DNA of 64,000 nt from positions 1 through 64,000 of IMG/VR virus record IMGVR_UViG_3300032046_005540. The stretch is one strand, 5' to 3'. Shown here one piece after another: positions 1 to 64,000 of the stretch. Both the position numbers and the translations under genes were made by a program. The stretch is from a virus. Within the stretch, counting starts at the first letter, position 1. Every line of letters begins with the position of its first letter. The notes under the pieces are model-generated. The model was not told where the DNA came from. It saw only the letters and a program-made list of their open reading frames with translations, and did not search any database.

Positions 1-2787
1 GGAATTATCTGGTAATATTGCTGCATCTATTGGTAATATTATAGTTTTCTTACCTCCAATAATATTTCCACCGACTTGTAAATTATTCTGAACTCTTAAA
101 GACTTTAAAATACTTCCAGAACTATCTGCTAATATATTACCTTTAACTTCTAAATTTCCCCCTATTAATTCATTATTTTGAACTCTTAAAGATTTTAATA
201 CACTTCCTGAAGTTAATGCTTGAACATAACCATTCACAATAGCATTACTTCTTACACTTAAAGTTCCACCTACTGTTTCATTATTCTGAACTCTTAAGGA
301 TTTTAAAACTGAACCAGAACTATCTGCTAATATATTACCTTTAACTTCTAAATTTCCCCCTATTAATTCATTATTTTGAACTCTTAAAGATTTTAATACA
401 GAACCGGAACTATCAACATTAATCTTCTTACTAAACTCAAATTGACTATTTGTCCCATTCCAAATAAGAGTTTCAAATCCAGAGAGATATTTAAAGAAAG
501 ATATAACTGCATTTTGATTTACTTGTGCACAATTTATCCCTAACTCATAATCAACAGATAAATTTCCTGTTGTATTTACATCATCACTAAATACAAATTC
601 TTCCGCAATTATATCCCATTTCAAATTTTCAAAACTACCAGTTGATTTTCCAAAATACAAAAAAGCATCTGCGTCAGTATTATCAGAATTTATATAAATA
701 TTTCCACCAACCTTTGCAGATCCTTTAACTTCTAAATTTCCCCCTATTAATTCATTATTTTGAACTCTTAAAGATTTTAATACACTTCCTGAAGTTAATG
801 CTTGAACATAACCATTCACAATAGCATTACTTCTTACACTTAAAGTTCCACCTACTGTTTCATTATTCTGAACTCTTAAGGATTTTAAAACTGAACCAGA
901 ACTTGCTACGGTAATAAGACCTTCAACTCTAACATCCTCTTGTGCAGTAATTATTCCAGGAGTGATTTGTAATAATTGCGGGTATCCTATAAATCCAAGA
1001 TTTAATATTCCATCTTCATTATAAATTTGACCATTAGGATAAGCGTAAAGTCCTATATCTTTAAAATATAAATAATTATCTGCTGTAATGTCTCCTTTAA
1101 CTTCTAAATTATCTTCTACTTCTAAACTACCACCTATTTGTTCATTATTTTGAACTCGAAGAGATTTAAGAACACTACCTGAAGCCGAAACAGTAATTGC
1201 AACATCTGTTTCTGCACCTCTTTCACAAACATCATCTAAAGTATCCGTAGTAACAATATTACCAATAATATTTCCACCAACTTGAAGATCATTTACAATG
1301 TTTAAAGATTTAAGAACAGAGCCAGAACTATCAACTAAAATATTACCTTTAACTTCTAAATTATCTCCTATTAATTCATTATTTTGAACTCTTAAAGATT
1401 TAAGAACTGAACCAGAAGCTTCTATAATAATAGCTTTATCAAACCAAAAACTATCAAGTCCATAATCATATCTCATTTCTGCTCTATGGGCAGCGACAGT
1501 TCCATCAAAATATATTGGAGCATCCTCGTCTCCACTTGTCCAATCACTATTAACTTGGACATTTTCTCTTGCTCTAATAGGACCTCCAGCAATAGTATCC
1601 GTTCCAGCATCTATAGCCTGAGTTTTTAAATCTTTATTAAATTCAAATCTTGTATTTCCAACAGAATACAAAAGTGTTGCATTACTCGAACCACTATTAA
1701 ATAAATTTAAAACCCTAAAATATTGATTATTATTATTATAACTACATTGCAATGTTGTTTCAGGAATATAATAAGAATTATCTTCATCAAAAATTATTTG
1801 GCCAGAACTAAAAGAATTTAAAATTGAAACATTTTGAATAATTACATTACTACTACCCCCATGAATATATACAGCAGCAAAAGCTTCAATTGACCCCGAA
1901 CATGCCCCATCTACATAATGATTATGTACATCAATACCATCTGAATTATAAATATCTACTCCGTAATAACAACCTTCTGTATGACACCCAAATAAAGCAT
2001 TAGGCCCAGTATCTTTAAAATGAAACCCAGCATAAGTTGTATTCCATTCTGCTGTGCAATTATAAAAATGAACACTTTCAGATCCGCTTTCAATAAAAAA
2101 CTGATCTTTTCCATTATGATGAGACCACACATTTATAATAGGAAATGCAGAACATTCAGAAAAATGCAATCCCTCTTCTGCACAATAAGATACTATTAAA
2201 TCTTTAATAGTTGATCCAACATATACATTATCAAAATATATTCCTTTACCAGAAGTATTATTATCTTTATTTCCATTTAAGGTAAATCCCTCTAAATGAA
2301 TATAATGAGACGTGGCTTCAATCATATTACAATTAGAACTGTCAGCTAATTTTATCGTAGAACACTCTACACCATATCCTATCAATGCTTTTTTAGAACT
2401 AACTGTTATAGTAGATGAAATTTCTGTAGTTCCTCTTGGAACTATTACAATTCCTCCAGTAGCAGGAAGAGCATCTAAAGCATCTTGAATTGAAGCATAA
2501 TGCTCTGCATACACTACATGCTCAATCTTCTTACTAAATAAATCATCCCCAACCTGTAAATCAGTAGGAATGAGTAATGAAGTAACTATAGAACCAGAAG
2601 CATTGACGGTAATTGCATTAGTTGTTGAGGCACCTTGAGCACAAACTTGATCTAAAGTTGTTGAGTGTGGATTTAAGGATGAACTACTATGTGTTATAAG
2701 ACCAACCTTTAAAAAATCGAAGTTTTCACGAATTGGCTGACTATTTAATGAACCTGATGTTTGAGGATACCCAGGATTCCAAATCAT
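1..2787 (-). CDS. Tail fibre/tailspike-like protein with pectate-lyase-like beta-helix and ~30-aa tandem repeats (runs off the left edge; absent from the ORF track)
   Basis: ATG at 2787 overlaps the upstream TGA (ATGA). Hand translation of the start gives MIWNPGYPQTSGSLNSQPIRENFDFLK...YASIQDALDALPATGGIVIVPRG...IGYG...TIKLADSSNCNMI, a typical start of a pectate-lyase-type beta-helix. The same frame is open at position 1 and carries repeats of SSGSVLKSLRVQNNELIGGNLEVKGNILAD. Confidence 0.75.
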   Translation of the reverse strand, partial: MIWNPGYPQTSGSLNSQPIRENFDFLKVGLITHSSSSLNPHSTTLDQVCAQGASTTNAITVNASGSIVTSLLIPTDLQVGDDLFSKKIEHVVYAEHYASIQDALDALPATGGIVIVPRGTTEISSTITVSSKKALIGYGVECSTIKLADSSNCNMIEATSHYIHLEGFTLNGNKDNNTSGKGIYFDNVYVGSTIKDLIVSYCAEEGLHFSECSAFPIINVWSHHNGKDQFFIESGSESVHFYNCTAEWNTTYAGFHFKDTGPNALFGCHTEGCYYGVDIYNSDGIDVHNHYVDGACSGSIEAFAAVYIHGGSSNVIIQNVSILNSFSSGQIIFDEDNSYYIPETTLQCSYNNNNQYFRVLNLFNSGSSNATLLYSVGNTRFEFNKDLKTQAIDAGTDTIAGGPIRARENVQVNSDWTSGDEDAPIYFDGTVAAHRAEMRYDYGLDSFWFDKAIIIEASGSVLKSLRVQNNELIGDNLEVKGNILVDSSGSVLKSLNIVNDLQVGGNIIGNIVTTDTLDDVCERGAETDVAITVSASGSVLKSLRVQNNEQIGGSLEVEDNLEVKGDITADNYLYFKDIGLYAYPNGQIYNEDGILNLGFIGYPQLLQITPGIITAQEDVRVEGLITVASSGSVLKSLRVQNNETVGGTLSVRSNAIVNGYVQALTSGSVLKSLRVQNNELIGGNLEVKGSAKVGGNIYINSDNTDADAFLYFGKSTGSFENLKWDIIAEEFVFSDDVNTTGNLSVDYELGINCAQVNQNAVISFFKYLSGFETLIWNGTNSQFEFSKKINVDSSGSVLKSLRVQNNELIGGNLEVKGNILADSSGSVLKSLRVQNNETVGGTLSVRSNAIVNGYVQALTSGSVLKSLRVQNNELIGGNLEVKGNILADSSGSILKSLRVQNNLQVGGNIIGGKKTIILPIDAAILPDNS
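140..903. repeat. Exact 182-bp direct repeat (140-321 = 722-903) within the tail fibre repeat region
   Basis: Direct comparison of the two segments; offset 582 bp keeps the frame. Confidence 0.85.
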
Positions 2788-3575
2788 ATTTTATAAATCT
2801 CCTTCAAAATTTGTTCTTTTACAATTTCCGCATTTTTTAAAATATCACTTTCCCAAAATCTTAAAAGAATAAAATTGCTATCCTTTGCTAACTTTGTATT
2901 TCTAATATCTCTTTGGCGTTGTTTTAATTGCATAGTGTTTAATTTTTGAAATTTCTTTGGATTACTATGAAAGTAATCTCCATCAACTTCTATTAAAATG
3001 TTAGTATTTACAATACGAAAATCATATAAATGATTTTTTAAACGAAATTGGTGTTCAAAAACAATATTTAGTTCATTTAGTATTTTCTTCATTTCTAATT
3101 CAGGTTTAGTATCAATAAAAGGACCAGGATTATTTTTGATTCGAAGTAAAGCACTTTTACTCATTTTTTCTTTTGTTTTTTTAGAACGATATTTTCCTCT
3201 ATTCTTATCTCCTATTTTTCTCTTATGTTCTTCAGAACAAGGTATGTGTTTACCAAACATAAAATTTTTTTCTCCTTTATGCGATTTACTCATGACTTTT
3301 CTTACTTCTAATCTTTTAGCAGGGTTCTTTTCACCACACATTTCACCCCTAATAACTGAATTATTTTGTTTTTGGAGTTGTTTACAAGATTCAGTATTAT
3401 GAGCTTCTTTTGGAGATCTTAATTCTCCACAATTTCTAAAAATAATATTTCTAATAACTGATTTACTACAACTCCACTTTTTTGCCAAAATAATAGTACT
3501 TGGGTTTTCATCAGAAAAATATTCGGCACAAATTTCAATTTCTTGTTTTTCAGAAAATTTTCTTTTTCTACTCAC
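2784..3575 (-). CDS. Free-standing homing endonuclease: HTH + NUMOD3 + Vsr/DUF559-like PD-(D/E)xK nuclease
   Basis: [14 protein letters not shown]3-type motifs; C-terminal TKPELEMK...YDF...LIEVDGDYFH...LLRFWESDI. Confidence 0.8.
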   Translation of the reverse strand: MSRKRKFSEKQEIEICAEYFSDENPSTIILAKKWSCSKSVIRNIIFRNCGELRSPKEAHNTESCKQLQKQNNSVIRGEMCGEKNPAKRLEVRKVMSKSHKGEKNFMFGKHIPCSEEHKRKIGDKNRGKYRSKKTKEKMSKSALLRIKNNPGPFIDTKPELEMKKILNELNIVFEHQFRLKNHLYDFRIVNTNILIEVDGDYFHSNPKKFQKLNTMQLKQRQRDIRNTKLAKDSNFILLRFWESDILKNAEIVKEQILKEIYKI

Positions 3576-3591
3576 TATTATCCTTTTTTTA

Positions 3592-3909
3592 TTAAAAAAG
3601 TCCTATAAATTTTGATACCATAACCCATAAATATTTAATGCTTTCGGGATTAAGTAAAATACTGGCAATCGTTAAAGTACCTAGCACGAGGAACAACTTT
3701 GTATATTTTTTCTCAACATATTCATGGTGCAGATTATGTTTCTCAAATTTCTGATCCACGCATTCTTTCATATCTTTAAATTTTTCATCTAATTTATTAT
3801 GTAATTTTTCAATACTTTCTTTGGTTTCATCCACAGTTCTTACTAAATAATTAGTGCGCTCTTCAACCATCCCTTTCCAATAGTCTACTTTAGCAGATTT
3901 CTTCTTCAT
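3592..3909 (-). CDS. Coiled-coil protein with C-terminal transmembrane segment (holin/XhlA-like architecture)
   Basis: AGGAG RBS precedes ATG at 3909 (track start 3945 is probably too long); hydrophobic LFLVLGTLTIASILL segment. Confidence 0.45.
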   Translation of the reverse strand: MKKKSAKVDYWKGMVEERTNYLVRTVDETKESIEKLHNKLDEKFKDMKECVDQKFEKHNLHHEYVEKKYTKLFLVLGTLTIASILLNPESIKYLWVMVSKFIGLF

Positions 3910-3917
3910 AAACACTC

Positions 3918-4247
3918 CTATCCCATAAATTTTCCAAAAATACAAATAGATGAACTCGGTTCGTTAGTCAAGTATTCAATAGGAAGCCTAATCGTTATTG
4001 GATGAGTTAGAATATCTGGCTCTAACATAGGAGATGCGTTGGTCGTATAATAAATTACATTTCCATATTTATCTCTCAAAGTTAAAAAATCTCCCCCAGT
4101 CCCACTCCATAGGACTGCCTGGAAATCCACAATATGATCTGTATCTTCCACAAGTCCAAATCTTGTCCAGGATCCAGAAACTGTAGCAGTAACTTTGTTA
4201 TCATCATCCGCAAAATTTTGATACATTTTACGAGCGAAATATGTCAT
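3918..4247 (-). CDS. Hypothetical virion-associated protein
   Basis: 109-aa ORF with GAGG RBS in the structural operon. Confidence 0.5.
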   Translation of the reverse strand: MTYFARKMYQNFADDDNKVTATVSGSWTRFGLVEDTDHIVDFQAVLWSGTGGDFLTLRDKYGNVIYYTTNASPMLEPDILTHPITIRLPIEYLTNEPSSSICIFGKFMG

Positions 4248-4306
4248 TTACACCTCTCATAGTTAAAAATCTATTTTATGTTAATTATTTTCAATTTATT
4301 AATTTC

Positions 4307-4915
4307 TTACTCTTCCTCAGTTACCGTCTTTTTTTGTAAATCAACCTTAATTTTATTTTCCTCCACTGGTTTCTTTCCTTTTTTTACAGCTTTCCAATTC
4401 ATAATTTCTTTCCCATCAACTCTAACTGTATTTATTTTAGGAATATCAACTTTACCTTTACTTATAACAACATCAGTTTCAAATTCTTCTTTTTGACTTT
4501 TAAGTAATTCTTCTTTTTCTTCTAATTTTTTACGTTTTTGATTATCAGCAGCATCTTTGATTAAAGTTTGAGTAGATTCTGGAATTTCAATTTCATATTC
4601 ATAATCAGATTTCCTCCCTTTATTTTTCTTCTCAACTATTTTAACCTTCGCAGAAAAAGGATTTTGGGAAACCTTCATATCTGGAATCTTTATTTTTGGT
4701 TCAGACTTTTTTGGCAGTATTTGACCTTTAAAAGCAACTACCCAACCCTGTCTAAATGCTTCTCTTAAACTTTCAGATTGCTGAATTTCCTCTTTAGTAA
4801 AATATTCAAGCAAATTAACAGGCTCAAAAGAGGTTAATTTAATTCCTCTTTTTCCAATATCAACAGAAGCAGAATAACCAGGAGCCGCAACCACTTTACT
4901 AGGAATTCTTTTCAT
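4307..4915 (-). CDS. Hypothetical protein downstream of major capsid
   Basis: 202-aa ORF with AGGAGG RBS. Confidence 0.6.
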   Translation of the reverse strand: MKRIPSKVVAAPGYSASVDIGKRGIKLTSFEPVNLLEYFTKEEIQQSESLREAFRQGWVVAFKGQILPKKSEPKIKIPDMKVSQNPFSAKVKIVEKKNKGRKSDYEYEIEIPESTQTLIKDAADNQKRKKLEEKEELLKSQKEEFETDVVISKGKVDIPKINTVRVDGKEIMNWKAVKKGKKPVEENKIKVDLQKKTVTEEE

Positions 4916-4941
4916 TTTACTCCTCCTTACATTAATAAGTT

Positions 4942-5178
4942 TTACTTTGTTTCTAACTCTTTAACTATTTCATTTATCTCATTCCAAGCCTCAGAAGTAT
5001 AATCTTTTACTGCTCTTTTAAAAGAAGTTGATTGCTGTTCAGTTACTAAAGCAGTTTCTGCAAGAGTATATAATCTTGCTCGCAACTTCTCCATAATTTT
5101 ATTTAACTTTTCAGTAGATTCAGAAAAAGGACCCTCAAACCTTTTATCTGTATCTAATTCATCTTTTCGTTTTATCAT
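4942..5178 (-). CDS. Small helical hypothetical protein
   Basis: 78-aa ORF with GAGG RBS. Confidence 0.55.
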   Translation of the reverse strand: MIKRKDELDTDKRFEGPFSESTEKLNKIMEKLRARLYTLAETALVTEQQSTSFKRAVKDYTSEAWNEINEIVKELETK

Positions 5179-5195
5179 CTATACCTCTCTTTTTT

Positions 5196-5237
5196 AATAA
5201 AAGATAGAGGCGAAGTCCTATTTCACCTTCTATCTTT
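5196..5237 (-). terminator. Probable intrinsic terminator or stabilising hairpin after the major capsid gene
   Basis: Minus strand AAAGATAGAAGGTGAA-ataggac-TTCGCCTCTATCTTT followed by TATT. Confidence 0.6.
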
Positions 5238-5250
5238 CATTTTCAACTAA

Positions 5251-6240
5251 TTAAGTACCACACGGACAAATTACTCTACCTGTGAAGGTTCCTTTAGCAA
5301 CTGAATTTGCATTTACAAACAACATTCCGATTTCTTCATAACCAACATAAGCAATCAAAGCACGCTTAGGTTCATCATCCGGCATCAAAATCAAGTCAGT
5401 TCTAATTGGAAACACTCCAGTAAATCGAGGCTCGGATAAACAATAAACTGTCATATCAGGAACCAAACGAGAAACTATAATATCAATTCCCCAAATGTTA
5501 GCCATTAAACCAGTTTGCATAATTTCTCTTTGAGTCACTGGATCTACATCATCTCTCTGCCAAGACCTAATATGTGAATAAGAATCCATATTCATTAAGA
5601 ATGCATAAGCAGGAAGGTCATGAACTTGAACCACTGCAGCTAATTCATTTAGAAAATCCTTATTTAAACCTGTAGTACTAGTTGTAATTGGATTGTTAGC
5701 AACGTTAGCTAAAACTGTAGCATTTGCCAATGCTAAAAACTGAGTATCCTCTTCCAATTGAACATGAATACGAATCTTCTCCTGCATACGATCCAAAACA
5801 TTAAACCTTCTCTGTTGAATTTCAGACAACCTAATTCCCTCTGGAGCAAAAATCTCCCAAGTTTTAGGCTCAACATACTCTCCCTCAACGATAAAATCTA
5901 TAACTTCTCCACGTTTTGCAACAGTAGTTGCAAACCCCAAAATGTCTTTGTCATAACGTGCGATTTGTCCTTGAGCGAGTACATCGATCTCAAAAAATCT
6001 ACGACACATTCCTTGATAATCTAACTGCGTTCGGATTGGTATCGCCATTTGAGCTCCTAAAGCCTGCCTTCCAGCTTCTGTTTGAAGCAAATTCCAAATC
6101 TCTTCAGTTTCATCTGCTTCATTATGAAGATTGTAAGGATCAATAGTTTTGTAGTCAGCATCTGCTCTTACTGCAAAACCTCCTCTCGGAGCTTCCTTCC
6201 TAAATCCAGGCGGATACGCACTTGCATTTTTCTTTACCAT
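5251..6240 (-). CDS. Major capsid protein (HK97 fold)
   Basis: 329 aa in the canonical protease-decoration-capsid order. The pattern LGAQMAIPIRTQLDYQG...EG..VEP.TWEI...FNVLDR.Q......EED and GLMANIWGIDIIVSRLVP...G.FPIR.D...YEEIGM resembles, from memory, the capsid family of Bxz1-like large myoviruses. Very strong AGGAGGTG RBS. Confidence 0.88.
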   Translation of the reverse strand: MVKKNASAYPPGFRKEAPRGGFAVRADADYKTIDPYNLHNEADETEEIWNLLQTEAGRQALGAQMAIPIRTQLDYQGMCRRFFEIDVLAQGQIARYDKDILGFATTVAKRGEVIDFIVEGEYVEPKTWEIFAPEGIRLSEIQQRRFNVLDRMQEKIRIHVQLEEDTQFLALANATVLANVANNPITTSTTGLNKDFLNELAAVVQVHDLPAYAFLMNMDSYSHIRSWQRDDVDPVTQREIMQTGLMANIWGIDIIVSRLVPDMTVYCLSEPRFTGVFPIRTDLILMPDDEPKRALIAYVGYEEIGMLFVNANSVAKGTFTGRVICPCGT

Positions 6241-6835
6241 TAAAATTTCACCTCCTAAATAATTTAACGATTAACGATTTAACGATTATCCAAACAAAAT
6301 GAGTCTCAAGGTGTAATTATTACCTACCGAAGGTACCTGAATTACAAATCCAGCAGGCCTGTTTGCACTACCCGAAGTAGAAGCAGAAAGCTTACCACTT
6401 GCGTTAGTCCAGAGTAAATCCATAGGTGTGCTAGCTTCAACCGAAGCTTTCTCATATGCAAGATAAGAAGAATTAACAGTTCCAGCGGCTGCTTCTGCAG
6501 AATGATCAATTTGAAAAGCACAATGACCATGCAAAACAGTAGCTTTCATCGCAGCGGGCGGTTGAGCGAGTTCAGTATCATCATCCATTACAATACCATA
6601 AATCTGCTCCCCATTAACAGTACACAAAATACCATAGGTAGGATCTGTAGGATCCAATTTAAAACACTGCCCAGGAATCCAAGTAAAGCTTGGAGTCCAT
6701 CCCATGATTCCCGAGGAACCTGAAGAAAAAGTCCCAGCTATCTTTAGAGAATCTTCCCAACCAAAATATCCTGCTCTTGTTACTTTAGCCATTAAAATTT
6801 CACCTCCTAAAAACGATTAAACGATTAACGATTTA
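6237..6835 (-). promoter_or_regulatory. Duplicated translation-initiation regions (6237-6287 and 6789-6833): three AATCGTT repeats followed by TTTAGGAGGTGAAATTTTAATGG
   Basis: 23-nt identity across RBS and start codon; three heptamer copies precede each. Confidence 0.7.
6286..6792 (-). CDS. Head decoration/cement protein (putative)
   Basis: 168 aa, small-residue rich, between scaffold and MCP; DLLWTNASGKL...AGFVIQVP matches the end of beta-tulip decoration proteins. Confidence 0.65.
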   Translation of the reverse strand: MAKVTRAGYFGWEDSLKIAGTFSSGSSGIMGWTPSFTWIPGQCFKLDPTDPTYGILCTVNGEQIYGIVMDDDTELAQPPAAMKATVLHGHCAFQIDHSAEAAAGTVNSSYLAYEKASVEASTPMDLLWTNASGKLSASTSGSANRPAGFVIQVPSVGNNYTLRLILFG

Positions 6836-9800
6836 CCTTTTGTAGTAATGAACCTTAGGGGCATATTCAATTCCTTTCTTTCTCAAAGTGTTTTCAATAG
6901 TAGTAAATCTACCTGAAAAATCAGGAACACGATTAGTACTTTCTAAATCTGCAGTAGCTTTATGAAGTTGAGGAACTACACTTGCTTTCTTCCTAATTCT
7001 TTCTTTTACATCTGCAGTTAATTCTTCTTCTGTAGTTTCCTCTTCTACTATTGCAGGTCTTTCAAATCTTGACTTTTCTTGAACTGGAGGAATTACCTCT
7101 CCTTCCTCAGTTAAACCTATATCTGCTTTCTTTGAAAGTTTTGCAGCACTTTCCACATCGTCTTTCATATTATCAAGTTTTAATTGATCTGGATGCTTTC
7201 CTTCTTTTTCATCTCTAACAGATTCTGTTGCATCATATACGATTCCACTATTAACATTTTCAGCTTCTGGAATTTGATAAGCTTTTAAAGCTTTTGCATT
7301 TACTACTGGAAGAACATTTAAAGTATCCTCAACTGCTTTAAAACCCCTATCATCAAGTTCCGAATACTCTTGAGCTTTCTCAGTAACGGAATCTGTATCA
7401 AAAGGAATTACTCCAGCTGCGGCTGCTTTTCGTGCTAAATCAACAGCCCTCTTTGCAAGAGCTTCAGCAATTCGATCCTCTTCTAAAGCTTTAACTTTCT
7501 TTCTTAGATTTTCATTTTCTTTCACAATTGCAGCTACCTTTGCTTTTGTAAGTTCTCCCGCATATCCAGAATCGCCAAAAGCTTCTGTAAAATACTTCTT
7601 ATCTCCAGCAACTTTAGGAGCATCAACAGCTTCAACTCCTGGACGGGCTTTTCCAGAATCCTTTTCTCCTTCATGAGAATCATATAATCCTTTAGGAATG
7701 GTTGTAATTTCTCTTCCTTCAAAAGGAGCAGCTGTTTTTCTCTTTTTTGAAGCATATGAAGGAGTATATTTCTCAGAAACAGATTCTTCTACAGCCTCAG
7801 AGACTCCTAATCGTTCCGCAACTCTATCAATAAGAGATTCCAACGCTCCTATAACTACTTCTTGTTGTGGAGTTACTTCCGCATATCCTTTTTCATAATT
7901 ATAATCCTCTCGAAGATCATCTAATATCTGAGCAAGTTTATTTTGATCATTCCAAGCACCCCGTACAAGACGATCCCACTCTCCTGCAGATTTCTTAGCT
8001 GTTTTTCTTACTACTTTTACCCAACTTCCAAACATTTCCCTACGAACATCATCAAGACCTTTGCTTGAAACAGTTTTCAATATCAATAGTTTGTAAGAAT
8101 TTGAACAGAACTTTTTAAAATTCTCTTCTGTTAAATTATCATTACCAGCAACATCTGCAAAAGTAGATTTCATTGCAAAATTACTTCCTTCTTTTGTTAC
8201 TAACCAATAGGCATCTCCTCTTTTTTCTCTATTAATAAACAACTTTGCAACCACTCCAGTTAACAAATCTACTCTTCCTTCTGGAGTATCAAACTCGGTT
8301 CTCTTTTCTTTTCCTTTCATCTTTTCATACTCTTGGTTAAATCCCTTCCAAGTAGATAACTCTTTAGCAACCGGAGGTTCTCCATAATCTCCAGGATCTC
8401 TTGCTCCAGTAGGCGGGAACGAAGTAGCCTCTTTATCAAACATTTGACGTAACTGATCTGATGCTTTCTTAATACTATTAGCACCAGCGATAACATCTTC
8501 TATTTTTTTCGCCACATTCTCACCTCCTTCGCCTTTTTCTTTAAATTTTTCTTCTTCTTTAGGTTTCTCAAACTCTTTTTCTTTTCCAAATTCTTTTTCT
8601 TTTGGTTTCTCAACCTTCTCCAGATTTTTTATAGTATCTGTAATAATTTTCTCAGCCTCTTCTACTGCTTCCTGAGCATCTTCAATAACAGGTTTTGCCT
8701 CTCTAAGAGCTTCCTCTACTGCAAATTGTAAATGTCTTCCATATCTTTTATTACCTTTCAAAACACTTGCAAGAGGTTTTTCTGCTTCCCCTTCAAGTTT
8801 CTCTTCAACCTTTTCAAGATCTTCATGAACCTCTTTTAAATCTGTAATAGCGTTTTGTAAAACCTCCTTTACATTCTCGGGTTTCTTTTCTTCAACCTTT
8901 TCACCTGGTTTAAGCTCAGGCTTTTTTTCTCCTTCAGGTTTTTCTTCTTTTCTCTCAAAACCTTCTTCCTTTGGTTTTTCTCCCGGTTCTCTTTCTCCTC
9001 CTTTTTCTTCTCTTTTTCTCTCCATATATTCTTTTAATCCTGGAGGAAGTTCTCCTGTTAATTTCTTAAGAGTAGCTTCTACTTGAAGTTTCAACTCTTG
9101 AACTGCTTTCTTTGTATCTCTTACTACTTTAGCAGCAGAAACTTCATCTTTAAGAAAAATAACGCCAGGAGAACGTGATTCTTTCTCCTTCTCAACCATT
9201 TTATCTCCTTTCTCTGACATTCCTTTCCAACTTTTTATTTCTGTTTTTTCAATATCAATTCCTTCATCTTTTATATCTTCTGCAGTCGAAGGAAGACCAT
9301 CGTAAACTGCTGTTTTTGCTGTTACCAGCTCGGCATCAAATTCTTCCAAACGCTTCTTAACACGATCAATAAGAGATAATAACCCTCCTATACGTATTTC
9401 TTCTTCTGGAAAATTCTTTCCCAAATCTTTTATATATTCATAAGTTTCTTGAAGATCTTTTAATATTTGAGTAAGGTCACCAAAATTATTCCAAGCACCT
9501 TTTATAAGGTTTAACCATTCTCCAAAAGATTTTGAACCTAACATTCCAGCTGTTTTCATAAACATATTAGCTAACACAAACTCTTTCATATCTTCTACAG
9601 TTGGAGGAAGACTCCTGTAAACGGCTTTCTTTTTTTCAACCATACCTTTTTCTCCTTCTTCTATATTTTTTATTTCTTTTTTTTCTAATTTATATTCTCT
9701 TGGAACAACTTTATATTTAGTTTGAAGCATTTTTACCCAATCGTTAATAACACGAAGTTTCTTTTCATCGCCTCCTGCCTGTTCATACATATTATCAACT

Positions 9801-11167
9801 AATTCTTGCGGTTGCTTCCCTTGCTGTGAAACAAGAATATCAAAAGCAAGCACATCAGTTAAATCTAAACCAGTATTTTTATATTCCATAGCACCAAATT
9901 TCATAATATCTTCTTTTAAAGCAAATTTTAATCCTAATAAAATCTCAGGATTTACCAGTTGAACAAAAGTAGTACCATCCATAGGAACAAATTTAGCGCC
10001 TAATTTTTCTAACTTTGATCTATCTTCAGTTTCAACATAAACTTTTTTTATTTGTTTAGAGGTCAATGCCTCCTTAGCAATTTCTCCGTCTCTTAAATAT
10101 CCATATTTTTCTAAATCAGACCAATCTTTAAAATCTTTATTATATTCTTTTGCTTTTTTTGCAGTTGAAGAATTAAAATAATCATTTGTTACATCAACAT
10201 GCACTTCAACTTCCTCTCCTTCAGCAACTTTCACTAGAGGCAGTAATTCTTGAAATCCTTGTTTTAACATAGAGGCAATTTTTTCTAATTTATATCCTCT
10301 AATATATGCTGGATTTGCTACTACACTTAATTCAAAAAATGAGAGGCCATAATTAATTTCAAAAACTGTAGCAGTTACCATTCTACTTGTTTTTCCGGAA
10401 AGGACTTCTCTTTGATCTGCTTCTCGTTTAAGAACCCATTTTATCCATTCTGGTCTAAGCTTTCCTTCTTTCAGTAAATTTCTAATTTGGTTAGTGGGAA
10501 CTAAAACAGTAGAACCTTTAGAATAAGCAATATGTCCACAATAATCTAATTCTGTTCTAGCCCTATTGCCACAAATACTACAATCGCTAAACTCGATATT
10601 TGTCCCCATACTACAGCCAAGCGAAACATCGGAATCAACTTGGCGGGCAATCGAAGGAGATAATTTTGCGTCTACAGCCATCAACACCTCAATGCTCCCG
10701 TCTTCCTCAGGCTTTCTATTTGCTAAAACTTCCATTCTCTCTTCAGAAGTTAAATCACTCCATTCTCTATTTCCATATTTACTTAAATCAAATCTATTTA
10801 AATAAGCACCAAGTAAAGTTCCAATACTTTTAGTAACGTCATCACTTTGATGCTCCACAAAAGCTTTTTTGTTTATGAAAGAAGTATATCCATATCCTGA
10901 GCGAGAATCTAAAAATTGATCATATGGAAAGCCGTCGTAGTTACAATTTGGGCCATCCACGCACAAATTCCCAATTGCTCTAAAGCGAATGTACCGCATA
11001 TCATTATTATAAGGAGAAATTTTTTGTATTTGAGCTGCGTATTTATGAACAACTTCAGGGAAAACAGACCCCATACTGCAATTCTGACAATTGCTCTTAT
11101 TGCAATTAATACATGAACCCATTTTTCCTGGAGAAGAAAAATATTTAGTTAAAATAACTTTTTTCAT
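6833..11167 (-). CDS. Prohead (capsid maturation) protease fused to a long scaffold region
   Basis: N-terminal FVEH...SIG...SMGT..EFSDCSICGN...CGHI...FEIN.GLSFFELSVVANPA fits an HK97/herpes-assemblin-type protease with a Zn-ribbon insert; about 1100 aa of E/K-rich coiled coil follow; lies just upstream of the capsid genes. Confidence 0.8.
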   Translation of the reverse strand: MKKVILTKYFSSPGKMGSCINCNKSNCQNCSMGSVFPEVVHKYAAQIQKISPYNNDMRYIRFRAIGNLCVDGPNCNYDGFPYDQFLDSRSGYGYTSFINKKAFVEHQSDDVTKSIGTLLGAYLNRFDLSKYGNREWSDLTSEERMEVLANRKPEEDGSIEVLMAVDAKLSPSIARQVDSDVSLGCSMGTNIEFSDCSICGNRARTELDYCGHIAYSKGSTVLVPTNQIRNLLKEGKLRPEWIKWVLKREADQREVLSGKTSRMVTATVFEINYGLSFFELSVVANPAYIRGYKLEKIASMLKQGFQELLPLVKVAEGEEVEVHVDVTNDYFNSSTAKKAKEYNKDFKDWSDLEKYGYLRDGEIAKEALTSKQIKKVYVETEDRSKLEKLGAKFVPMDGTTFVQLVNPEILLGLKFALKEDIMKFGAMEYKNTGLDLTDVLAFDILVSQQGKQPQELVDNMYEQAGGDEKKLRVINDWVKMLQTKYKVVPREYKLEKKEIKNIEEGEKGMVEKKKAVYRSLPPTVEDMKEFVLANMFMKTAGMLGSKSFGEWLNLIKGAWNNFGDLTQILKDLQETYEYIKDLGKNFPEEEIRIGGLLSLIDRVKKRLEEFDAELVTAKTAVYDGLPSTAEDIKDEGIDIEKTEIKSWKGMSEKGDKMVEKEKESRSPGVIFLKDEVSAAKVVRDTKKAVQELKLQVEATLKKLTGELPPGLKEYMERKREEKGGEREPGEKPKEEGFERKEEKPEGEKKPELKPGEKVEEKKPENVKEVLQNAITDLKEVHEDLEKVEEKLEGEAEKPLASVLKGNKRYGRHLQFAVEEALREAKPVIEDAQEAVEEAEKIITDTIKNLEKVEKPKEKEFGKEKEFEKPKEEEKFKEKGEGGENVAKKIEDVIAGANSIKKASDQLRQMFDKEATSFPPTGARDPGDYGEPPVAKELSTWKGFNQEYEKMKGKEKRTEFDTPEGRVDLLTGVVAKLFINREKRGDAYWLVTKEGSNFAMKSTFADVAGNDNLTEENFKKFCSNSYKLLILKTVSSKGLDDVRREMFGSWVKVVRKTAKKSAGEWDRLVRGAWNDQNKLAQILDDLREDYNYEKGYAEVTPQQEVVIGALESLIDRVAERLGVSEAVEESVSEKYTPSYASKKRKTAAPFEGREITTIPKGLYDSHEGEKDSGKARPGVEAVDAPKVAGDKKYFTEAFGDSGYAGELTKAKVAAIVKENENLRKKVKALEEDRIAEALAKRAVDLARKAAAAGVIPFDTDSVTEKAQEYSELDDRGFKAVEDTLNVLPVVNAKALKAYQIPEAENVNSGIVYDATESVRDEKEGKHPDQLKLDNMKDDVESAAKLSKKADIGLTEEGEVIPPVQEKSRFERPAIVEEETTEEELTADVKERIRKKASVVPQLHKATADLESTNRVPDFSGRFTTIENTLRKKGIEYAPKVHYYKR

Positions 11168-12147
11168 ATCAAATTTCCTAATTTATTTTTTACTTCTTCT
11201 GTATTTTTTAAAATATCACTTTCCCAAAATCTTAAAAGAATAAAATTACTAGTTTTAGCTAATTTTTCTTTAATAAAGTCTTTTTGTTTTGTTTCTTTTT
11301 GATGTTTATTTAATTTTTGAAATTTTTTAGGATTACCATGCCAGTAATCTCCATCTACCTCTATTAAAATATTAGTATTTAGAATGTGAAAGTCATAAAG
11401 GCAATTTTTAATTCTAAACTGATGTTCAAAAGGAATGTTTAGTTCATTTAGAATTTCTTTCATTTTTAATTCAGGTCCAGTGTTTTTATAAAGGCCAAGG
11501 TGAGTTTGAAGTTGAAATATAGTACATTCACTTTGATTCTTAAAAACTCGTAAATTTTCAACCCTATTATCATTTTCTATTCCATTTATATGATAAACTA
11601 CTACAGTTGGATCTAAAAATTTACCTTCAAAGCCTTTCACTTCAATTAAAAACTCAGAATTAGGATCATGCTCTTTTAAATAATTCTCCATTACTAAACG
11701 ATGTTCCAAAATACGATCACTACCACTACATATATAAGCAAATGGATGAGTCTTTTTTTCTAAAAAAATAAGAATACGCCCATGCCCATCTTTAATTTTG
11801 CCATTTTTATAATTTGGAGCTCTTTTACCTGTTCTACCAAATATAGGATGGTTTTCACCGCACAGTTCCCCTCTTATAACAAAATTATTTTGTTTTCCAA
11901 GTTGTTTACAAGACTCAGTAGCAGCTGCTTCCTTATTATTTCTTGTTTTGCCCCATTTGTTAACTATTTTACAAATAACCCCTTGACTACAATTCAACTT
12001 TCTGGCTAATGTATAAGTACTAATTTCTTCCACTCTATATTGTCTTTCAATTTCTTTTTCTTGTAAATCTAAAAATTTACGTATACCAGTATTTGCCCTT
12101 CTTTCGTGTTTTCCTTTAAACATTTTATATATTCTCTCCCAAATCAA
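11164..12147 (-). CDS. Homing endonuclease with HNH-like and Vsr/DUF559-like domains (true start probably 12123)
   Basis: EHRLVME...VYHINGIENDNRVENL (HNH-type) followed by TGPELKMK...LIEVDGDYWHGNP...LLRFWESDI. Confidence 0.75.
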   Translation of the reverse strand: MIWERIYKMFKGKHERRANTGIRKFLDLQEKEIERQYRVEEISTYTLARKLNCSQGVICKIVNKWGKTRNNKEAAATESCKQLGKQNNFVIRGELCGENHPIFGRTGKRAPNYKNGKIKDGHGRILIFLEKKTHPFAYICSGSDRILEHRLVMENYLKEHDPNSEFLIEVKGFEGKFLDPTVVVYHINGIENDNRVENLRVFKNQSECTIFQLQTHLGLYKNTGPELKMKEILNELNIPFEHQFRIKNCLYDFHILNTNILIEVDGDYWHGNPKKFQKLNKHQKETKQKDFIKEKLAKTSNFILLRFWESDILKNTEEVKNKLGNLI

Positions 12148-13018
12148 CTTTCTCCTCCAACGGTACTTCTTTTGTCATACCTCCTTCAACAGGAACAGCA
12201 CTTTCAGTGGGCCCAATTAATTCTATATCACTTATAAAATCAGATCCAAAATCCTTTCCGTCCACAGTCATCCAAAATGCCAACTCTGTTCCAACCTTAA
12301 CTACTTTAGCTTCCTTTTTTGAAGAAGTTAAAATTTTATCTCCAACAGCTAATTTTTTAGGAGTTTTAGTAGAGGATTCTGTTCCTAAATGAACATGTAA
12401 AAAATTACCACTAATTTCCCAAATCCCTTTATCTTCATCAACAACTTCAAGTCCATCACCAGATTCAGCATACTCATCTCTTATTAATCTTTTATGTATT
12501 TTTTGAAGAGCTTCTTCTAAAGAAGACGCTGAAGTTATATAAGTTTGTAATCTTTCTCCATAATCAGAATCTTCCAAAATTCCTACATATTTCTTATTAA
12601 TTACAGCTAATTTTTTAGGAGTTTTAGTAGAAGCAATTGCAATAAGATATTCTTCAATTTGTTCTTTCAAGAATTTAGATGGTTCATCGTCTCTTTTAGA
12701 AAGAAACCTCCGTAAAAATTTTAATATTTCTTTATTTACACCATCTCTTATTCCTCCATAGAAATCTTCAGCTTGTTGTGCAGCCTCTTGACCTAAAGAA
12801 GAAGCAATATCAGCTATCAATTTTTTCTCTTCAGAAAATAAAAGAGCTCTCTTCCTCATACTTAATTTTGAAGTTGGTAAAACCGAAGGGTCGTGATCTT
12901 CGGATTTCTTTACATCTGATTCTGGAGGAAAAATAAGTTTTTGAAAATCTTTTGATAAAGGTTTTTTTGTAAAATCCCGCGTATCCCGTTCATATTCAGT
13001 AAAATCTTTTTTTGGCAT
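12125..13018 (-). CDS. Motif-punctuated small polyprotein-like ORF (KLSMRKRA plus two STKTPKKLAV)
   Basis: Motifs seen in the translation; first gene of the head operon; AGGAG RBS. Confidence 0.6.
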   Translation of the reverse strand: MPKKDFTEYERDTRDFTKKPLSKDFQKLIFPPESDVKKSEDHDPSVLPTSKLSMRKRALLFSEEKKLIADIASSLGQEAAQQAEDFYGGIRDGVNKEILKFLRRFLSKRDDEPSKFLKEQIEEYLIAIASTKTPKKLAVINKKYVGILEDSDYGERLQTYITSASSLEEALQKIHKRLIRDEYAESGDGLEVVDEDKGIWEISGNFLHVHLGTESSTKTPKKLAVGDKILTSSKKEAKVVKVGTELAFWMTVDGKDFGSDFISDIELIGPTESAVPVEGGMTKEVPLEEKVDLGENI

Positions 13019-13042
13019 ATTTTGTTCTCCTATTTAATAAAA

Positions 13043-13082
13043 ATAAAAAAAGCAGGTAACCTATAAAAGCATTACCTGCTTT
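13043..13082 (-). terminator. Intrinsic terminator in the leader of the head operon
   Basis: Minus strand AAAGCAGGTAA-tgcttttatagg-TTACCTGCTTT followed by a T run. Confidence 0.7.
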
Positions 13083-13140
13083 GAGTTCTTCTCAAAAGCT
13101 TGGTTATTAAAACAAAAAAATTCCCAAACGGATACTATAC

Positions 13141-13180
13141 TCTATTATCTATTATGTTACTTTTTTGTAAAAAATGTAAC
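13141..13180 (-). promoter_or_regulatory. Putative class-II (late?) promoter GTWWCA-N-GTAWCATAATAGATAATAGA, copy 1
   Basis: 40-nt intergenic element nearly identical to 23839-23878. Confidence 0.55.
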
Positions 13181-13183
13181 CTT

Positions 13184-13696
13184 TTACCTTCCACAGCACT
13201 TTTTATATTTTTTATTTGAACCACAAAGACAAGGCTCGTTTCTGCCAATTTTTTCTATCACTTTAATAGGCTTTTGCATTCGGTCAAAGAAAAGAATACC
13301 ATTCATGTGGTCAACTTCGTGCTGAATTAAGACAGGCAGTATACCATCTGTTTTAACATCTACTATGAATCTACCCATACTTTCGTCCTGAACGTCTATT
13401 GATCCGTGCCTCAAAGTATTTTTAAATATCTTCGGAAAACTCAGGCAACCTTCTCCCTTAAATACAAATTCATTTTGTTTTCCTAGAATAACTGGATTTA
13501 ACATTTTAAAAACCTTATTCCCCAATTTAATTAAAGCTACTCTTTTAGGAATTCCAATTTGAATAGCACTCAAAGCTACTTCTTTTTGCTCATCTAAATA
13601 TTGCTCAAGCTTCTTCCAAATTTCTTGAGCCTCTTCAAAAGTTGCCACGCTACTTACTTGTCTTAAAACTTTTTCATCTGTAATTATCTGTTCCAT
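13184..13696 (-). CDS. def: Peptide deformylase with C-terminal SEC-C motif
   Basis: ALSAIQIG, EGCLSFP and QHEVDHMNG motifs; KIGRNEPCLCGSNKKYKKCC. Confidence 0.93.
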   Translation of the reverse strand: MEQIITDEKVLRQVSSVATFEEAQEIWKKLEQYLDEQKEVALSAIQIGIPKRVALIKLGNKVFKMLNPVILGKQNEFVFKGEGCLSFPKIFKNTLRHGSIDVQDESMGRFIVDVKTDGILPVLIQHEVDHMNGILFFDRMQKPIKVIEKIGRNEPCLCGSNKKYKKCCGR

Positions 13697-14505
13697 ATAT
13701 TCTCCAAATCTTTAATAATCTTTTCTTCATTTTTTAAAATATCACTTTCCCAAAATCTTAGAAGAATAAAATTACTTTCTTTTGCTAATTTTTCTTTAAT
13801 AATATCTTTTTGTTTAACTTCTATTTGTGTAGTATTTAATTTACTATATTTTTCAGGATTTCCATGATAATAATCTCCATCAACTTCTATTAAAATATTT
13901 GTATTTAAAATATGAAAGTCAAAAAGACGATTACTCAATTTAAATTGATGTTTAAAAAGAATATTAAGAGAACTTAAAATTTCTTTCATTTTAAGTTCTG
14001 GTTTGGTGTCTTTAAAAGGACCTGAGTTATTTTGAATACGAAATAAAACTTTTTCTCTTATTTTTTGTTTTGTTTCTTCATAACAAGGCCTATGCTTACC
14101 ATAATTAGGATTGTTTTTACCTTTACTTAATTCCCTTAACTTTTTTCTCGTTTTTTCAAGTTGTAAAGATTCTCTACAAGTCCTTAAAATAAATCCATTT
14201 CTTCTAATAATACCTCGAATAGTTGACTTATTACAATTCCATCTTTTACCTAAAACTATAGTACTCGGCTTTTCTTCCGAAAAATAATCATTACAAATTT
14301 GTAATTCTTGCTCTTTTGTAAATACACATATTTTTCTTTTATGTTCTTCAGAAAGAGGAATATTTTTATGTGATTCACTAAGATTTCTTTTATGTTCTTC
14401 AGAAAAAGGAGTATGATTATCAAAATTCGGATTTTTTTCACCTGTCAACGCTTTACTTACTTTTCTTTTATGTTCTTCTGTTTGTTTATAACCTTTCTTA
14501 GGCAT
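13684..14505 (-). CDS. Free-standing homing endonuclease: NUMOD3 + HTH + Vsr/DUF559-like nuclease
   Basis: Several SEEHKRK motifs; C-terminal domain nearly identical to 2784-3575 and 11164-12147. Confidence 0.8.
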   Translation of the reverse strand: MPKKGYKQTEEHKRKVSKALTGEKNPNFDNHTPFSEEHKRNLSESHKNIPLSEEHKRKICVFTKEQELQICNDYFSEEKPSTIVLGKRWNCNKSTIRGIIRRNGFILRTCRESLQLEKTRKKLRELSKGKNNPNYGKHRPCYEETKQKIREKVLFRIQNNSGPFKDTKPELKMKEILSSLNILFKHQFKLSNRLFDFHILNTNILIEVDGDYYHGNPEKYSKLNTTQIEVKQKDIIKEKLAKESNFILLRFWESDILKNEEKIIKDLENIWNR

Positions 14506-14522
14506 AACTCAATTCCTTTCAA

Positions 14523-15329
14523 CTACTTCCAATTTATCATCTTTTTTTGATTTGGTAAACATTTTACTAAACCCCCTGAAACTAACTTTTCTTTTATTTC
14601 TTTCCTTAATTGGTAAATTCTAGCAACTTTAACATTAAAAAGACTTGCTACTTCTTTTGGCGACAATTGTTTATAATCAGAATTTTTGAACCCTACTAAA
14701 TAAAGGACAATATTAAGTTCTTTCGGTGTGAGTAGTTTTTTCAATTCTAAAATTAAATATTCCTCATTTGTTTTCTCAACTAAGACATCTTCTGGAGTAT
14801 AATAATCAATAATCCCAAATTTTCGTTCAAAATCAGGAATCTCACTTAATGCTTCAAGGGACAAAAATTCAAATTGCCTCTGTTCTAATTCATCTCTTTC
14901 TTTTCTTTCTAACTTGGTTGGATCCTGAATCAACTTCCAAAATGCTCTTTTTTTAGATTCAGGTAAAGGAATATTTGAAGGTTTCTTATTTAATGCTATT
15001 AAAATTCTTCGCTTTACATAAGGAAATGCAAAAGTTGTAAATCTTGTATGCGGTTCATAATAAGGATCAAATCCCTCCAAAGCATCACATAATCCAAAAT
15101 ATCCTTCCTGAATTAAATCTTCTAAAGATAATCCCATTCCTTCATATTTTTTAGCAATGCTTAATACAATGCGAAGAGAAGCAAATACTAATTTTTTAAA
15201 ACATTCATCTATAAGAAAAGGATCTACTGATCCTTGAATTGTAATAACACAATCTGATTCTTCCTCTTTACTTAATTTAGGAATCAAAACATTGGTTTTT
15301 AAAAATAACTCAAACGTTTTATCATTCAC
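14523..15329 (-). CDS. RNA polymerase sigma-70 family factor
   Basis: LRIVLSIAKKYEGMGLSLEDLIQEGYFGL.DA...FDP...RFTTFA.PY (region 2); LTPKE...LSPKEVASLFNVKVARIYQL (region 4). Confidence 0.9.
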   Translation of the reverse strand: MNDKTFELFLKTNVLIPKLSKEEESDCVITIQGSVDPFLIDECFKKLVFASLRIVLSIAKKYEGMGLSLEDLIQEGYFGLCDALEGFDPYYEPHTRFTTFAFPYVKRRILIALNKKPSNIPLPESKKRAFWKLIQDPTKLERKERDELEQRQFEFLSLEALSEIPDFERKFGIIDYYTPEDVLVEKTNEEYLILELKKLLTPKELNIVLYLVGFKNSDYKQLSPKEVASLFNVKVARIYQLRKEIKEKLVSGGLVKCLPNQKKMINWK

Positions 15330-18300
15330 GACTTCCTTCTTTTCTCATACTTAATCTATTTGCTATAATACCTCTACTAATTACTTCTTTAGCTTGTTCT
15401 ATTTCTTCTTTAGAAACATCTGTTTTCTTATCACTTACTATATCCCAGATTTCATCTTCAGTGTATTTACTTAACAAAGTAGAATATTCTGGATATAAAA
15501 TATCTGGAATAGTTTCCTTCGAAGGTTCATCCAATTCTAATTCTTCATCTTCAATAGTTATCTTAGAAGGAAGCCAATCTGGAAGTTTCGAATCTGGTTT
15601 TACCTTTGTTTTTGGTTTTACTTTTTGTTTTACTTTTACTTTTGGTTTTATACTTTCTTTTGTTTTTTGTCGCATTTCTTCAACAACCATTCCAAATTCT
15701 TCACTTTTTTCATTATCAAATATTTTATATGATCTCTTCCATCCTTCATAGCGCTCCATAGGTTCAATTAAGGTCACCTTTTCAGATTTTAAATCTTTTA
15801 AAACTTGATTATACATTTCTTTTCCTCTAGATATAATACCCCAAGAAGCGTAATCCATTCCATCACGTAATTCTCCTGAAGGATCAGTATTTACTAAATT
15901 TTCTGTAAAATTTGAAAATTTATCTACAAAATTTTTCCATTCTGGTTCTGGAACTACTTTTTCAATTTTATTTGAATCTTTTCCTATTTGATCTATATAA
16001 TTCCAAAATTCAATATCAGACATAACTGCTTCTTTCCGCATTCCTAACTTAGCTGTTTTAAAAGCCTCAAAAAACTGAGCCAAAGCTGGTTTTATCCATT
16101 CATTAACTAAATTATTTACTATAAACCTAGTAATTGGTTTTCCTTTACTTTTAAATCCTTCTTTATTTAAAGTCTCTGCTATTTGTTCGTGAGTATTATC
16201 TTCAATCTTTAAATCAAATATTCTTAATATCATATCTTCAAGTTCTGGATTTTTTGTATGAATATAACTTTGAAGATTTTCTCGGGCACTATTTATAGTC
16301 ATTTGAACTAAAGGATGAGATTTATCTTCTAAAGTTTCTCCTAAAGTTATATCTTCTCCAGTTGGTTCTTCTGTAGATACTTCTTTTTGTTTTTCTTCAT
16401 ATTCTTTTTTTCTAGTCCCTCTTCTTAAAAAATTATAAACAGCGGTTGTTAAAAACGTTGAAAAAGCTCCTTTTGAAGAATCATATTGAGGAATTACTCT
16501 ATTTAACATCTCAACTTTAATATCGGACAAGGTATCTTGAAAATCATCACTTCCAGGAGTTAACCCCCACTTTATAAGAGAAGAAGCTATTAAACTTTCA
16601 TTTTCTTCAATAACTTTAGCAATAGCATCCTTATCTCCTTGTTGTGCTTTTTGAATAGTTTCAGGAGCGCTTTGAGCAGTTTTTCTCATACTTAATCTAT
16701 TAGCAATATCTTTTCGACTACCTTTAATTTGTTTTTTAAGAAGTCTTGAAAAAAGAAATTCTAGCTCAACTACATCTGCGTAAGTTAATACAAAACCTCT
16801 TTCATGATGTGCCCACTTTGCTATAACGTCATGGATTTGAGTAATATCTCCTCCATAATGTTCTAACCAGTGTTGAGGACCTCCTTCATATTCTATCCAT
16901 TCAATAAAAGCATTCTTAACCTCATCCCATTGAGCAGTTTTTCTCATACTTAATCTATTTGCTACTATACCTCTACTTATTACTTCTTTAGCTTGTTCTA
17001 TTTCTTCTTCAGAAACATCTGTTTTTTTACCAGAGACGATATCCCAGATTTCGTCCGGAGAGTATTTGTTGAGAAAAGCTGCATAAGGAACTGGAATAGT
17101 TTCTTTTGAGAGATCCCCTTTTTCAGGGTGAATTTCTTCTTCTTCTTCTTCAACTTCTTCTTCTTCAACTTCTTCTATTTCAAGTTCTTCTTCTTCTTCT
17201 TTGTAAAATCCTCGATTTTTTAATCTAACTAAAGCCTCTGGAGGAGTATTTGGATTTTCCAAAAGAGCATAAAGAATTGAGTTACTTTGACTTCTTGCTA
17301 ATTCTGCCAAAGCTTTTGGAGGAGTATTTGGATTTTCTGCTAAAGCTTCACGTATAGGCATATCTCTTCTATTTCTTAATAATTCAACTAAAATCTCTGG
17401 AGGAGTATTTAGATTTCCTGCTAACTCAAAAAGAACAGTCCAATCTTTATCTTTCGCAAGTTCAACTAAAACTTCTATAGGAGTTGAAGGATTTTTTGCA
17501 ATTTGTCTCCTAACATTATAAAGGTGATTTTTTGATAAGTCAACTAAAACTTCTGAAGGAGTATTTGGATTTTCTGCTAAATTTACAGCTTTTTCAATAT
17601 TTTCCCAATATTTTTTATCTTCTTTTTCTTTTTTAATTCTTTCTTCTCTTTGTTCTTTTGTCTCTTTTTCTTCTTCTTTTTTTCTTTTTTCTTCTTTTAA
17701 TTTTTTAACTTCCTCATAAAAAGCATTCCACTTTTCTCTAGTCCATACTTTAGGGTTCTGTCCTTTCTCAATCAATTGATCCATTAACTTACCACCAACA
17801 TCTTCGCGTAGTTTTTTCTCAAATTCTTTTCTTTTTTCTTTCATTCTTTTATACTTTTGTTCTATATATTCCCCGCGATCTTGTAATTTTGCTAAAGTTT
17901 CAGGAGGAGTTGAAGGATTTTCCATAAGTGCATGAAGAACATTCCAATTTCTTTTTGATAATTCAATTAATGCTAATTCTGCTAAAGCTTTTGGAGGAGT
18001 ATTTGGATTTTCTGCTAAAGCTAGGCGAACATCTAAATTTTTATCTTCAACTAACTTAGTTAAAGCCTCTGGAGGAGTATTTGGATTTCCTGCTAAAGCT
18101 TCACGTATATTCCAGTCACTATTATTAACTAATTCTGCTAAAGCTTTTGGAGGAGTATTTGGATTTTCTGCAATTTTTAATTTTTCTGCTTGTCTTTTTT
18201 TATATTCTTCCCAACCGTTTGCAGTTTTTCTCATACTTAATCTATTTGCTACTATACCTCTACTTATTACTTCTTTAGCTTGTTCTATTTCTTCTTCAGA

Positions 18301-18879
18301 AACATCTGTTTTTTTACCAGAGACGATATCCCAGATTTCGTCCGGAGAGTATTTGTTGAGAAAAGCTGCATAAGGAACTGGAATAGTTTCTTTTGAGAGA
18401 TCCCCTTTTTCAGGGTGAATTTCTTTCTTTTTTCCAACTTCTTCAGTTACCTCAGTTTCTTCTCCCTCAAACTTTTCTTTTTCTTTTCCGGGGCCTCGCA
18501 ACGTCTCCAAAGGAACTTTCTTTATTTGATACTTTGGATTATCAGGATCTCGACAAACCTTAATTAAACTCTCTAAAAGCTCCCGACCCCGAGGTTTCAA
18601 CTCTATTTCCGTTGATATAAAAGCTAAATACTCCCCTATAATTTGTATAAAATTAGAAGTGTTATCTTCATTTGCTTCTAAAATAACATCCGACAAAGTT
18701 TCATCTCCAAAAATGCTATACAAATTTCCAGCAAGGTCTTCAACTTCATCAGGATCTAAAGAGCCAGCTTGTTGTAGATCTTTTACTATCATAAGAACAT
18801 CTGTAATCTTTTTATAATTAATAGGACCTTTTGGAAACCCTTCAATTCCTAATTTCTTCCTCATATTCAATTTCTTCAT
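15322..18879 (-). CDS. Polyprotein B (1185 aa): LSMRKxA-delimited modules including LRV repeats, a sigma-factor-like domain and a DUF4240-like domain
   Basis: Six linker copies (KLNMRKKL, RLSMRKTA x3, KLGMRKEA, RLSMRKEG) separate unrelated domains; lies directly downstream of the portal. Confidence 0.7.
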   Translation of the reverse strand: MKKLNMRKKLGIEGFPKGPINYKKITDVLMIVKDLQQAGSLDPDEVEDLAGNLYSIFGDETLSDVILEANEDNTSNFIQIIGEYLAFISTEIELKPRGRELLESLIKVCRDPDNPKYQIKKVPLETLRGPGKEKEKFEGEETEVTEEVGKKKEIHPEKGDLSKETIPVPYAAFLNKYSPDEIWDIVSGKKTDVSEEEIEQAKEVISRGIVANRLSMRKTANGWEEYKKRQAEKLKIAENPNTPPKALAELVNNSDWNIREALAGNPNTPPEALTKLVEDKNLDVRLALAENPNTPPKALAELALIELSKRNWNVLHALMENPSTPPETLAKLQDRGEYIEQKYKRMKEKRKEFEKKLREDVGGKLMDQLIEKGQNPKVWTREKWNAFYEEVKKLKEEKRKKEEEKETKEQREERIKKEKEDKKYWENIEKAVNLAENPNTPSEVLVDLSKNHLYNVRRQIAKNPSTPIEVLVELAKDKDWTVLFELAGNLNTPPEILVELLRNRRDMPIREALAENPNTPPKALAELARSQSNSILYALLENPNTPPEALVRLKNRGFYKEEEEELEIEEVEEEEVEEEEEEIHPEKGDLSKETIPVPYAAFLNKYSPDEIWDIVSGKKTDVSEEEIEQAKEVISRGIVANRLSMRKTAQWDEVKNAFIEWIEYEGGPQHWLEHYGGDITQIHDVIAKWAHHERGFVLTYADVVELEFLFSRLLKKQIKGSRKDIANRLSMRKTAQSAPETIQKAQQGDKDAIAKVIEENESLIASSLIKWGLTPGSDDFQDTLSDIKVEMLNRVIPQYDSSKGAFSTFLTTAVYNFLRRGTRKKEYEEKQKEVSTEEPTGEDITLGETLEDKSHPLVQMTINSARENLQSYIHTKNPELEDMILRIFDLKIEDNTHEQIAETLNKEGFKSKGKPITRFIVNNLVNEWIKPALAQFFEAFKTAKLGMRKEAVMSDIEFWNYIDQIGKDSNKIEKVVPEPEWKNFVDKFSNFTENLVNTDPSGELRDGMDYASWGIISRGKEMYNQVLKDLKSEKVTLIEPMERYEGWKRSYKIFDNEKSEEFGMVVEEMRQKTKESIKPKVKVKQKVKPKTKVKPDSKLPDWLPSKITIEDEELELDEPSKETIPDILYPEYSTLLSKYTEDEIWDIVSDKKTDVSKEEIEQAKEVISRGIIANRLSMRKEGSRE
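16934..18425. repeat. Exact 205-bp direct repeat (16934-17138 = 18221-18425); diverged copies at ~15339-15470 and ~55962-56092
   Basis: Encodes EIHPEKGDLSKETIPVPYAAFLNKYSPDEIWDIVSGKKTDVSEEEIEQAKEVISRGIVANRLSMRKTA; offset 1287 bp is in frame. Confidence 0.9.
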
Positions 18880-18995
18880 CTTCCAATAATCTCCAATCTT
18901 TTTTATGTTTCATTTTACGAGTATATGCCTTTTTTACCTTAAAAATTTGTTCCCCTTTTTTAGGAAGAGGAATTCTTCTCTTTTCCTTTTCAATC

Positions 18996-21900
18996 TTAAT
19001 TTTCAGTATCACGGTTCTTCAACATCTCCTTGTTAGATTTTTTTAAACGTTTTACTTCTGCCTCAAGGCCTCCTTCTAATTCTTCCTGCATTTCTTTAGA
19101 TTTTTCTCTTAATACTTCAGGGCCGCCTCCAGGTTTTCCTTCTCCTTCTGCAACTCCTTTTCCAATAGGAGCTCTCGGAGCAGACGGAGGAAGAGGTCCT
19201 CCAAGTAGTGTTGGTCCTCCACCACCTAAAGGCTTCACTTGTTGTGTTGGAGGAAGCTCTAATCCTTCTGATATTAGTTTTTCTCTAAATTCTTTATCTT
19301 TCTTTGCATCTTTAAATTGTTGATTTCTTTGTTCTTGTTTTTCGACTTCAATCTGCCTTTGTTCTAAATCTCCGTCCAACTTCAACACTCTATAATATGT
19401 AGCATCACTAATCTTTCTAACTCCTGGAAACATCTTATCAAAAGACATTAAAAATTGTCTGTATTGTGCATCTGAGGTCAAAGATAGTAAATCCCACTTC
19501 ATTTTCGGATAAATATATTTTGGTCTTACTGCTAAACCATTTTCAGCGTCTTCTTGTGCTTTTTTTCTAATAAATTCTTTAAACTCAAAATTATCTTGTA
19601 AATCTCTTAAAGTTTTTTGAGCAAATCTTTGTTCCATAAAATTCTTCATTGCTTTTGCATCACCATAAACTTTGCCTTTATAATTCTTACCTACAACTGT
19701 TTTATCTGTTTGATAAAAACCACACAATCTCGATACTACTTCAAACAAACCTTTATGCACAAAATTTTCTAACCTCAACTGAAAATGTAAATATCGTTGC
19801 CTCAAAACTTCTAAATTCATGTATGCAGTAGCATACGTTGCAGTCCCTCCAGAAAGCAGTGCTTCACTTATTCCTAAGCCTAAGAATTTAAGTTTTCGTA
19901 TTCTATCATGCTCAGGAGTAAGGTTTAAAATTTTACCGGAGGCTCCATAGAATTGAATATCCAGGCCATAATGGTAAAAGATGGTCTGGCCCTGAACTGC
20001 TATCTCACCACCACGTCTTGTTATTATAATTCCTGTAGGAACTGATACACACCAAATTTTACCTTTATAAAATTCTCTCTGTATTTTTGTGCAAGTTAAT
20101 TCATTACCATCAACTATTTTTTTATTTGGATCTTTTTGAATTTCGATTTTTCTATTTTTAATTTGATTCCAAATTAAAACATGATTTATTCCCAATTTAG
20201 TTGCTAAAGTTCTTACGTTTCCATTCACTTTTTCTAACAAAGATTCTAAATCTATCTTATCCCAATCAATTTGTTTCTTTTTTCTATAAATTTCAACTTC
20301 ACTTAAATCAATAGGAGTTTTTTCATTTTCATTAGGAATAAGAGGAAACTTTTTTTCAACTGTTTCAGAAACACTTAACATATAAAGATCATAATAAGGA
20401 GTACCATCTTCTCTATTATAACATCTCTTTCCTTCCTTTAATAAATAAGAATGAGAAGATCGAGTTCTTAAAAAAGTACCATAACCTAACTTCAAAGCAA
20501 TTTCCTGCATATCATCTATAAGTTGTTTTGAAACTGAAGCTCCTTCCCATAATATACTATTTTTTTGTTTTATACAAGTACCATCACCTTGTAACCAAGC
20601 TTTTAAAAGTAAATCAAGATGTTTCTTATCAGCATTTAACATCCAGCGAGGAACGTGTTTATTAATTTTTTCACTACAGGTCTCTTTTAAATATCTTCCT
20701 AATTTTACATTATTAATCACAAAATGATCTTCATTTTTGCGCACATTCCAAGGTAATCTTTTTGATAAATTTTCTAATATTTGAACGCCTTCTACTTTTG
20801 ATTGTGTTATATTAACACTATAAGGCTCTGTATGACTATGGTAACATAAACAACCTTCTGCTAACCACCAACCAACAAATTCAAACCAAGCTTCAGAATT
20901 TACTTGCTCTCCAGCAATCTCTAACATCTTTGGGGGTTTTTCACCTTCATAGTTATCCACACAAGCTCTAAATCTATCAGTTGCCCTTACATTTTCAGCA
21001 TGAACTATCTGCCATTCTTCATCTCTATTTACTAACATTCTATGATTTGGAGTTACTTTAATATCAACATGCTTCGTTTTAAAATGAATCATATCCCCTT
21101 CATAATCTTGGATCGTAATAATAGAAGGGTTATAATATTCAAGCGAATTATTTTCCTTATTAAAACTAGCGACCTTATGATTATAAGTTAACTCATCATA
21201 TTTAACCCAACCTTTATCTGTTAAACATTCAGTTTGATCATCATAACAGAAATTAGGATCCACCTCTCTGGCACTAAAAAGTTCCTTCACATCTTCCATT
21301 TCCTCTTGGCCGGGGATCCAGCCACTGGCTGGATCGCCAAGTTTAACCACTGTTATAGGAATCACTTGCCTAGTAGCAATAGAAAAGTTTGCCATATTTA
21401 ATCTATCTTCATAAATCAACATTTTCAAAATACGTTTGATAATTGACTTACCTAAATTTTCATATGGAGCTTTGTTGTGAGCAATAAAAAAAGTATTATT
21501 TGGATCTAAAGGAATTTCTTGACCTAATCTAACAAACTTAATAATTTCTGGAGAAAGTTGATTATATAAAAACTTAGGTTGGCCAGAGCTTACAATTCTT
21601 TTTAATGCTTCATCTGGTTGAAGTTTAATTAGAGGTTTTTGATTCAGCCAAGTAGACTCAACAGTAACATAGTCTGGGTTTAGGACCGCGAACTGATCCC
21701 ACATAAAATCTACTTCATTCCAAGCACCAAATAAAAATACATTTCCAATTCGCCAATATTCTAAACCTAAATCAAACAAAAGTTGATCTCCATGAATCCT
21801 ATCCCACATTTCTTCAAAATGAGCTTGGATTCCAGGATCGCCACAAGTTGAAAATCCATATCCAGCTAAGGGAAATTCTGTGTGAAGACGAATTGCGTTA

Positions 21901-22196
21901 CCAACTATAGGATCTGTATCATCAAAAAATCTATATAAACCATTTAGAGTTCTTAGATCGGTAGGAATAGAAAGGGTAGTAAATGTATAACGTGGATCAT
22001 TGAAAGTAGGAGCAGTCCTACTTATATCTGCGGCTTGTGTCCTTATTCTTGCTTTGAAATCTTGAGATTTATCAAAAGAAGCTCCTCGAATTGGTTTGAA
22101 TTCTGGAACTTTTATAAGACCTTGATTTTGATTTATATTTTTACTTTTACCATATCTGTCAGTATTAACAATTCGACCTCCAATAAGATAACCCAT
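18996..22196 (-). CDS. Portal protein with intein
   Basis: YRFF...DPIVGNAI.LHTEFPL...EYW.IGNVF...LNPDY...G.SII.R....L.YED.L..A..IA.R...PI.VVKLG; located between terminase and capsid genes. Confidence 0.82.
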   Translation of the reverse strand: MGYLIGGRIVNTDRYGKSKNINQNQGLIKVPEFKPIRGASFDKSQDFKARIRTQAADISRTAPTFNDPRYTFTTLSIPTDLRTLNGLYRFFDDTDPIVGNAIRLHTEFPLAGYGFSTCGDPGIQAHFEEMWDRIHGDQLLFDLGLEYWRIGNVFLFGAWNEVDFMWDQFAVLNPDYVTVESTWLNQKPLIKLQPDEALKRIVSSGQPKFLYNQLSPEIIKFVRLGQEIPLDPNNTFFIAHNKAPYENLGKSIIKRILKMLIYEDRLNMANFSIATRQVIPITVVKLGDPASGWIPGQEEMEDVKELFSAREVDPNFCYDDQTECLTDKGWVKYDELTYNHKVASFNKENNSLEYYNPSIITIQDYEGDMIHFKTKHVDIKVTPNHRMLVNRDEEWQIVHAENVRATDRFRACVDNYEGEKPPKMLEIAGEQVNSEAWFEFVGWWLAEGCLCYHSHTEPYSVNITQSKVEGVQILENLSKRLPWNVRKNEDHFVINNVKLGRYLKETCSEKINKHVPRWMLNADKKHLDLLLKAWLQGDGTCIKQKNSILWEGASVSKQLIDDMQEIALKLGYGTFLRTRSSHSYLLKEGKRCYNREDGTPYYDLYMLSVSETVEKKFPLIPNENEKTPIDLSEVEIYRKKKQIDWDKIDLESLLEKVNGNVRTLATKLGINHVLIWNQIKNRKIEIQKDPNKKIVDGNELTCTKIQREFYKGKIWCVSVPTGIIITRRGGEIAVQGQTIFYHYGLDIQFYGASGKILNLTPEHDRIRKLKFLGLGISEALLSGGTATYATAYMNLEVLRQRYLHFQLRLENFVHKGLFEVVSRLCGFYQTDKTVVGKNYKGKVYGDAKAMKNFMEQRFAQKTLRDLQDNFEFKEFIRKKAQEDAENGLAVRPKYIYPKMKWDLLSLTSDAQYRQFLMSFDKMFPGVRKISDATYYRVLKLDGDLEQRQIEVEKQEQRNQQFKDAKKDKEFREKLISEGLELPPTQQVKPLGGGGPTLLGGPLPPSAPRAPIGKGVAEGEGKPGGGPEVLREKSKEMQEELEGGLEAEVKRLKKSNKEMLKNRDTEN
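19986..21248 (-). mobile_element. Intein (421 aa, LAGLIDADG-type) in portal, ending in Gln
   Basis: DPNF|CYDDQTECLTDKGW...VTPNHRM...GWWLAEG...AWLQGDG...IWCVSVPTGIIITRRGGEIAVQGQ|TIFYH. Confidence 0.88.
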
Positions 22197-22244
22197 ACTT
22201 CTCCTTTAAAATTATTCAATTATTATTTTTTAATAATTTCAAAT

Positions 22245-22481
22245 ATAGAGGCTGGCCTGTTTTAGTAAGGTCAGCCTCTATCACTTCTAATCTACTTCCA
22301 TAAAGGACTTTCACTACTATCTACGCATCCTAAATTTCTTACGATAGTAGTTTCATCATTAAACGATGCCATCACCAATCCATTTCCGATCTAGAAAATG
22401 GGGTCATCGTAATACAAAAGAGAATTTACCCAATCCCAAAGTCAATTCTCTTCTCGCTGGGCTTATAGGAGTTACAGCGAG
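22245..22481. ncRNA. Candidate structured non-coding RNA (five consecutive hairpins) upstream of the portal gene
   Basis: Stems 22245-58/22268-81, 22313-21/22343-51, 22363-68/22405-10 (nested CCATTT/AAATGG), 22418-26/22444-52 and 22453-59/22475-81; GC-richer than the flanks; no credible ORF. Confidence 0.5.
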
Positions 22482-22509
22482 TGCATATTTATATAAAAAC
22501 AAAAATTTA

Positions 22510-23211
22510 CTATTTCCACCTTCTTGAAGGAAGAGTTCTTATTTTCTTCCAACCTAATTTTTCTAAACCTAAAGTCAATATATTTAAAATTCTACCTTCC
22601 AGTGTAATATTATTTGTAGCTAACACTTCAATAATATCAGACAACAAAAACCCTTGAGTTATAGTAGGTTTTTCAAGACTTCCTTTTTCACAACGACTTA
22701 TAGCTACATCAACTTCTTTATATAAATCTTCTAATGTTTTATGATTCGAAATAATACAATCCCAACTTTCCCAATCTTTAAGATCATTTTCAGAAGCATG
22801 GTCTGGGTTTGCTTCAATCAATTCCTCTACATTAGGTCTTATAACTTTCCAAAGTTGCCCTCCTTTACTTTTCCCCCATTCAGCTTCATTTTTAAATCTT
22901 ACATCTGAAATTACAATATTTTTACCTTTAAAAAAAGGCTCACTTAATCTTTCTTCAAGTTTTTTAACCCAAAAATCAAAATCTTTTGCCCTACCTATTT
23001 CAGTTCCTAAAAGTTGCATGAATTTTCTACTTTCAGGAGTTTTATTTACATAAATTTCATCGTGGTTCCAACCAAATATTTTTATTGCTAATTCTTTCAA
23101 ATAATCTGCAAAACCTACTTCAGCATATCCATACTCTTCACAAAGTCTTTTAGCAACTTCACCTTTACCAGAACGCGCTTTACCATGAAGGAGAATTAAT
23201 TTGGGTTTCAT
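22510..23211 (-). CDS. Deoxynucleoside monophosphate kinase (T4 gp1-like)
   Basis: GKARSGKG P-loop, FADYLK, R.FMQLLGTEIGR, ISDVRFKNE and HASE motifs. Confidence 0.88.
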   Translation of the reverse strand: MKPKLILLHGKARSGKGEVAKRLCEEYGYAEVGFADYLKELAIKIFGWNHDEIYVNKTPESRKFMQLLGTEIGRAKDFDFWVKKLEERLSEPFFKGKNIVISDVRFKNEAEWGKSKGGQLWKVIRPNVEELIEANPDHASENDLKDWESWDCIISNHKTLEDLYKEVDVAISRCEKGSLEKPTITQGFLLSDIIEVLATNNITLEGRILNILTLGLEKLGWKKIRTLPSRRWK

Positions 23212-23212
23212 T

Positions 23213-23783
23213 TTACACCCTAAAATTTTTTATACATACTGAATTTTGTAAATACCCTTGAGATACCAAATATATTCTGCTATTCCAACGCCATTCTTCA
23301 ATTATTTTTTTCGTCGATGAAAATAACATCCTAAACAATCTATATCTAAACAAACCTTTTCGCTTTATTTCTGGTAATTTTATAATAGGTATCCCAAACA
23401 CTGTTTCAGAAGTTGCTTTAGGTAAAGAAACTATTAAATTCTTAATTATCTCTTCAGGAGCAACAACCAAATCATACTTCGGTTTCTCTTTGGGAAGCAA
23501 ATTATATGCTTTTGTTAATGTTTCAAGCGATAATGGTTTTTCTTTATTTATCATTAATATTCTTTTGAATTTTAAGTTCTCCAGTAGCAAGCTTAATTAC
23601 AATTCCACCTAAAAGACATTCACCTGCGGGATGAACAACTGCTGCTGCAGCCATTTCATATATGTCAAGTAAAGCTAACCGGTATCCATCCGTTTCCCTA
23701 AGCTTTTGTCTTTCTTCTAAAGATTTAGCATACAAATCTTTATACTTTTCTTTAGCTTCAGCTATCATCTTAATATCAAACAC
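23213..23783 (-). CDS. Two small hypothetical proteins (23213-~23554 and 23544-23783)
   Basis: ORF track; tightly packed in the operon; no recognisable motif. Confidence 0.45.
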
Positions 23784-23838
23784 TCTTCACCTTTTGGAAA
23801 AAATTTTCTTAAAAAATTAAAAACAATAGATAGAACCA

Positions 23839-23878
23839 TCTATTATCTATTATGATACATTTTTCTAAAAAATGATAC
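23839..23878 (-). promoter_or_regulatory. Putative class-II (late?) promoter, copy 2
   Basis: GTATCATTTTTTAGAAAAATGTATCATAATAGATAATAGA matches 13141-13180. Confidence 0.55.
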
Positions 23879-24327
23879 TATTTTAGATCTTCATTTATTT
23901 CTTCATCTTTTCCATACCAATTAATAATATAATCAATAGCCTCTTCAATTTTAGGAAAAGCCTTAGCACAAACAATTTTTACCCAATAGTGATTTCTCAA
24001 AGCTTCATTATCAGAAACTAAAACCACAGGAATATGATGAAGGTATGCAAACATACATTCACAAGGAGTTCCAAAAGATATTTTTCGACCTCCTTCATTT
24101 ATTACTGCAAGAACAACATGCGCTCTAGAAACATCTTGTAAATCTCTTGCTACAATTTCAGAAGGTTCAAAACTTGCCCACTTTGAAGGTCCTCCTTTAC
24201 ACCTTAGAGGATCAAGGCACATAAAACCAACATCTCGTAATTTTTTAGCAGCTTCTTTACGATAAAAAGTATCTTTATCTCCAATGCTTATTTTACCTGC
24301 TAAATACACGATTTTTTTCTCCATCAT
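23878..24327 (-). CDS. Nucleoside 2-deoxyribosyltransferase/NMP glycosidase-like protein
   Basis: VYLAGKI...DPLR...IVARDL.DV...VVLA...SFGT.CE..FAY..HIPVV. Confidence 0.8.
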   Translation of the reverse strand: MMEKKIVYLAGKISIGDKDTFYRKEAAKKLRDVGFMCLDPLRCKGGPSKWASFEPSEIVARDLQDVSRAHVVLAVINEGGRKISFGTPCECMFAYLHHIPVVLVSDNEALRNHYWVKIVCAKAFPKIEEAIDYIINWYGKDEEINEDLK

Positions 24328-24379
24328 TCACCTCTATTATAAAATACAAAAATTAATGTCAATATTAACTTTACTTTGT

Positions 24380-24934
24380 TTATTCAAAATGTTTTTGCCA
24401 CTTTCCTTTTTCATATTTGTCATCCATAAAAGTTTTCCAATGTCTAAATAAAGTATCCCACCTACTAACAATAAAACTAAAAATCATGCGTTTTTCTACC
24501 TCTGGAGCGTCATTATAAATCTCTTGAAGTGAAATCCAATTATCATTTAACATTGGGAGACCATTATAATCTGTTTTTGTAATATACTCTTGTTCAATCT
24601 TTTCAACCAAGGCTCTAAAAACATCCCAATGTCTTAATTCACGTTCCTTTTCATTCAAACTACTAAATGTGGTTTTATAAAGAATAGTTAAGTTTGCTTT
24701 TTTAATAATATCATCTAATTTTTCACTCATTCCATTCTCCTATCCAATTATTAAATGTTTTATTCCTTCAAAAAAACCTTCCCAAAAAATACTAAATCGT
24801 GCGTAGTTAAATGAAATAGTATTAGTTCCTATCTTTTTAAAACTAAAACCGAATAAATCTTTCCAAAAACAATTAATCATTCCTCCTTTATAGTTAAATC
24901 TTAACGCTTTAAAATCAGGATATACATATCTCAT
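24380..24934 (-). CDS. Two hypothetical proteins (24380-24730, 24740-24934)
   Basis: ORF track with GGAG RBSs. Confidence 0.45.
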
Positions 24935-24949
24935 TTTACTTATCTCCTT

Positions 24950-25699
24950 TTAAAGTTTAGTTAAAATTTCAGGTTTTCCATCTACAATTACAATAGTATG
25001 CTCACAGTGAACGGATAAAGAACCGTCTTTAGTTACAATAGTCCAACCATTATCTAAAGTTCTAACAGCTCTTTTTCCACAACAAATCATTGGCTCGATA
25101 CTGAACACCATACCATTTTGGATTATACTACCTAATTCTTTACATGAACACCACCAATTTGGAACAAAAGGATCTTCATGTAACTCCTTTCCTATTCCAT
25201 GACCTCCATAATCACGAATAACATTAAAACCATTACTTCTAACATAACTATAAATAGCAGATGATATATCGTTTATTTTATTACCTACAATTGCTTTCTC
25301 AATTCCTTTTTCTAAACTTTGATTACAAACATCAGCTAACCTTTTTACAGAATCAGAAACATTTTCTACACAAACAATTATTGCGGCGTCTGCACAAAAA
25401 CCATTTTTTGAAATGCAAACATCAAAAGTTAATATATCTCCTTCTTTAAGTTTTCTATCTGAAGGTATTCCATGAACAACTTCTTCATTTATAGAAATAC
25501 AAATTGCTTTAGGAAAACCTTTTGTAAATGTTGCTGGAGTAGCTCCATTACCTCGAATAAAAGTATCTGCAATATTATTTAATTCAATAGTGCTAATATC
25601 AGGAACAGTAGATTTATGTAATAGATCTAAAGTTTGAGCTACAATTTTTCCATTTTGTCTAATTGTTTCGATTTCTTCTTTAGTTTTTATCGTAATCAT
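24950..25699 (-). CDS. map: Methionine aminopeptidase type I
   Basis: CISINEEVVHGIP, GDILTFD, D-A-A, GHGIGKELHEDP, FSIEPM and SVHCEHT metal-binding motifs. Confidence 0.95.
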   Translation of the reverse strand: MITIKTKEEIETIRQNGKIVAQTLDLLHKSTVPDISTIELNNIADTFIRGNGATPATFTKGFPKAICISINEEVVHGIPSDRKLKEGDILTFDVCISKNGFCADAAIIVCVENVSDSVKRLADVCNQSLEKGIEKAIVGNKINDISSAIYSYVRSNGFNVIRDYGGHGIGKELHEDPFVPNWWCSCKELGSIIQNGMVFSIEPMICCGKRAVRTLDNGWTIVTKDGSLSVHCEHTIVIVDGKPEILTKL

Positions 25700-25702
25700 T
25701 CT

Positions 25703-25906
25703 TTACCCCCATTTATTCAAAAATTTTAAATAAGCACGGACAAACCAAAAAAGAACCATCACAGGCCAAATAATCATAACACAAATTAAACTTACTTCAC
25801 CTAACCAATCATCAAACCATTCTTCGAAATAAGAAGGGTTCAATATTCTAAGGCATAAAGGTAACAAAAACCACCCTAAAACATAAATCAATAATATTAA
25901 ATTCAT
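25703..25906 (-). CDS. Small two-TM membrane protein
   Basis: Two hydrophobic segments; AGGAG RBS. Confidence 0.5.
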   Translation of the reverse strand: MNLILLIYVLGWFLLPLCLRILNPSYFEEWFDDWLGEVSLICVMIIWPVMVLFWFVRAYLKFLNKWG

Positions 25907-25928
25907 ATTAATCTCCTTTATAATTTTA

Positions 25929-26001
25929 TAGCCCCAACGAGAATTGAACTCGTATTTACAGCTTGAAGGGCTGTTATCCTAACCATTTAGATGATGGGGC
26001 T
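25929..26001 (-). tRNA. tRNA-Glu (TTC), atypical
   Basis: AGCCCCA/TGGGGCT acceptor stem, D arm with GG, ACAGC-ccTTCaa-GCTGT anticodon arm, ACGAG-ttcaatt-CTCGT T arm; C33 replaces U33; no encoded CCA. Confidence 0.75.
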
Positions 26002-26209
26002 CATTTTCATCATTGTTTTCTATTACCGGTCCTTCTTTTCTTAATTCAATAGCACAAGTTAAATCAAAAATGCTTCCATTTAATTTATCAATACAATCTT
26101 GAATAACTTTCTTTCTTTCTTCTAAATAGTCTTGTTCTTTAGCTACTAAGAGTTGATCTCTCATTTGAGAGATTTGATCGATTACTCCACAATAAATCAT
26201 ATAATACAT
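25979..26209 (-). CDS. Hypothetical protein; 3' end overlaps the tRNA
   Basis: ORF track; AGGAAG upstream. Confidence 0.45.
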   Translation of the reverse strand: MYYMIYCGVIDQISQMRDQLLVAKEQDYLEERKKVIQDCIDKLNGSIFDLTCAIELRKEGPVIENNDENEPHHLNG

Positions 26210-26221
26210 AATTTCTTCCTA

Positions 26222-26485
26222 TTAATATACATCCCCGTTTTCTTTTATCTTTTCATTTTCATATTCAGCAATTGCTCTTCTATACATTTCTAACTTACAA
26301 CATTCTAAAACTCCTACAATTTCATTATATCTTTTGTAATTTGGAGTTTCCCCTAAAGCCTCTTTAAGTATTTTAGTAATTATATAATTTAATGTTCCAG
26401 GTTCGGTGCCTATACAAATGGTTTCTAAAATTTCTTTAATAACATTATCCCAATCTTTTCTATGTGCTTTTGGTATATAAGGCAT
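26222..26485 (-). CDS. Conserved small phage protein (MPYI...G.LNY.IT...GVLEC.KLE.YRR...YE..KI.ENGDV family)
   Basis: Recognisable phage motif pattern; start moved to MPYI, which follows GGAG. Confidence 0.65.
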   Translation of the reverse strand: MPYIPKAHRKDWDNVIKEILETICIGTEPGTLNYIITKILKEALGETPNYKRYNEIVGVLECCKLEMYRRAIAEYENEKIKENGDVY

Positions 26486-27428
26486 TTTTCTTCTCTCTCC
26501 TTTCCAATTCATCCTTTTCTAAAGGTTTATAAGTTATACATACTGGTTTTCCATCAATTTCTTTTACCATCATGTGAAAACAAGTGCATTTATCTTTTCT
26601 AATGTGTTTATATCTACATGTTTTTATTTCACATAAAGCTGATGCCATAATTACTATTCCTTTTTTATCCCAGGTGTGGGAGCTCTTACCTTGGTTCTAA
26701 TTATTTAGAATTACAAGACGAGCTCCCAACACTTTCTACTGGGTTTAATTTATATTGGTTCAACTTCACCACCACACTCACATCTACCGGGATGACAAAG
26801 ATGATATATAAGCCCACATTTTAAACATTTATATTCTAAAAATGCTGTTGCAGTAGGTTTTGAAAACCTTGCTGCTATATCAACGCCCATATATGCGGCG
26901 TTATTTAGTATTTGTAGTCTTTCCTTAAGATGTTGAAACTTAAAATTTTTCACTTTCTTCATTTTCTCTTTACAACTATCACACCAAAAGGTGTATGGAA
27001 TTTCACCTTCACACTCTTTTATTTGATCTTGGAGTATTTCTGTGCGTCTTAAAAGAGTTTCATTACTTATTGGAAATAATAATTTAGTTTTTTCCATTAG
27101 AAACCTTTAATTGTTTACCTCTTTTATGGAGCTCACTGTATTAGTAACAGTGAGCTCCTACTGGCAGTGGAAGATTTGTTCTTTACTCAGTTAACTTATA
27201 AACTCCTGGGCTTACTTTTGTTGCTTTCAACCGCTTTATAGCGTTGAACAAATATGGTTTTGCTTCGTTCGGAAAACCCATATCTTTCGCAATCTGAGAA
27301 ACGGGAGTTTCTTTCTTCAAAGCCTCTCTCAACTTCTCCATATCAACACTATACTTCGGAGTTCTAACTGGCTTCTTTTCTTGCGATTTCTTTGATACCG
27401 GTCTTACTTGCAATTTCTTTGATGTCAT
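26460..27428 (-). CDS. Three small proteins: Cys-rich (26460-26648), Zn-ribbon (26750-27097) and basic HTH-like (27183-27428)
   Basis: CxxC motifs; PVSQIAKDMGF helix-turn-helix-like segment. Confidence 0.5.
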
Positions 27429-27462
27429 CTTTTTTCACCTCCTTAAATTTTAGCTTTTATTT

Positions 27463-27705
27463 TTACTTTTCATCGGTATACAATAAATCAGAACCACAAT
27501 TTTTACACTTAGTTGCTCCTTTAATAACTACTCCTTTACAAAATGGACATCTTGGACCATTGTTTGGACCAAGGGCAACAATCAACCAACCTAAAGGGCC
27601 TAAAAGGATTCCCATAAACATACCCCAAACAATTCTATTCTTACTTGTCCCAATCAAATTACCAACGAACCCACCGACAATAACTAAAAATAAATATACA
27701 AACAT
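27463..27705 (-). CDS. Membrane protein with C-terminal double-CxxC zinc ribbon
   Basis: Gly-rich TM helices (G.LLGPLGWLI) followed by CPFC...ATKCKNCGS. Confidence 0.7.
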   Translation of the reverse strand: MFVYLFLVIVGGFVGNLIGTSKNRIVWGMFMGILLGPLGWLIVALGPNNGPRCPFCKGVVIKGATKCKNCGSDLLYTDEK

Positions 27706-27761
27706 TTTATACCTCCTTATTTATCATTATTATATTATACACAATTAAATGACAAAAGGTT

Positions 27762-28280
27762 CTAAAAATCTTTACAAATACTCATGTTTTTCTTTTCTCC
27801 AAATTGGCAAATCAAAGATTCTAAACTTTTAGATCTAAATTCACCAACATATTTTTCTAAATAATAAACAGACATTCCAACAATTTTTAAAAGATCATAA
27901 CCTTTAGCAAAAGCCCTTTTCTCACCTTCCCACCTTATTCTTTTATCAAAGGAGTTGTTCAAATACCTTTTATCATAACCTCCCTCTAAAAAATCCAAAA
28001 TATGTCCTAACTCATGGGCAATTACAAATGTGTTATATTCTTTATTTTTACGTTTTCTCACTGCAATATAATCTATATACATCTCTTTATTGATCGTAAA
28101 AAACCCTACAAAGCCATCATAATTTTGTTCATTCTTAATAGGAAGTCCTTTTGAAAATTCATATATATTAATAGTAATTGGAATTTTCCATCTTTTTTGT
28201 AGTTGGGCTTCAACAAATACTATCATCTTATTTTGTATTAAATCCCAATTTGGAATATTTCTCTTTTTTTTCTTTTTCAT
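27762..28280 (-). CDS. HExxH zinc metallopeptidase-like protein (ImmA/IrrE-like)
   Basis: FVIAHELGHI...E.RA. Confidence 0.6.
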   Translation of the reverse strand: MKKKKKRNIPNWDLIQNKMIVFVEAQLQKRWKIPITINIYEFSKGLPIKNEQNYDGFVGFFTINKEMYIDYIAVRKRKNKEYNTFVIAHELGHILDFLEGGYDKRYLNNSFDKRIRWEGEKRAFAKGYDLLKIVGMSVYYLEKYVGEFRSKSLESLICQFGEKKNMSICKDF

Positions 28281-28298
28281 GAATAATTAATTATTTTC

Positions 28299-28977
28299 CT
28301 AAATATTACTTCTTAATACCTTTATAGAATCATGAATTAATTGACACACTCTTTTTCCATTAATATAACCCCAAATATATTCCATTTGTAATTCGCACGT
28401 TACATCTTTATATTGGCAAATACTTTTCACAATTTGAGAATTACTTCCATTTCCAATAAATCCGTTTTTTCCATTTATCATTTTATCTTTTCCTTTTTAT
28501 TCATATATTCACTTTCAACTTTCACCTCAGGATATGTCAAAGCCTTCTTAACCAACTTTAATTCTTTAGGAGTTATAGGTTTAATGATCTGCTTTTTCAA
28601 ATCATAAATAAATATAGTATTTGACGATTTACCATAAGTAACTAAATAATTATCCTCTCTAAATAATTCATCTCCTAATATAAACATTTCAGTTATACCT
28701 TTTTCCATAATTATTCCCTCTTCTATTTTAATATTCTTGTTTTTCTTCGCCCAAAATCATAAATCCCTATTTTCTTAGCATTATTTCTTCGTATCCATTG
28801 TCTAAAACTTTTTTCAGTTACTTCAAAAGTATCTGCTCCTATATTGGAATATTGCAAATACCATTTTTTCCTATGCAAACTCCACCATCTGTTGTTAACA
28901 AGACGAACATCTAAAGTTGAAGGTTTTTGCCAAATAGTCCCGCGTTCGTTAGAAAGATCATAAAGTTTAAATCTCAT
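28299..28977 (-). CDS. Three small hypothetical proteins
   Basis: ORF track (28299-28481, 28478-28708, 28723-28977). Confidence 0.4.
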
Positions 28978-28990
28978 TTTATTTTTCTCC

Positions 28991-29485
28991 TTAATTTTTC
29001 AATATAAAAACCTTAACTGTTTTCTTTCCAAAATTTCGAGCTTCTTGAATAGTTTTAAAACAAATATCTATTTTTAAACCATTTATTTTACTTCCTGTAT
29101 CAGTTACCATTCCTAAACCTAAACTATCCATATAAACAATACTTCCAAGTTTTAAAATTTTTGGATCTGCCGCTATAGTAAAAACATCTAAATCTCCGAC
29201 TTTCAAGAATCCTTTTCCAACTACACATTCTCCGCTTTTTGTTAAAGATGAATATGGAGCTCCCATAGCATAACCGGTTGCTTCCATATTTAATACCATC
29301 CCATTTTCAACTGAAAGTTGTATTGACAAATCTTTTTTCTGTAACTCTTTCATTGCTTTCAAATTTATATATGTTGCAAAAAACATTACAACTATAACAC
29401 TAATTAATAATGTATTTATTATTTGCTTTCCTGTTTTCTTCAAAGTTTCATTCATTATTTTCTCCTTAAGTATGTTCTTATACAT
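28991..29485 (-). CDS. 3D-domain (MltA-like) cell-wall protein with N-terminal TM anchor (start probably ~29455)
   Basis: ATGY...T.SG...IAADPKILKLGS.VY...DTGSKING.KIDI.F....A..FGKK. Confidence 0.8.
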   Translation of the reverse strand: MYKNILKEKIMNETLKKTGKQIINTLLISVIVVMFFATYINLKAMKELQKKDLSIQLSVENGMVLNMEATGYAMGAPYSSLTKSGECVVGKGFLKVGDLDVFTIAADPKILKLGSIVYMDSLGLGMVTDTGSKINGLKIDICFKTIQEARNFGKKTVKVFILKN

Positions 29486-29910
29486 TCTTTTCTACAAATT
29501 TCAAAATCCTTTCGAAATGATAGATCTTTCCAAAATTCAGTTCTTTGTAATTCTTTTTTAGCCCACCACCATGCTCTTATCTCTTCTAAACTACAAATTA
29601 ACTTTCTCCAATATGCCCAAGGCCTACGATAAAACCAATAGAAAAAAGGTCTTGTAAAAGAATATTTTAACAAGGAGCAATGCCCAAGTTCATGATACAA
29701 CACAAACACTCTTAATTGAAGATAACCAGGGATTAGTTTTATGAAATACCTTCCATCTTCATTTAAAACAACTCCATTTTCTAAACCGTAAGATACAGGT
29801 ATTGAACACGAACCTATTTTTGTAGATAAAAAGTCTTCATAAAGCATGATTACCTCTATAAGTTTCAAATAACTTCTGAAATCTTGACATTCACATTTGC
29901 CCCAACCCAA
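29455..29910 (-). CDS. HExxH metallopeptidase-like protein
   Basis: FVLYHELGHC...EEIRAW; true start probably MLYED at ~29847. Confidence 0.55.
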   Translation of the reverse strand: MGWGKCECQDFRSYLKLIEVIMLYEDFLSTKIGSCSIPVSYGLENGVVLNEDGRYFIKLIPGYLQLRVFVLYHELGHCSLLKYSFTRPFFYWFYRRPWAYWRKLICSLEEIRAWWWAKKELQRTEFWKDLSFRKDFEICRKECIRTYLRRK

Positions 29911-30924
29911 ACTTCAACATGTTTACCATTCAGATCCCAAATGCTTTGAAATATATAAAATATTCCAACAACAGAACTCTTTTCTATAAAATAAAAAGTA
30001 TCTTTTCTTCCTATATAAACTATATCTTTAATAACTATTGGATCTCCATAAACAATATTATATTTTGATCCAAGCTTTAGTTGAGACCTCTCAATGTATC
30101 CTCTAATACATTCTCCTTTAATTCTTTCAATTTTAGCTTTATTTAAATCTCCAGAATAAAAAATTCCTACATATGGAGGGCAACCGTCTCTATCTGGTAG
30201 GAGAACAGGAACAAATTCCCATTTCTCTTTAGATTTAAAAATCTTTTTCCACCATTTCTTTTTTAGAGGTCTTTCATAAGAATTTTTTAATGTATAAAAT
30301 TTACTCATTTTACCTCCTTATAAAATGTTTTTCTTCATTCCTGAGCAAATATACTCTTTTTAAAAGAACACCTCATATTCTGGTTTGACAAATGGTTGTC
30401 TCCTGGTTTTCAACCACAAGGACGGAGGAAACTCTTTCATCTTTTGGTTGCCGTGGACATTCCTTCAATAAAATACCCTTGCACAAGCTACAAACATATT
30501 TGAGGTGTCCAAATTCGGTAAGCTTTGATTTCCTTTGAACGAAAGAGTTACAACATTTTAAATCAAGTCTTTTAATTAGGTTGTCAAATTTAGTAAAAGC
30601 TCTAACACCTTTTGTTTTTTCTTTTTTACAAATTACACATCTTCTTGTTACTTTCATTTTATGTTCTCCTTCAATCAGATAATATTTTATCGCCCTTAAA
30701 ATAAATCTTTTCTCCTTCCTTCATTAAATCATGACCGTAGACAAACAAAGCTCTTGCAGTTCCTTGCACCTTAAAGTCATATTAGCATCAGGATACCTCG
30801 CCAGCTCCTCATTTATTTCCGCTCGCATCACATAAGCAGTAGCAAGAGCCTTAAGCCCATCCGCTCTTCTCCTATCTCCTGCTGCTCTCAATCTTAATGC
30901 TTCTTTTTCCTTTTTCTCATCCAT
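29865..30924 (-). CDS. Three hypothetical proteins (29865-30308, 30373-30657 Zn-finger-like, 30724-30924)
   Basis: ORF track; GGAG RBSs on the first two. Confidence 0.45.
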
Positions 30925-30947
30925 CTTAATCTTCTTTTAAGTGGGCG

Positions 30948-31021
30948 AAGGAGTGGAAGGATTCTAACCTTCATCTTCTTAGGTATCATTCCTAAGATGT
31001 TCTTCTTTAAACTACACTCCC
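30948..31021 (-). ncRNA. tRNA-like RNA with a non-canonical anticodon arm
   Basis: GGGAGTG/CACTCCT acceptor, GTTT/GAAC D stem, 7-bp TCTTAGG-aatgata-CCTAAGA arm, GAAGG-ttagaat-CCTTC T arm; class-I promoter about 10 nt upstream. Confidence 0.55.
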
Positions 31022-31697
31022 GCTTTAGATATATTATACACAATTATATCTGATGAGGAGTTCAAAATTTTCTTTTGTTTAATTCACACCAATCATACCT
31101 TTTTTCAATAGTTCATAAATTACTTTATAATCTTCCCAAGTCCCACTTCCAGTGCTAATCGTATGAACCTTATCATTTTTGGTTGTTTCGAAAAACCAAA
31201 ATCTTGCTGGCCAAGATCAAACTTCTTAGATCTTGAGTATCCTATTTAGTTGAGTTTTTAATTTTCATTTTTATCTCTTCTTTAACTGTTTACAAAAACT
31301 TCAATCTTCGACTTCATACATATTGAAACTTAGCAACTCAGTTTCTCCAGAGGGGGTCAATATCTTTTATTAAAGTTTCTATCTCTTTCTTAAATTCCTC
31401 TTTTCCAAAGTCAGGTGTTTCAATTGTAAATTCTACTTTGACTTTCATTTCGACTTCTCCTTATTTTATGTTCAATATATTATACACAAATTTTTTCCAC
31501 AGGTGCCGGAATTCTTAAAAATTTTGTATTCGTATTAAAAGACGGTTTGGTAGGGGATTCTTATCCTACCCCTGTAAAATTCAAACCCCACTATTTTAAG
31601 CTTATATTTAAAGCTTCTACTCTATACCTCCTATTTAACTACCAAATACCCCACCGGTTTATTCTAATGCTTCATACTACTTCTTTCTATCTATACT

Positions 31698-32542
31698 TTA
31701 GGAGGTCCAATAATCCATTGGGTTATCGTCTTCCTCATTTCTTTGCAACTCTTCTTCTTTTATATCCTTAATACTTTGTAATGTTTCTTGTTCTGCTATC
31801 TCTAATCTTAATACATCTGCTCTTGCTTGTTCTAATTCTTTTTGGATTAGTTCTAATTCTTTAATTTCATCTTTTAGGGTAAGCATTTACTCTCCTTTAT
31901 TTTATAAGATTCTTTGCTTGCTTTCCTCCAACTCCTAATCCTCTCAATCTTTCTCTTCTTCTGTTTTTCTTATCAACAAAGTATCCTATATAAATAAATA
32001 TTCCAAAAGATAAAATTACACTAAGTGTAGTTATTAATAGTAATGTGTTATTACTCATTTTTATTCTCCTTCTTTCTCTATTTCATATTACCTTCTAACT
32101 CATAATCTAATTCAACTTCAATTTTGCATTTCATTTCTTTCTCCTTTTTGGTTTTTATCATTAATATATTATACACAAAAAGAAGGAAAGAGGTGTCACT
32201 TATTTTTATATATTTTGCTTACCTCCTACGCCACGTTTATATTTTCGTTGCTCACATATCCGTTTTCTTTCTGATAAAAAAACAATTATACCTACAATAC
32301 CTATAAAAAGTATAAACCCTCCTACCATTAAATCTTCTATTAATTTAACCATTTTTCTTTTCCTCCCACAATTCTAATTGTTCTTCATCACCAAACTCTT
32401 TATTTAAAGAGTAACATATTTGTTTAGCTTCTCCTTCACTAAAACACATATTACTTGAAAAATAAAGGTCTCCAAACTTACAACGAATTTCAAATGGATA
32501 ATTAGGATCGTTGTTTGTTTGAATAACTTCAAATTTAGTCAT
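31698..32542 (-). CDS. Several very small early-type proteins (incl. 31698-31886, 32345-32542)
   Basis: Short ORFs, most with AGGAG-like RBSs, behind class-I promoters. Confidence 0.4.
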
Positions 32543-32901
32543 TTATTTTCTTCTTTTATTCTTTAGTAGGTTCAAGAATATCTGCTGGAAAAGATAAAGG
32601 GAAACTAATATAAACTTTACCTTCTTTTAAATTAACAAAGTCTATCCACGCTTTACATCCAGCAAACATTCCTTGCGTTATTTCAACTAACATATATTTT
32701 TTACAATCTTCAATTTTCATATTTTCTACTTTCCTTTCAAAGGTCTTCTTTTTATTTTAGTTCCTGTAAAAAGATAACTTAAAACTTTCTCTCTTATCTT
32801 TATTATACACTCCTCACAAAGCTTACGTGCTTCTATAACTTTAACTTTTTTGTTCTTTCCCAAACAACAAGTGCAATTACCAATTCTAATGTTACTCATT
32901 T

Positions 32902-33249
32902 TTACCTTATAATATTTTTTACTTTTTGCCCATTAGCATAAAGCTCTTTTGGATATGCTTTCTTCCTTTCAATTTCTAATCCCCACAATGCTAATGCTTC
33001 GTCTTCTACCTTACGAAACATCCAACTGTGCCCACATCCTAATCCTGTTATATGATGACAAGCTTCATGCACTGCATAATAAATACGATAGTTTTCATCA
33101 TACTCTTCTAACCATTGGGGCAATGTAATATAACTACGTCCTGCGCTACCACAACTTCTAACTTTTATTTTTAAAACAATGTTACTTAAATCAATTCTAA
33201 AATGTTCTGCAGTGAGGTCTATTATAGTTCGATAGTCTTGGATAGTCAT
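32902..33249 (-). CDS. SprT/YgjP-like HExxH metallopeptidase
   Basis: GSAG..YITLP...YYAVHEACHH...GHSWMF. Confidence 0.65.
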   Translation of the reverse strand: MTIQDYRTIIDLTAEHFRIDLSNIVLKIKVRSCGSAGRSYITLPQWLEEYDENYRIYYAVHEACHHITGLGCGHSWMFRKVEDEALALWGLEIERKKAYPKELYANGQKVKNIIR

Positions 33250-33746
33250 TGTTTATCCTTTAATGTTTTTGCAAACTCTACTACTTTCTTTACTTGCTCT
33301 TCGTTTAAACTCCAAATGTTAACTTCAAAACAGTTACCGGATCCTTTTATATTTATATGTTCTGTATCTCCTTTAAGCTCGGTAATCAGGTTTTTGTTTT
33401 CTTCTCTTTCTTTATCTATTCTTTTTCGTTTAGCTTCAAACTCTAAAGCTAACTTCTTTACTTCTTCATACTTAGCTTTTATTTTGTCAAGATCTATTTC
33501 CCACCTTCTTTCACCTTTAATGAAAACAACCCTTACCCTTCGATGAACAGTTTTGTAATTTTCATCACAAGTTTCTATTGAAATACCTCCAAAAGTAGTA
33601 TGCCAATCCTTTGTTCGTAGCAAATCAAGCCTTACTCCTGTTACATCTGCTTTCTCTTCCCCACAGATGACTTTCGATATCTTCTCTACTACATCCCAAG
33701 GATGTTCTTTTACTTCTTCTGGAGTTAATTTCATTATGTTTGGCAT
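33246..33746 (-). CDS. Hypothetical protein
   Basis: 166-aa ORF with AGGAG RBS. Confidence 0.55.
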   Translation of the reverse strand: MPNIMKLTPEEVKEHPWDVVEKISKVICGEEKADVTGVRLDLLRTKDWHTTFGGISIETCDENYKTVHRRVRVVFIKGERRWEIDLDKIKAKYEEVKKLALEFEAKRKRIDKEREENKNLITELKGDTEHINIKGSGNCFEVNIWSLNEEQVKKVVEFAKTLKDKQ

Positions 33747-34209
33747 TGAAGGGCTCCTTTACTTATAATAAAGACTATCAGCTTTTTCTTCAACACATTT
33801 ACCATTTCTATAAACTTCTATTTTATAATGAGTGCTATTACATTTACCACACTCATAAGAACCTATTTCAAGCTCATCTCCTTCTTCAACTTCTATCTCC
33901 ATATTGTTGATCTTAATCTTCATTTCAACTTCTCCTTATTTCATTGTTCTCTATATTATACACAATTAAGTGACAAGAGGAGTTTTTTTTATTTACCACG
34001 GAAAGTCACCGGTGTTTTCTTTTGGAACATTTTGATCTTCATTCTGATCTACATCTTGTTTGGCTCTTTCTTTAATCTTATTCCAACAATCTTCACAATA
34101 TATTTTACCACCCACTGCTTCTTTTTTACATTCTGCTGATATACATTTCATTTAAACACTCCTTCTTTTATATTCTAATCTATTATACACAGAAGAACAG
34201 AGGCTGGTG

Positions 34210-34443
34210 TCACTTATTTAAACACTTTTGCCAATATAATGAACAAGGTCTTCTATTCGAATATTCTGGATCTTCCCAACCATCTTTTACCTTATAACCA
34301 TACTTTATCAACTGTTTACAGTTACAACAAAGTTTATATGCTTCTTTCGTTGATACCCCTAATTTCTTACCTATTTCCTTTGTGTTCAGAGTATCTCCTA
34401 AATTAAAAAGACTTAATAATTCTTTTTCTTTATTGTTCTTCAT
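34210..34443 (-). CDS. Small HTH DNA-binding protein
   Basis: LNTKEIGKKLGVSTKEAY; has its own class-I promoter. Confidence 0.5.
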   Translation of the reverse strand: MKNNKEKELLSLFNLGDTLNTKEIGKKLGVSTKEAYKLCCNCKQLIKYGYKVKDGWEDPEYSNRRPCSLYWQKCLNK

Positions 34444-34920
34444 TTAGTGCCTCTTCTTTTGCATTCTAATATATTATACACAGAAAAAATGAGTTAGTTG
34501 GAAATAATTTGTTTTTTCTGTTCTGAACATTTCTATTCAAAAAGTTTTCTTTCGTGCTCTAAAAAAATTTTGAAATAACTGTTTGGCCTTTCCTCCAGAT
34601 CCCCACCTAATTTTATCCAGTTTCTGTAGCTTTTACCCAAAATTATTTATACCTACAAAGCCACTATTACCAACACTTTCTCATTTGTCAACATAAATGT
34701 CAAATAAACCAATGACAAAAACTGTTACTTCTCTATATCTAAACTCTTTGAATCCAAACAAAGTTAACTACTAAATAAACCCATCTATATAAAAATAGGA
34801 CAAATTAATGTCCTAAGTCAAATTAGTATACAAAATTGTTCAAATCTATTCTTTTACTTTCTTTCTATCTCTTCTTTTCTATTCAAAGAAAATATATATT
34901 TAGAGAGATTGGAAAATATT

Positions 34921-36493
34921 TTATTTCCAATTAAGCATTTGATATTTTTCTAAAAGTTTATTAGTAGCTTCTTTCTCTCTTGTTTCCTCTTCTATTCGTA
35001 ACTTATTATACCTTTTATAACATTCAGCTATTCTCTTTTGTGCTCTTCTTTCTTCTTCTAACCATCCTTTGAGTGTTTTTTGAACTTTAGTTTGTTCTTT
35101 TATAATCTCCTTTATTGATCTCATTTGTTCTCCTTAACTATTTGTTTTCTTCTTTTATTGGAAAATATTTTGTTATTACATAAAGAAAGATTTTTCATTT
35201 AATCATCTAAAACCCATTTAAGAACTTCTTCTACACCATAAAGGGTGTTCAGAGTACTTTTATTATCCCATTCATTATCTTTTTCTTTAATTTTCACTTC
35301 TACTTTTTTTAACTCTTTTCTAATTTCTTCTTCTGTTTTCATTATTTATTTCTCCTTTTTTATATTACTTCTTTAATTACCATTACATTATCACTAAAAT
35401 TTTGTGTAACCTCTATAATTTTAATATCATCTAAAGTTTCTCCCTTCGCAATAGAATCAAAATATTTTTGAGCTAATTCCAGCACTTTAGGATATACTTT
35501 ATCAAAAGTTAGTTTTAATAATTTAGGATGAATTACTTCTTCTTCAACATAAAATTCAAATCCTAATTCTTCTAATTTCTTACAAAACTTACTCATTATT
35601 TCCTCCCTTATAATGGGCATATAAATCTCTGTTTTTACGACCAAATTTAGCATCATTTCTTGCTTGTTCTTTATACCCCCCATTCCAAGGCCAAGAATCA
35701 TAATCAGTTTTAAAACTCATTTTGGTCTCCTTTTAGTTTTCTTTGTTTCTTTTTTAACACAATCTGGATCTTTACACCACATTATTTTGTTTGATTTAAA
35801 TCCTCTCTCTTTCCCTGTTTTTATATTTAAAAGACCAAATCTACGAAAACAATATGGACAAATCATTTTTATTCTCCTTTTTCCACTCTTTCTCAGCTTG
35901 ACAAATTGCTGCGCGACTGTAATTTGTATCTAATATAAACATCATTATAAGTTGATTTATAGAAAGTATTTTATCCTCTTTAACCAAAGCGGTTAATTGT
36001 TTCTTAATAGTATCAACTTGATTTTTATAAGCTTCTGTCCCATATTCTGGTCCCATAATTACTCCTTTTCTTCTCTATACTCATCTAAAACTCCACCTTT
36101 CTTTTCTGTAATAAATGACCTATAAACTATTTTTCCACCATAACCTTCTGGAAAAGCAACTGCCGGAGCTTTTGGATAAGTTGCATATTTTTTAAAAGTT
36201 ACAAGTCTTGTATCTTTTTTTGTTTTTACTGGAAATCTTTTTAACAACCATTTTGGAAAATATTGTTGTTTAAACATTTGCCACCAAGATTTGGGATATT
36301 TAAAACAAATTGTTTTTGTTCTATTTTCAACTTCTTCTGCTAATATGTGAGTAGAAAGTTGATAAACCAAAACATCAGCTACATCATTTTTCCAATTTTC
36401 TAATTTTAAATGCATTAAAGCATAACCAGATAAAACTCTTCGTGCAGTTTCTTTTAGTTGAGTTAATACAACTTCATTATATGAATTAGTCAT
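34921..36493 (-). CDS. Cluster of small hypothetical proteins (34921-35124, 35360-~35596, 35841-36056, 36059-36493)
   Basis: ORF track; closely packed with GGAG RBSs. Confidence 0.45.
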
Positions 36494-37010
36494 TTTTCTC
36501 CTTTTCTTCTTTAGGTAACTTTATTTCAAAATGATTATACAAATGGCCATCTATAACTTGAATATTTACAGTAATTGTATAATCTCTATATCCGCTATTA
36601 TATAACAAATCATGCAATCTTTTAAACTCTCCATCTAACAAAAAATCGCATTGAATATACATTTCATGGCCACAAGAATTAACAGTATTAAATCCATTAT
36701 CTCTTAACAATTTCACTAAATCTCTAATAGGTTCTTCAATACATTCTATATACCAATCTACTTCAATCTTTTCGGGTTCTTTTTTAGGTTCTAAGATTTG
36801 TATTCCTTTTTTTATATAATCTTGAAATAGATATTTTTTAATTTTATTTAAATTCTTTACTGCTTCTTCGATAGTTTTTCCATCTCCACAAAAAGCTTTA
36901 TCTCCAAGTTGAAGAATACTTGCTATATATCCTCCTCCAGCATCTTTGGAAAGCTTTCTTATTTCTATAGGATATTTTAAATTTAAATAGTATTTAAGAT
37001 CTTTATTCAT
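36486..37010 (-). CDS. HicB-like N-terminal domain fused to a 'T..SCGH' domain
   Basis: YLNLKYPIEI...GGYIASI.QL...GDGKTIEEAVKNL...I..G..I.EP is a HicB-like pattern; C-terminal half is paralogous to 37930-38328. Confidence 0.65.
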   Translation of the reverse strand: MNKDLKYYLNLKYPIEIRKLSKDAGGGYIASILQLGDKAFCGDGKTIEEAVKNLNKIKKYLFQDYIKKGIQILEPKKEPEKIEVDWYIECIEEPIRDLVKLLRDNGFNTVNSCGHEMYIQCDFLLDGEFKRLHDLLYNSGYRDYTITVNIQVIDGHLYNHFEIKLPKEEKEKND

Positions 37011-37013
37011 TTT

Positions 37014-37926
37014 TTACTCCTTAGGTTTTTCATAAATTCTAGGAAATGAAAGACTCCCTTGCCAAAATTTTAAAGATTTAGTAAATAACTTCTTACTTAT
37101 TCTTATCCACCAGGGCAATTTAATTAAATGAACATTTTCATCTTTAAGAAGTAATCCCATTCGATGTATTTCACATAAACTCATTAATTCATCTCCTTCT
37201 TGAAGTCTTTCACATCTTTCATTTAATTTTACAACCGGAATAATTATCCACCAAGTAATCATTGCTATATATTGATTTAGCCAATATCTAAATCTCCAAT
37301 AACAAGTATTAGGTTTCAAAATTACTTTTAACCTTCTTGGATCAAATTTATACTCAATATAATAACTCATTTCTTCTCCTTCTTTCCTTCTTCCTCTTTT
37401 ATGTCTCGTTTAAAACTTTCCAAAAGAAAATCTAATTCTTTCCTAGTTAAATGAGCATCCTCACATTCTTTAAAAAATTTAATTACTTTACACTTTTTAA
37501 TATGGTTAGCATGAGCTTTTGTTAATTCATCTTTATCTAAACCTTCTATTTTCCAGCCACAAGCAACGCATTCACAAGAATATAAAACTAAAACATCTTT
37601 TCCATTTCTACGTTCAATACCCATTATCTTACTTTCTTCTTTTTTGATTTTTGTTCCGTCGCAATTTTAATATTCTGTAATGTCATCATTTGAGAATGTT
37701 GTTTTTTCTTTTTGTTTCCTTTTACTATATCAAGAGCAACAAATAAAATTACTTCTTCTAACTCAAAATCTTTAATATGATTTACTTCTTTTACTTTACC
37801 TTCACCAATACCTATTTTTTCTTTCTCGCATACTTTGATTATATTATTTTCAAAATCAATACTTTGAACTCCATAAAACTTTTTTTCTTTCTTATGATAT
37901 ACAGAAAACGAAGTATAAGTAAGCAT
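37014..37926 (-). CDS. Three hypothetical proteins (37624-37926 has a YopX-like N-terminus)
   Basis: ORF track; F.VYHKKEKKFY.VQSIDFEN pattern. Confidence 0.4.
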
Positions 37927-37929
37927 TTT

Positions 37930-38328
37930 TTATTCTCCTTTTTTATCTTTTTCTCCTATTATTCTAAGAGTATCCCTTTCATAATTTAACTCTTCAGATA
38001 ATCTAAATAACTCTCCAGTTTCTATTCCTATTTTATGTTTATCTTCTTCTTTAGGTACTTTTATTATTATTTTTGCGTAATATTGCCCAAGTATTTCTAT
38101 TTCTATAACAAAATGATTATATCCATTTTTAAGTAATAAGTCGTATAACCTTTTTATTTCCCCTTCCATTGAATATTCACAAATACAATTCATCTCATGC
38201 CCACAGGAACTACATGTTTCAAATCCATTATTACGTAATAATTTAACTAAAGGTTGAATTGGTTTTTCAATAAATGTCTCATACCATTCAGGAGTATCTT
38301 CAGGTATTCCATAATATTCTTTATTCAT
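37930..38328 (-). CDS. Stand-alone 'T..SCGH' domain protein
   Basis: IEKPIQPLVKLLRNNGFETCSSCGHEM...GEIKRLYDLL..GY. Confidence 0.55.
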   Translation of the reverse strand: MNKEYYGIPEDTPEWYETFIEKPIQPLVKLLRNNGFETCSSCGHEMNCICEYSMEGEIKRLYDLLLKNGYNHFVIEIEILGQYYAKIIIKVPKEEDKHKIGIETGELFRLSEELNYERDTLRIIGEKDKKGE

Positions 38329-38498
38329 TTTTTCACATTATCCTTTCCTTATATTACAGCTTTGATCTAATTCTCTTATTCCTCCAAAAGGGCAATAAAC
38401 TATTCCTTCCTTTTTATTTATATTTTCTAATGGAAGATGAGGACAGTTTTTACACATTCCTCTAAACAATGGTCTAAATTTTGAGACTTTTTCTTTCT

Positions 38499-39146
38499 TC
38501 ATAAATCCTTCTTTAAATATTTCTTCAAAAACTTTTTAATTATATTAACTGGAATTATAAAACAGATATGATCCACATCAATATTTTTTCCTGTAGTTCC
38601 AGTTTCACACGCAATTCCTATTAATTGATTATTTTTTACTAAATAAACACCACTTCCACTACTTCCATCTGTTACTGGAGAAGTTACAATCCATCTATTA
38701 TCTTCTTGTTCATTAACTCTTGAAACATATCCAGATGTTACAATTGGAGAATATCCTAAACTACATCCACATGCATATACTTTATTAAAAATATGAATAT
38801 CTGTTAATTTCCCAGAATAAAAACAAACACTTGAATGATTTGTATCTAAATAAAGTTTTAAAAGAGCAAGATCTAATTTTTTATTATATCCAACTATTTC
38901 TACATCTTTAATAACTTCTTCTTCAACTGCACACCAATTCCCATATCTAAAAAATGTTACTTTAATACTTTTACTTTCTATTGAACTCGAAATAACATGG
39001 TAATTGGTAAGAATATAAATTTCATACTGATCTTCTTTTTTCTTGGAAGAAATTACAACACCAGAACCATTAACTTTTTTAGTTCCTATCATTACTGAAG
39101 GATATAAAATATTATAATATAATCTTTTAGTTCTTTCACTGATCAC
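38499..39146 (-). CDS. Trypsin-like serine protease (S1)
   Basis: GSGVVI, ILTNYHVI, DLALLKL and GSSGSG catalytic motifs. Confidence 0.85.
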   Translation of the reverse strand: MISERTKRLYYNILYPSVMIGTKKVNGSGVVISSKKKEDQYEIYILTNYHVISSSIESKSIKVTFFRYGNWCAVEEEVIKDVEIVGYNKKLDLALLKLYLDTNHSSVCFYSGKLTDIHIFNKVYACGCSLGYSPIVTSGYVSRVNEQEDNRWIVTSPVTDGSSGSGVYLVKNNQLIGIACETGTTGKNIDVDHICFIIPVNIIKKFLKKYLKKDL

Positions 39147-39459
39147 AAGTATCCTCTTTTTTATTTATTTTTATATATGGGAATGTTTTTTCTTCTTTGC
39201 TTTCTTTAAAAAATCCTTTTGTTAATTTTTCAACTAATTCTACAATTTTAGCATCTTCATTACTTATTTTTTCATCGTTCAATATCACTTTTTTAAGAGC
39301 TCTTATAGAAACTCCTTCTTGTATTAAAGAATAAAATAAATTTTTTACCCTATCTTCCACATCTCTTGAAATTTCACCAAGTAATTTAAATTGTTCTTTA
39401 AAACATTCTTCCCTTATTTTACTTTCTAATTCTTGTTCTGGAGTTGGAAACATTGACAT
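39136..39459 (-). CDS. Hypothetical protein
   Basis: ORF with AGGAG RBS. Confidence 0.45.
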   Translation of the reverse strand: MSMFPTPEQELESKIREECFKEQFKLLGEISRDVEDRVKNLFYSLIQEGVSIRALKKVILNDEKISNEDAKIVELVEKLTKGFFKESKEEKTFPYIKINKKEDTCDQ

Positions 39460-39785
39460 ATTTTCTCCTTATTCTTTAGATAAAATTCCAGTTCCTTTAC
39501 ATAATTCGCATGGATATCTTCTATAACGAATATATGGATTGTTTATAGCAATATAATAAAATCCTTTTCCGTGGCAATTTGAACATTTATTTTTCAACTT
39601 ATCTACTTCAACTTTAAACTGAGACATTTTTTTCCTCTATTGGAGATAATATAAAAGCTCTTTCCTTTTGATGTTTAAATCTATTTGTTGCTCTTTTTCT
39701 TTGGTCTTTTTTCCTTCTTCTTTTCTCTGATTTTACATGAGAGCTAAAGTGACTCATTTTTTATCCTCCACAATTTGAAAATCTT

Positions 39786-40229
39786 TTAAAAATATTTGTT
39801 TAAAATTTTTTCTACTTTCCAATATCGTTTTTTAATTTTAGAAATAAAAAGAAACATTTCAGTATCAAACTCTTGAGGAGTATAACAAAAACAATCAAAA
39901 AATATATCTTCGTCAAGATCTCCATAATAGTTTAATAAATCTTCATTCTTTGGAGGAACAGATGGAATACCTCCAATATTAAAAATAAAAGTATCTATAT
40001 ATTTTCTCCGTTCATTTTCATCTTTACCTTTAAAATCATCAGATATTACAGCAATATCAATATCTCCCCACTCCGCAAACTTTCGCTTTTTAAGATTAAG
40101 AAATGAACCAAATAAATAAATTTTTTCTATTTTCATGTTTAATAGCAATACCTCACGAAATTTAAAAATTTTGTCTATTGCTTTTAAATTTTTTCGTTTA
40201 GTTTCTGATGTAAGTAAATATGGTTTCAT
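39786..40229 (-). CDS. Minimal nucleotidyltransferase (MNT-like)
   Basis: IYLFGSF...GDIDIAVISDDF...D.FCYTPQEF. Confidence 0.8.
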   Translation of the reverse strand: MKPYLLTSETKRKNLKAIDKIFKFREVLLLNMKIEKIYLFGSFLNLKKRKFAEWGDIDIAVISDDFKGKDENERRKYIDTFIFNIGGIPSVPPKNEDLLNYYGDLDEDIFFDCFCYTPQEFDTEMFLFISKIKKRYWKVEKILNKYF

Positions 40230-40245
40230 TATATATTATACACTA

Positions 40246-40986
40246 TTATTCTTTCAAAAGAGTATTTAAAGATTCATAATTCGTTTTTATTTTGTTTGAG
40301 TAAACTTCTGCGTTTCCAGACCCATTATATAATTTAGCAAATGTTAAAAAGTCTTTATTTTGTAAAGCAAAACACATTTTAGTTCCTATACCTATAAAAT
40401 CAAACAATCCTATAATTTGAGATCTTAATTCTGTAGAAAAAACATCAAACATTTCTCTTTCTGATTTGTATCCAATCCTTTCAAAATTAAATCCCATTAT
40501 TTGAGGCATTCCCATACTTATAGAATCTATTGCAGCTTTTTCATTTAGATCTCGTGCAAATTTAAAAACTTCCCACTCTCCTCCCTGCCCCTGTTTGTGA
40601 AAATCTTTCCACAAATCATCTCCAAGTTTTCCTCGAAATAAATGGTTTGTCCAAGGCTTTTTCTTATCATAAGCAAAATGATCATTAAATAAAAATTCGT
40701 GACTTTTCCCCCAATACTTCCAAAATATATGATTTTCAAATCGAATAATCACTCTACAATCTTCAAAACCTTTTCCACTTGATTCAACACACAAAACTGA
40801 AGCAGCAATTGCAGGTTCTATATTAAGAGTTTTGCTCAAAACTTCTAACAACCCCCCATAATTATTCCATATTTTTGCAACAGAACTATTATCGTCTATT
40901 TTCTTTGTAGGAGGTAAACAAACATTTTGTAATTGAGAATTATTTTTTAAGAATTTTTGCATTTTACCTTCTTTCTTTATTTTCAT
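40246..40986 (-). CDS. Endolysin, N-acetylmuramidase (DUF3380-like)
   Basis: VESSGKGF...IRFENHIF...S.SMG.PQIMGFNF...F.TFAKLYNG.G...Y..K. Confidence 0.85.
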   Translation of the reverse strand: MKIKKEGKMQKFLKNNSQLQNVCLPPTKKIDDNSSVAKIWNNYGGLLEVLSKTLNIEPAIAASVLCVESSGKGFEDCRVIIRFENHIFWKYWGKSHEFLFNDHFAYDKKKPWTNHLFRGKLGDDLWKDFHKQGQGGEWEVFKFARDLNEKAAIDSISMGMPQIMGFNFERIGYKSEREMFDVFSTELRSQIIGLFDFIGIGTKMCFALQNKDFLTFAKLYNGSGNAEVYSNKIKTNYESLNTLLKE

Positions 40987-41152
40987 TTATAACAGTAACT
41001 GCTCCATTCATTAAAAGCTTCCAACAACCCCAAGCCCGATTTATGGAAAGAATAACCTCTTCAAGATACTTAATATATTCTGCATAACCCACTTCTTTTT
41101 CATTTATATAATAACCCATTTTAACTCCTAATTTTACCTAATTAGTTTTCTT

Positions 41153-41503
41153 TTAGTTCCTTTTTATATACAAAATTAAATCTGTAATTTTACAATTAAA
41201 TGACAATTCTTTTTTAAATAAAAATGTAGTATATCCTAAATCCTTAAAAATATATGTTTTACAAGGAATTAAAGTATTTGGAACTAATAGTCCTATATCA
41301 TTTACAATACAACAATCATATTCTACAATTTTTGCAGAATCAAATTCAGTAGTATAAGCTTTTACTTTAATAAAAGGTAATTCATCTCCTAAATACTTCC
41401 ATTCACAAGGAATTTGAATCCATTCTGGTTTTTGTAGGTTAATACTTTTAGAACAAGAACAAACTAAAAATACCAATAACAATAATACAATTACTTTTTT
41501 CAT
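41153..41503 (-). CDS. Putative lipoprotein
   Basis: MKK + hydrophobic core + LVCSC lipobox-like sequence. Confidence 0.55.
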   Translation of the reverse strand: MKKVIVLLLLVFLVCSCSKSINLQKPEWIQIPCEWKYLGDELPFIKVKAYTTEFDSAKIVEYDCCIVNDIGLLVPNTLIPCKTYIFKDLGYTTFLFKKELSFNCKITDLILYIKRN

Positions 41504-41531
41504 TTCCTTCTCCTTTAAATTGTTAAAAATT

Positions 41532-42080
41532 TTACCAATATTTAACTTTCTTTTTCTGCATTTTCTGAAACCTTTTTATAAGACTAAATATCTGTGATTC
41601 TTTAGATTTACAATCTTCACACCACATTTCTCTTGGAATTCCTTCTTCACATTCATAAATTCTATATGTTAATTGTAAAATAACTATTCTTTGCAGTGAA
41701 TTTAAATCAGAAGTGTCATAAAAACCAACAATAGGAGATTCTAACATTTTCTTTAATTTTTCAATAGCACATTGTTTCCTACACCTTGTTTCTTCTTGTA
41801 ATTCTTTTCGGGCGTCAAGTTTGTTTAAAAAATCATCTTTCTTTTCATCGTTTTCAAACATTTTCTACCCTAAAAATAAGTTTTAAGGAGACTCCCACCC
41901 AATAATTTGTTTACACTTATGACAAATTATAGCACAATATTTACGTTTTAGTCCAATAAAAAACCATCTTTTACTACGCTGCACTAATCCTCGCATAAAT
42001 TCAGGAAAAAGTTCTCCACATTTTGGGCATTCTTCTTTTGCATATGGTTTTCTTTGTAATAGTTCATATTCATTCAGCAT
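41532..42080 (-). CDS. Two small Cys-containing hypothetical proteins
   Basis: CxxC motifs (41532-41861, 41883-42080). Confidence 0.45.
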
Positions 42081-42369
42081 CTTCTATTCCTTGTGAGGGT
42101 CTTGGAAGTTTTGAAGAATCATTTTTTTGTGTTCCATTATCTTGAGAATTATATTTCGTTCCAATAAATACTTTTCCAATACTATAAGCAAGTAAACAAG
42201 TAATTAAACCTATTGTATTACTAGAAAGATCACCAGTCAAATATAATTGTCTCATAGAAATTACAAAAGTAATCCAAAATGCAACCCTTCCCATCGAAAC
42301 TTTTCCTTTTGAATCCTCTATCAAACATCTAAAATAATTGGTAAGTTTATTCATTGTTTTCCTTTTCAT
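42070..42369 (-). CDS. Holin-like two-TM protein
   Basis: GKVSMGRVAFWI plus a second TM segment; near the endolysin. Confidence 0.45.
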   Translation of the reverse strand: MKRKTMNKLTNYFRCLIEDSKGKVSMGRVAFWITFVISMRQLYLTGDLSSNTIGLITCLLAYSIGKVFIGTKYNSQDNGTQKNDSSKLPRPSQGIEDAE

Positions 42370-42591
42370 TCATTGGACAAATAACACCTTCATCATGGCA
42401 TTTTTCAAGCAATTTAAAAAAAGGTTGCTTAACTATAGCTTCAAATTTAGTTTTATTAACTATTTTTACATTATATTCTTCTTCCAAAAGAGTAATTAAT
42501 CCTTCATTCCCACCCCCAGAATCAAAAAATAAACAATCAAAACATTTTCCATATTCATCTTCATATTCCATACACATATATTTTTCCTCCT

Positions 42592-43194
42592 CTAAAAAAC
42601 TCCAAAACTATGTTGGTAATAAAGTCCCCAACTATTTTCTTTTAAAAATACTCCTAATATATTGTTTTTATACTGAATTCCAGGAAGTAAAAAAGGACCT
42701 TGTTCCTTTGAATATCCAAAACCCAAGTTCAACTTAAAATTCTTTTCTTTTCGTAAAGGAGTATAATTATCCCAATCAACAGAATACTTAATTCCAAGAT
42801 CTGGTTCAGTTCTTAAGTTGAAACCTTTACGAATATCATATTTATCTTTAATTTCAAGGAACAACTTCAAACTTCTATATTTAATATCAAATGTAAATTC
42901 TTCAGTTTGACTATTTGCCCAAACACCTAAATGAAAAAGAGGTTGATCGAATTCTCCGAAAAACCTTTTATACATATAAACAGTATCTCCATGAACCACT
43001 TTTATGTTTTCAATAGTATCAGATGATACTACAAACGAAGTATCTTTTTGAACTATTTCTATTTTAATAGTATCTGGAGGAGCTTTTGCATCTATAACTT
43101 TTTGTAAGTGAGAAACTTTAGCTTGGTAATAAACAAATACTCCAAATGCTAAAACAATTAAAAAAAGTATAAAGTAATTTTTTATTTTTGACAT
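42592..43194 (-). CDS. Membrane-anchored protein with C-terminal amphipathic beta strands (spanin-like candidate)
   Basis: N-terminal TM, DT-rich stalk, LNLGFGY...PGIQY...WGLYYQHSFGVF. Confidence 0.4.
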   Translation of the reverse strand: MSKIKNYFILFLIVLAFGVFVYYQAKVSHLQKVIDAKAPPDTIKIEIVQKDTSFVVSSDTIENIKVVHGDTVYMYKRFFGEFDQPLFHLGVWANSQTEEFTFDIKYRSLKLFLEIKDKYDIRKGFNLRTEPDLGIKYSVDWDNYTPLRKEKNFKLNLGFGYSKEQGPFLLPGIQYKNNILGVFLKENSWGLYYQHSFGVF

Positions 43195-43617
43195 TTATTC
43201 CTCTTGAGGACCTGCTGGAGCAGGATCACAATCATTTCTTTCCTCTTCTTTTGTTTTGTAAAAATCACTAAAGTCCTCTTTTACTCCTGTTTCTTCTACA
43301 AAACGATCCATAATCATATTTATCCATCCTAACTTTTGGTGACAACTTTTACAATAAATTTTATAGAATCTACCACACTTTTTACAGCGAGAAGGAAAAT
43401 CGAAAAAGGTAGGAAAGATTAATATTGAATGATGAAATAAAACTACTTTAACTTGAATCCATTGATTTTTCTTTTTCAATAATTCTTTATATTTTTCAAC
43501 CTTTGGGTAATGAACTTTGCTTTCTTTATTATTTTCTTTAAATCTAAATTCAACCGTTACTTGATTTTTAGAAACAACTATGTCTTTTACCAAAGCTTGC
43601 ATTATCATCTTATCCAC
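43195..43617 (-). CDS. Hypothetical protein with CxxC pairs
   Basis: ORF track. Confidence 0.45.
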   Translation of the reverse strand: MDKMIMQALVKDIVVSKNQVTVEFRFKENNKESKVHYPKVEKYKELLKKKNQWIQVKVVLFHHSILIFPTFFDFPSRCKKCGRFYKIYCKSCHQKLGWINMIMDRFVEETGVKEDFSDFYKTKEEERNDCDPAPAGPQEE

Positions 43618-43793
43618 TTAACTTTCCTCCTTTATATCAACTCTTCTTATTCTTATTTTTCCATTCACCATACATTGTAATCAAAGGGCCAGTATACTTT
43701 TTCTCTTTCTTAGATTTCTTTGGTTTCTTTTTCATTTTCTCTTTGCCTTTATCTTTACTTCCCATTTAAACCTCCTTTATACTTTACCAAACT

Positions 43794-44066
43794 TTACTCT
43801 TTCTCCTTCAAAGATTTCAGCTTATTTTCATAAGCATTCAAAACTACACTCTCTAACTTAACTCTTGTAGTAGTATTTATTGGATGAATAATATCCCTAA
43901 AAACTCCATCCTTACCTCTTTTGTTAGGCATCGCAACAAAAAGGTCTTCTGTTCCTTGAATAACTTTCATTCCATGAATGACAAATGCGTTATCAAATAC
44001 TACATCGACGAAAGCCTTAAGTTTCGGTTCGTCTCTCAACGTGATTTTTACTTCGGTGATTTCCAT
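43794..44066 (-). CDS. spoVG: SpoVG family nucleic-acid-binding regulator
   Basis: MEITEVKI...KLKAFV.V.FDNAFVIHGMKVI.G...LFVAMP.K...DG.FRDI.HPIN. Confidence 0.93.
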   Translation of the reverse strand: MEITEVKITLRDEPKLKAFVDVVFDNAFVIHGMKVIQGTEDLFVAMPNKRGKDGVFRDIIHPINTTTRVKLESVVLNAYENKLKSLKEKE

Positions 44067-44112
44067 TTGCTTTCTCCTTTTTTAAAATGTTTGTTTTTAA
44101 TATTTATAAACA

Positions 44113-44635
44113 CTATCTTTCTTTTCTAAATTTTTCTTTTCTAAATCTCCAACATTCCGGGCAAAATGTTTTTTTATCATCTTCCATATGCCAATGATTA
44201 TCATAAAGCCAAGATTCTATTGTTTTATTCTTTTCTTCTAACGAAGACCAAGAACCTATAACCTTACTTTCAAAAGCATGCCGAGAGCAATTCTTTCCAT
44301 CACATGTTACAATATAAAATTTACCTTCATATAATGACATTATTTATCTCCTCCTTTTCACTAATATAATACAATATTTTAAATACTATCTAACAACTTT
44401 TTTTCTTAAAAATTACCATATACAAAGCATATAAAGTAACTGCAACCCAAACTCCATTAAACAACCATACTGACCAAGCTTTTGCACAAATTCCTACAAC
44501 AATAAAAGAAAGCCCTCCTACTAATTGTAAAATAAGGTAAATACAATTTTGGGCAGTTAATTTCTTTTTCAACAAAAGAATATAAGCAACAAATAAAGAT
44601 AAAAAAGCAATCCAATTAAAAATACCAAAATTCAT
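44113..44635 (-). CDS. Zn-finger-like protein (44113-44340) and small three-TM membrane protein (44390-44635)
   Basis: CD..C...CPEC; three hydrophobic helices. Confidence 0.5.
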
Positions 44636-44766
44636 TAAAAACCTCCAAAAAGAAAGCCACGTAAAGCATAAATCGCGGCTTTTGTTAACTTCTTTATGTG
44701 CTTCACTTTACTACTCCTTCTCATCAACTTTCTTAATTGATTTAATCAAACTTTACAATAAAAACC

Positions 44767-45189
44767 TTAACTTTTTTCATCTTTTCTTACGATACGTCTT
44801 TCAAACTTTCCAAACCAATATAAAATAATAAAAGTTATAATACTTACAATTGTTGCTTCTACATAATAACCAAATCCTACCGCCATACCTACTATTCCAC
44901 ATATCCAAACACAAGCGGCAGTAGTAATCCCATGAACCGATCCTCTACTGTGTAAAATTACACCGGCCCCAATAAAACCTAACCCAGTTAATATATTACT
45001 TGCTATTTTTGTTACATCAGCACCATTACTACTAGCAAAACAAAAAGAAATATGAGCTGCAAGCATTGATCCTAAAACTATCAAAATATTAGTTCTTAAC
45101 CCAGCAGGCTTATGAAATAGTTCTCTTTCAAAACCAATCAAAGCCCCTAAAATAATTGCTATTAAAACTTTTAGAATAAAACTAAACAT
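44767..45189 (-). CDS. MgtC/SapB family membrane protein
   Basis: LGALIGFERE...KPAGLRTNILI.LGS...I.TGLGFIGAG.I...VHGITTAA.VW. Confidence 0.92.
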   Translation of the reverse strand: MFSFILKVLIAIILGALIGFERELFHKPAGLRTNILIVLGSMLAAHISFCFASSNGADVTKIASNILTGLGFIGAGVILHSRGSVHGITTAACVWICGIVGMAVGFGYYVEATIVSIITFIILYWFGKFERRIVRKDEKS

Positions 45190-45191
45190 TA

Positions 45192-46112
45192 CTATTCCTC
45201 TGGATAAAAATCTTCAATCTTTTGCCCTTTATCTGTAACAACTTCAACATTAGATATATTTTCATATATCTTATAAATTAATTCATCAAAATACATAACA
45301 TTATCTATCAACCCAAACCATAAGGCATCAGTTGCATCATATGTTCTTCCGTCACTTATATTTTCTAAATAATTCATTACTTTTTTATCGTTTGGTTTAC
45401 TTTGATTATATATTTCTGTATATGCTTGAATTAATTTTTTCCCCCGGCAATCAAAAATATATTGAAGAAATTCACGATATAATTTATTTATCTGATTTTG
45501 TAAAATTTCTTTTTCTTCTTCTGTTAACTTACTATGAGAAAAAAACATTGTTTTATTTTTTCCTGACTTGATCAAAATATATTTCACTCCAGACATTGAA
45601 TCAGAAACTGTTTCATCAACTCTCAAAGTAAAAACACCTATAGATCCAGTTTCTCCCGAAGGAGCTACAACTATTTTATTAGCAGTACAAGCAACCCAAT
45701 ATGCTCCTGAATATAAACCCTTTTCAGAATAAACTAAAAGACTTTTATTATATTTTCTCATTAAAACACTTATTTTATGAGTAGTTAATTTAGTCTCTAT
45801 AACATCTCCTCCATTAGACTCCGTCCATGCAATAACTCCAACACAATCTGACTTTTTAAATTCTTTCTCAATTTTATTTGCCCAATCTAAACTAACATCT
45901 CCTTCTAATTTTAAAACAACAATTTTATTTTTTTCTAAAAAAGGATTATTTAATATTAAAGGGTTGGTTGTAGATTGTGTAACAGAAACATTAGAAGTAG
46001 AATTAGCTGTAAATTGACAAATGCCCCAAAAACCTACAAAAGAAACAAAAAATACAAATAATACAATTAAATATTTTTCATTATTCGTTTTCTGTATCTT
46101 CATCTTTGTCAT
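45192..46112 (-). CDS. S49 (SppA-like) peptidase with N-terminal TM
   Basis: SNGG, SGAYWVA, TGSIGV, KSG..K, GR.Y.A..AL..GLID. Confidence 0.85.
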   Translation of the reverse strand: MTKMKIQKTNNEKYLIVLFVFFVSFVGFWGICQFTANSTSNVSVTQSTTNPLILNNPFLEKNKIVVLKLEGDVSLDWANKIEKEFKKSDCVGVIAWTESNGGDVIETKLTTHKISVLMRKYNKSLLVYSEKGLYSGAYWVACTANKIVVAPSGETGSIGVFTLRVDETVSDSMSGVKYILIKSGKNKTMFFSHSKLTEEEKEILQNQINKLYREFLQYIFDCRGKKLIQAYTEIYNQSKPNDKKVMNYLENISDGRTYDATDALWFGLIDNVMYFDELIYKIYENISNVEVVTDKGQKIEDFYPEE

Positions 46113-46959
46113 CTTCTTCTTCTCCTTCTACTTCTCTTTTTTCAAACAATTTTCGAGCGTCCTCTTTTTTCTTTTTTCTCATTTTTTCGCACTTTTCAGA
46201 AGTAAATTTTGGATCATATATAAATTGAAAACACTCTTTTTCAAGCCATCCATAAATACTATGTATTGGAATAAAATATCCCATATGAGTAATACTATCT
46301 CCCCATCCTATAACATTCATTCTGCTTGGAATTCCTATAAATAAATAGTCTTCTCCTTCTCCTTTTACTTCTTCCTCTTGCTTAATTAAAAATACTCCTC
46401 CCCCACTATTACCGTATATGATCAATCCGTTACTCATCCAATAAGGATGATTTTCCATTTCATCATCTTGAGATGTAATCTCTCCACGAGTGGGAATTGG
46501 AGAATGCCCAAGACTACAACCACACATATACACAGGATCAAAAATATGAATATTCTTTACATCATCTAAATATAATTTAGCAACATTTTTAACTTGTTCG
46601 TTTGATCTTAATTTTACTAAAGCAATATCTCTATCCCTATTATAAGTCATAATATCTGCTTCAATCGCAGTTCTTCCTACATTACGACTCATATTCTGAT
46701 ATTTATAAAATTCTACATTCACTGTTTTTCTTCTTTCTTTATCAATTCTTTTTGAAAGAAGAGGATCCCACTCTTTTTTAACAGATATTGCATCTTCAAT
46801 CACATGCCAGTTTGTTAAAATATATGTTTCATATTCTTCCGATCCCTTTTTTGTAGGCTTAGAATAAACAACAGTTCCACTTCCTCCCGCTTTATCAGTT
46901 TTAACGAGAGCAGAAACATATAAAATTTCTTCATGTTTCTTTTTTATATTATTGTTCAT
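46081..46959 (-). CDS. Trypsin-like serine protease (S1)
   Basis: GSGTVV, ILTNWHVI, DIALVKL, GNSGGG; paralogue of 38499-39146. Confidence 0.88.
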   Translation of the reverse strand: MNNNIKKKHEEILYVSALVKTDKAGGSGTVVYSKPTKKGSEEYETYILTNWHVIEDAISVKKEWDPLLSKRIDKERRKTVNVEFYKYQNMSRNVGRTAIEADIMTYNRDRDIALVKLRSNEQVKNVAKLYLDDVKNIHIFDPVYMCGCSLGHSPIPTRGEITSQDDEMENHPYWMSNGLIIYGNSGGGVFLIKQEEEVKGEGEDYLFIGIPSRMNVIGWGDSITHMGYFIPIHSIYGWLEKECFQFIYDPKFTSEKCEKMRKKKKEDARKLFEKREVEGEEEDDKDEDTENE

Positions 46960-46970
46960 AATTTCTCCTT

Positions 46971-48335
46971 TTACTTTTCTAAAATTTCATTTGCTTGTTC
47001 AACTAAAGGTTTGTCAATGTCATAAATATAAGGATTTTTTGTTTCTGGAGCATCTTGTAAATTAAGATGATATCTCCAACTTAAACCTTTTCTTTCATGA
47101 ACTCCAGCAAAAATTTGTTTAGCATCAGAAGATAAAAATAATTTACCAATCGAATATTCATCTCCTCCAATAACACTTCCATTTAAAACAATTTCCCCTT
47201 TTATTTTATCTAAAGTTCCAGCATTATGAAAATGCCCTAAACAAACATAATCAACTTTTATTTTCCTTGAATAAAACAATTCTTGAAATCGTGAAACCAT
47301 TCTTTGAATCCCATACCATGGAATTCCCGCCCAAGAATGTATATTATCTCCATGTAAAAATAAAAATGTTTTCCCTGAAATTTCTTTTAAAGACCAAAAA
47401 CTTTTAGGTAAATTAAACTTAATATTTTTTTGATTTCTTAAAAGTAAACTTAACATTATATAAGTAACATAATCCCAATTTACATATCTATTTTTATAAC
47501 GAATTTCTTTAGTCATTCTCCCATGATTCCCTACAACCCCAACAAATTCAATTTCTGGAAATACTTGGGCTAATTCTAACATAAATTGAGCAACTACCAA
47601 AGCAGTTCCCGAAGTCCATTCTATAGGAGTATTTTCAGCAGTTTCAACCAGTTCTCCATGAATTAATCCAGTTACAAAATCTCCTAAACCTCCTATTACA
47701 AGTTTTGGAAACTCATATCCACGAAGCTTATTTTGAGATATATCCATAATAGATTCGGCTAAATATTTTAATCTATTTTTCATTATTTCAAAGTTATAAG
47801 AATTGAATCCTCCAGTTTCATCTGCACGAACTACTTCTCCACTATGCAAATCAGATAAAAGTAATAAAGCAGTTTCTTTCGTTCTTTCAACTTTAAAAGA
47901 TTTTAAGGTAGGAACTTTTACAGTAGGTAAAGCAGAAATAGTTTGATGTAAAACATTTAAAATACTTTCTTGAAGATTTGAAGTTTTATTAGCAACAATA
48001 TATTTTCTTTGAACAATTTCTAATTGTGTTTTTAATCTTTGAATTTCTCTATCTTTTGTAACAATAATATCAATTTTTTCTGGAGGAGTTTCAACAACTT
48101 CTTTTTCGATTATCTTTTGTAATTCTTCACGGGCTTCTTTTGACTTCTTAGATTCACAATTAGCATATGAAATACCTAAACGGCCTAATTTATTAGTGAG
48201 GGAAATTAAAGTTCTGTTGTTTCCAAATTTCTTATTTAAATCAGTAATAAAATCTAATGGATGAACTTTTTCACTAATTTTTTGCTTTGCAAAATTAACT
48301 TCTTCAGAGGTCCAATCAAATGACTTATTTATCAT
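46971..48335 (-). CDS. Calcineurin-like metallophosphoesterase with N-terminal helical/coiled-coil region
   Basis: SDLHSG, LGD, GNHGR, HGD and GHFH motifs. Confidence 0.85.
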   Translation of the reverse strand: MINKSFDWTSEEVNFAKQKISEKVHPLDFITDLNKKFGNNRTLISLTNKLGRLGISYANCESKKSKEAREELQKIIEKEVVETPPEKIDIIVTKDREIQRLKTQLEIVQRKYIVANKTSNLQESILNVLHQTISALPTVKVPTLKSFKVERTKETALLLLSDLHSGEVVRADETGGFNSYNFEIMKNRLKYLAESIMDISQNKLRGYEFPKLVIGGLGDFVTGLIHGELVETAENTPIEWTSGTALVVAQFMLELAQVFPEIEFVGVVGNHGRMTKEIRYKNRYVNWDYVTYIMLSLLLRNQKNIKFNLPKSFWSLKEISGKTFLFLHGDNIHSWAGIPWYGIQRMVSRFQELFYSRKIKVDYVCLGHFHNAGTLDKIKGEIVLNGSVIGGDEYSIGKLFLSSDAKQIFAGVHERKGLSWRYHLNLQDAPETKNPYIYDIDKPLVEQANEILEK

Positions 48336-48394
48336 TTATTTACCTCCTTTTTTCAGCTTTCATAATAAAATACAAAAGTTTACAATGAAAATAA

Positions 48395-51300
48395 CTAAAT
48401 TTGTTTTATCTCTCCCCCTTCTGCTCCATATGGAATACTAAAATCTGGAAAAATCAATTCTTTTGTAGGTTTATATTTTTTTAGTCTATTTGACTCGCCC
48501 CAAGGATCATCTTCAACTGTTCCTTCAATCTCAGCCTGAGCTGGTTCAGAAGGATAACCAGGCCCTTGATCTTCCCTCAAAAGCAATGAAGGGCTGTTAT
48601 AATTTTTTGTTGTAGGTTGACCTTCAAAACTTAATTTTGTTGTAGAACCCATAATTTCTTGAACTTTACCAAGAGGAAAATGTTCATCTTCAGGTGTATA
48701 TGCTTCTAATTCAGTTATAGTAGGATCTAAATCCAATGTAGTAATTAATTCAGGCACATAATACACAAAATTTCCAAGTTTTCCTGAATCTTTTAACCAC
48801 CCAATAAAATTTTTTCCGTAGTATCCCCTTTCAATATCATCAAACTTTTTTCCGGCAGATGGAAGATTAATTGTTTCAAACCACTGCACATGAGAATCCC
48901 AATCTACAGATTTTGCAGGAGGAGTTATATAAACCTTTCCTTCATATACAGCCCACAACCCACCTTCGTTTTCAAAAAATGCTTTCTTTCTTAAACTCAA
49001 CGAAGCTAAATCAATATGAGGATCTAAATTATGTTCTACGATTGAATCATTTTTATCATGTCTTGGAGGATTTGTTCTTCTTAATTTTTTATTATCTGTT
49101 TTATCTTGACTAACCCAATTTTCAGGAATTTCTGAAACATTATCAGTTAAAAATGAGATTTTTCTCATTGCTAACTTCGGTTCCCAAATAACATCTTCAT
49201 CATTATTCAAAATATACTTTATATTTTCTGGGGAAATAACTTCAGTAGAAATATACCAATCAGTCATTCCTTGCCATTCCATATATTTATTACCAAGATC
49301 TAATAATTGTTCTTTCGTTGGATTATCAATTCCTTGAGCTTCTGCTAATCCTTCCCCATACCACATAATTGTATCAGGAGCGTATTGATTTAAAAGTTCT
49401 GCAAAATTTTGTATTGTAGCACTACTTACAATAACATAAATTGAATCTGGAGAACCTTTTCCTCCATCGCTTCTATAAAGTTCCCTAGGTTCATACAAAG
49501 TAAACATTATAAAATGAGGATACCCAGGAATATTTTTAAAAAAAGGCCCTGGCTCTGTTACAAAAGAAGGATCAAGTCCTTTTTGTAAAATACTTTCTAA
49601 ATTCCTTTTTGAAGTTTCATGAGAAAATAATTTTTGTGAGGTTTTTCTCATACTTAATTTAGGAATCAAAACATCCTCTAATTCTTTTGTTTCTTCTTCA
49701 GTAACTTGATCATCTTTTATTATATGTTTAATCTTTCTCAAAATATCTAAATATCTATATCTTTCAATTAACTTAAAAAGAATATTCCCAGGAGTCCAAT
49801 TTTTGCTTAAACCTTTCTCAATTGGTTCTTGCCCGTCATAAAATGCTTTATTTCTTTCCTCATGTATTTGTTCATTTTCTTTTTGTAACTGCTTTAAACC
49901 TTGTTCAATATCTTCTAACTTTTTTTCTACCAACTTTTGAATATCCTCTTTATCTCCTTCATAAGAACTTACCAATTCTTTTAAAATATTATAATCAATT
50001 AAGTCTCTTTTAGTTTTACCTAACTCTTCATCCAGCTTTTTCATAATATTTTCAGCTTTATCTTGTAACAACTTAATTTTGTCACTAACATCCAAGTTTT
50101 CCGGCATTTTCTGTGGTGAAACGATCCACTTATCATTTAGTATATCATAAGCCTCTTCACCCTGTGTCAATACACTTTCTTTGGCTGACAATATATAATA
50201 TGTAAGAGGATGTGAGGTTCCTGGTAATTTTTCTTTATTTAAAGTGTTCCAAAACACTTTTAGCAGTTCTTTTTGCATTTCTTCGTTGTCATCCTTTGCT
50301 TTATTTAGATTGTTCTCTTTATAAATATCCCAATCTACTTCAACATGAATGTCAATATCAGAAGTCTTTAGGTATCTATAAGTTGCAGTTGATCCAGTAT
50401 AATAAAATCCTTTACACCAAAGTTCTGGATTATTTATTCCTACTTCTCTCAAATAATCAATAAACCTTTTTATAATAAGGGTTTTAACATCTTTTTTTAA
50501 TTTTGGAAGGTCTCCAGATAAATCCCACATTTCTGGATCTAAATGTTTTTGAGGGTAATCGAGAATAGATGCTTTTTTATTAAACAAATACTCAGTTTGA
50601 GAAAAAATAGTTTCAAACAATTTTTCAGCTTCTTCCTCCAAATTTGGATTAACCATATTCATAACTATATGAGGTTCTCCTGTTATAAAATGGTCATGTA
50701 TAAAACTAATGATATTATCAATAGATATCATAATATTTTCATCAGTAACTGCAAACTCTAATTCTCGTATATCATCTTCAACTATAATAATACTTTCTTC
50801 GACGTCTTTATCTTCTTCAATACCTTCATACTCTTTCTTCATGTGTTCTAACAGTTTTTGTAAATTCTCAATAAAATCATATTGAATTTCAACTAATAAA
50901 TCATGATCATAAACTCCAGGAGTTTTTAATTGTTGTTTATAAAGCTTGCGAATATTACCTATATTAATAAATGCTTTCTTCCTCAAACTCAACGAAGCTG
51001 TCATTGTTTGTTCAGAGGTAGGATTATCTCCCCAAAGCCAAGGATCTCTATTTATTTTTACTTTTCCAGGAAACTTAATATCAAACCCTTGATCCGGTTG
51101 TCTTTCAAGCCATTTATCTTTTCCTTGAAAATATACTTCTCCTTCAGGATGTTCTCCTTGTTGACCTTGAAGAGGTTCATTCGGAGTTGGTTCAGAAACA
51201 GTAGATGCTGGTTTTTTCATTCTTAAATTTAAACTTTCTATAGGTTCTTTTTCTCCAATACTTTCTATAGTATTATAAATTTCATCAAAATCTCCTTGAA

Positions 51301-54300
51301 ACCAACCAAAGCTATAAGTTAAATGCGCTTGATGAATAATTTGATCAATAGCAATTATTTTTTCAGGCAAAGACTTAGTAAGAACTATTTCCATTTCGTG
51401 TATAAAATCATTCATATCATCTTCATAGCCTTCTCTATACATTTTAGGTAGGTCTTCGGGTATATCAGGGTCATTCCAAATACGAATTTTCTCCTGTTCC
51501 ATACCGTATATCAACTTAGTAATGACGTTATCTACAAATTCGTCTGTTAATAAACCTTTTCTTTCTAATTTATAAAATCGTTTAAGTTCTTGAATAGATA
51601 ATTTGTTAGAATCAGAAATATCTTGTGCTATTTTTTCTTTTTTCTTTTTTCGAGGCCAAGAATGAGGATAATCTAAAGATTTAAGAATTGGATTAGGAAC
51701 CGAAAATAGTTTTCTTAAATAATTAAATGTTTTTGTAATTAAATTTGAAGTTTCTTTTTCTTTTTTCATAGCTAAAGTTGTAATACCTTGAGTATAATCT
51801 AACATTTGAACCATTGCATCTGGAGGAAAATTCAAAGCGTTTTTTAGTTCTTCTAAATGATCATAAAATTCATTATAATCCCCCATTCCATACCAAACTA
51901 TTCTTTTTTCTTCTGGTTTAAAATCTTTACTACCAAACGCATAATCATAAAAATATCCTCTAACTATATTATCAAATACTTCTCCAGCTGAAGGAAGACC
52001 AATTTCTTCAAACCAATTCGGATGTCTTTTTCCAGGACTATAAGTTATATAAACATTTCCTTTATATATTGCCCAAGAACTTTCATTAGAAATAGGTTCG
52101 TCATAAATAAATGTTTCTGCTTTCTTTCTTAAATTTAATGAACTGCTAATTTTTAAATTACTTAATTCATCAAGAAATGTAGACCCTTCAGAGATAGGCC
52201 CCCAAACATCTTTTTTAGCAGGGCCATATTCAAAGTAACCAGAAATAAGATGTTGTGCATAGACATCATACATATGAGATGTATGAATAACAGTATCTAT
52301 AGCAACCATCTTTTCCTGAGGAGTTTTCGCTTTTTCTAAAACTGAAATAAGTCCACGAGTAACCTGAGACCAATCTATACTCGTTAAACTATCCAATGGA
52401 TGTTTTTCTTCCCAATTAGCTAATTCCAAAAGATTTTGTATAAACTTCGAAATAATTTCATCCATTAATTCTTCATCGTAAATGCCTTTAGCTTCCTGCC
52501 TATACAACCTAAATAATTCTTGTTTAGTTGTTAGAGGTGTAGGAAAATCTTCTTCATCATTTTGAGCTGTTTTTCTTAACTGTAAACTACTTAATTTTAT
52601 TTCTTTTTCCCATCCATGAGGTAATCCTTCAATTTGATATTCATGTGTTTTAGCTTCTTCTAGACTTAACAATAAAGTACTTTGGCAAATATCACAATTA
52701 ACCATTATAATTTTTTCATCTCCAAATTCTTGAAAACCTATAAAAGTATATGTAGGAATTTTATTATGAATTTCTTTATATTTATATTCATGACTTTCAA
52801 TACCTGCTTTTTTTCTCAAATTTAAAGAAACTTTTTCAAATGGTATTAACTCTTCAAAATATGGATCTCTAACTGAAATTTCTGTATCAGGTTTTAATTT
52901 AAGGACACTTAATAGTTTTGGTAAATTATCACTAAACTCTTCAAATGTTCCTGTATCTTTATACCATATCAGCCAATTATTACCATACCAAATTCCTCGA
53001 GGAGCAGAATCAAACGCAGTTCCTCCTGTAGGTAATCCTATTTCTTCAAACCAAGTTTCATGATGTTTGTATTCTTTAGTTGTTTTATATATTTCGCCAT
53101 TATAAATTGCCCAAAGGCCATCAGCATTTGCTTTCTTTCTCATACCTAACACTAATGCATTAGGTTCTTTAGATTCTAAAATTCCTAAAATAATTTCTGA
53201 AAATCTTTCAATTTCCCAAGTGCTTAATTCCGGATAATGATTTAAAACATAATTATAAATATTTTCATAAATTTTTGGTAATTCTAAATTTTCTTTAAAA
53301 TGGTTCAATGTTCTATTAATAACTTCTGAATCTAAAGTTGCTTTTTTCTTCATACTTAACTTTGTTCCCATTCCTTCATAAGCTAAAATAGAATTTGCAA
53401 TATATTTTTGTAAATCTAACAAATTATTAATTCTATTAACATTATTTATGATTGTTTGTTTATCCTCTTCAGCAATTTGAGAATTTTCAACTCTATTTAA
53501 AACTATATTTTTTGCTTCTGTTAAATCTAAAGCTTTCCAAACATCTTGTGCAATATCTTCTAAAATAGATATAATAGGACCTTTGTATTTTTTTGGTTTT
53601 CCTCCAAACTTTAAAGATGTTAGCATACCAAAATCTTCTTTCAACTGATCTAAAATAGCAAGGGCAATAAAAACACTTCTATCCGAAAAAACTTTCAAAT
53701 CTTCTTCTAAATGTTTTGTCAAATCAAGTATAAATGGTTTTTCATTAAATAAATTTTCATAAATCTCTTCAGCATTATGTAAATGTTCAAATTGTTTTAC
53801 AAAATCCTTAATAAATATTTCTTCTTCAGGAGTTAAATTTTGTTGAGATTGTTTTCTCATACTTAATTTTTCAACTACTTTTTGTTTTTGAGTCAATTTA
53901 GGAGCTAATTTAAGTTTACCTTGTTCTTGTAAAAAATCAATTAGATTACTCCAAACTTCATCAACTTTTTTTGATTTTTCAAGCGTTAATCCTTCTTCAC
54001 TTGTTCTATCAAGATATTCGTCATAATCCATTTTTAAATGCCAAATTATTGGAAAATCGACATGCATCATATTTATAGTATTATCAATAACAATCATTTT
54101 TGAATTAATATCAAAAGCATTATTTAATTCTTCCCAACGTTGTTTCATTTCTTCAATAACTTGTAATTCTCCTTCTTCTTTTCGAATATTCTCAGGATCT
54201 ATACCTTCATACCATTCAAAATAATCTTCAAAAAAGAACATCAAATCTCGAATAATTCTATCTGTTAAATTATCTAATTTTCTTTCAGTTTGCTGAAACT

Positions 54301-57300
54301 GATTAAATTCTGCCTCAGTTAAAGTTCCTTCATTATATTTTTGTTCTAATTCTCTATATCGTAATTCAAGTTCATAAACTGTTTTTAATTCACTAGGAGT
54401 AATAACTGCTTCTTTTCTCATTACTAAAGTCTTACTCCCAAATGGTTTTTTCAATGTTCTAGGTTTTGTATATTCTTTCCAAACCTCATTAACTAATTGT
54501 TGCCAAAAAGGTTTTTCTTCTTTTTCTTCTATTTTCTCTTTAGGTTCTCCAAGAATAGTAGGAGTAGGAGCAAATGCTATTTCAGGTTCTTCTTCTGTAG
54601 GAATTTTTTCTTCTAACTCTTCTTCTTCAATTGTAAATTTAGGCTCTTCAACAGGAGTTGGAATTTCTTTAAGAACTTCTTTTGGCTCTTCTACTTTAAT
54701 AAGTTCTTTTTTAGGTTCTTCTATTTTTTCTTCAAGTTTTTCAACTGGAATTTCTTTTTTAATTTCTTTTTCTGGCTTTTTTATTTTCAACTCATCTTCT
54801 GCAAACGGAGCAGTAAATCCAGGTTTAAATACATTAACTAAATCGTCAGCAACATTAGTTACTTCTTTAATTTCAATATTATACAATCCTTCTTCAGCTT
54901 TTCCTTTTATAATCCCTTTACCTTTTAGAACACCTCCAGGACTTTTTCGAGTTGCACCAAAATATCTTGTAGTATCAAATTCAACTTCATCTCCAGGTTT
55001 AAATTCTGTTTGAGCAATTCTTTTTAAATTTAAACTGCTAACTTTTAAATTGCTTAATTCCTCAAAAAAAAGATCATTTGACTTTATATCTGTTATCAAA
55101 TACTCTCCATATACACCAAATTCATGAGCTGTGTTTATTACTCTATCTATTGCAATCATTTTCTCTTGAGGAGTTGTTGCTTGTTGTAATATCTGAAGCA
55201 TTTTCTTTTCATCATTTATTATATTGTGTATAATTTGTTCATCCTCTGCTCCCTTTGAAAGTTTCAAATCTTTTTCATCAAATTTAATTAACCCTTCTAT
55301 AGTATTTATAAAATCAACAATAATCTGATCCATTAATTCTTCATCATAAATACCTTTTGCTTCTTGTTTATAAAGTCTTTTTAGTTGTTGTTTAGTCGTT
55401 TGTGATTCAAATTGAGCAGATTTTTCAAACCTAAGTTTTAGTTGTTGGGGGATAATAAATTGCTCTTCTATATTCTTTCTTATAGTTTCTTTTAAACTTT
55501 TTCCATATATTAATTCAAAAGGTTTTTGAAAAGCTTTATATTTACCCTCTTGTTCTTCTTTTGATTTTTCTTTTTTAAATCTTAAATTTTCAATAAATTC
55601 AGGAGATGGAGAAAAAAGATCAGGCTGCAAAAGTTCTTCTTGTTCAATTATAACCTTCTTATGACCAATGCGTTTAGGATTAAGATAATCTACATAAAAC
55701 TCAACATTAGGGCCAAGTTCTAAAGCAACAACCAGAGCATCTAAATTATTATTATACTCCTCAATTGTTCCTGTATTCTTATACCAAAAAACCTGATTAT
55801 TATTTTCAAGACGGCCCCGCGTGATGCGGTCAAAATATACACCACTCATAGGCCATCCCAAATCTTGAAACCATCCAGCATGATCTTCTCGATCATTCCA
55901 GTTGACTACTACTTGTCCTTCATAAATAGCCCATAAAGCACGACCATTACGTTTTGTAGTTTCTTTTCTCATACTTAGTTTATTTGCTACTATACCTCTA
56001 CTAATTACTTCTTTAGCTTGTTCTACTTCTTCTACTGTTACATCTGTTTTCTTACCACTTGCTATATCCCAGATTTCATCTTCAGTGTATTTTTGGAGTA
56101 GAGCGGAAAATGGAACTTTAACCCAAGGAACTCCAATTTCTTCAAGTTTTAAATCTTTTACAAGATTTTCAACTGGTTCTTTATAAAAACTCCTATACCA
56201 TTCTCCCAAAGCTTCTCCTATTTTTTCAGATGCTAATTTTTCAGTAAATGTTCCTAATCCATATTCATCAGTAACATAAACTTTCCACTGCTCAATAAAA
56301 GAAGAAGGAAACCTTCTCATATTATCCAAAATCAAACCATTTACTAAATGTTCACTCACATCTACATTTGAGGCAATATTATATATAAAAAGTCTTATAT
56401 CTCCAAGATTAGTTATTTTGAATTTATTAAGTTTTTCTAAAATATATTCAACACTTTGTGCTTTCTTTCTCATATTTAACTTAGATGCAAATTCTTTCAA
56501 TTCTTTTAATCTTTTTTTAGCTTCATCCCTTACAAAATCTTCTTTATCTTTAACCAATTCAGTTAATGTCTCAAAAAGAGTATTTTTGTTTTTAGCAACT
56601 TCCCAACGAATTCCTGGATCTTCATCTTTTGCTAACTCCACTAAAGTTTCAGGAGGAGTTCTTGGATTACTTGCTAACCTACTTTTTTCAAGCCCAGTTA
56701 AATATTTTTCCGGAGCTTCTACAACTTCTTGACCTTTTAATTGTAAATCTTCAATTACAAACTTTTGAATATCAGAAGAAAGATAAGGTAGGAGTTGTTC
56801 AAGAGTAGTTCCTGCTTTTATTTCTAATACCTCAGCAATCCATTTTTTTGTTTCTGGAAAATCTTCTAATAATAAACCTGTATTATGTTGAATATCATTT
56901 ATATGATCAATTATAGTTATGAGTTGATTAGTATCAGAAGTATTGATAAGTTGAATTAAAGATTCAGTTATATGACCCCAAGGAAGAACCTTGCGTTTCA
57001 TCCATTTGTTCCATTTTCCCTCATTCCATATTCGACTAACTTGTTCAAGAGGCAAATTTTTCAATTCTCCAAGATTCTTTATATTAAATTCTTTTTTCCA
57101 TTTATTCCAATCTAATAAACAAACACTGACTCCTCTACACGCATATACCAACGCTTTATATATACTTTTTGTAATTAAAGGAGCATATTCTTCTTTTACT
57201 TGTTGAACAATCATATCTTTATATTGAGAAGCATAAGGATTTTGTTCTAAATATTGATCCGAAAGGAGACTAACACCATAAAAATCATAAAATAGTTGTT

Positions 57301-58186
57301 TGTCAAGTTGAGAAGTTTTACGCATACTTAAACTTCCAAATATTCCTGGTCCTTGAGGATGTGGTCCTGGAGAAGACTCATACTCCATAGGATTTGAATA
57401 ATTAGGATCTATATTTATTATATTTCCTTGTTCATCTGGGTAATTATAAAAAGGAAGACGTTGTCTTGGTTTTTTAGGACCTTTAGGCCATTCATCTGAT
57501 TTTCCAGGTTCATAAAAATTTTCTTGCATAGTTTCAGGTTCGGCTGTTTTACGAAAGTTTAAATTACTGCTAATTTTTAAATTACTTAATTCATCAAAAA
57601 AAGGATCATATCCAGGTTCTACTCCTTGTATTAAAATTTCTCCATATTTTCCATGACCATGCATAGTATTTATTACTTGATCTATTGCTATCATTTTTTC
57701 TTCAGGAGTTTTTGCTTGTTGTAATATATTAATAAAATTAGTAAAATCTTTAGTATAGGTTTTCATATACTGTGGAGGAGACATTCCTTGGAAAGTTTGT
57801 TCAAAAAATTGTTTATATTTTTCTAAAGTATCTAAAAATTTTGAAATAATCTCATCTTCTAATTCTTCATCATAAATACCTTTTGCTTCTTGAATATATA
57901 ATCTTTTTATTTCTTCTTTTGTAACTTGAGGAAGAGGAAAAGGATATTTCTGTTCAGATTTTTTCCTTAAACTCAAAGAAGCTATTTTTGGAATATAATT
58001 CAAAATAGATTCTTTCATTTCTTCTGGGGAAACAAAAAAAGTCCCTTTTAAATTATCCAAAATATGTTTTTTATAGAAATCATGGTGTGGATGATTTGTA
58101 GGCACTCCCTGTTCATTTAAAATTTCAGAAACGGAATTAGAGTCAGCAAAAAAATATCGAGGTTCACTTTCCAATCTTTTAATCAT
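48395..58186 (-). CDS. Polyprotein A (3263 aa): about 25 modules separated by L-x-[MLF]-[RK]-[KR]-x-[AS] linkers
   Basis: 17 clear and about 6 degenerate linkers; includes a nucleotidyltransferase, an ART-like domain, LRV repeats, an SH3/KOW-like domain and two internally amplified domain families. Confidence 0.75.
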   Translation of the reverse strand: MIKRLESEPRYFFADSNSVSEILNEQGVPTNHPHHDFYKKHILDNLKGTFFVSPEEMKESILNYIPKIASLSLRKKSEQKYPFPLPQVTKEEIKRLYIQEAKGIYDEELEDEIISKFLDTLEKYKQFFEQTFQGMSPPQYMKTYTKDFTNFINILQQAKTPEEKMIAIDQVINTMHGHGKYGEILIQGVEPGYDPFFDELSNLKISSNLNFRKTAEPETMQENFYEPGKSDEWPKGPKKPRQRLPFYNYPDEQGNIINIDPNYSNPMEYESSPGPHPQGPGIFGSLSMRKTSQLDKQLFYDFYGVSLLSDQYLEQNPYASQYKDMIVQQVKEEYAPLITKSIYKALVYACRGVSVCLLDWNKWKKEFNIKNLGELKNLPLEQVSRIWNEGKWNKWMKRKVLPWGHITESLIQLINTSDTNQLITIIDHINDIQHNTGLLLEDFPETKKWIAEVLEIKAGTTLEQLLPYLSSDIQKFVIEDLQLKGQEVVEAPEKYLTGLEKSRLASNPRTPPETLVELAKDEDPGIRWEVAKNKNTLFETLTELVKDKEDFVRDEAKKRLKELKEFASKLNMRKKAQSVEYILEKLNKFKITNLGDIRLFIYNIASNVDVSEHLVNGLILDNMRRFPSSFIEQWKVYVTDEYGLGTFTEKLASEKIGEALGEWYRSFYKEPVENLVKDLKLEEIGVPWVKVPFSALLQKYTEDEIWDIASGKKTDVTVEEVEQAKEVISRGIVANKLSMRKETTKRNGRALWAIYEGQVVVNWNDREDHAGWFQDLGWPMSGVYFDRITRGRLENNNQVFWYKNTGTIEEYNNNLDALVVALELGPNVEFYVDYLNPKRIGHKKVIIEQEELLQPDLFSPSPEFIENLRFKKEKSKEEQEGKYKAFQKPFELIYGKSLKETIRKNIEEQFIIPQQLKLRFEKSAQFESQTTKQQLKRLYKQEAKGIYDEELMDQIIVDFINTIEGLIKFDEKDLKLSKGAEDEQIIHNIINDEKKMLQILQQATTPQEKMIAIDRVINTAHEFGVYGEYLITDIKSNDLFFEELSNLKVSSLNLKRIAQTEFKPGDEVEFDTTRYFGATRKSPGGVLKGKGIIKGKAEEGLYNIEIKEVTNVADDLVNVFKPGFTAPFAEDELKIKKPEKEIKKEIPVEKLEEKIEEPKKELIKVEEPKEVLKEIPTPVEEPKFTIEEEELEEKIPTEEEPEIAFAPTPTILGEPKEKIEEKEEKPFWQQLVNEVWKEYTKPRTLKKPFGSKTLVMRKEAVITPSELKTVYELELRYRELEQKYNEGTLTEAEFNQFQQTERKLDNLTDRIIRDLMFFFEDYFEWYEGIDPENIRKEEGELQVIEEMKQRWEELNNAFDINSKMIVIDNTINMMHVDFPIIWHLKMDYDEYLDRTSEEGLTLEKSKKVDEVWSNLIDFLQEQGKLKLAPKLTQKQKVVEKLSMRKQSQQNLTPEEEIFIKDFVKQFEHLHNAEEIYENLFNEKPFILDLTKHLEEDLKVFSDRSVFIALAILDQLKEDFGMLTSLKFGGKPKKYKGPIISILEDIAQDVWKALDLTEAKNIVLNRVENSQIAEEDKQTIINNVNRINNLLDLQKYIANSILAYEGMGTKLSMKKKATLDSEVINRTLNHFKENLELPKIYENIYNYVLNHYPELSTWEIERFSEIILGILESKEPNALVLGMRKKANADGLWAIYNGEIYKTTKEYKHHETWFEEIGLPTGGTAFDSAPRGIWYGNNWLIWYKDTGTFEEFSDNLPKLLSVLKLKPDTEISVRDPYFEELIPFEKVSLNLRKKAGIESHEYKYKEIHNKIPTYTFIGFQEFGDEKIIMVNCDICQSTLLLSLEEAKTHEYQIEGLPHGWEKEIKLSSLQLRKTAQNDEEDFPTPLTTKQELFRLYRQEAKGIYDEELMDEIISKFIQNLLELANWEEKHPLDSLTSIDWSQVTRGLISVLEKAKTPQEKMVAIDTVIHTSHMYDVYAQHLISGYFEYGPAKKDVWGPISEGSTFLDELSNLKISSSLNLRKKAETFIYDEPISNESSWAIYKGNVYITYSPGKRHPNWFEEIGLPSAGEVFDNIVRGYFYDYAFGSKDFKPEEKRIVWYGMGDYNEFYDHLEELKNALNFPPDAMVQMLDYTQGITTLAMKKEKETSNLITKTFNYLRKLFSVPNPILKSLDYPHSWPRKKKKEKIAQDISDSNKLSIQELKRFYKLERKGLLTDEFVDNVITKLIYGMEQEKIRIWNDPDIPEDLPKMYREGYEDDMNDFIHEMEIVLTKSLPEKIIAIDQIIHQAHLTYSFGWFQGDFDEIYNTIESIGEKEPIESLNLRMKKPASTVSEPTPNEPLQGQQGEHPEGEVYFQGKDKWLERQPDQGFDIKFPGKVKINRDPWLWGDNPTSEQTMTASLSLRKKAFINIGNIRKLYKQQLKTPGVYDHDLLVEIQYDFIENLQKLLEHMKKEYEGIEEDKDVEESIIIVEDDIRELEFAVTDENIMISIDNIISFIHDHFITGEPHIVMNMVNPNLEEEAEKLFETIFSQTEYLFNKKASILDYPQKHLDPEMWDLSGDLPKLKKDVKTLIIKRFIDYLREVGINNPELWCKGFYYTGSTATYRYLKTSDIDIHVEVDWDIYKENNLNKAKDDNEEMQKELLKVFWNTLNKEKLPGTSHPLTYYILSAKESVLTQGEEAYDILNDKWIVSPQKMPENLDVSDKIKLLQDKAENIMKKLDEELGKTKRDLIDYNILKELVSSYEGDKEDIQKLVEKKLEDIEQGLKQLQKENEQIHEERNKAFYDGQEPIEKGLSKNWTPGNILFKLIERYRYLDILRKIKHIIKDDQVTEEETKELEDVLIPKLSMRKTSQKLFSHETSKRNLESILQKGLDPSFVTEPGPFFKNIPGYPHFIMFTLYEPRELYRSDGGKGSPDSIYVIVSSATIQNFAELLNQYAPDTIMWYGEGLAEAQGIDNPTKEQLLDLGNKYMEWQGMTDWYISTEVISPENIKYILNNDEDVIWEPKLAMRKISFLTDNVSEIPENWVSQDKTDNKKLRRTNPPRHDKNDSIVEHNLDPHIDLASLSLRKKAFFENEGGLWAVYEGKVYITPPAKSVDWDSHVQWFETINLPSAGKKFDDIERGYYGKNFIGWLKDSGKLGNFVYYVPELITTLDLDPTITELEAYTPEDEHFPLGKVQEIMGSTTKLSFEGQPTTKNYNSPSLLLREDQGPGYPSEPAQAEIEGTVEDDPWGESNRLKKYKPTKELIFPDFSIPYGAEGGEIKQI

Positions 58187-59068
58187 TAATTTTCCTTCTT
58201 TTTCAAAGTATACCTATTTTTCTTCATATAATGCTTTTTTATAATTTGTCCTTCGTGAACTTCAATAAACATTTCACTATACGGGAAGCTACACAATTCT
58301 TTTAAAAGCTCTTTAATTTTTTTTAACTCCTCTTCCTCTATATGTTCTAAAATAACACAGATGTCCGATATCTCCTTATTTCTCATTTGACTCCTTTACT
58401 TTATATAACTTGAGCCTTTCTACTAAAACAAAAGTATTCCCAGTAAAAACAACTTTAGGTCTTGAATAAACTTCTTCAACTTTAATAACTTTTGGATCTC
58501 TTTGAATTTTTTGTTCTTTTACTGCTAAATCATTCAAAGCCTTTGTTATGCTCAAAACATCACTAATGTCATTTTCATCAGTTCTTAATTCTACTTCTTC
58601 TATATTTGCTGGAATACCAGCTTCAGGTATTTTAAATAAAAGTTTTGAGATAGGCTTTTTATCATCATTTTCCTTTGTAGTCCTTAGAGCGCTCATGGAA
58701 CAAAGTTTAACAAAATCATCTTCTCCTAAAGCATATACTTCAGGCCCTTCAACTTTAGGAATACTAATACCTTTAGGTGAAGGCTTTTCGTCTGAGGGTG
58801 TATCTGTTTTCTTTGTGTTATTCTTTTTTTGTTCTTCTTCGTAGTTAATTTCAACTACAGTCACTCCATCAGAATGTTGAACATAAAAAGACTTTAATGC
58901 TTCTGAAGAAATTCTTTTACCATTAACAAAAACTAAGACTCCTTTTTGTTGAATATCAGATTCTACTTCTTTCATTTCTTCTTCTACCATTTCTATCCCA
59001 GCCTTATCATCTGTTTCAGCTGCAATTATCTCTGCTGCAATTTTTTTACTTCTTTTACCTTTTACCAT
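58186..59068 (-). CDS. Two hypothetical proteins (58186-58386, 58376-59068)
   Basis: ORF track; translationally coupled to polyprotein A. Confidence 0.55.
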
Positions 59069-59128
59069 TTTTACTACCTCCTTTACTTTTTTAAATATTT
59101 AACTTAACTTTTTTTTTTATTTTTAAAG

Positions 59129-59353
59129 TTAGAATCTAGGTATAAAAACAACATCTAAAAGTTCCACATCACTCATCATTGCAAGAAAAAAAGATCTAGT
59201 TCCATCCTTGCTAATGTCAAAAGCAAAAAAGAGACCTCGTTCTACGGAATAAGGTTCCACAGTCCTCAAACTAGTATCTCCTTTTTGAGTAGTATACATA
59301 AATCTAATCAAACGATGGCTTTCAATTCCAGTATAAATATCTTCAAGAGCCAT
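59129..59353 (-). CDS. Stand-alone WYL-domain protein
   Basis: IRFMY...G..S.RTVEPYS.....FFAFD..K...RSF.L..M; GGAG RBS precedes ATG 59353. Confidence 0.75.
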
Positions 59354-60248
59354 TTGCAAACTCCTCCAATTTATAAATAAGAACATCTCTCAAAAATTCA
59401 TCATAAAAATCAAAGTACCAAATACAAAAACATTCAACTCCAACACTTTTATATTCATTTATTATTCTTTCGTGGTGATCCCACCAAAGTTCTTTCGTAA
59501 TAATAGGATCATGAAAATATCCTCCTAAAACCTCAACAACTTTTTTAGTTTTCTTAAAAGGTTCAACAATAAAATCTGGATTTCTATTTTTATATTTACC
59601 ATTTTTAATAGGAATCCAAAATTTTCCGTTACCTACGTATTTTACATTCTTAGGAACTACCTTCATTACTTCTTGTTCAAGTTTACTAGGACCTATACTA
59701 GCTTTTTCTTTACCTTTTTTCATTTTTCTTAACTCTTCTTCAGAGGGTTTTCTACCTCTTAAAGCTTTACTAATTTTCTCTTTTGTATTATCAAAACAAG
59801 GATGTCCTTTTAAAGCATTACTTATTTTTCTTTTATGTTCTTCAGAAAGAGGCCCTCTTTTTTTACCTTTATTTGATTTACTTATTTTCTGTTTTGTTTC
59901 TTCAGAACGGTATGTTCCATAAAGAGGATTTTTTTCTCCTTTTTTTGATTCCCCTATTTTTCTTTTTGTTTCTTCAGAACGAGGTATTCCTTTTTTAGAT
60001 TCACTAATTCTTTTAACACCTTCACTAATTTCTTTTGTTAAATTTTTATTCCAAGCTTTTCTCCCTTTAAGAGACTCGCTAATAGTTCTTAACTTATATC
60101 CATTTCTTTTAATAATATTTCTAATAGTCACATCACTACAATTCCATTTTTTAGCTAAAACTATACTATTTAATTTCTCTTCAGAAAAATATTCCTTACA
60201 AATTTGTAATTCCTGCTCTTTTGTAAATATTTCCAAAGTTATCACCAA
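59343..60248 (-). CDS. Free-standing homing endonuclease: HTH + NUMOD3 array + PD-(D/E)xK nuclease
   Basis: [18 protein letters not shown] repeats; NPDF...[10 protein letters not shown]. Confidence 0.75.
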
Positions 60249-63200
60249 TTTCTCCGATCAAAAGACCTCTTTCCTCCAACTCTGTCCTTCAGATTTTTAC
60301 CCTTTTTCATATTCCAAAGAGATCCTCCTTTTGTTGGAGGGTGACTTGTTCCTAAAGATATAGGCATTCCCCCTAGACTTTTATGTAATTCTCGAATTAC
60401 TTTACTACTCATATCCTTCCTTAAATTTAGTCTATGTATCAAATTAGCTGACACTACACAAAAATCATCAGAAGTAACTGGGCCACTTGTTGGTGCAGCG
60501 TAATAGACAGTTCCGCCACTTATTATTTTTTGTAAATATTTCAACTCAAGCTTTAATTTTCCAGGCCAATTTTCTAAAGGGCTTTCATCTATCCCATAAC
60601 AAAAAACATTGTTTTGATTCAACTGCTCTAAAAAGGTTCCGAACATCTCACTTTTGTAACTATTAGTAAAGGTTGTTTCAAATGCAGGTAATTTCATTTT
60701 TCTTAATTTATTAACACTATCTATACTGGACCATTGATCATAACAAATTTCTATAACCTGCTTTCCCATCACACTTAAATTTGCAATCAATTTCAATAAA
60801 AATTCCATCACTACATCTGGATCAATCCTTTCCATAACAATTTTACCATCTTCCAACAATTTTACTGTAGGTTCAAATCCTTTTAAACCATCAATCCAAT
60901 ATCTTTCTTGAGGCCTATCTTCTCTATGACCCCAAGCAATAGCATAAGTGTCAGATTTGCTTGCGGGGTCTACTGTTATAATATACAACTGACCCGGGCG
61001 GCCTTTTAACAAAATTGGAGCAGTTGGAATAACCATATTATCTATTTTTTCTGGATTCAAAAATGTTGAAGAAGGTTCTCCAAAATGTGCTCCATATTCC
61101 ATTGCTGCAGAAACTGGGTCTTTTCTAAAATCATCATCAAAACTTTTTCTTTCATATTTAGGATTTGCTTCCCAAGTTGCAAGTTGTAACATTAAATATT
61201 TTTGATTTTTATAAACTTCTTCAGTTTTAGTTTGTTCTTTTCCTCCTGCAGAACAATACAAAGAATAAAACTCTCCAGCTTTTTCAGATGGAGAACTAAT
61301 TGCTATAATTAAACCATCATCTCCAAAATCTTTAACCGAAGGAGTTAAAGCAACCCACATTGCGTGGTCTGTTTGAGGTGCATCTATAAATTCTAAAGTT
61401 CTTTTTCTATAACTTGATCTGGAAAAATGTGCCATTTCATCAAAGGACAAACAATTATGACTTATAAAACCATTTGAAGTAAAATTATGAGTTTTCGGAA
61501 CAGTTACATCATACATTAACTGGCGAGATGAATTTTCTTTTTTAACTATTTTATCCCAAATACCTTTTTCTACAGTAATAACAAACCTTTTTGGTTTTGA
61601 ATGTTTTCTTTTTTGTAATTTTTTTACAAGAAAATCTAATCGTAAAGTATTATATGTATGCAATGTTCCAATTTCTTTAGCATATAACAATATATCATTA
61701 CTATGTACAGAAATTGCATAAATAACATTAGACCTTTTTATAGTTCTTTTCGAAGAAATAATTCCAAAATTTAATAAAAGTATTTGTAACTGATGAGCGA
61801 GTTTTTCTGAAACAGTGTGCATAGAAAGACATCCCCCACTATTTTTATCTCCAGGTTCAACACACCCATCACCATCAAAATATGCTTTTAAAAACTCTTT
61901 CACTATTTCCTTTGGAGACTGTAAAATACACCATGGAATTTCCTTTTTATAACTATTCACATAATCTATTCCAATAAATTCCAAAAATTTTCTTACTTTT
62001 TTACTACAAATAATAATACTAAAACATTTTTTAGTTGCTTTAAATTTAGAAATAGATGTTGACTTTTCATAAATATATTTAACATCAGGAAAACATTTTT
62101 TTATACAATATTTTATATCATTTAAAATTTCTTTATTAGTATTAGAAATGCTAATTTGTGTTTTCTCTGTTACATTTCCTTCTGCAACTAAATAACCTAA
62201 TAATCTAGCAAGTTCCTTTGACATCTTTTTAGGAACTTTTACATCTTTATATCTATTACATTTTCTCCAAAAATTAAAGGTATATAAAGGTGTTTTTGCA
62301 TATCTTTCTTTGTACTGATGTAAAGTTATTTTATGAGTATGTAAATGATCTTCATTTATAAGTTTAAAAAATTTTCCACAAATTTCACATTTTATTTCTT
62401 TTTCTTTATTACCTTTATATTCGTCCCAATAATTATAATTAAATTCAAAATTCTTCAAATTTCCAAAATAATTTTGTCCCTTTTGAATATAAACCCAATC
62501 ACCTTCTTTTAAACTATTTAATTCTTTATATTCAATATTATTTTCCGAAGACATTGTTAATATTTTATGATCTCTCGTTCCAACTAAATCAAATCCAAAT
62601 TTTGTAGTTATTTTTATGCTTTCTTTTTCACCAGAACACATTACATGAGATGTTATAGCCTTCCCAGTATTACCATACAATTGTATTTTTTTATTTAAAA
62701 CAGTTTCCTCATTACACTGAACAACATCTCTTATAGGAATTATTCCCTTCTCAGTAAATATCAAAGTATCTCCAGAAACACATTGAATTGCTTTTCCTCT
62801 TTTAGTTGCTGCAGATGTAGTAACGGATTCAATACAAATTGAACCCCGTAAAAGGTTCTTTTTCATTGAACCTTTTGGTTTCCCTTCATTAAACTTTTTT
62901 ATTTGAGAATTTAAAAACAAATCATAAGGAGAAAACACCCTCAATTCAGTTTCATTATCTTTTTCAAAGTCTATATACTTTTGAAAAAATTCAAGTTTTT
63001 TAATATTATCTTTTATAAGATTAAAGGTTTCTTTTGCTTGTTCTCCATCCGAAGCACAATTAAGAATATGAATTGGATGTCTTTCTCTTATATTATAATA
63101 TTTTTGAGGATTACCTTTACAAACAAGTTTATATGCTTCATATGAAGCAATCCAAGAAACTACAGAACTTTTTGATCCTCTCCTACCTATAACTAAAATT

Positions 63201-63478
63201 AAAACTTCAATTACTTGTTTTGCATTTCTATGTTCTAAATCTAAATCAATATTCCATTCAGTTTTTAGAATATCAATTATTTTCTGTTCTTCTTCAGTTA
63301 TAGGATACTTTTCCCACAATCCATATAACAACTTTAATACTAAACTTTGAAAAGGGAAAGGTCTTTCACCTAACCATTTATGAGAAGTAATAAAAGTTAA
63401 AGCATCTACTGGTTCAATCGGTGCGGTTAGTAAAACTCTTTCTTCGTATTTTTTATCTACTAAATCTTTGAAGGTCAT
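60242..63478 (-). CDS. terL: Terminase large subunit with intein
   Basis: GRRGSKS Walker A, IQ|[10 protein letters not shown] Walker B after splicing, ISSP motif, nuclease VDPA..SD...YDQW...DDF. Confidence 0.88.
61454..62782 (-). mobile_element. Intein (443 aa, LAGLIDADG) in terminase at the Walker B strand
   Basis: AIQ|[13 protein letters not shown]...GTRDHKI...LGYLVAEG...[10 protein letters not shown]...[21 protein letters not shown]|C. Confidence 0.92.
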
Positions 63479-63489
63479 AAGTTTATTTA

Positions 63490-63843
63490 TTATTTTTCTC
63501 CTTTTTCAAATTCTTCTGGGTAATTTTCTTGATATTCTTGCCACAATTTTTGCATTTCTTTAAAAAGACTGTTATAGTGTTTTCTCTTTATAGAAGCAAA
63601 CCTATAATTTATCCAACGATCAAAAACTTCTTGTAAAGTTGTTTTTCCTTTTACAAGATTCTTTATAGCAGTTTGAAACCATCCTTCACTTTCCCAGTCT
63701 TCTCCCAAAAGAGTTACTACTTCCCCATAATCATCTTCAATATCATCTTTATCATATTTAAAGGCTCTTTTCCTCATACTTAATCTTTGACTCGATGTTT
63801 TTCTAAATCTTTTATTTTGATCTTGCGGTATAATTAAAATCAT
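63490..63843 (-). CDS. Single-module protein with N-terminal RFRKTS/RLSMRKRA linker motif
   Basis: Motif at about aa 12-28; AGGAGG RBS. Confidence 0.6.
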   Translation of the reverse strand: MILIIPQDQNKRFRKTSSQRLSMRKRAFKYDKDDIEDDYGEVVTLLGEDWESEGWFQTAIKNLVKGKTTLQEVFDRWINYRFASIKRKHYNSLFKEMQKLWQEYQENYPEEFEKGEK

Positions 63844-63865
63844 TTTACTACCTCCTTATTAAAAG

Positions 63866-64000
63866 TTATTCTTCATTTTCATTATCAACAATTTTTGCAT
63901 CTGCGGTTACCATCATTTTTGGATCTAACAAAGGGGAAATTCTTTCATCAAGTTTTTCTACAAATCGTTCTCTTACCCTATCCCTAGTTAAAGGATCTTC
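63866..64000 (-). CDS. C-terminal end of an upstream gene (partial; possibly small terminase by position only)
   Basis: Open frame EDPLTRDRVRERFVEKLDERISPLLDPKMMVTADAKIVDNENEE* from the window edge. Confidence 0.4.
   Translation of the reverse strand, partial: EDPLTRDRVRERFVEKLDERISPLLDPKMMVTADAKIVDNENEE

Follow-up and report, generated by a model that had tools for sequence, protein, structure and literature searches.

In bacteriophage T4, the internal proteins that enter the scaffolding core are diverse, and a capsid targeting sequence sends them there (PMC3012670). Carried by IPI-III and Alt, which the prohead protease gp21 processes, this sequence is a conserved address for varied cargo that is packaged together with the DNA and then injected (PMC3012670). 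In SPN3US (gp245), phiKZ and 201phi2-1, one short motif is the cleavage site of many proteins inside the head, and the propeptides of such giant phages have been proposed to target proteins to the prohead (PMC10052503). Of the 14 cuts mapped in SPN3US, 13 take off an N-terminal propeptide of 20-254 residues; the protease is the only protein to lose a C-terminal piece (PMC10052503). In herpesvirus UL26 the protease is fused to the scaffold and cleaves after Ala at two places, a release site and a maturation site near the C-terminus (PMC4498786). Polyvalent proteins, which are multi-domain, mosaic, rapidly shuffled, encoded beside portal or head genes and predicted to be injected, make up a further comparable group (Iyer et al. 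2017, PMC5512222).

The window analysed here is a 64,000-nucleotide stretch of the IMG/VR virus record IMGVR_UViG_3300032046_005540. It carries an uninterrupted reading frame for a polyprotein that begins with MKKLNMRKKLG, ends with RLSMRKEGSRE and contains four internal copies of the same motif, all as reported in a preliminary description of this DNA. The element L-x-M-R-K occurs at residues 4, 214, 643, 729, 945 and 1176. The gene order portal, polyprotein, sigma factor is kept in related loci L006, L008, L009 and L011. The start of the sigma-70-type gene overlaps the polyprotein stop, and the polyprotein tail codons contain the Shine-Dalgarno sequence and GTG start of that gene.

Table 1. 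Positions in the window of the polyprotein gene, its modules and motif copies, and related features
Feature	Position	Strand	Remark
GFRKEAP near N-terminus of major capsid protein (ORF 5251-6240)	6187..6207	(-)	phrog_2522 E=9e-54
YKLEKIAS junction, near-invariant, after protease domain of protease-scaffold ORF 6833-11167	10271..10294	(-)	14-homologue alignment
Motif LSMRKRAL, aa 52 of ORF 12125-13018	12842..12865	(-)	ends ~57-aa leader; C-terminal in distant clade
Sigma-70-type factor gene	14523..15329	(-)	phrog_351 E=1e-24; Sigma70_r2 E=8e-11
Candidate head-cargo polyprotein gene, whole	15322..18879	(-)	1185 aa; directly downstream of portal gene
C-terminal motif copy and tail, LSMRKEGSRE	15325..15354	(-)	aa 1176
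R module copy 3	15358..15531	(-)	
DUF4240-like module and Lys-rich spacer	15532..16023	(-)	weak matches
Internal motif copy 4, LGMRKEAV	16024..16047	(-)	
Sigma-like module, 208 aa	16048..16671	(-)	conserved core of gene in window-clade orthologues (alignment)
Internal motif copy 3, LSMRKTAQ	16672..16695	(-)	pLDDT below 50 in model
Module M3, 78 aa	16696..16929	(-)	no family match
Internal motif copy 2, LSMRKTAQ	16930..16953	(-)	
R module copy 2	16957..17121	(-)	peptide identical to R copy 1
LRV module, 4 + 5 NPNTP repeats flanking charged spacer	17131..18216	(-)	Pfam LRV E=1.6e-31
Internal motif copy 1, LSMRKTAN	18217..18240	(-)	
R module copy 1, 55 aa	18244..18408	(-)	
Module M1, aa 12-155	18415..18846	(-)	no family match
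N-terminal motif copy LNMRKKLG, aa 4-11, behind 3-residue leader MKK	18847..18870	(-)	kept in 8/11 orthologues
Portal gene, apparently intein-containing	18996..22196	(-)	directly upstream of polyprotein; phrog_16240 E=6e-57
Motif LSMRKRAF, aa 21 of single-module ORF 63490-63843	63760..63783	(-)	

The modules between the motif copies differ widely in how readily they can be assigned. Two entries in the earlier module list, the nine LRV repeats and a module of about 80 residues (78 aa), are borne out, whereas its sigma-like and DUF4240-like modules give weaker matches. The LRV module consists of nine N[PL][NS]TP repeats in blocks of four and five, and scores above the gathering threshold of its family (PF01816, 106.9 bits against a cut-off of 21.6). 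The match of the sigma-like module to Pfam Sigma70_r2 is sub-threshold (E=0.015, 15.5 bits against a cut-off of 24). Its AlphaFold model comprises two helical domains with pLDDT about 80, and all matches listed by a Foldseek search of the PDB are sigma factors or sigma-containing RNA polymerase complexes, at weak E values of 0.01-0.3. The DUF4240-like module has a weak Pfam match (E=0.011) and, by BLASTP, matches the N-terminal part of orthologue P0005, which is annotated as DUF4240 (E=3e-6). Absent from the earlier list is a module of about 55 residues, here called R (..KYTxDEIWDIxxGKKTDVxxEEIEQAKEVISRGIVAN), which sits immediately before three of the six motif copies, the C-terminal one included, and belongs to a family with only 12 matches among 1.84 billion representatives. 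The LRV module lies between the copies of an exact 205-nt repeat, which ends in a linker, and module content differs among orthologues exactly at the linkers.

The motif is an eight-residue element, [KR]-L-[SN]-M-R-K-x-[A/S/G]. Strict copies number 18 in the whole 168-kb genome against 0.47 expected from 300 residue shuffles, none of which yielded more than 3. All 18 are confined to five ORFs (two polyproteins, one tail-region polyprotein and two small proteins), and the polyprotein chains, built from unrelated modules, reach 3263 aa. The Leu, Arg and Lys codons differ among motif copies, and the Ser codon is AGT here but TCA, TCG or TCT in L008-L010; that the codons vary while the peptide is kept indicates selection at the peptide level. 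Model confidence falls to pLDDT below 50 in both linkers that flank the sigma-like module, whereas the neighbouring domains reach about 80, and in this model the motif sits in linkers that are predicted with low confidence and appear exposed.

A protease-scaffold protein of 1444 aa is encoded in the same window. Its family assignment rests on one PHROG match (phrog_18299, E=1e-10 over aa 160-219); searches found no Pfam family at E up to 0.01 and no solved structure by sequence match, and the AlphaFold model of the protease domain is poor (pLDDT 50.6) and unfit for structure search. In the alignment of protease homologues, the His106 and Ser186 columns are invariant, and the junction reads YKLEK[IV]A[SQA] almost without exception. 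A distant clade has a protease that is about 50% identical and begins with M(A)LRKYAS, and in both clades the capsid protein begins with M[RVK]K[QN]AS..PGF.K.AP. Only a hydrophobic-x-K-x-A core is common to the motif, the capsid protein (GFRKEAP, MRKQAS) and the protease junction; neither the protease-scaffold nor the capsid protein contains L-x-M-R-K in full. The K-x-A core occurs 8 times in the scaffold against 3.7 expected (P about 0.03), in a setting where scaffold and capsid proteins are Lys-rich. Bacillus phage G, the nearest cultured capsid relative (40% identical), is without the motif.

We favor the explanation, with a probability of about 0.5, that a single element serves both as a recognition site for the head protease and as a tether to the protease-scaffold core, and that the end copies are ancestral sites of processing on either side of a sigma-like cargo. 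The gene product would be a head-cargo pro-protein, encoded beside the portal, whose motif is recognised by the phage's own head-maturation protease, putatively the N-terminal domain of the protease-scaffold protein. Because this protease is part of the assembly core, a chain with any of its motif copies held in the protease's substrate groove would be anchored to the core during procapsid formation. Once activated, the protease would cut at every copy. The products would be M1-R, LRV-R, M3, the sigma-like protein and DUF4240-R; the N-terminus would be shortened by about 8-10 residues and the C-terminus by 3-5. The cargo would be packaged into the head and injected into the next host. The end copies would then be no leftovers but the processing sites of an ancestral pro-protein with the layout 'site - sigma-like module - site', a minimal arrangement that appears to persist in L010/P0133 and in the distant clade, and comparison of orthologues suggests that extra cargo cassettes were inserted at these end sites.

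Such a system would share with T4 (capsid targeting sequence and gp21) a short N-terminal leader that ends in a head-protease consensus, here the motif at residues 4-11 after MKK. The T4 consensus recurs in capsid and core proteins, whereas here only the hydrophobic-x-K-x-A core does so. Further differences from T4 are the basic character of the motif (M-R-K-x-A, against L/I-x-E), a leader that consists of little besides the motif, additional copies between modules, at the very C-terminus and in tandem, cargo in the form of a chain of several modules, and fusion of the protease to the scaffold. The UL26 system is similar in its scaffold-fused protease domain, the site right behind that domain, a near-C-terminal site and a small residue (Ala) at the proposed cut. 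However, the herpesvirus maturation site frees a capsid-binding tail of 25-37 residues, in contrast to the 3-6 non-conserved residues that form the tails here. For the giant-phage ejection proteins, neither a repeated-linker polyprotein nor a C-terminal cargo site is described. The makeup of the polyprotein (LRV, sigma-like and DUF4240-like modules plus three unknown ones, adjoining the portal) is of the polyvalent type, but a Pfam scan at E up to 1 found none of the signature domains (MuF, zincin-like peptidase) in it, and the word 'linker' does not occur in the main text of PMC5512222.

Both end copies, on whose conservation in homologues the preliminary description had staked its reading, are conserved in the window clade. 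Of the 11 orthologues with known start, 8 have the N-terminal copy; the C-terminal copy likewise occurs in 8/11, and at least one end copy in all nine with both ends known, within a set of orthologues that is small and phylogenetically related. The N-terminal motif is also conserved in two other polyprotein families. In all loci a conserved GATTGGAG stands 11 nt upstream of the first ATG, and GGAG keeps this fixed distance of 11 nt in six loci; because this conserved ribosome site precedes the first ATG, the N-terminal copy should be translated. Among the internal copies, every orthologue retains L-x-M-[RK] of copy 4, with a variable fifth residue. The minimal form (L010/P0133) consists of MMNYKLSMRKKEG, the sigma-like module and a terminal LSMKKKSNEKK. 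Judged by this sequence conservation, the end copies are not there by chance.

The earlier reading of the motif, a docking signal joined to a cut site, therefore stands in part: the end copies are conserved, but the argument drawn from their lack of Ala fails. In this genome Ala is indeed missing from the end copies, whose +6 residue is Leu (N-terminal copy) or Gly (C-terminal copy). Four other N-terminal copies, however, read MRK[KT]A[QD], the Gly codon of the C-terminal copy falls inside the Shine-Dalgarno sequence of the downstream sigma gene, and Gly also follows internal copies (P0004 aa 354, P0094 aa 586). Dividing the motif into L-x-M-R-K for docking and x-A for scission would be compatible with the data; the capsid protein and the protease junction have only the hydrophobic-x-K-x-A core.

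Perhaps the motif is a cut site only. Cargo would then enter the head otherwise, via the R module, the M1 module or portal binding, and the end copies would trim the ends or have come along with cassettes. We regard this alternative as a serious one, though unlikely. The N-terminal copy is lost in L008, L011 and P0131 and the C-terminal copy in L007 and L009, and such repeated loss from genes that are otherwise kept means that end copies are dispensable. In L007, a stop at Met destroys the C-terminal copy while the 12-mer that follows survives intact as the ribosome site of the next gene. Moreover, the C-terminal copy of long forms is always accompanied by an R module, and removal of short N-terminal propeptides is routine in SPN3US and T4 (PMC10052503). 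Against a cut site alone, a neutral remnant would lose L, M, R and K under synonymous and codon-family changes, yet these residues are kept in both clades. R is missing in L009, L010 and the distant clade, and so it cannot be a general address.

Four features are hard to explain by module separation alone, as far as sequence comparison can tell. First, the motif brackets a single sigma-like module in a 241-aa orthologue; the portal-adjacent genes of the distant clade likewise bear it at both ends, although their starts overlap the portal gene and are uncertain. Second, end copies can be tandem, with two at the N-terminus and three at the C-terminus in L020, and again in L018 ORF 10202-10738. 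The single-module ORF 63490-63843, noted earlier for its motif near the N-terminus, also has a weaker tandem copy, FRKTSS, before it. Third, proteins of about 145 aa encoded upstream of the distant-clade protease carry a C-terminal ..LP[AT]SKISL.MKK followed by 3-6 residues, and C-terminal motif matches occur in 7/326 ORFs of loci L012-L025 against 1.2 expected. Neither the tandem ends nor these C-terminal-only single-module proteins have an obvious use as cut sites. Fourth, the last ~50 aa of the ~145-aa proteins align with the N-terminal 57 aa of window ORF 12125, such that a motif-ending segment of about 50 residues forms the N-terminus in one clade and the C-terminus in the other.

Should the motif act as address as well as cut site, it would constitute a very compact packaging signal of about 8 residues that works at either end or between modules. 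This dual role would explain the free swapping of cargo cassettes in this phage clade, and would provide an easy means of filling capsids with foreign proteins, like the T4 targeting sequence. A bolder and rather doubtful version holds that the motif is a portable capsid-address tag read by the groove of the scaffold-fused protease, that the modules it flanks are loaded and then released, and that the conserved cargo is a pro-sigma factor that is activated by the head protease, injected and reprograms the host RNA polymerase. The Bacillus sporulation factors pro-sigma-E and pro-sigma-K are sigma proteins with a removable pro-sequence that delays activity. The resemblance is one of analogy only: sites are present at both ends here, their removal would fall to the phage head protease, and activity would be postponed until the next host. 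It is a testable idea that the phage delivers a ready-made sigma-like factor whose end peptides keep it inactive until trimming by the head protease. HMM matches to the sigma-like module also occur in distant-clade loci L015, L016 and L019.

Instead of being cut, the chain could stay intact, with the motif as a short linear docking peptide whose repeats bind a head or host partner multivalently. Tandem and terminal copies would fit avidity, and the linkers are predicted to be exposed. We consider this improbable, given that the hydrophobic-x-K-x-A core is found again in the capsid N-arm and where the protease domain ends, positions of maturation cuts in known systems (PMC4498786), and that chains of the lengths seen here, composed of unrelated modules, would be easier to use once these are released.

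Constraint at the nucleotide level, either as a recombination handle for cassette exchange or through overlapping translation signals, seems very improbable. Modules do change precisely at linkers, the exact repeat around the LRV module ends in one, and C-terminal tail codons double as a ribosome site. However, the varying codons of a constant peptide, among copies and clades, speak against it, and the ribosome-site overlap accounts only for residues past Lys in the C-terminal copy.

Least probable of all is cleavage by a host protease, as Prp does for the capsid and scaffold leaders of staphylococcal phage 80alpha: KLN[LM]RKKA loosely resembles the L27 motif MLxx(D/N)LQ(F/L)F'A(S/H)KK (PMC9405229) and both cases involve short N-terminal leaders on head proteins, but here P1-P3 are basic, in contrast to the aromatic residues of L27, the phage genome has no match to the Prp family PF04327, and the phage carries a head protease of its own, as the phrog_18299 match indicates.

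The reading frame of the polyprotein gene is open over 1185 codons, and the termini claimed for it in the preliminary description are borne out, with the chain starting MKKLNMRKKLG and ending RLSMRKEGSRE directly before the stop codon. The short form of the motif, L-x-M-R-K, lies at residues 4, 214, 643, 729, 945 and 1176; residues 214, 643, 729 and 945 mark the four internal copies that had been described. Strict matches number 18 in the whole 168-kb genome, all within five ORFs, versus a chance expectation of 0.47 (residue shuffling, 300 shuffles, maximum 3). The logo of these copies reads [KR]-L-[SN]-M-R-K-x-[AS]-[QN]. With a position matrix, weaker L-x-[LF]-R-K copies come to light in the giant 3263-aa polyprotein of the same genome, as does an N-terminal copy in a tail-region 518-aa ORF. 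This ORF, encoded among tail and virion genes, begins MLYSLSFRKTSQ and holds two more copies, at aa 370 and at aa 497, the second only 17 residues before the end; it is thus a third protein that bears copies near both termini. The public gene call for the polyprotein (P0002) spans only 867 aa of the open frame, starting at internal Met 319; unlike P0002, the orthologues are called from their first ATG.

The module map proposed earlier likewise stands. Nine LRV repeats are recovered (Pfam E=1.6e-31), an exact repeat flanks the LRV module, and the module estimated at about 80 aa measures 78 aa; the DUF4240-like module is weakly supported. The sigma-like module gives a weak sequence match (Sigma70_r2, E=0.015), and its model has two helical domains for which the listed PDB fold matches are all sigma factors or sigma-containing RNA polymerase complexes (E 0.01-0.3). 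In the model of this segment both flanking linkers (the motif copies between modules) have pLDDT below 50, against about 80 for the domains, which is how an accessible site would be expected to look. Absent from the earlier map was a module of about 55 aa, here called R, immediately N-terminal to three of the six motif copies, the last included. R is very rare (12 matches among 1.84 billion representative proteins), and searches for it gave no Pfam family and no Atlas lead.

The motif's presence at both termini had been taken to suggest a sorting tag, with L-x-M-R-K as a possible docking signal and the trailing x-A as the scissile bond, a reading that a lack of conservation of the end copies would have counted against; we find them conserved in homologues. 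Protein searches and metagenome loci, the latter from JGI and IMG/VR rather than from the contigs of ENA orthologues P0003-P0005, yielded 11 orthologues with a known N-terminus and 11 with a known C-terminus, a small set related by descent. Eight of 11 have the N-terminal copy (MKKLNMRKKLG, MKNKLGMRKTAQ, MKNKLSMRKKAQ, MKKNKLSMRKKAQ, MKNYKLSMRKKAD or MMNYKLSMRKKEG); it is missing from L008/P0095, L011 and P0131, in the last through a 14-residue deletion. The C-terminal copy is also present in 8/11, as LSMRKEGSRE, LSMRKKGK, LSMKKKSNEKK or the degenerate LSMRVKKL, each running into the stop codon, and is missing from L007/P0130, L009/P0132 and P0131. Where both ends are known, as in nine orthologues, at least one end copy is always retained. 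The L007 orthologue carries a CxxCxGxG zinc-ribbon-like module in place of the final R module and motif, and retains between two linkers (aa 283-306) a 14-residue R stub that looks like a recombination scar within the module.

Comparison of related phage loci turns up single-module, tandem, C-terminal-only and end-switching copies, patterns that, as judged from these sequences, are not explained by module separation alone. First, the 241-aa L010 protein P0133 consists of one sigma-like module and carries the motif at residues 6 and 231; it has no modules for the motif to separate. Second, in a distant clade (L015, L016, L019, L020 and L024) whose protease is about 50% identical, the portal-adjacent gene, whose putative start overlaps the portal gene, again has motif copies near both ends. 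Its cargo in L015, L016 and L019 is a sigma-like module (HMM E 1e-7 to 4e-15); the cargo in L020 and L024 differs, matching neither a Pfam family nor the sigma-like HMM. In L020 the cargo has no family match, and codons 1-20 of the protein overlap, in a different frame, the 3' end of the portal gene. This protein opens with two tandem copies and closes with three, the latter as 8-residue units that run to LSLRKKIKLSLRKKIGLSLRKKN before the stop codon. Third, a protein of about 145 aa is encoded immediately before the protease in seven distant-clade loci, and its sole motif copy is C-terminal (..SELP[AT]SKISL.MKK plus 3-6 residues). The last 50 or so residues of this protein (DYERDL...LPTSK plus motif) are colinear with the first 57 of ORF 12125 and its orthologues (hmmsearch E ~1e-6, four-sequence search), and so the motif-bearing segment lies at the N-terminus in the window clade and at the C-terminus in these small ORFs of L015-L020 and L024, apparently through rearrangement or circular permutation. 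The alignment covers only the motif segment; a possible beta-rich module (GD.I..TG...) may switch sides as well. Across L012-L025, 7 of 326 ORFs have the motif within their last 16 residues, versus 1.2 expected, these ORFs forming orthologous groups rather than independent events.

On comparative evidence, we propose that the motif would be the recognition site of the phage's own head protease. With this protease and the scaffold joined in one protein, the act of binding a substrate would put cargo into the assembling core, and activation of the protease would be followed by cutting at the motif; tag and cut site would then be one element, and end copies would be selected. To this combined reading, a recognition and cut site that is also a tether to the core, we assign a probability of roughly 0.5. 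The simplest and most widespread form of the gene is site, sigma-like module, site. Long forms look like this frame with cassettes inserted at both sites, which would leave the original sites at the far ends, and the comparison suggests this origin for the end copies. Pro-sigma factors are held inactive until trimmed; by analogy, trimming of both ends only inside the head would keep the sigma-like protein inactive in the producing cell.

None of the capsid, portal and protease-scaffold proteins contains the full motif. A shorter core, hydrophobic-x-K-x-A, recurs where maturation cuts would be expected: the capsid protein N-terminus in both clades reads M[RVK]K[QN]AS[SA]YPPG[FY].K.AP, the end of the protease domain is near-invariant in 14 homologues (RGYKLEK[IV]A[SQA]), and M(A)LRKYAS opens the protease-scaffold of the distant clade. 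The portal contains FIRKKAQ, which resembles the motif; it is conserved only among close relatives and was treated as chance. The plainer rival is that the motif serves for cutting alone and that something else in the protein does the targeting; we consider it less likely than the combined reading, but quite possible. To an uncleaved docking motif we give small weight.

A constraint on the nucleotides rather than the peptide also seems improbable. A conserved GATTGGAG stands at a constant 11 nt upstream of the first ATG in six loci, so translation includes the N-terminal copy and does not begin at the Met of the motif. A start at that Met was rejected because the GGAG spacing is fixed relative to the first ATG; P0132, a public gene call for the orthologue in L009, does begin there. 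Leu, Arg and Lys codons vary between copies, and the Ser codon is AGT in all 15 Ser-bearing copies of this genome versus TCA, TCG or TCT in L008-L010. Codon usage thus indicates that selection on the motif acts at the peptide level, and the same variation led us to reject the core as an internal translation start or Shine-Dalgarno sequence. At one place a nucleotide constraint does appear. The GTG at which the sigma gene starts and the preceding purine run (GAAAAGAAGGAA) lie within the polyprotein's C-terminal codons, GAA GGA AGT CGT GAA TGA, and L007 keeps the same 12-mer as non-coding DNA, its polyprotein ending exactly at the former linker's Met (..GKM, then stop); the C-terminal Gly codon is therefore under a second constraint. 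Gly also stands behind internal R-linked copies (P0004 aa 354, P0094 aa 586). The lack of Ala in the end copies, on which the preliminary description had leaned, fails as a general rule: Ala occupies +6, the residue after R-K-x, in four other N-terminal copies, and Leu there is limited to the lineage of the window, L006 and L007. Cutting by a host protease is improbable; Prp/L27 mimicry was rejected.

Among known systems, the T4 capsid targeting sequence and its processing by gp21 (PMC3012670) come closest, following the same logic with no sequence relation; the present motif, in contrast, is basic, makes up nearly the whole leader, and also occurs between modules, at C-termini and in tandem arrays. 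The herpesvirus UL26 protein, a protease-scaffold fusion, cleaves behind Ala at two places, a release site and a near-C-terminal site, the latter event freeing a 25-37-residue capsid-binding peptide, whereas the present tails are 3-6 variable residues (PMC4498786). Of the 14 cuts mapped in SPN3US, 13 take off an N-terminal propeptide (PMC10052503), and C-terminal cargo sites would therefore be unusual. The polyvalent-protein paper covers such mosaic injected proteins, and the word 'linker' appears nowhere in its main text (PMC5512222). Sequence search found no PDB relative of the protease, and among cultured phages the only polyprotein match was LRV in a Moorella phage; phage G, the nearest cultured relative by capsid protein (40% identity), is without the motif. 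Viral-contig scans with the whole polyprotein and with A2, an alignment of sigma-like module orthologues, gave no match at first, and one with the R module matched only a homologue of the giant polyprotein.

Genes of the head module, in order, and other loci named in the text
Feature	Position (strand)	Details
1. Portal	18996-22196 (-)	phrog_16240, 6e-57
2. Polyprotein	15322-18879 (-)	C-terminal ANRLSMRKEGSRE
3. Sigma-70-type factor		GTG start overlaps polyprotein stop
4. Homing endonucleases and peptide deformylase	13184-13696 (-) (deformylase)	
5. ORF 12125	12125-13018 (-)	motif at aa 52
6. Protease-scaffold	6833-11167	1444 aa; phrog_18299, 1e-10
7. 168-aa ORF		
8. Major capsid protein		phrog_2522, 9e-54
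Terminase large subunit	60242-63478 (-)	intein with LAGLIDADG-type endonuclease
ORF 63490	63490-63843 (-)	
518-aa ORF	150473-152029 (-) of the genome	= L005:4474-6030 (part of the same genome)
L007 orthologue	L007:277-2085	
L020 portal-adjacent protein	L020:3826-5994	722 aa

The polyprotein gene sits in the head module. The deformylase gene lies within this module at the same position in both clades (also in L006-L009, L015, L016, L019, L020, L022 and L024), and a Met-Arg-Lys signature begins or occurs in many head and cargo proteins here; a link between the enzyme and N-terminal processing is possible. The portal gene appears intein-interrupted like the terminase, and the module is dotted with several HNH or homing endonuclease genes. 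In two different small proteins, that of ORF 63490 and P0098, a motif copy comes after the common leader M.[LF][IV]IPQ..N.R; behind the copy one has an unknown module, the other an R-like one. Such a leader may represent a second and longer type.

Follow-up and report, generated by a model that had tools for sequence, protein, structure and literature searches.

Gene organization of the head region

The stretch of viral DNA analysed here (64,000 nucleotides, referred to below as the window) carries a block of head genes in the order portal, polyprotein B, a free-standing sigma factor, deformylase, a 297-aa protein with one copy of a short linker motif, protease-scaffold, decoration protein and capsid (Table 1). 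Among cultured phages, the portal protein is best matched by the portal of Bacillus phage G. The 1444-aa ORF of this block is, by its position, a candidate for a protease-scaffold fusion and for the processing enzyme. Two further proteases are encoded in the window, a trypsin-like enzyme and an S49 peptidase, and no phage-encoded homologue of Prp was found. The head block is not purely structural, because its operon also contains an ordinary sigma gene with coupled translation. A second large linker-bearing ORF, polyprotein A, lies close downstream of the large terminase gene, with a homing-endonuclease gene and a 230-aa ORF between them, and belongs to no Pfam or PHROG family.

Table 1. Genes, modules and sequence elements at the locus (positions in the window unless marked otherwise)
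Feature	Position	Strand	Description and evidence
Major capsid protein	5251..6240	minus	phrog_2522, E 9e-54; two [RK]-K-x-A matches in the first 17 residues
1444-aa ORF	6833..11167	minus	phrog_18299 head maturation protease, E 1e-10, residues 160-219; ortholog in L015
297-aa head-block protein	12125..13018	minus	One linker motif, residues 52-56
Class-2 promoter-like element	13141..13180	minus	40 nt; only other copy at 23839-23878
Free-standing ordinary sigma factor	14523..15329	minus	Overlaps the polyprotein B stop codon by 8 nt
Polyprotein B	15322..18879	minus	1185 aa; modules set apart by six L-[SN]-M-R-K linker copies
'U' unit	15355..15525	minus	About 57 aa, directly before a linker; repeat family D2; further copies at 16954-17124 and 18241-18408 (polyprotein B), one in polyprotein A
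Last module (putative cargo), weakly DUF4240-like	15526..16032	minus	Pfam DUF4240, E 0.012, below its cut-off
Linker downstream of the sigma-like module	16033..16047	minus	L-G-M-R-K, then E-A; degenerate in three close relatives
Sigma-like module (P0003), residues 736-943	16051..16674	minus	sigma2 plus sigma4, ECF-like size
Sigma4-like domain, about residues 849-943	16051..16335	minus	VIA-align; Pfam Recombinase; P0019 repeats
Sigma2-like domain, about residues 736-830	16390..16674	minus	VIA-align and Pfam
Linker upstream of the sigma-like module	16681..16695	minus	L-S-M-R-K, then T-A-Q; kept at the boundary in close relatives
LRV-repeat module	17125..18225	minus	Two repeat blocks flanking a charged helical stretch; Pfam LRV, E 1.6e-31, LRV_2, E 1.9e-15; repeat family D3
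Portal protein with intein	18996..22196	minus	Directly upstream of polyprotein B; phrog_16240, E 6e-57; Intein_splicing, LAGLIDADG
S49 peptidase	45192-46112
Trypsin-like protease	46081-46959
Polyprotein A	48395..58186	minus	3263 aa; 16 relaxed linker copies
Third sigma gene, free-standing	101474-102082 (genome)

The start of polyprotein B on the record is 318 codons too late (the gene caller gives 867 aa), and the N-terminus of the ORF is common to the relative P0005. Linkers of the form L-[SGN]-M-[RK]-K start at residues 4, 214, 643, 729, 945 and 1176. A sequence-only reading of this DNA had described a sigma-like segment embedded as a module of polyprotein B between RLSMRKTA and KLGMRKEA, and the sequence that it quoted is that of the 208 residues which the fourth and fifth copies enclose. 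This description holds up: the cassette spans residues 736-943 and has a linker on each side. The segment lies on the minus strand, and a plus-strand translation of 16050-16677 is accordingly full of stops. Elsewhere in the ORF are LRV repeats, 'U' units (three copies in repeat family D2, 63-100% identical in DNA) and a DUF4240-like module; the relative P0006 carries PF14024. No Pfam or PHROG match to an embedded peptidase or to a head-targeting domain of the MuF/gp7 type was obtained with the polyprotein B ORF or with its separate modules.

The cassette resembles a divergent two-domain sigma factor

NCBIfam models for SigK (E 2e-6), SigY (2e-6) and TIGR02937 (6e-6) matched the module and spanned both of its domains. 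These E-values are significant but the curated cut-offs are missed, with 26 versus 42.9 bits for TIGR02937 and 27 versus 194-252 bits for the SigK and SigY models. Pfam placed Sigma70_r2 (E 0.014, 15.6 bits versus a cut-off of 24) and HTH_16 (E 4e-4) on the Sigma2-like domain, and Recombinase (E 0.023) on the Sigma4-like domain. On these scores, the module is a divergent relative of the families rather than one of their curated members. When a trimmed, six-sequence profile made only of phage proteins and including relatives at 30% identity was compared with the PDB, all 16 matches at E <= 1 were sigma factors, the best being SigF (2.6e-4) and SigH (3e-4), and the SigH match extended into sigma4. 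Built from the nine closest full-length proteins alone, a profile barely reached the PDB (E 0.09). Comparison of the module with a set of bacterial-type sigma factors by hhalign gave a probability of 99.8% over 162 columns.

Further support is provided by the residues themselves. Positions that are invariant in the module family coincide with those conserved among sigma factors, namely the A-Q-x-G-D-x-x-A start, the Asp of region 2.1, the P-x-x-D...G-x-F of region 2.2/2.3 and the Ile of the HTH. In our own reading of the alignment, mapped on E. coli sigma-70 numbering, the acidic residue of the Q-E pair in region 2.2 is kept, and Ser or Gly stands in place of the Gln that contacts the beta' clamp helices in E. 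coli sigma-70; in region 2.3 one aromatic residue is kept and two Trp residues are missing.

AF2 predicted the module with a pLDDT of 84.6 from an alignment that included true sigma factors, and the single-sequence model was uninformative (pLDDT 56.8). With VIA-align, residues 1-91 of the good model were superposed on M. tuberculosis SigK (Z 10.5, rmsd 2.2 Å over 85 residues) and on the sigma2 domain of SigC (Z 10.2, rmsd 1.9 Å over 82). Residues 114-208 matched F. nucleatum SigH (Z 8.9), region 4 of SigR (Z 7.2, rmsd 2.0 Å over 64) and, at Z 7.1, region 4 of sigmaE in complex with the -35 element. The SpoIVFB:pro-sigmaK complex was also among the structural matches. The Sigma4-like HTH has an insertion between its two helices that resembles an HTH of the recombinase type. 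A Foldseek search, which the sequence-only reading had proposed as a check, returned almost exclusively sigma factors as top matches in the PDB and BFVD; the neighbours in BFVD are sigma factors of phages. Profiles and predicted fold together bear out the earlier claim of a match to sigma-70 region 2 and a region-4 HTH, and on this evidence residues 736-943 are a genuine but divergent two-domain (sigma2 plus sigma4) protein of the sigma-70 family, ECF-like in size.

A non-random linker motif in structural and packaging neighbourhoods

The strict form of the linker motif occurs 17 times in the 168-kb genome of this uncultured phage, against 0.21 copies expected from amino-acid composition. All 17 copies are confined to five ORFs, which are found near the gene for the large terminase, beside that for the portal, inside the head block and among the tail genes. 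In polyprotein B, linkers are found no more than nine residues from both termini. Three proteins show enrichment of the [RK]-K-x-A core: polyprotein A, the capsid protein at its N-terminus and the 297-aa protein. Such enrichment in proteins encoded in or next to structural gene blocks is circumstantial evidence for head-packaged cargo. The linker of the 297-aa protein is kept in the orthologs from L003, L015, L020 and L021. The F-R-K-E-A match of the capsid protein is not kept in L015, a relative at 30% identity, which weakens the capsid N-terminal match as a conserved protease site. Internal translation starts at the linker Met were also considered and rejected, since many copies, as well as the relatives at 30% identity, have Leu, Phe or Ile here. 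The motif is absent from the 25-kb locus around the portal gene of phage G, the nearest cultured relative by portal.

The module is the constant part of a variable gene

Each of the 11 close relatives examined (eight proteins and three further loci) retains the module with a linker at either boundary, the downstream copy being degenerate in three. It is the only constant part of the polyprotein B gene across these relatives, with 55-94% identity and strong conservation along its whole length. The other modules differ, and LRV repeats, the DUF4240-like module and a zinc finger come and go among the polyproteins. One module, M1, is common to the polyprotein B family and a polyprotein A-like protein. 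In L005 the sigma-like module has a 240-aa gene to itself, with a linker at both ends. The slot behind the portal gene is occupied, in relatives at 30% identity, by a single sigma-like protein that has one linker and a conserved tail. The order in these distant relatives is portal, sigma-like gene, ordinary sigma, deformylase, then protease-scaffold, then capsid; more generally, the gene order from portal to capsid is largely kept in related loci wherever contigs reach far enough. Two of the relatives, P0013 and P0015, have two sigma2-like domains in tandem.

A metagenome search with a single protein yielded nine loci, of which three are close. No match was obtained by tblastn of the module against a phage collection, and a scan of IMG/VR with the module alignment gave no further locus. 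Gp15 of phage G, encoded by the gene after the portal, has no similarity.

Other sigma genes and promoters

The ordinary sigma factor encoded next to polyprotein B matches Sigma70_r2 (E 8e-11), TIGR02937 (65.6 bits, above the cut-off) and phrog_351 (E 1e-24). The module does not appear to be a recent duplicate of this neighbour, as hhalign gives a probability of 0.1% and there is no detectable similarity between the two. In the sequence-only reading, the module would serve early promoters and the adjacent sigma a later class. This scheme of two sigmas for two promoter classes is too simple because a third sigma gene is present in the genome. Only one promoter class recurs (class 1, 13 copies), with members at 31479, 32168 and 34182 among others; it looks early and has a perfect TATAAT, a non-canonical -35 and a TG that is one base off the extended -10 spacing; the host primary sigma might read its TATAAT unaided. 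No canonical TTGACA-17-TATAAT class was found above the antisense background. The two class-2 elements precede two head operons, and polyprotein B belongs to the operon that starts at 23878. No promoter specific to the polyprotein B gene could be recognised, and the gene is part of the block behind the class-2 element at 23839. An RNA polymerase of the phage's own was not recognisable in the parts examined.

Discussion

We assign a probability of roughly 0.4 to the reading that the module of polyprotein B is a divergent sigma factor that is made as a cassette, freed by cleavage at the linkers, packaged, ejected and used to direct the first phage transcription. We infer the following course of events. 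Polyprotein B would be expressed along with the head genes, and its L-[SN]-[ML]-[RK]-K-x-[AS] linkers, perhaps docking tags as well, would be cut by a phage head protease to release about five separate proteins inside the prohead. The free sigma module (about 210 aa) would ride in the capsid, be ejected with the DNA and bind host core RNA polymerase, and there it would direct the first phage transcription or pre-empt the host sigma before any phage protein is made. The case for the module as head-packaged cargo is circumstantial, built on the conserved slot behind the portal, the linker-bearing ORFs near structural and packaging genes, and the enrichment of [RK]-K-x-A; it suggests, but does not prove, virion delivery of the phage's own sigma factor. 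With regard to the need for a third sigma, we counted in favour of this reading the two other free-standing sigma genes, the non-canonical class-1 promoters and the lack of a TTGACA-17-TATAAT class. On the other side we counted the missed curated cut-offs, the poor reach of the nine-sequence profile, the true sigma factors in the AF2 alignment, the atypical residues of regions 2.2 and 2.3, the insertion in the sigma4 HTH, the capsid match that L015 lacks, the coupled sigma gene and the TATAAT of the class-1 promoters. That a whole clade of large phages (~168 kb where long records exist) packages a protease-released sigma and reprograms the host core polymerase at time zero, with the linker as a general cargo-loading and processing signal, is conceivable, if somewhat unlikely.

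Cleavage need not involve the head. Polyprotein B could be cut in the cytoplasm by a phage or host protease, with the sigma acting later and nothing packaged, an alternative that we regard as unlikely but worth weighing. SigK is the best NCBIfam match of the module and the SpoIVFB:pro-sigmaK complex one of its structural matches. The window encodes two non-scaffold proteases that are candidates for the phage enzyme, the linker's basic residues would suit the trypsin-like one, and the ordinary sigma gene shares the transcript and is coupled in translation. The M-x-K-L-N-... layout at protein N-termini also recalls the extension removed by Prp. This host protease cleaves the N-terminal extension of L27 and of head proteins of phage 80alpha (PMC5744158). 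The presumed cut here, K-K or K-T before A, is however sharply unlike the F-F before A of Prp sites, and the phage has no Prp homologue. Cytoplasmic processing also sits poorly with the confinement of the linker-bearing ORFs to structural and packaging neighbourhoods, with a post-portal slot that is kept down to 30% identity, and with the two ordinary sigma genes, neither with a pro-sequence, that the phage has already.

It is distinctly unlikely that the module is sigma-derived cargo that no longer initiates transcription, be it a packaged and ejected decoy that occupies the host core polymerase (host shut-off) or a DNA-binding internal head protein. The module retains the two sigma domains and the stretch that joins them in their usual order and size, the invariant residues stand at family-typical positions, and the whole module is strongly conserved among close relatives (55-94% identity). 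These features have to be set against an atypical region 2.2/2.3 (Gln to Ser or Gly, no Trp pair), the recombinase-like insertion in the sigma4 HTH, the failure to reach any curated cut-off and the tandem sigma2-like domains of P0013 and P0015, which are atypical of initiation factors.

Least probable, and in our view very unlikely, is a single uncut multidomain protein, all 1185 aa of which act or are ejected intact, as is supposed for polyvalent proteins; the linker would be a tag for docking at, or sorting to, the capsid interior, scaffold or portal and no cleavage site. The linker is similar to the C-terminal peptides that load cargo into encapsulins, and encapsulin shells have the capsid fold. 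It is multivalent (6 copies in polyprotein B, 16 in polyprotein A), cutting at the copies within nine residues of the termini would free only a few residues, and polyvalent proteins are an established class (PMC5512222). Modules are nevertheless shuffled as units with the linker exactly at their bounds, the sigma module is also found as a separate gene with both flanking linkers, a sigma tethered within 1185 aa is hard to fit on core polymerase, and Pfam and PHROG searches found neither a MuF/gp7 head-targeting domain nor an embedded peptidase.

Phages take over transcription by means of sigma factors made after infection or of injected polymerases and modifying enzymes. Phage sigma factors and packaged or ejected cargo proteins are already known kinds of protein, and what is new here is a sigma as a linker-bounded polyprotein cassette. 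In its sigma2 and sigma4 fold, the module is like the phage sigma-70-family factors of Bacillus phages, with T4 gp55 as a minimal form. Unlike free-standing phage sigmas, it is a cassette of an 1185-aa ORF, bounded by linkers, directly behind the portal and below all cut-offs. If packaged, it would resemble the N4 virion RNA polymerase, the virion RNA polymerases of the phiKZ/AR9 type and T4 Alt as a transcription factor delivered with the DNA. Virion-packaged transcription machinery is well established and permits early transcription without new protein synthesis (PMC7824862). Whereas N4, phiKZ/AR9 and T4 Alt deliver a polymerase or a modifying enzyme, the module would be a specificity subunit only, for use by the host core. 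We found no case of a virion-delivered sigma specificity subunit in our literature searches, where matches on virion-borne sigma were to reovirus sigma proteins only. If the packaged-sigma reading is true, it would add a third mode of virion-borne transcriptional takeover to those by packaged polymerases and by enzymes that modify polymerase. Injection of a specificity subunit alone would be a cheaper, undescribed solution, and would explain how the programme starts in a phage without canonical host-type promoters. The linker would then be a testable rule for capsid-loaded proteins, with new cargo pluggable by recombination.

Polyvalent proteins are large, combine unrelated modules that vary between relatives, and are proposed to travel with the DNA and to be released by proteolysis (Iyer et al. 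2017, PMC5512222); 'sigma' has zero occurrences in that paper. Polyprotein B has a similarly variable mix of unrelated modules among relatives, but unlike polyvalent proteins it has no peptidase or MuF-type head domain that we could find, and a defined short linker separates its modules. The internal proteins of T4, which have a capsid-targeting sequence, and the inner-body proteins of phiKZ, which the prohead protease processes, are head cargo with a short conserved tag at the N-terminus and a protease site behind it, and many cargoes are cut at one simple motif. The module, encoded in a head morphogenesis block, would share this tag-plus-site logic, although its linker is basic as opposed to the x-E motif of T4 and phiKZ, and here many linkers are internal to one ORF. 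The proposed release by a specific protease from an inactive precursor is also reminiscent of Bacillus pro-sigmaE and pro-sigmaK, in keeping with SigK as the best NCBIfam match. In place of a short N-terminal pro-peptide, however, there are whole unrelated modules on both sides, and the SigK score is far below the cut-offs. Even if packaging is wrong, a sigma produced as a polyprotein cassette would be an unusual mode of sigma regulation.

Sigma-70-family identity of the polyprotein B module

We conclude from sequence and modelled structure that residues 736-943 of polyprotein B form a real, complete and divergent sigma-70-family module with putative initiation-factor activity, and the sigma identity of the segment, taken alone, we regard as very probable. 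The sequence-only reading had placed sigma-70 region 2 and a region-4 helix-turn-helix between RLSMRKTA and KLGMRKEA; this segment is 208 aa long and is bounded by linkers starting at residues 729 and 945. The feature lies on the minus strand, the plus-strand reading of its coordinates being ruled out by stops throughout. All library matches fell below curated cut-offs: NCBIfam SigK (E 2e-6) and SigY (E 2.2e-6), Pfam HTH_16 (E 4e-4) and Sigma70_r2 (E 0.014), and TIGR02937, which covered both domains (E 6e-6, 26 bits vs a cut-off of 42.9). Searched exhaustively with HMMER, 1.8 billion representatives yielded 27 relatives. The eight with E <= 1e-30 carry the module inside other linker-punctuated proteins, the middle tier consists of phage proteins of 300-360 aa, and the lowest tier of ordinary sigma factors (~190 aa) aligned end to end.

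A trimmed profile restricted to six phage sequences, of which four were close and two at 30% identity, served to avoid circularity. All 16 of its PDB matches at E <= 1 were sigma factors, the best being SigF (2.6e-4), SigH (3e-4, extending into region 4) and SigA (3.9e-4); when only the nine closest proteins went into a profile, it was nearly blind against PDB (E 0.09). By hhalign, the close family aligned with a similarity-selected set of bacterial-type sigma factors at 99.8% probability over 162 columns. AlphaFold2 without an alignment was uninformative (pLDDT 56.8), and with a 24-sequence alignment it predicted two helical domains with a disordered linker between them (pLDDT 84.6). The modelled N-terminal domain superposed on sigma2 of M. 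tuberculosis SigK (Z 10.5, rmsd 2.2 Å, 85 residues) and of SigC (Z 10.2, rmsd 1.9 Å, 82 residues), and the modelled C-terminal domain on SigH sigma4 (Z 8.9), SigR region 4 (Z 7.2, rmsd 2.0 Å, 64 residues) and sigmaE region 4 on DNA (Z 7.1). Foldseek matches of the model were nearly all sigma factors in PDB and, in BFVD, sigma factors from phages; the free orientation of the domains relative to each other keeps the E-values modest. The region 2 and region 4 assignment is borne out by the superpositions and the sigma-only PDB matches, and the hhalign and Foldseek comparisons agree. Comparison with the neighbouring sigma gene led us to reject a recent copy of that gene as the module's origin.

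Gene order and relatives

The IMG/VR record spans 168,267 bp at 30% GC, the window being its first 64 kb, and nearly all genes lie on the minus strand. The recorded gene call for polyprotein B (867 aa) starts 318 codons too late; the N-terminus of the 1185-aa form is common to polyprotein B and one relative. L-[SGN]-M-[RK]-K motifs start at residues 4, 214, 643, 729, 945 and 1176, and a unit of ~57 aa occurs three times, each copy immediately preceding a linker. The free-standing sigma gene expected beside the polyprotein is indeed its neighbour (see table). From its position, we read the 1444-aa ORF as a candidate protease-scaffold fusion.

Features of the phage genome (window positions unless marked genome; numbers in brackets give gene order from portal to capsid)
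Feature	Position	Strand	Remarks
Portal, intein-bearing (1)	18996-22196	minus	phrog_16240 E 6e-57; best cultured match Bacillus phage G portal
Polyprotein B (2)	15322-18879	minus	1185 aa; 6 strict linkers
Part 1, helical N-terminal module
Part 2, LRV-repeat module			Pfam LRV E 1.6e-31
Part 3, 80-aa module
Part 4, sigma-like segment	16051-16674	minus	residues 736-943
Part 5, DUF4240-like module			weak match
Ordinary sigma factor (3)	14523-15329	minus	8-nt overlap with polyprotein B stop
Homing endonuclease (4)		minus
Peptide deformylase (5)	13184-13696	minus	fused C-terminal SEC-C motif
297-aa linker-motif protein (6)	12125-13018	minus	strict linker
Second homing endonuclease (7)		minus
1444-aa ORF (8)	6833-11167	minus	short prohead-protease-like match near N-terminus, phrog_18299 E 1e-10
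168-aa presumed decoration protein (9)		minus	presumed from position
Major capsid protein (10)	5251-6240	minus
Polyprotein A, 3263 aa	48395-58186	minus	7 strict, 16 relaxed linkers
117-aa ORF			strict linker; immediately upstream of large terminase gene
518-aa ORF			strict linker; between tail protein and virion structural protein
Large terminase	60242-63478		intein
Trypsin-like and S49 protease genes	45192-46959		adjacent
Large ORFs beyond window	genome 65791-69165, 70219-73056
Third sigma-70-family gene	genome 101474-102082	minus	outside window (L010:1480-2088)
Class-1 elements, examples	31033, 31479, 32168, 33955, 34182, 34473, 40235		variant copy 27734
Class-2 elements	13141-13180, 23839-23878
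AATCGTT-like repeats	6241-6285, 6793-6832		three, tandem

The portal-to-capsid order recurs in the related loci examined, as far as the contigs extend, and the deformylase-SEC-C gene stays beside the sigma pair in every related locus reaching that far. In one close relative the sigma module has the post-portal slot to itself; its gene, of 240 aa, is linker-bounded at both ends, and the ordinary sigma gene follows. The 30%-identity relatives (one on a 168-kb contig) have in this slot a single sigma-like protein of 299-364 aa, with one L-S-L-[RK]-K near the C-terminus and a conserved ~18-aa tail, and encode a 254-aa counterpart of the 297-aa protein with two linker copies. Judged by these slot contents, the sigma-like protein is the slot's ancestral, constant occupant. 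The other polyprotein modules are later acquisitions, variable among relatives and mobile between the two polyprotein families, since the polyprotein A counterpart of a 107-kb relative (P0035/L018) includes polyprotein B's N-terminal module. That counterpart is split into ORFs of 1479 and 1873 aa. Two metagenomic proteins of the same clade (P0013, P0015) have two tandem sigma2-like domains preceding the sigma4-like domain. The portal and large terminase inteins carry LAGLIDADG domains, and relatives' portal ORFs reach 2349 aa with several inteins.

The linker motif

The strict linker occurs 17 times among the ~51,800 predicted residues of the whole genome, vs 0.21 expected from composition, and all copies are confined to five ORFs. 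Against per-protein shuffling, the [RK]-K-x-A core was enriched in polyprotein A (11 vs 1.4), the 297-aa protein (4 vs 0.3), the capsid protein (2 vs 0.09, both within the first 17 residues) and the two large ORFs beyond the window (8 vs 1.4 and 4 vs 0.6, respectively), for which no PHROG family was found. The capsid match is absent from a distant relative's counterpart. In the 1444-aa ORF, a stretch conserved in its ortholog in L015, a locus of the 30%-identity tier, ends in a sequence similar to the core, and we take this end as the presumed protease-scaffold junction. The core's distribution and the 1444-aa ORF sequence fit a putative head-protease site. A search for a phage-encoded Prp protease found none. 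The trypsin-like peptidase and S49 head-maturation protease genes lie at a distance from the head block, with an exonuclease gene and polyprotein A as neighbours.

Promoter-like elements and possible roles of the module

A third sigma-70-family gene (TIGR02937 E 1.4e-8, phrog_1740 E 3.9e-8) brings the phage to two free-standing sigmas in addition to the embedded module. Two promoter-like classes were found. Class 1 (C-x-C-C-T, 14 nt, T-T-T-G, TGTATAAT, ATATT) has 13 copies genome-wide, mostly 35-40 nt ahead of start codons with strong ribosome-binding sites; six of the 13 are within the small-gene region at 31-34.5 kb. Its TATAAT is perfect, its -35 is non-canonical, and its TG departs by one base from the extended -10 spacing; we also looked for a canonical TTGACA-17-TATAAT class, and none stands out. 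Class 2 has only two copies in the genome, each 40 nt long and sharing an identical 16-mer core, and these precede the two head operons. Neither class is present in the 116 nt before polyprotein B, which is probably co-transcribed with the portal. The AATCGTT-like repeats lie before the ribosome-binding sites of the presumed decoration and capsid genes.

In the reading we favor, polyprotein B would be produced together with the head proteins, its linkers would be cleaved, and the sigma module would travel inside the capsid and be delivered with the DNA, acting on the host core polymerase; to this chain as a whole we assign a tentative probability of about 0.4. The fold of the module is like that of phage sigma factors, and the polyprotein B arrangement is similar in logic to polyvalent proteins, T4 and phiKZ head cargo and packaged polymerases. 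Searches of the open-access literature with a few phrases turned up no description of a bacterial-type sigma factor delivered by virions, and the polyvalent-protein survey (PMC5512222) leaves sigma domains unmentioned.

Linker cleavage could instead activate a cytoplasmic pro-sigma by proteolysis, an unlikely reading that the place of polyprotein B in the portal-to-capsid block speaks against. The invariant columns of the phage family coincide with family-typical sigma positions. By what we take to be the E. coli sigma-70 mapping, the family has Ser or Gly in place of the region 2.2 Gln that contacts the beta' clamp helices, and it lacks the region 2.3 Trp pair; the sigma4 helix-turn-helix has an insertion akin to the recombinase-type HTH. 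A sigma-derived decoy or DNA-binding cargo seems to us improbable. Most doubtful is a multidomain protein left uncut, with the motif as a sorting tag in place of a protease site. A docking role for the linker is possible because it lies <=9 residues from both termini of polyprotein B. One relative's polyprotein (L021:247-2082) ends in a C-x-x-C-x-G-x-G zinc-finger module without a linker after it, which shows that a linker at the C-terminus can be dispensed with.

What the first reader, a model, noticed from the sequence alone, without database searches (positions are those of the whole stretch)
48395..58186. Giant phage polyprotein punctuated by a conserved LSMRKxA linker: candidate cargo-sorting/processing system
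SEEN: the 3263-aa ORF is a chain of about 25 modules of roughly 45-310 aa. Nearly every boundary carries L-x-[MLF]-[RK]-[KR]-x-[AST]: SLSLRKKS (~57960), NLNFRKTA (~57545), SLSMRKTS (~57315), KLNMRKKA (~56465), KLSMRKET (~55965), SLNLKRIA (~55020), TLVMRKEA (~54415), KLSMRKQS (~53855), KLSMKKKA (~53345), VLGMRKKA (~53135), SLNLRKKA (~52810, ~52125), SLQLRKTA (~52570), SLSLRKKA (~50980, ~48990), KLSMRKTS (~49645), KLAMRKIS (~49160). The same motif occurs six times in ORF 15322-18879 and once each in 12125-13018 and 63490-63843. All four ORFs lie near head or packaging genes. Synonymous codons vary (Arg as AGA/AGG/CGT/CGG), so selection appears to be on the peptide. KNOWN: T4 gp21 and phiKZ gp175 cleave internal head proteins at short motifs, and the HK97-related herpes assemblin cuts after Ala. 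INFERENCE: these are polyproteins whose motif is a capsid-targeting tag and/or a K-x-A cleavage site, releasing many separate effectors that are packaged and injected. I know of no described bacteriophage system with this many motif-delimited, exchangeable cargo domains.
Basis: partly seen in the sequence, partly recalled or inferred. Interest (0 to 1): 0.95.

Follow-up and report, generated by a model that had tools for sequence, protein, structure and literature searches.

The report
Motif-jointed giant phage cargo polyprotein
An uncultured phage distantly related to Bacillus phage G encodes a 3263-residue protein made of about two dozen swappable modules joined by one conserved seven-residue peptide, which is probably a recognition and cutting site for a phage protease, though no cutting or packaging has been measured.

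Summary
L-x-[MLF]-[RK]-[KR]-x-[AST] occurs 18 times in the 3263-aa ORF. It occurs 27 times in five ORFs of the 168-kb contig and nowhere in the other ~50,000 aa (29 PSSM hits against ~1 in shuffles).

New evidence:
- Four homologous giant proteins from metagenomes carry the same modules in different order and number.
- 58% of their block ends lie within 12 residues of a motif or terminus, against 13% for random positions.
- One relative splits the gene exactly at a motif.
- In two AlphaFold models the motifs lie outside the folded cores.
- A shorter core, [RK]-K-x-A, is enriched only in virion-block genes and sits at conserved borders in the scaffold-fused head protease. A K-x-A version lies in the capsid protein's N-terminal extension.

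Best reading (about 0.5): virion-associated polyproteins whose linkers are address-and-cut sites for the head protease, which is a homologue of phage G gp19.

Not shown: cleavage, packaging, injection or effector function. Most modules belong to two uncharacterised repeated families. One motif-bearing paralogue lies in the tail cluster. Terminal motif copies argue for more than a cut site.

Closest published concept: polyvalent proteins (PMC5512222). This scan's own unchecked notes report similar motif-jointed phage polyproteins, with other motifs, in about 89 other genomes.

The parts
48395..58186 (-). Giant modular ORF (P0001, 3263 aa): conserved N-terminal ~70-aa head domain, about 22-24 modules, conserved C-terminal ~80-aa tail
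57956..57976 (-). linker motif LSLRKKS (aa 71)
57542..57562 (-). linker motif LNFRKTA (aa 209)
57311..57331 (-). linker motif LSMRKTS (aa 286)
56459..56479 (-). linker motif LNMRKKA (aa 570)
55958..55978 (-). linker motif LSMRKET (aa 737)
55013..55033 (-). linker motif LNLKRIA (aa 1052)
54407..54427 (-). linker motif LVMRKEA (aa 1254)
53846..53866 (-). linker motif LSMRKQS (aa 1441)
53339..53359 (-). linker motif LSMKKKA (aa 1610)
53129..53149 (-). linker motif LGMRKKA (aa 1680)
   Evidence: pLDDT below 50 in model m255e906b9eee
52805..52825 (-). linker motif LNLRKKA (aa 1788)
   Evidence: pLDDT about 51. The orthologous joint is the start of a separate gene in L002
52565..52585 (-). linker motif LQLRKTA (aa 1868)
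   Evidence: pLDDT below 50 in model ma77d654c2e98
52118..52138 (-). linker motif LNLRKKA (aa 2017)
   Evidence: pLDDT 41-59
51206..51226 (-). linker motif LRMKKPA (aa 2321, weakest strict copy)
50972..50992 (-). linker motif LSLRKKA (aa 2399)
49637..49657 (-). linker motif LSMRKTS (aa 2844)
49154..49174 (-). linker motif LAMRKIS (aa 3005)
48980..49000 (-). linker motif LSLRKKA (aa 3063)
52238..52543 (-). Example of module family A, a four-helix bundle with invariant I-D...H (aa 1882-1983). Other full copies at aa 84-188, 927-1033, 1285-1386, 2192-2296 and 2403-2509; partial copy at 375-443
52880..53122 (-). Example of module family B, an alpha/beta domain with signature WAIY.G...H..WF..GLP..G..FD...RG (aa 1689-1769). 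Other copies at aa 749-829, 2035-2125 and 3075-3158
49658..50584 (-). Nucleotidyltransferase-like module (aa 2535-2843), 72-73% identical in P0002 and P0004
15322..18879 (-). Second polyprotein (1185 aa) directly downstream of the portal gene. Motif copies at aa 4, 214, 643, 729, 945 and 1176, including both termini. Contains LRV repeats and a weak sigma-factor-like module
12125..13018 (-). 297-aa head-cluster protein with a conserved ~50-aa N-terminal part ending in KLSMRKRA (aa 52). The motif is conserved in relatives L003, L004 and L006
63490..63843 (-). 117-aa protein upstream of the terminase gene, with RLSMRKRA at aa 21
6833..11167 (-). Head-maturation protease (aa ~40-300, homologue of phage G gp19) fused to a ~1100-aa scaffold-like region. 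Conserved [RK]-x-A sites sit at the borders of variable stretches
6190..6204 (-). F-R-K-E-A in the 47-aa N-terminal extension of the major capsid protein (ORF 5251-6240). Conserved as PPGF[RSQ]K[EKT]AP in relatives
46081..46959 (-). Trypsin_2 serine peptidase, kept in synteny with the polyprotein in three phages; rival candidate for the processing enzyme
45192..46112 (-). S49 (SppA / lambda gpC type) peptidase with an N-terminal hydrophobic stretch that reads as a transmembrane helix

Best explanation
The 3263-aa ORF is a virion-associated modular polyprotein. It has a constant N-terminal head domain and a constant C-terminal tail. Between them lie about two dozen independently folding modules that evolution adds, drops, duplicates and reorders.

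Every joint carries one short peptide, L-[SN]-[MLF]-R-K-x-[AS]. I read this peptide as a two-part signal. Its [RK]-K-x-A half is the recognition and cutting site of the phage's head-maturation protease. That protease is a homologue of phage G gp19 and is here fused to the scaffold. The same core marks the protease-scaffold's own processing borders and the capsid protein's N-terminal extension. The hydrophobic L-x-[MLF] half lengthens the recognition surface and may serve as the address that docks the chain onto the protease-scaffold core of the procapsid.

On this model the cargo is taken in while the procapsid assembles. It is then cut into single modules when the protease is activated, and these modules stay in the head to leave with the DNA.

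Shown: the motif, its restriction to a few genes in virion blocks, its position outside folded cores, module shuffling at motifs, a gene split at a motif, and homology of the protease.

Inferred: that the motif is cut, by which enzyme, after which residue, and that the pieces are packaged and ejected.
For: - Specificity. There are 27 strict copies in five ORFs and none in ~50,000 aa of other ORFs; 29 PSSM sites against ~1 in shuffles.
- Boundaries. In two AlphaFold models, built on 19-row and 12-row alignments, the folded cores reach pLDDT above 90. All four flanking motifs lie in stretches with pLDDT about 40-60.
- Exchangeable units. Homologues of 2830, 2405, 1479 and 1873 aa carry the same modules in other orders. 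Of their block ends, 58% lie within 12 aa of a motif or terminus, against 13% for random positions.
- Independent modules. In L002 the gene is split, with an ATGA overlap and a Shine-Dalgarno sequence, and the second gene starts M-T-L-F-M-R-K-K-A. Other relatives start MLNLRKKA or MRKKA. Module A also exists as stand-alone proteins of 120-160 aa.
- Link to the head protease. [RK]-K-x-A is enriched only in the protease-scaffold, the four larger motif-bearing proteins of the head region and two further polyprotein-like genes beyond the window. All other proteins together have 28 observed against 23 expected. In an alignment of five protease-scaffold relatives, K-[KT]-A, KKTA, IRK[KQ]A and SIKKA sit at conserved borders of variable stretches. 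The capsid protein's extension keeps PPGF-x-K-x-AP. The protease domain is homologous to phage G gp19.
- Context. One polyprotein directly follows the portal gene. That is the position of MuF-type polyvalent proteins (PMC5512222). The giant one lies between the terminase and the head genes.
- Precedent. T4 capsid targeting sequences are removed by gp21, and T4 Alt is processed at both termini (PMC9026906).
- Internal translation starts at the motif's Met are unlikely. Only 1 of 27 has a Shine-Dalgarno-like sequence upstream, against 65 of 121 real gene starts.
Against: - There is no proteomic or biochemical evidence of cleavage, packaging or ejection, and the phage is uncultured.
- The specificity of this protease family is unknown to me.
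- The capsid-protein site has Pro right after the Ala, which most serine proteases disfavour. It shares only F-x-K-x-A with the linker.
- A fifth motif-bearing protein (contig 150473-152029) lies in the tail cluster, between a tube-initiator-like gene and an M23 tail lysin. A protease enclosed in the prohead would not normally meet it there.
- Motif copies at the extreme N- and C-termini are conserved in several relatives. Cutting there would release only 4-8 residues, so cutting alone does not explain them.
- Some joints in homologues have decayed motifs (LNMGKQA, LNMRSDM, LNLRQKE).
- About half of the modules are repeats of two families of unknown function. This fits a structural or adaptor role at least as well as 'many effectors'.
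Confidence: 0.5

Rival explanations
1. The chain is not cut. It is one intact beads-on-a-string virion protein of the polyvalent kind, like the 3500-aa N4 virion RNA polymerase, which is packaged unprocessed. On this reading the conserved linkers are short docking motifs or hinges. A shared partner reads them, for example the scaffold, the portal, the packaged DNA (through the R-K pair) or module A itself. They are used for loading, for lining the capsid or for threading through the tail.
For: - Terminal motif copies are conserved at the very start and end of portal-adjacent homologues. A pure cut site would not need these.
- Seven conserved positions, including two hydrophobic ones, are typical of a peptide-docking motif.
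- The C-terminal motifs are modelled as helices continuous with the preceding helix, at low confidence.
- N4 vRNAP is packaged uncut (PMC5512222).
- Small modules of 300 aa or less on flexible joints suit passage through a tail channel (inference).
Against: - The same [RK]-K-x-A core recurs at conserved borders in the protease-scaffold, the classic self-processing substrate.
- Genes split exactly at motifs, and stand-alone modules exist, so the modules work apart.
- Scaffold and core proteins of T4 and phiKZ-type phages with repeated short motifs are in fact cut (PMC9026906, PMC10052503).
Confidence: 0.25
2. The linkers are cut, but by the neighbouring trypsin-fold serine peptidase (46081-46959), or less likely the S49 peptidase, acting in the cytoplasm. 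This would resemble the chymotrypsin-fold proteases of RNA-virus polyproteins and would be independent of the capsid. Products could then go to head, tail or host.
For: - The gene order polyprotein, exonuclease, Trypsin_2 peptidase is kept in three phages.
- A free protease could also reach the motif-bearing protein encoded in the tail cluster.
- The residue six positions before the catalytic Ser (G-N-S-G-G-G) is Leu, not Asp. This would suit a small or hydrophobic P1 such as Ala (read; inference from general S1-family knowledge).
Against: - Relatives of this peptidase at 45% identity sit on contigs of 12.8 and 21.4 kb (16 kb of the latter held here) with no motif-bearing protein.
- The synteny is among close relatives only, and an unrelated exonuclease gene lies in between.
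- This does not explain why the core motif marks the protease-scaffold and the capsid extension.
Confidence: 0.15
3. The motif has no present function as a peptide signal. It is a scar of how the gene grew. On this reading one ancestral linker was copied with every duplication, and its ~15-21 nt of shared DNA served as microhomology for recombination that shuffles modules.
For: Ser at motif position 2 is AGT in 20 of 20 copies in two phages, against a genome share of 32%. Its alternatives Asn (AAT), Gly (GGT/GGA) and Cys (TGT) are mostly one step away. Ser at position 7 is always TCN. The linkers are therefore homologous at DNA level.
Against: - Arg, Leu, Lys and Ala codons drift while the peptide is kept, and the peptide is kept across relatives whose modules are only 35-75% identical. 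That indicates purifying selection on the peptide.
- The motif joins unrelated folds.
- Common descent and present function do not exclude each other.
Confidence: 0.05

Closest known systems
Polyvalent proteins of phages and conjugative elements (Iyer, Burroughs, Anand, de Souza, Aravind 2017, PMC5512222)
   Same: Very long phage proteins that string many unrelated domains together. They are encoded next to portal, terminase or virion genes, show rampant domain shuffling between relatives, and are predicted to travel with the DNA. Some are processed, for example P1 DdrB.
   Different: None of their hallmark domains (MuF, MPTase/zincin, ART, DdrB-ParB, PBECR, lysozyme) was detected here. That paper does not use the word 'linker' at all, and the passages I read describe no linker code. 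Here every joint carries the same 7-residue motif. There are about 22-24 modules against their 2-15, and half of the modules are repeats of two unknown families.
T4 internal proteins IPI-III and Alt: capsid targeting sequence removed by prohead protease gp21 (PMC9026906)
   Same: A short N-terminal peptide both addresses cargo to the scaffold core and ends in the protease site. Alt is trimmed at both termini. Here, stand-alone and split relatives begin with the motif right after Met, and some also end with it.
   Different: The T4 rule is [LI]-x-E, cut after Glu. This motif is basic, has no Glu and ends in Ala or Ser. The protease is a phage G gp19 homologue fused to the scaffold, not shown to be gp21-type. 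T4 cargo proteins are separate small genes, not one 3263-aa chain.
phiKZ / SPN3US head and inner-body proteins cut at many sites by gp175 / gp245 (PMC10052503, PMC9026906)
   Same: Giant-phage head proteins carry several copies of a short protease motif. They are cut into fragments, and many are ejected.
   Different: Their sites are cut after Glu (PMC9026906). Known cuts mostly remove N-terminal propeptides. They do not describe a regular module-linker-module architecture or module shuffling at the sites.
Polyproteins of RNA viruses cut by chymotrypsin-fold proteases (own knowledge)
   Same: One translation product is cut at a repeated short motif into many functional proteins. A trypsin-fold peptidase gene lies two genes away.
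   Different: No evidence links that peptidase to the motif. This is a dsDNA tailed phage, where separate genes are the rule.

Membership tests
Polyvalent proteins (PMC5512222) | Many distinct domains in one polypeptide of a phage or conjugative element | tested here: met
   19 strict segments. About 14 distinct module types, judged by eye from the segment list together with the family searches.
Polyvalent proteins (PMC5512222) | Encoded beside portal, terminase or virion genes | tested here: met
   The giant ORF lies between the terminase and the head genes. The second polyprotein directly follows the portal gene.
Polyvalent proteins (PMC5512222) | Mosaic domain order between relatives | tested here: met
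Polyvalent proteins (PMC5512222) | Carries hallmark conflict domains (MuF, MPTase, ART, DdrB-ParB, PBECR, lysozyme and others) | tested here: inconclusive
   No Pfam, PHROG or NCBIfam hit above threshold. There are only a weak NTase hit and a DarT/PARP lead from a language-model search. Several of these domains may be missing from the libraries.
Substrates of T4 gp21-type prohead proteases (capsid targeting sequence system) | Cleavage motif [LI]-x-E, cut after Glu | tested here: not met
   The motif logo has no Glu at any conserved position.
Substrates of T4 gp21-type prohead proteases (capsid targeting sequence system) | Short N-terminal propeptide ending in the protease site | tested here: inconclusive
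   The motif lies directly after Met in split or stand-alone relatives. Its removal has not been shown.
Substrates of phiKZ gp175 / SPN3US gp245 | Short motif cut after Glu (PMC9026906) | tested here: not met
   The motif logo has no conserved Glu.
Phage G gp19-type head-maturation protease | Sequence homology of the protease domain, including the His and Ser regions and the Cys-rich insert | tested here: met
   29% identity, E 6e-27 over aa 23-299. VEHQS aligns with VDHQN, DVSLGC with DVSMGC, and CSICGN...C.H is shared. PHROG 18299.
Phage G gp19-type head-maturation protease | Cuts at [RK]-K-x-A | not testable with these tools
   I found no specificity data. The phage G papers I searched give no cleavage sites.

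The most novel reading that the evidence does not exclude
The seven-residue linker is a portable address-and-cut code read by a scaffold-fused head protease. Substrate capture by the protease would itself be the cargo-loading step. Multivalent chains would load with high avidity, and any module placed behind the motif would be packaged and released. This would be a natural plug-and-play capsid-cargo system, with a basic, Ala-ended code quite unlike the Glu-ended code of T4 and phiKZ. Its spread by recombination at the linker DNA would explain the free shuffling of modules.
Probability: 0.3. Interest if true: 0.8.

Novelty: new variant of a known kind. Interest (0 to 1): 0.62.

Why it matters
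If the linkers are cut, one gene would deliver about two dozen separate proteins into each capsid. The rule for entry would be a seven-residue tag that could be read from sequence alone. That would let virion cargo be predicted in uncultured large phages. It would extend the idea of polyvalent proteins by adding a defined processing code. It would give a second, chemically different protease code beside the Glu-ended one of T4 and phiKZ. It would also offer a simple tag for loading foreign proteins into capsids of this phage group in laboratory hosts.

The work also defines two widespread protein domains that are not in Pfam. Module A has 164 relatives in 1.84 billion representative proteins, including ~200-aa stand-alone proteins whose composition looks bacterial to me. 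Their function is now a clear question.

Tried and rejected
- Family searches of the giant protein gave nothing above threshold (Pfam, PHROGs, NCBIfam).
- Foldseek against PDB gave no significant match for module A and only E >= 0.002 gelsolin/ADF-like rows for module B. VIA-align wide for module B gave a best Z of 6.0 (gelsolin-like), below the level the tool calls meaningful. The ESM Atlas shape search for module A gave TM <= 0.5.
- PDB sequence searches with the protease domain, the trypsin-like peptidase and the NTase module gave nothing useful.
- The word-indexed search found no stand-alone module B of 70-259 aa.
- Complex prediction of the protease domain with a 41-aa linker piece gave no verdict (score 0.19 against a mark of 0.32). 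This counts neither for nor against binding.
- A single-sequence scan of viral contigs with the trypsin-like peptidase found nothing. The alignment-based scan found two distant loci without polyproteins.
- Internal translation starts at the motif's Met are rejected: 1 of 27 has a Shine-Dalgarno-like sequence, against 65 of 121 real starts.
- Resemblance to the Prp / ribosomal protein L27 site used by Staphylococcus phage 80alpha was considered from memory and dropped. That site ends in F-A followed by S-K-K and does not resemble this motif.
- Module A as a self-cutting peptidase was considered because of its invariant Asp and His. I dropped it because many joints have no module A next to them.
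- The phage G head region was scanned for the core motif. There are only scattered hits (gp20 N-terminus, gp21), too few to conclude anything.
Full report
**What the window is.**
The window is the first 64 kb of a 168,267-bp contig with 30% G+C, and nearly all genes are on the minus strand. It is a tailed phage. The major capsid protein (5251-6240) is 41% identical to gp27 of Bacillus phage G, and a decoration-like gene lies just upstream of it. ORF 6833-11167 begins with a head-maturation protease domain that is 29% identical to phage G gp19 (E 6e-27). It continues into ~1100 aa of charged, scaffold-like sequence. The portal gene (18996-22196) and the large terminase gene (60242-63478) both carry insertions.

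**The observation.**
ORF 48395-58186 gives 3263 aa. In the whole contig there is one further carrier, a 518-aa ORF at 150473-152029 with 3 copies. No copy occurs in about 50,000 aa of other minus-strand ORFs. A position-specific matrix finds 29 sites against about 1 in shuffled proteins. The logo is [SKR]-L-[SN]-[MLF]-R-K-x-[AS]-[QFNE].

**Codons.**
Arg, Leu, Lys and Ala codons at the motif follow genome usage, so the peptide is kept while synonymous sites drift. But Ser at position 2 is AGT in 14 of 14 copies here and 6 of 6 in a relative, although AGT is only 32% of Ser codons in the genome. Most alternatives at that position (AAT, GGT/GGA, TGT) are one step from AGT. Ser at position 7 is always TCN, one step from GCN. 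The linkers are therefore copies of one ancestral sequence that spread by duplication or recombination. They are not independent inventions.

**Are the motifs at module borders?**
I built alignments of the two repeated module families from all copies in this protein and its homologues and folded one copy of each together with both flanking motifs.
- Module A is a helical bundle. The core has pLDDT about 90, and both motifs have pLDDT 41-59.
- Module B is an alpha/beta domain. The core has pLDDT above 90; the N-terminal motif is below 50 and the C-terminal motif about 51.

In both models the motifs lie outside the confidently folded part.

**Are the modules exchangeable?**
A database search found homologous proteins of 2830 aa (partial, from a MAG), 2405 aa and 1873 aa. 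A 1479-aa ORF lies just upstream of the 1873-aa one.
- All share the first ~70 aa, and those that reach the end share the last ~80 aa. Between these ends the same modules appear in different order and number.
- Of 132 ends of best local alignments, 58% lie within 12 residues of a motif or a terminus, against 13% for random positions.
- In locus L002 the gene is truly split, with an ATGA overlap and a Shine-Dalgarno sequence. The downstream gene starts M-T-L-F-M-R-K-K-A.
- Other relatives start MLNLRKKA, MKNKLGMRKTA or even MRKKA. The portal-adjacent family both starts and ends with the motif.
- A profile of module A finds 164 proteins among 1.84 billion representatives. They include stand-alone proteins of 120-160 aa, ~200-aa proteins with a zinc-ribbon insert, and other giant phage proteins. 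The strict linker motif occurs in only 19 of the 151 proteins held, including those of this contig.

**Link to a protease.**
- The shorter core [RK]-K-x-A is significantly enriched in six proteins only: the protease-scaffold, three of the motif carriers, and two further polyprotein-like genes just beyond the window. Those two genes (contig 65791-69165 and 70219-73056) have joints that read A-S-K-K-T-A or S-I-K-K-x-A.
- All remaining proteins together have 28 copies of the core against 23 expected.
- In an alignment of the protease-scaffold with four relatives, K-[KT]-A before V-Y-D-x-L-P, K-K-T-A before A-P-F-E-G, I-R-K-[KQ]-A and S-I-K-K-A are conserved islands at the edges of variable stretches. 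Self-processing sites usually look like this.
- The capsid protein has a 47-aa N-terminal extension that phage G lacks. Relatives keep P-P-G-F-x-K-x-A-P in it.

This is the best argument that the linker core is a head-protease site. It remains indirect.

**Points that do not fit a simple head-protease cut site.**
- The 518-aa carrier lies in the tail cluster, after the probable tape measure gene. It sits between a tube-initiator-like gene (PF23980) and an M23 tail lysin.
- Terminal motif copies are conserved although cutting there would free only a few residues.
- The capsid site is followed by Pro.

A trypsin-fold peptidase and an S49 peptidase lie just downstream of the giant gene, and the former keeps this position in three phages. 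However, its relatives at 45% identity sit on short contigs without any motif carrier. The terminal copies and the two conserved hydrophobic positions suggest that the peptide is also a docking or address signal, as in the T4 capsid targeting sequence, where separate residues serve targeting and processing. T4 Alt is trimmed at both ends (PMC9026906).

**What the modules are.**
This is mostly unknown.
- Module A has 6 full copies, plus a partial core inside the LRV-repeat module, and has invariant Asp and His. It has no fold match.
- Module B has 4 copies. It resembles gelsolin/ADF domains only weakly (Z 6.0, rmsd 3.9 Å over 88 residues).
- There are LRV/HEAT repeats, a nucleotidyltransferase-like module (19.2 bits against a cut-off of 21), and a module with a weak DarT/PARP lead.
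- In the second polyprotein there is a weak sigma-factor-like stretch.

'Many injected effectors' is therefore not supported by what the modules are. A mix of adaptor or structural repeats and a few enzymes fits better.

**Comparison with what is known.**
The closest published concept is the polyvalent proteins of phages (PMC5512222). The architecture, gene context and mosaicism are the same. The hallmark domains are absent, and a uniform linker code is not part of that description. T4 internal proteins with their targeting sequence, and the multi-site processing of phiKZ and SPN3US head proteins, are the closest mechanisms. But their sites end in Glu, and this one is basic and ends in Ala or Ser (PMC9026906, PMC10052503). 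I file it as a new variant of a known kind.

This scan's own earlier notes are unchecked by me and are not independent evidence. They report similar motif-jointed phage polyproteins, with other motifs, in about 89 other genomes. Within the scan this is therefore a recurring theme, and this case adds a new code and a different protease type.

**Verdict.**
My probabilities are:
- about 0.5 for virion-associated polyproteins whose linkers are address-and-cut sites of the scaffold-fused head protease;
- about 0.25 for an uncut beads-on-a-string protein with docking linkers;
- about 0.15 for cutting by the neighbouring trypsin-fold peptidase;
- about 0.05 for a functionless recombination scar.

Noticed in passing
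contig 65791-69165 and 70219-73056 (L011:1791-5165 and L011:6219-9056, minus strand), just beyond the window: Two more polyprotein-like genes (1124 and 945 aa). Their small modules are joined by a related but shorter linker, [AS]-S-[KI]-K-[KT]-x-A (for example VASKKTAEE, SSIKKTAEP, RASKKKTAS). Both are enriched in [RK]-K-x-A and have no family hits apart from a weak Lar-like zinc ribbon.
   Followed up: partly
contig 150473-152029 (L012:3574-5130, minus strand): A 518-aa paralogue (LRV/HEAT module plus module A, 3 motif copies, starting MLYSLSFRKTS) lies in the tail cluster, between a tube-initiator-like gene and an M23 tail lysin. Its last 16 residues after the final motif are conserved in a stand-alone 154-aa relative (P0010).
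   Followed up: partly
all motif copies, window and L002: Ser at motif position 2 is always AGT (20 of 20 copies in two phages, genome share 32%). Ser at position 7 is always TCN. This is a signature of common descent of all the linkers at DNA level.
   Followed up: yes
window 60242-63478 and 18996-22196: The large terminase (1078 aa) and the portal protein (1066 aa) are both about 400 aa too long. Both have endonuclease-like or unrelated PHROG hits in the middle. The terminase homologue in L002 has Intein_splicing and LAGLIDADG Pfam hits. These are probable inteins.
   Followed up: no
window 11164-12147, 13684-14505, 59343-60248; contig 64949-65776, 69170-70207, 73069-74064 and others: A large family of homing-endonuclease-like genes. 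Several copies share the N-terminus F-T-x-x-Q-E-x-x-I-C-x-E-Y-F-S-x-E-K-P-S. They are wedged between head genes and between the polyprotein genes.
   Followed up: no
window 13184-13696: A phage-encoded peptide deformylase with a C-terminal SEC-C zinc motif, inside the head gene block.
   Followed up: no
window 14523-15329 and aa 740-838 of ORF 15322-18879: A sigma-factor-like gene (PHROG 351) lies directly downstream of the second polyprotein. That polyprotein itself contains a weak sigma-70-like module (NCBIfam SigY, E 4.5e-5, far below the cut-off).
   Followed up: partly
window 45192-46112 and 46081-46959: An S49 peptidase with an N-terminal hydrophobic stretch that reads as a transmembrane helix, and a trypsin-fold peptidase with an acidic tail. 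The two genes overlap by 32 nt. With the head protease, this phage has three proteases.
   Followed up: partly
proteins P0037, P0043, P0048: Module A has ~200-aa stand-alone relatives in which a four-Cys zinc ribbon is inserted into the bundle. Their amino-acid composition looks bacterial to me. They keep the signature E-[KR]-M-x-x-I-D-x-L-I-H-x-x-H. This domain family is not in Pfam.
   Followed up: partly
window 49175-49636 (aa 2851-3004 of the giant protein): A module beginning L-F-S-H-E-T-S...I-L-Q-K-G-L. Its nearest Atlas clusters are unnamed ~140-160-aa proteins from phages and bacteria. One lower-ranked cluster is named DarT-domain, with PARP on 38% of its members. This is a possible ADP-ribosyltransferase-like module, as a lead only.
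   Followed up: partly
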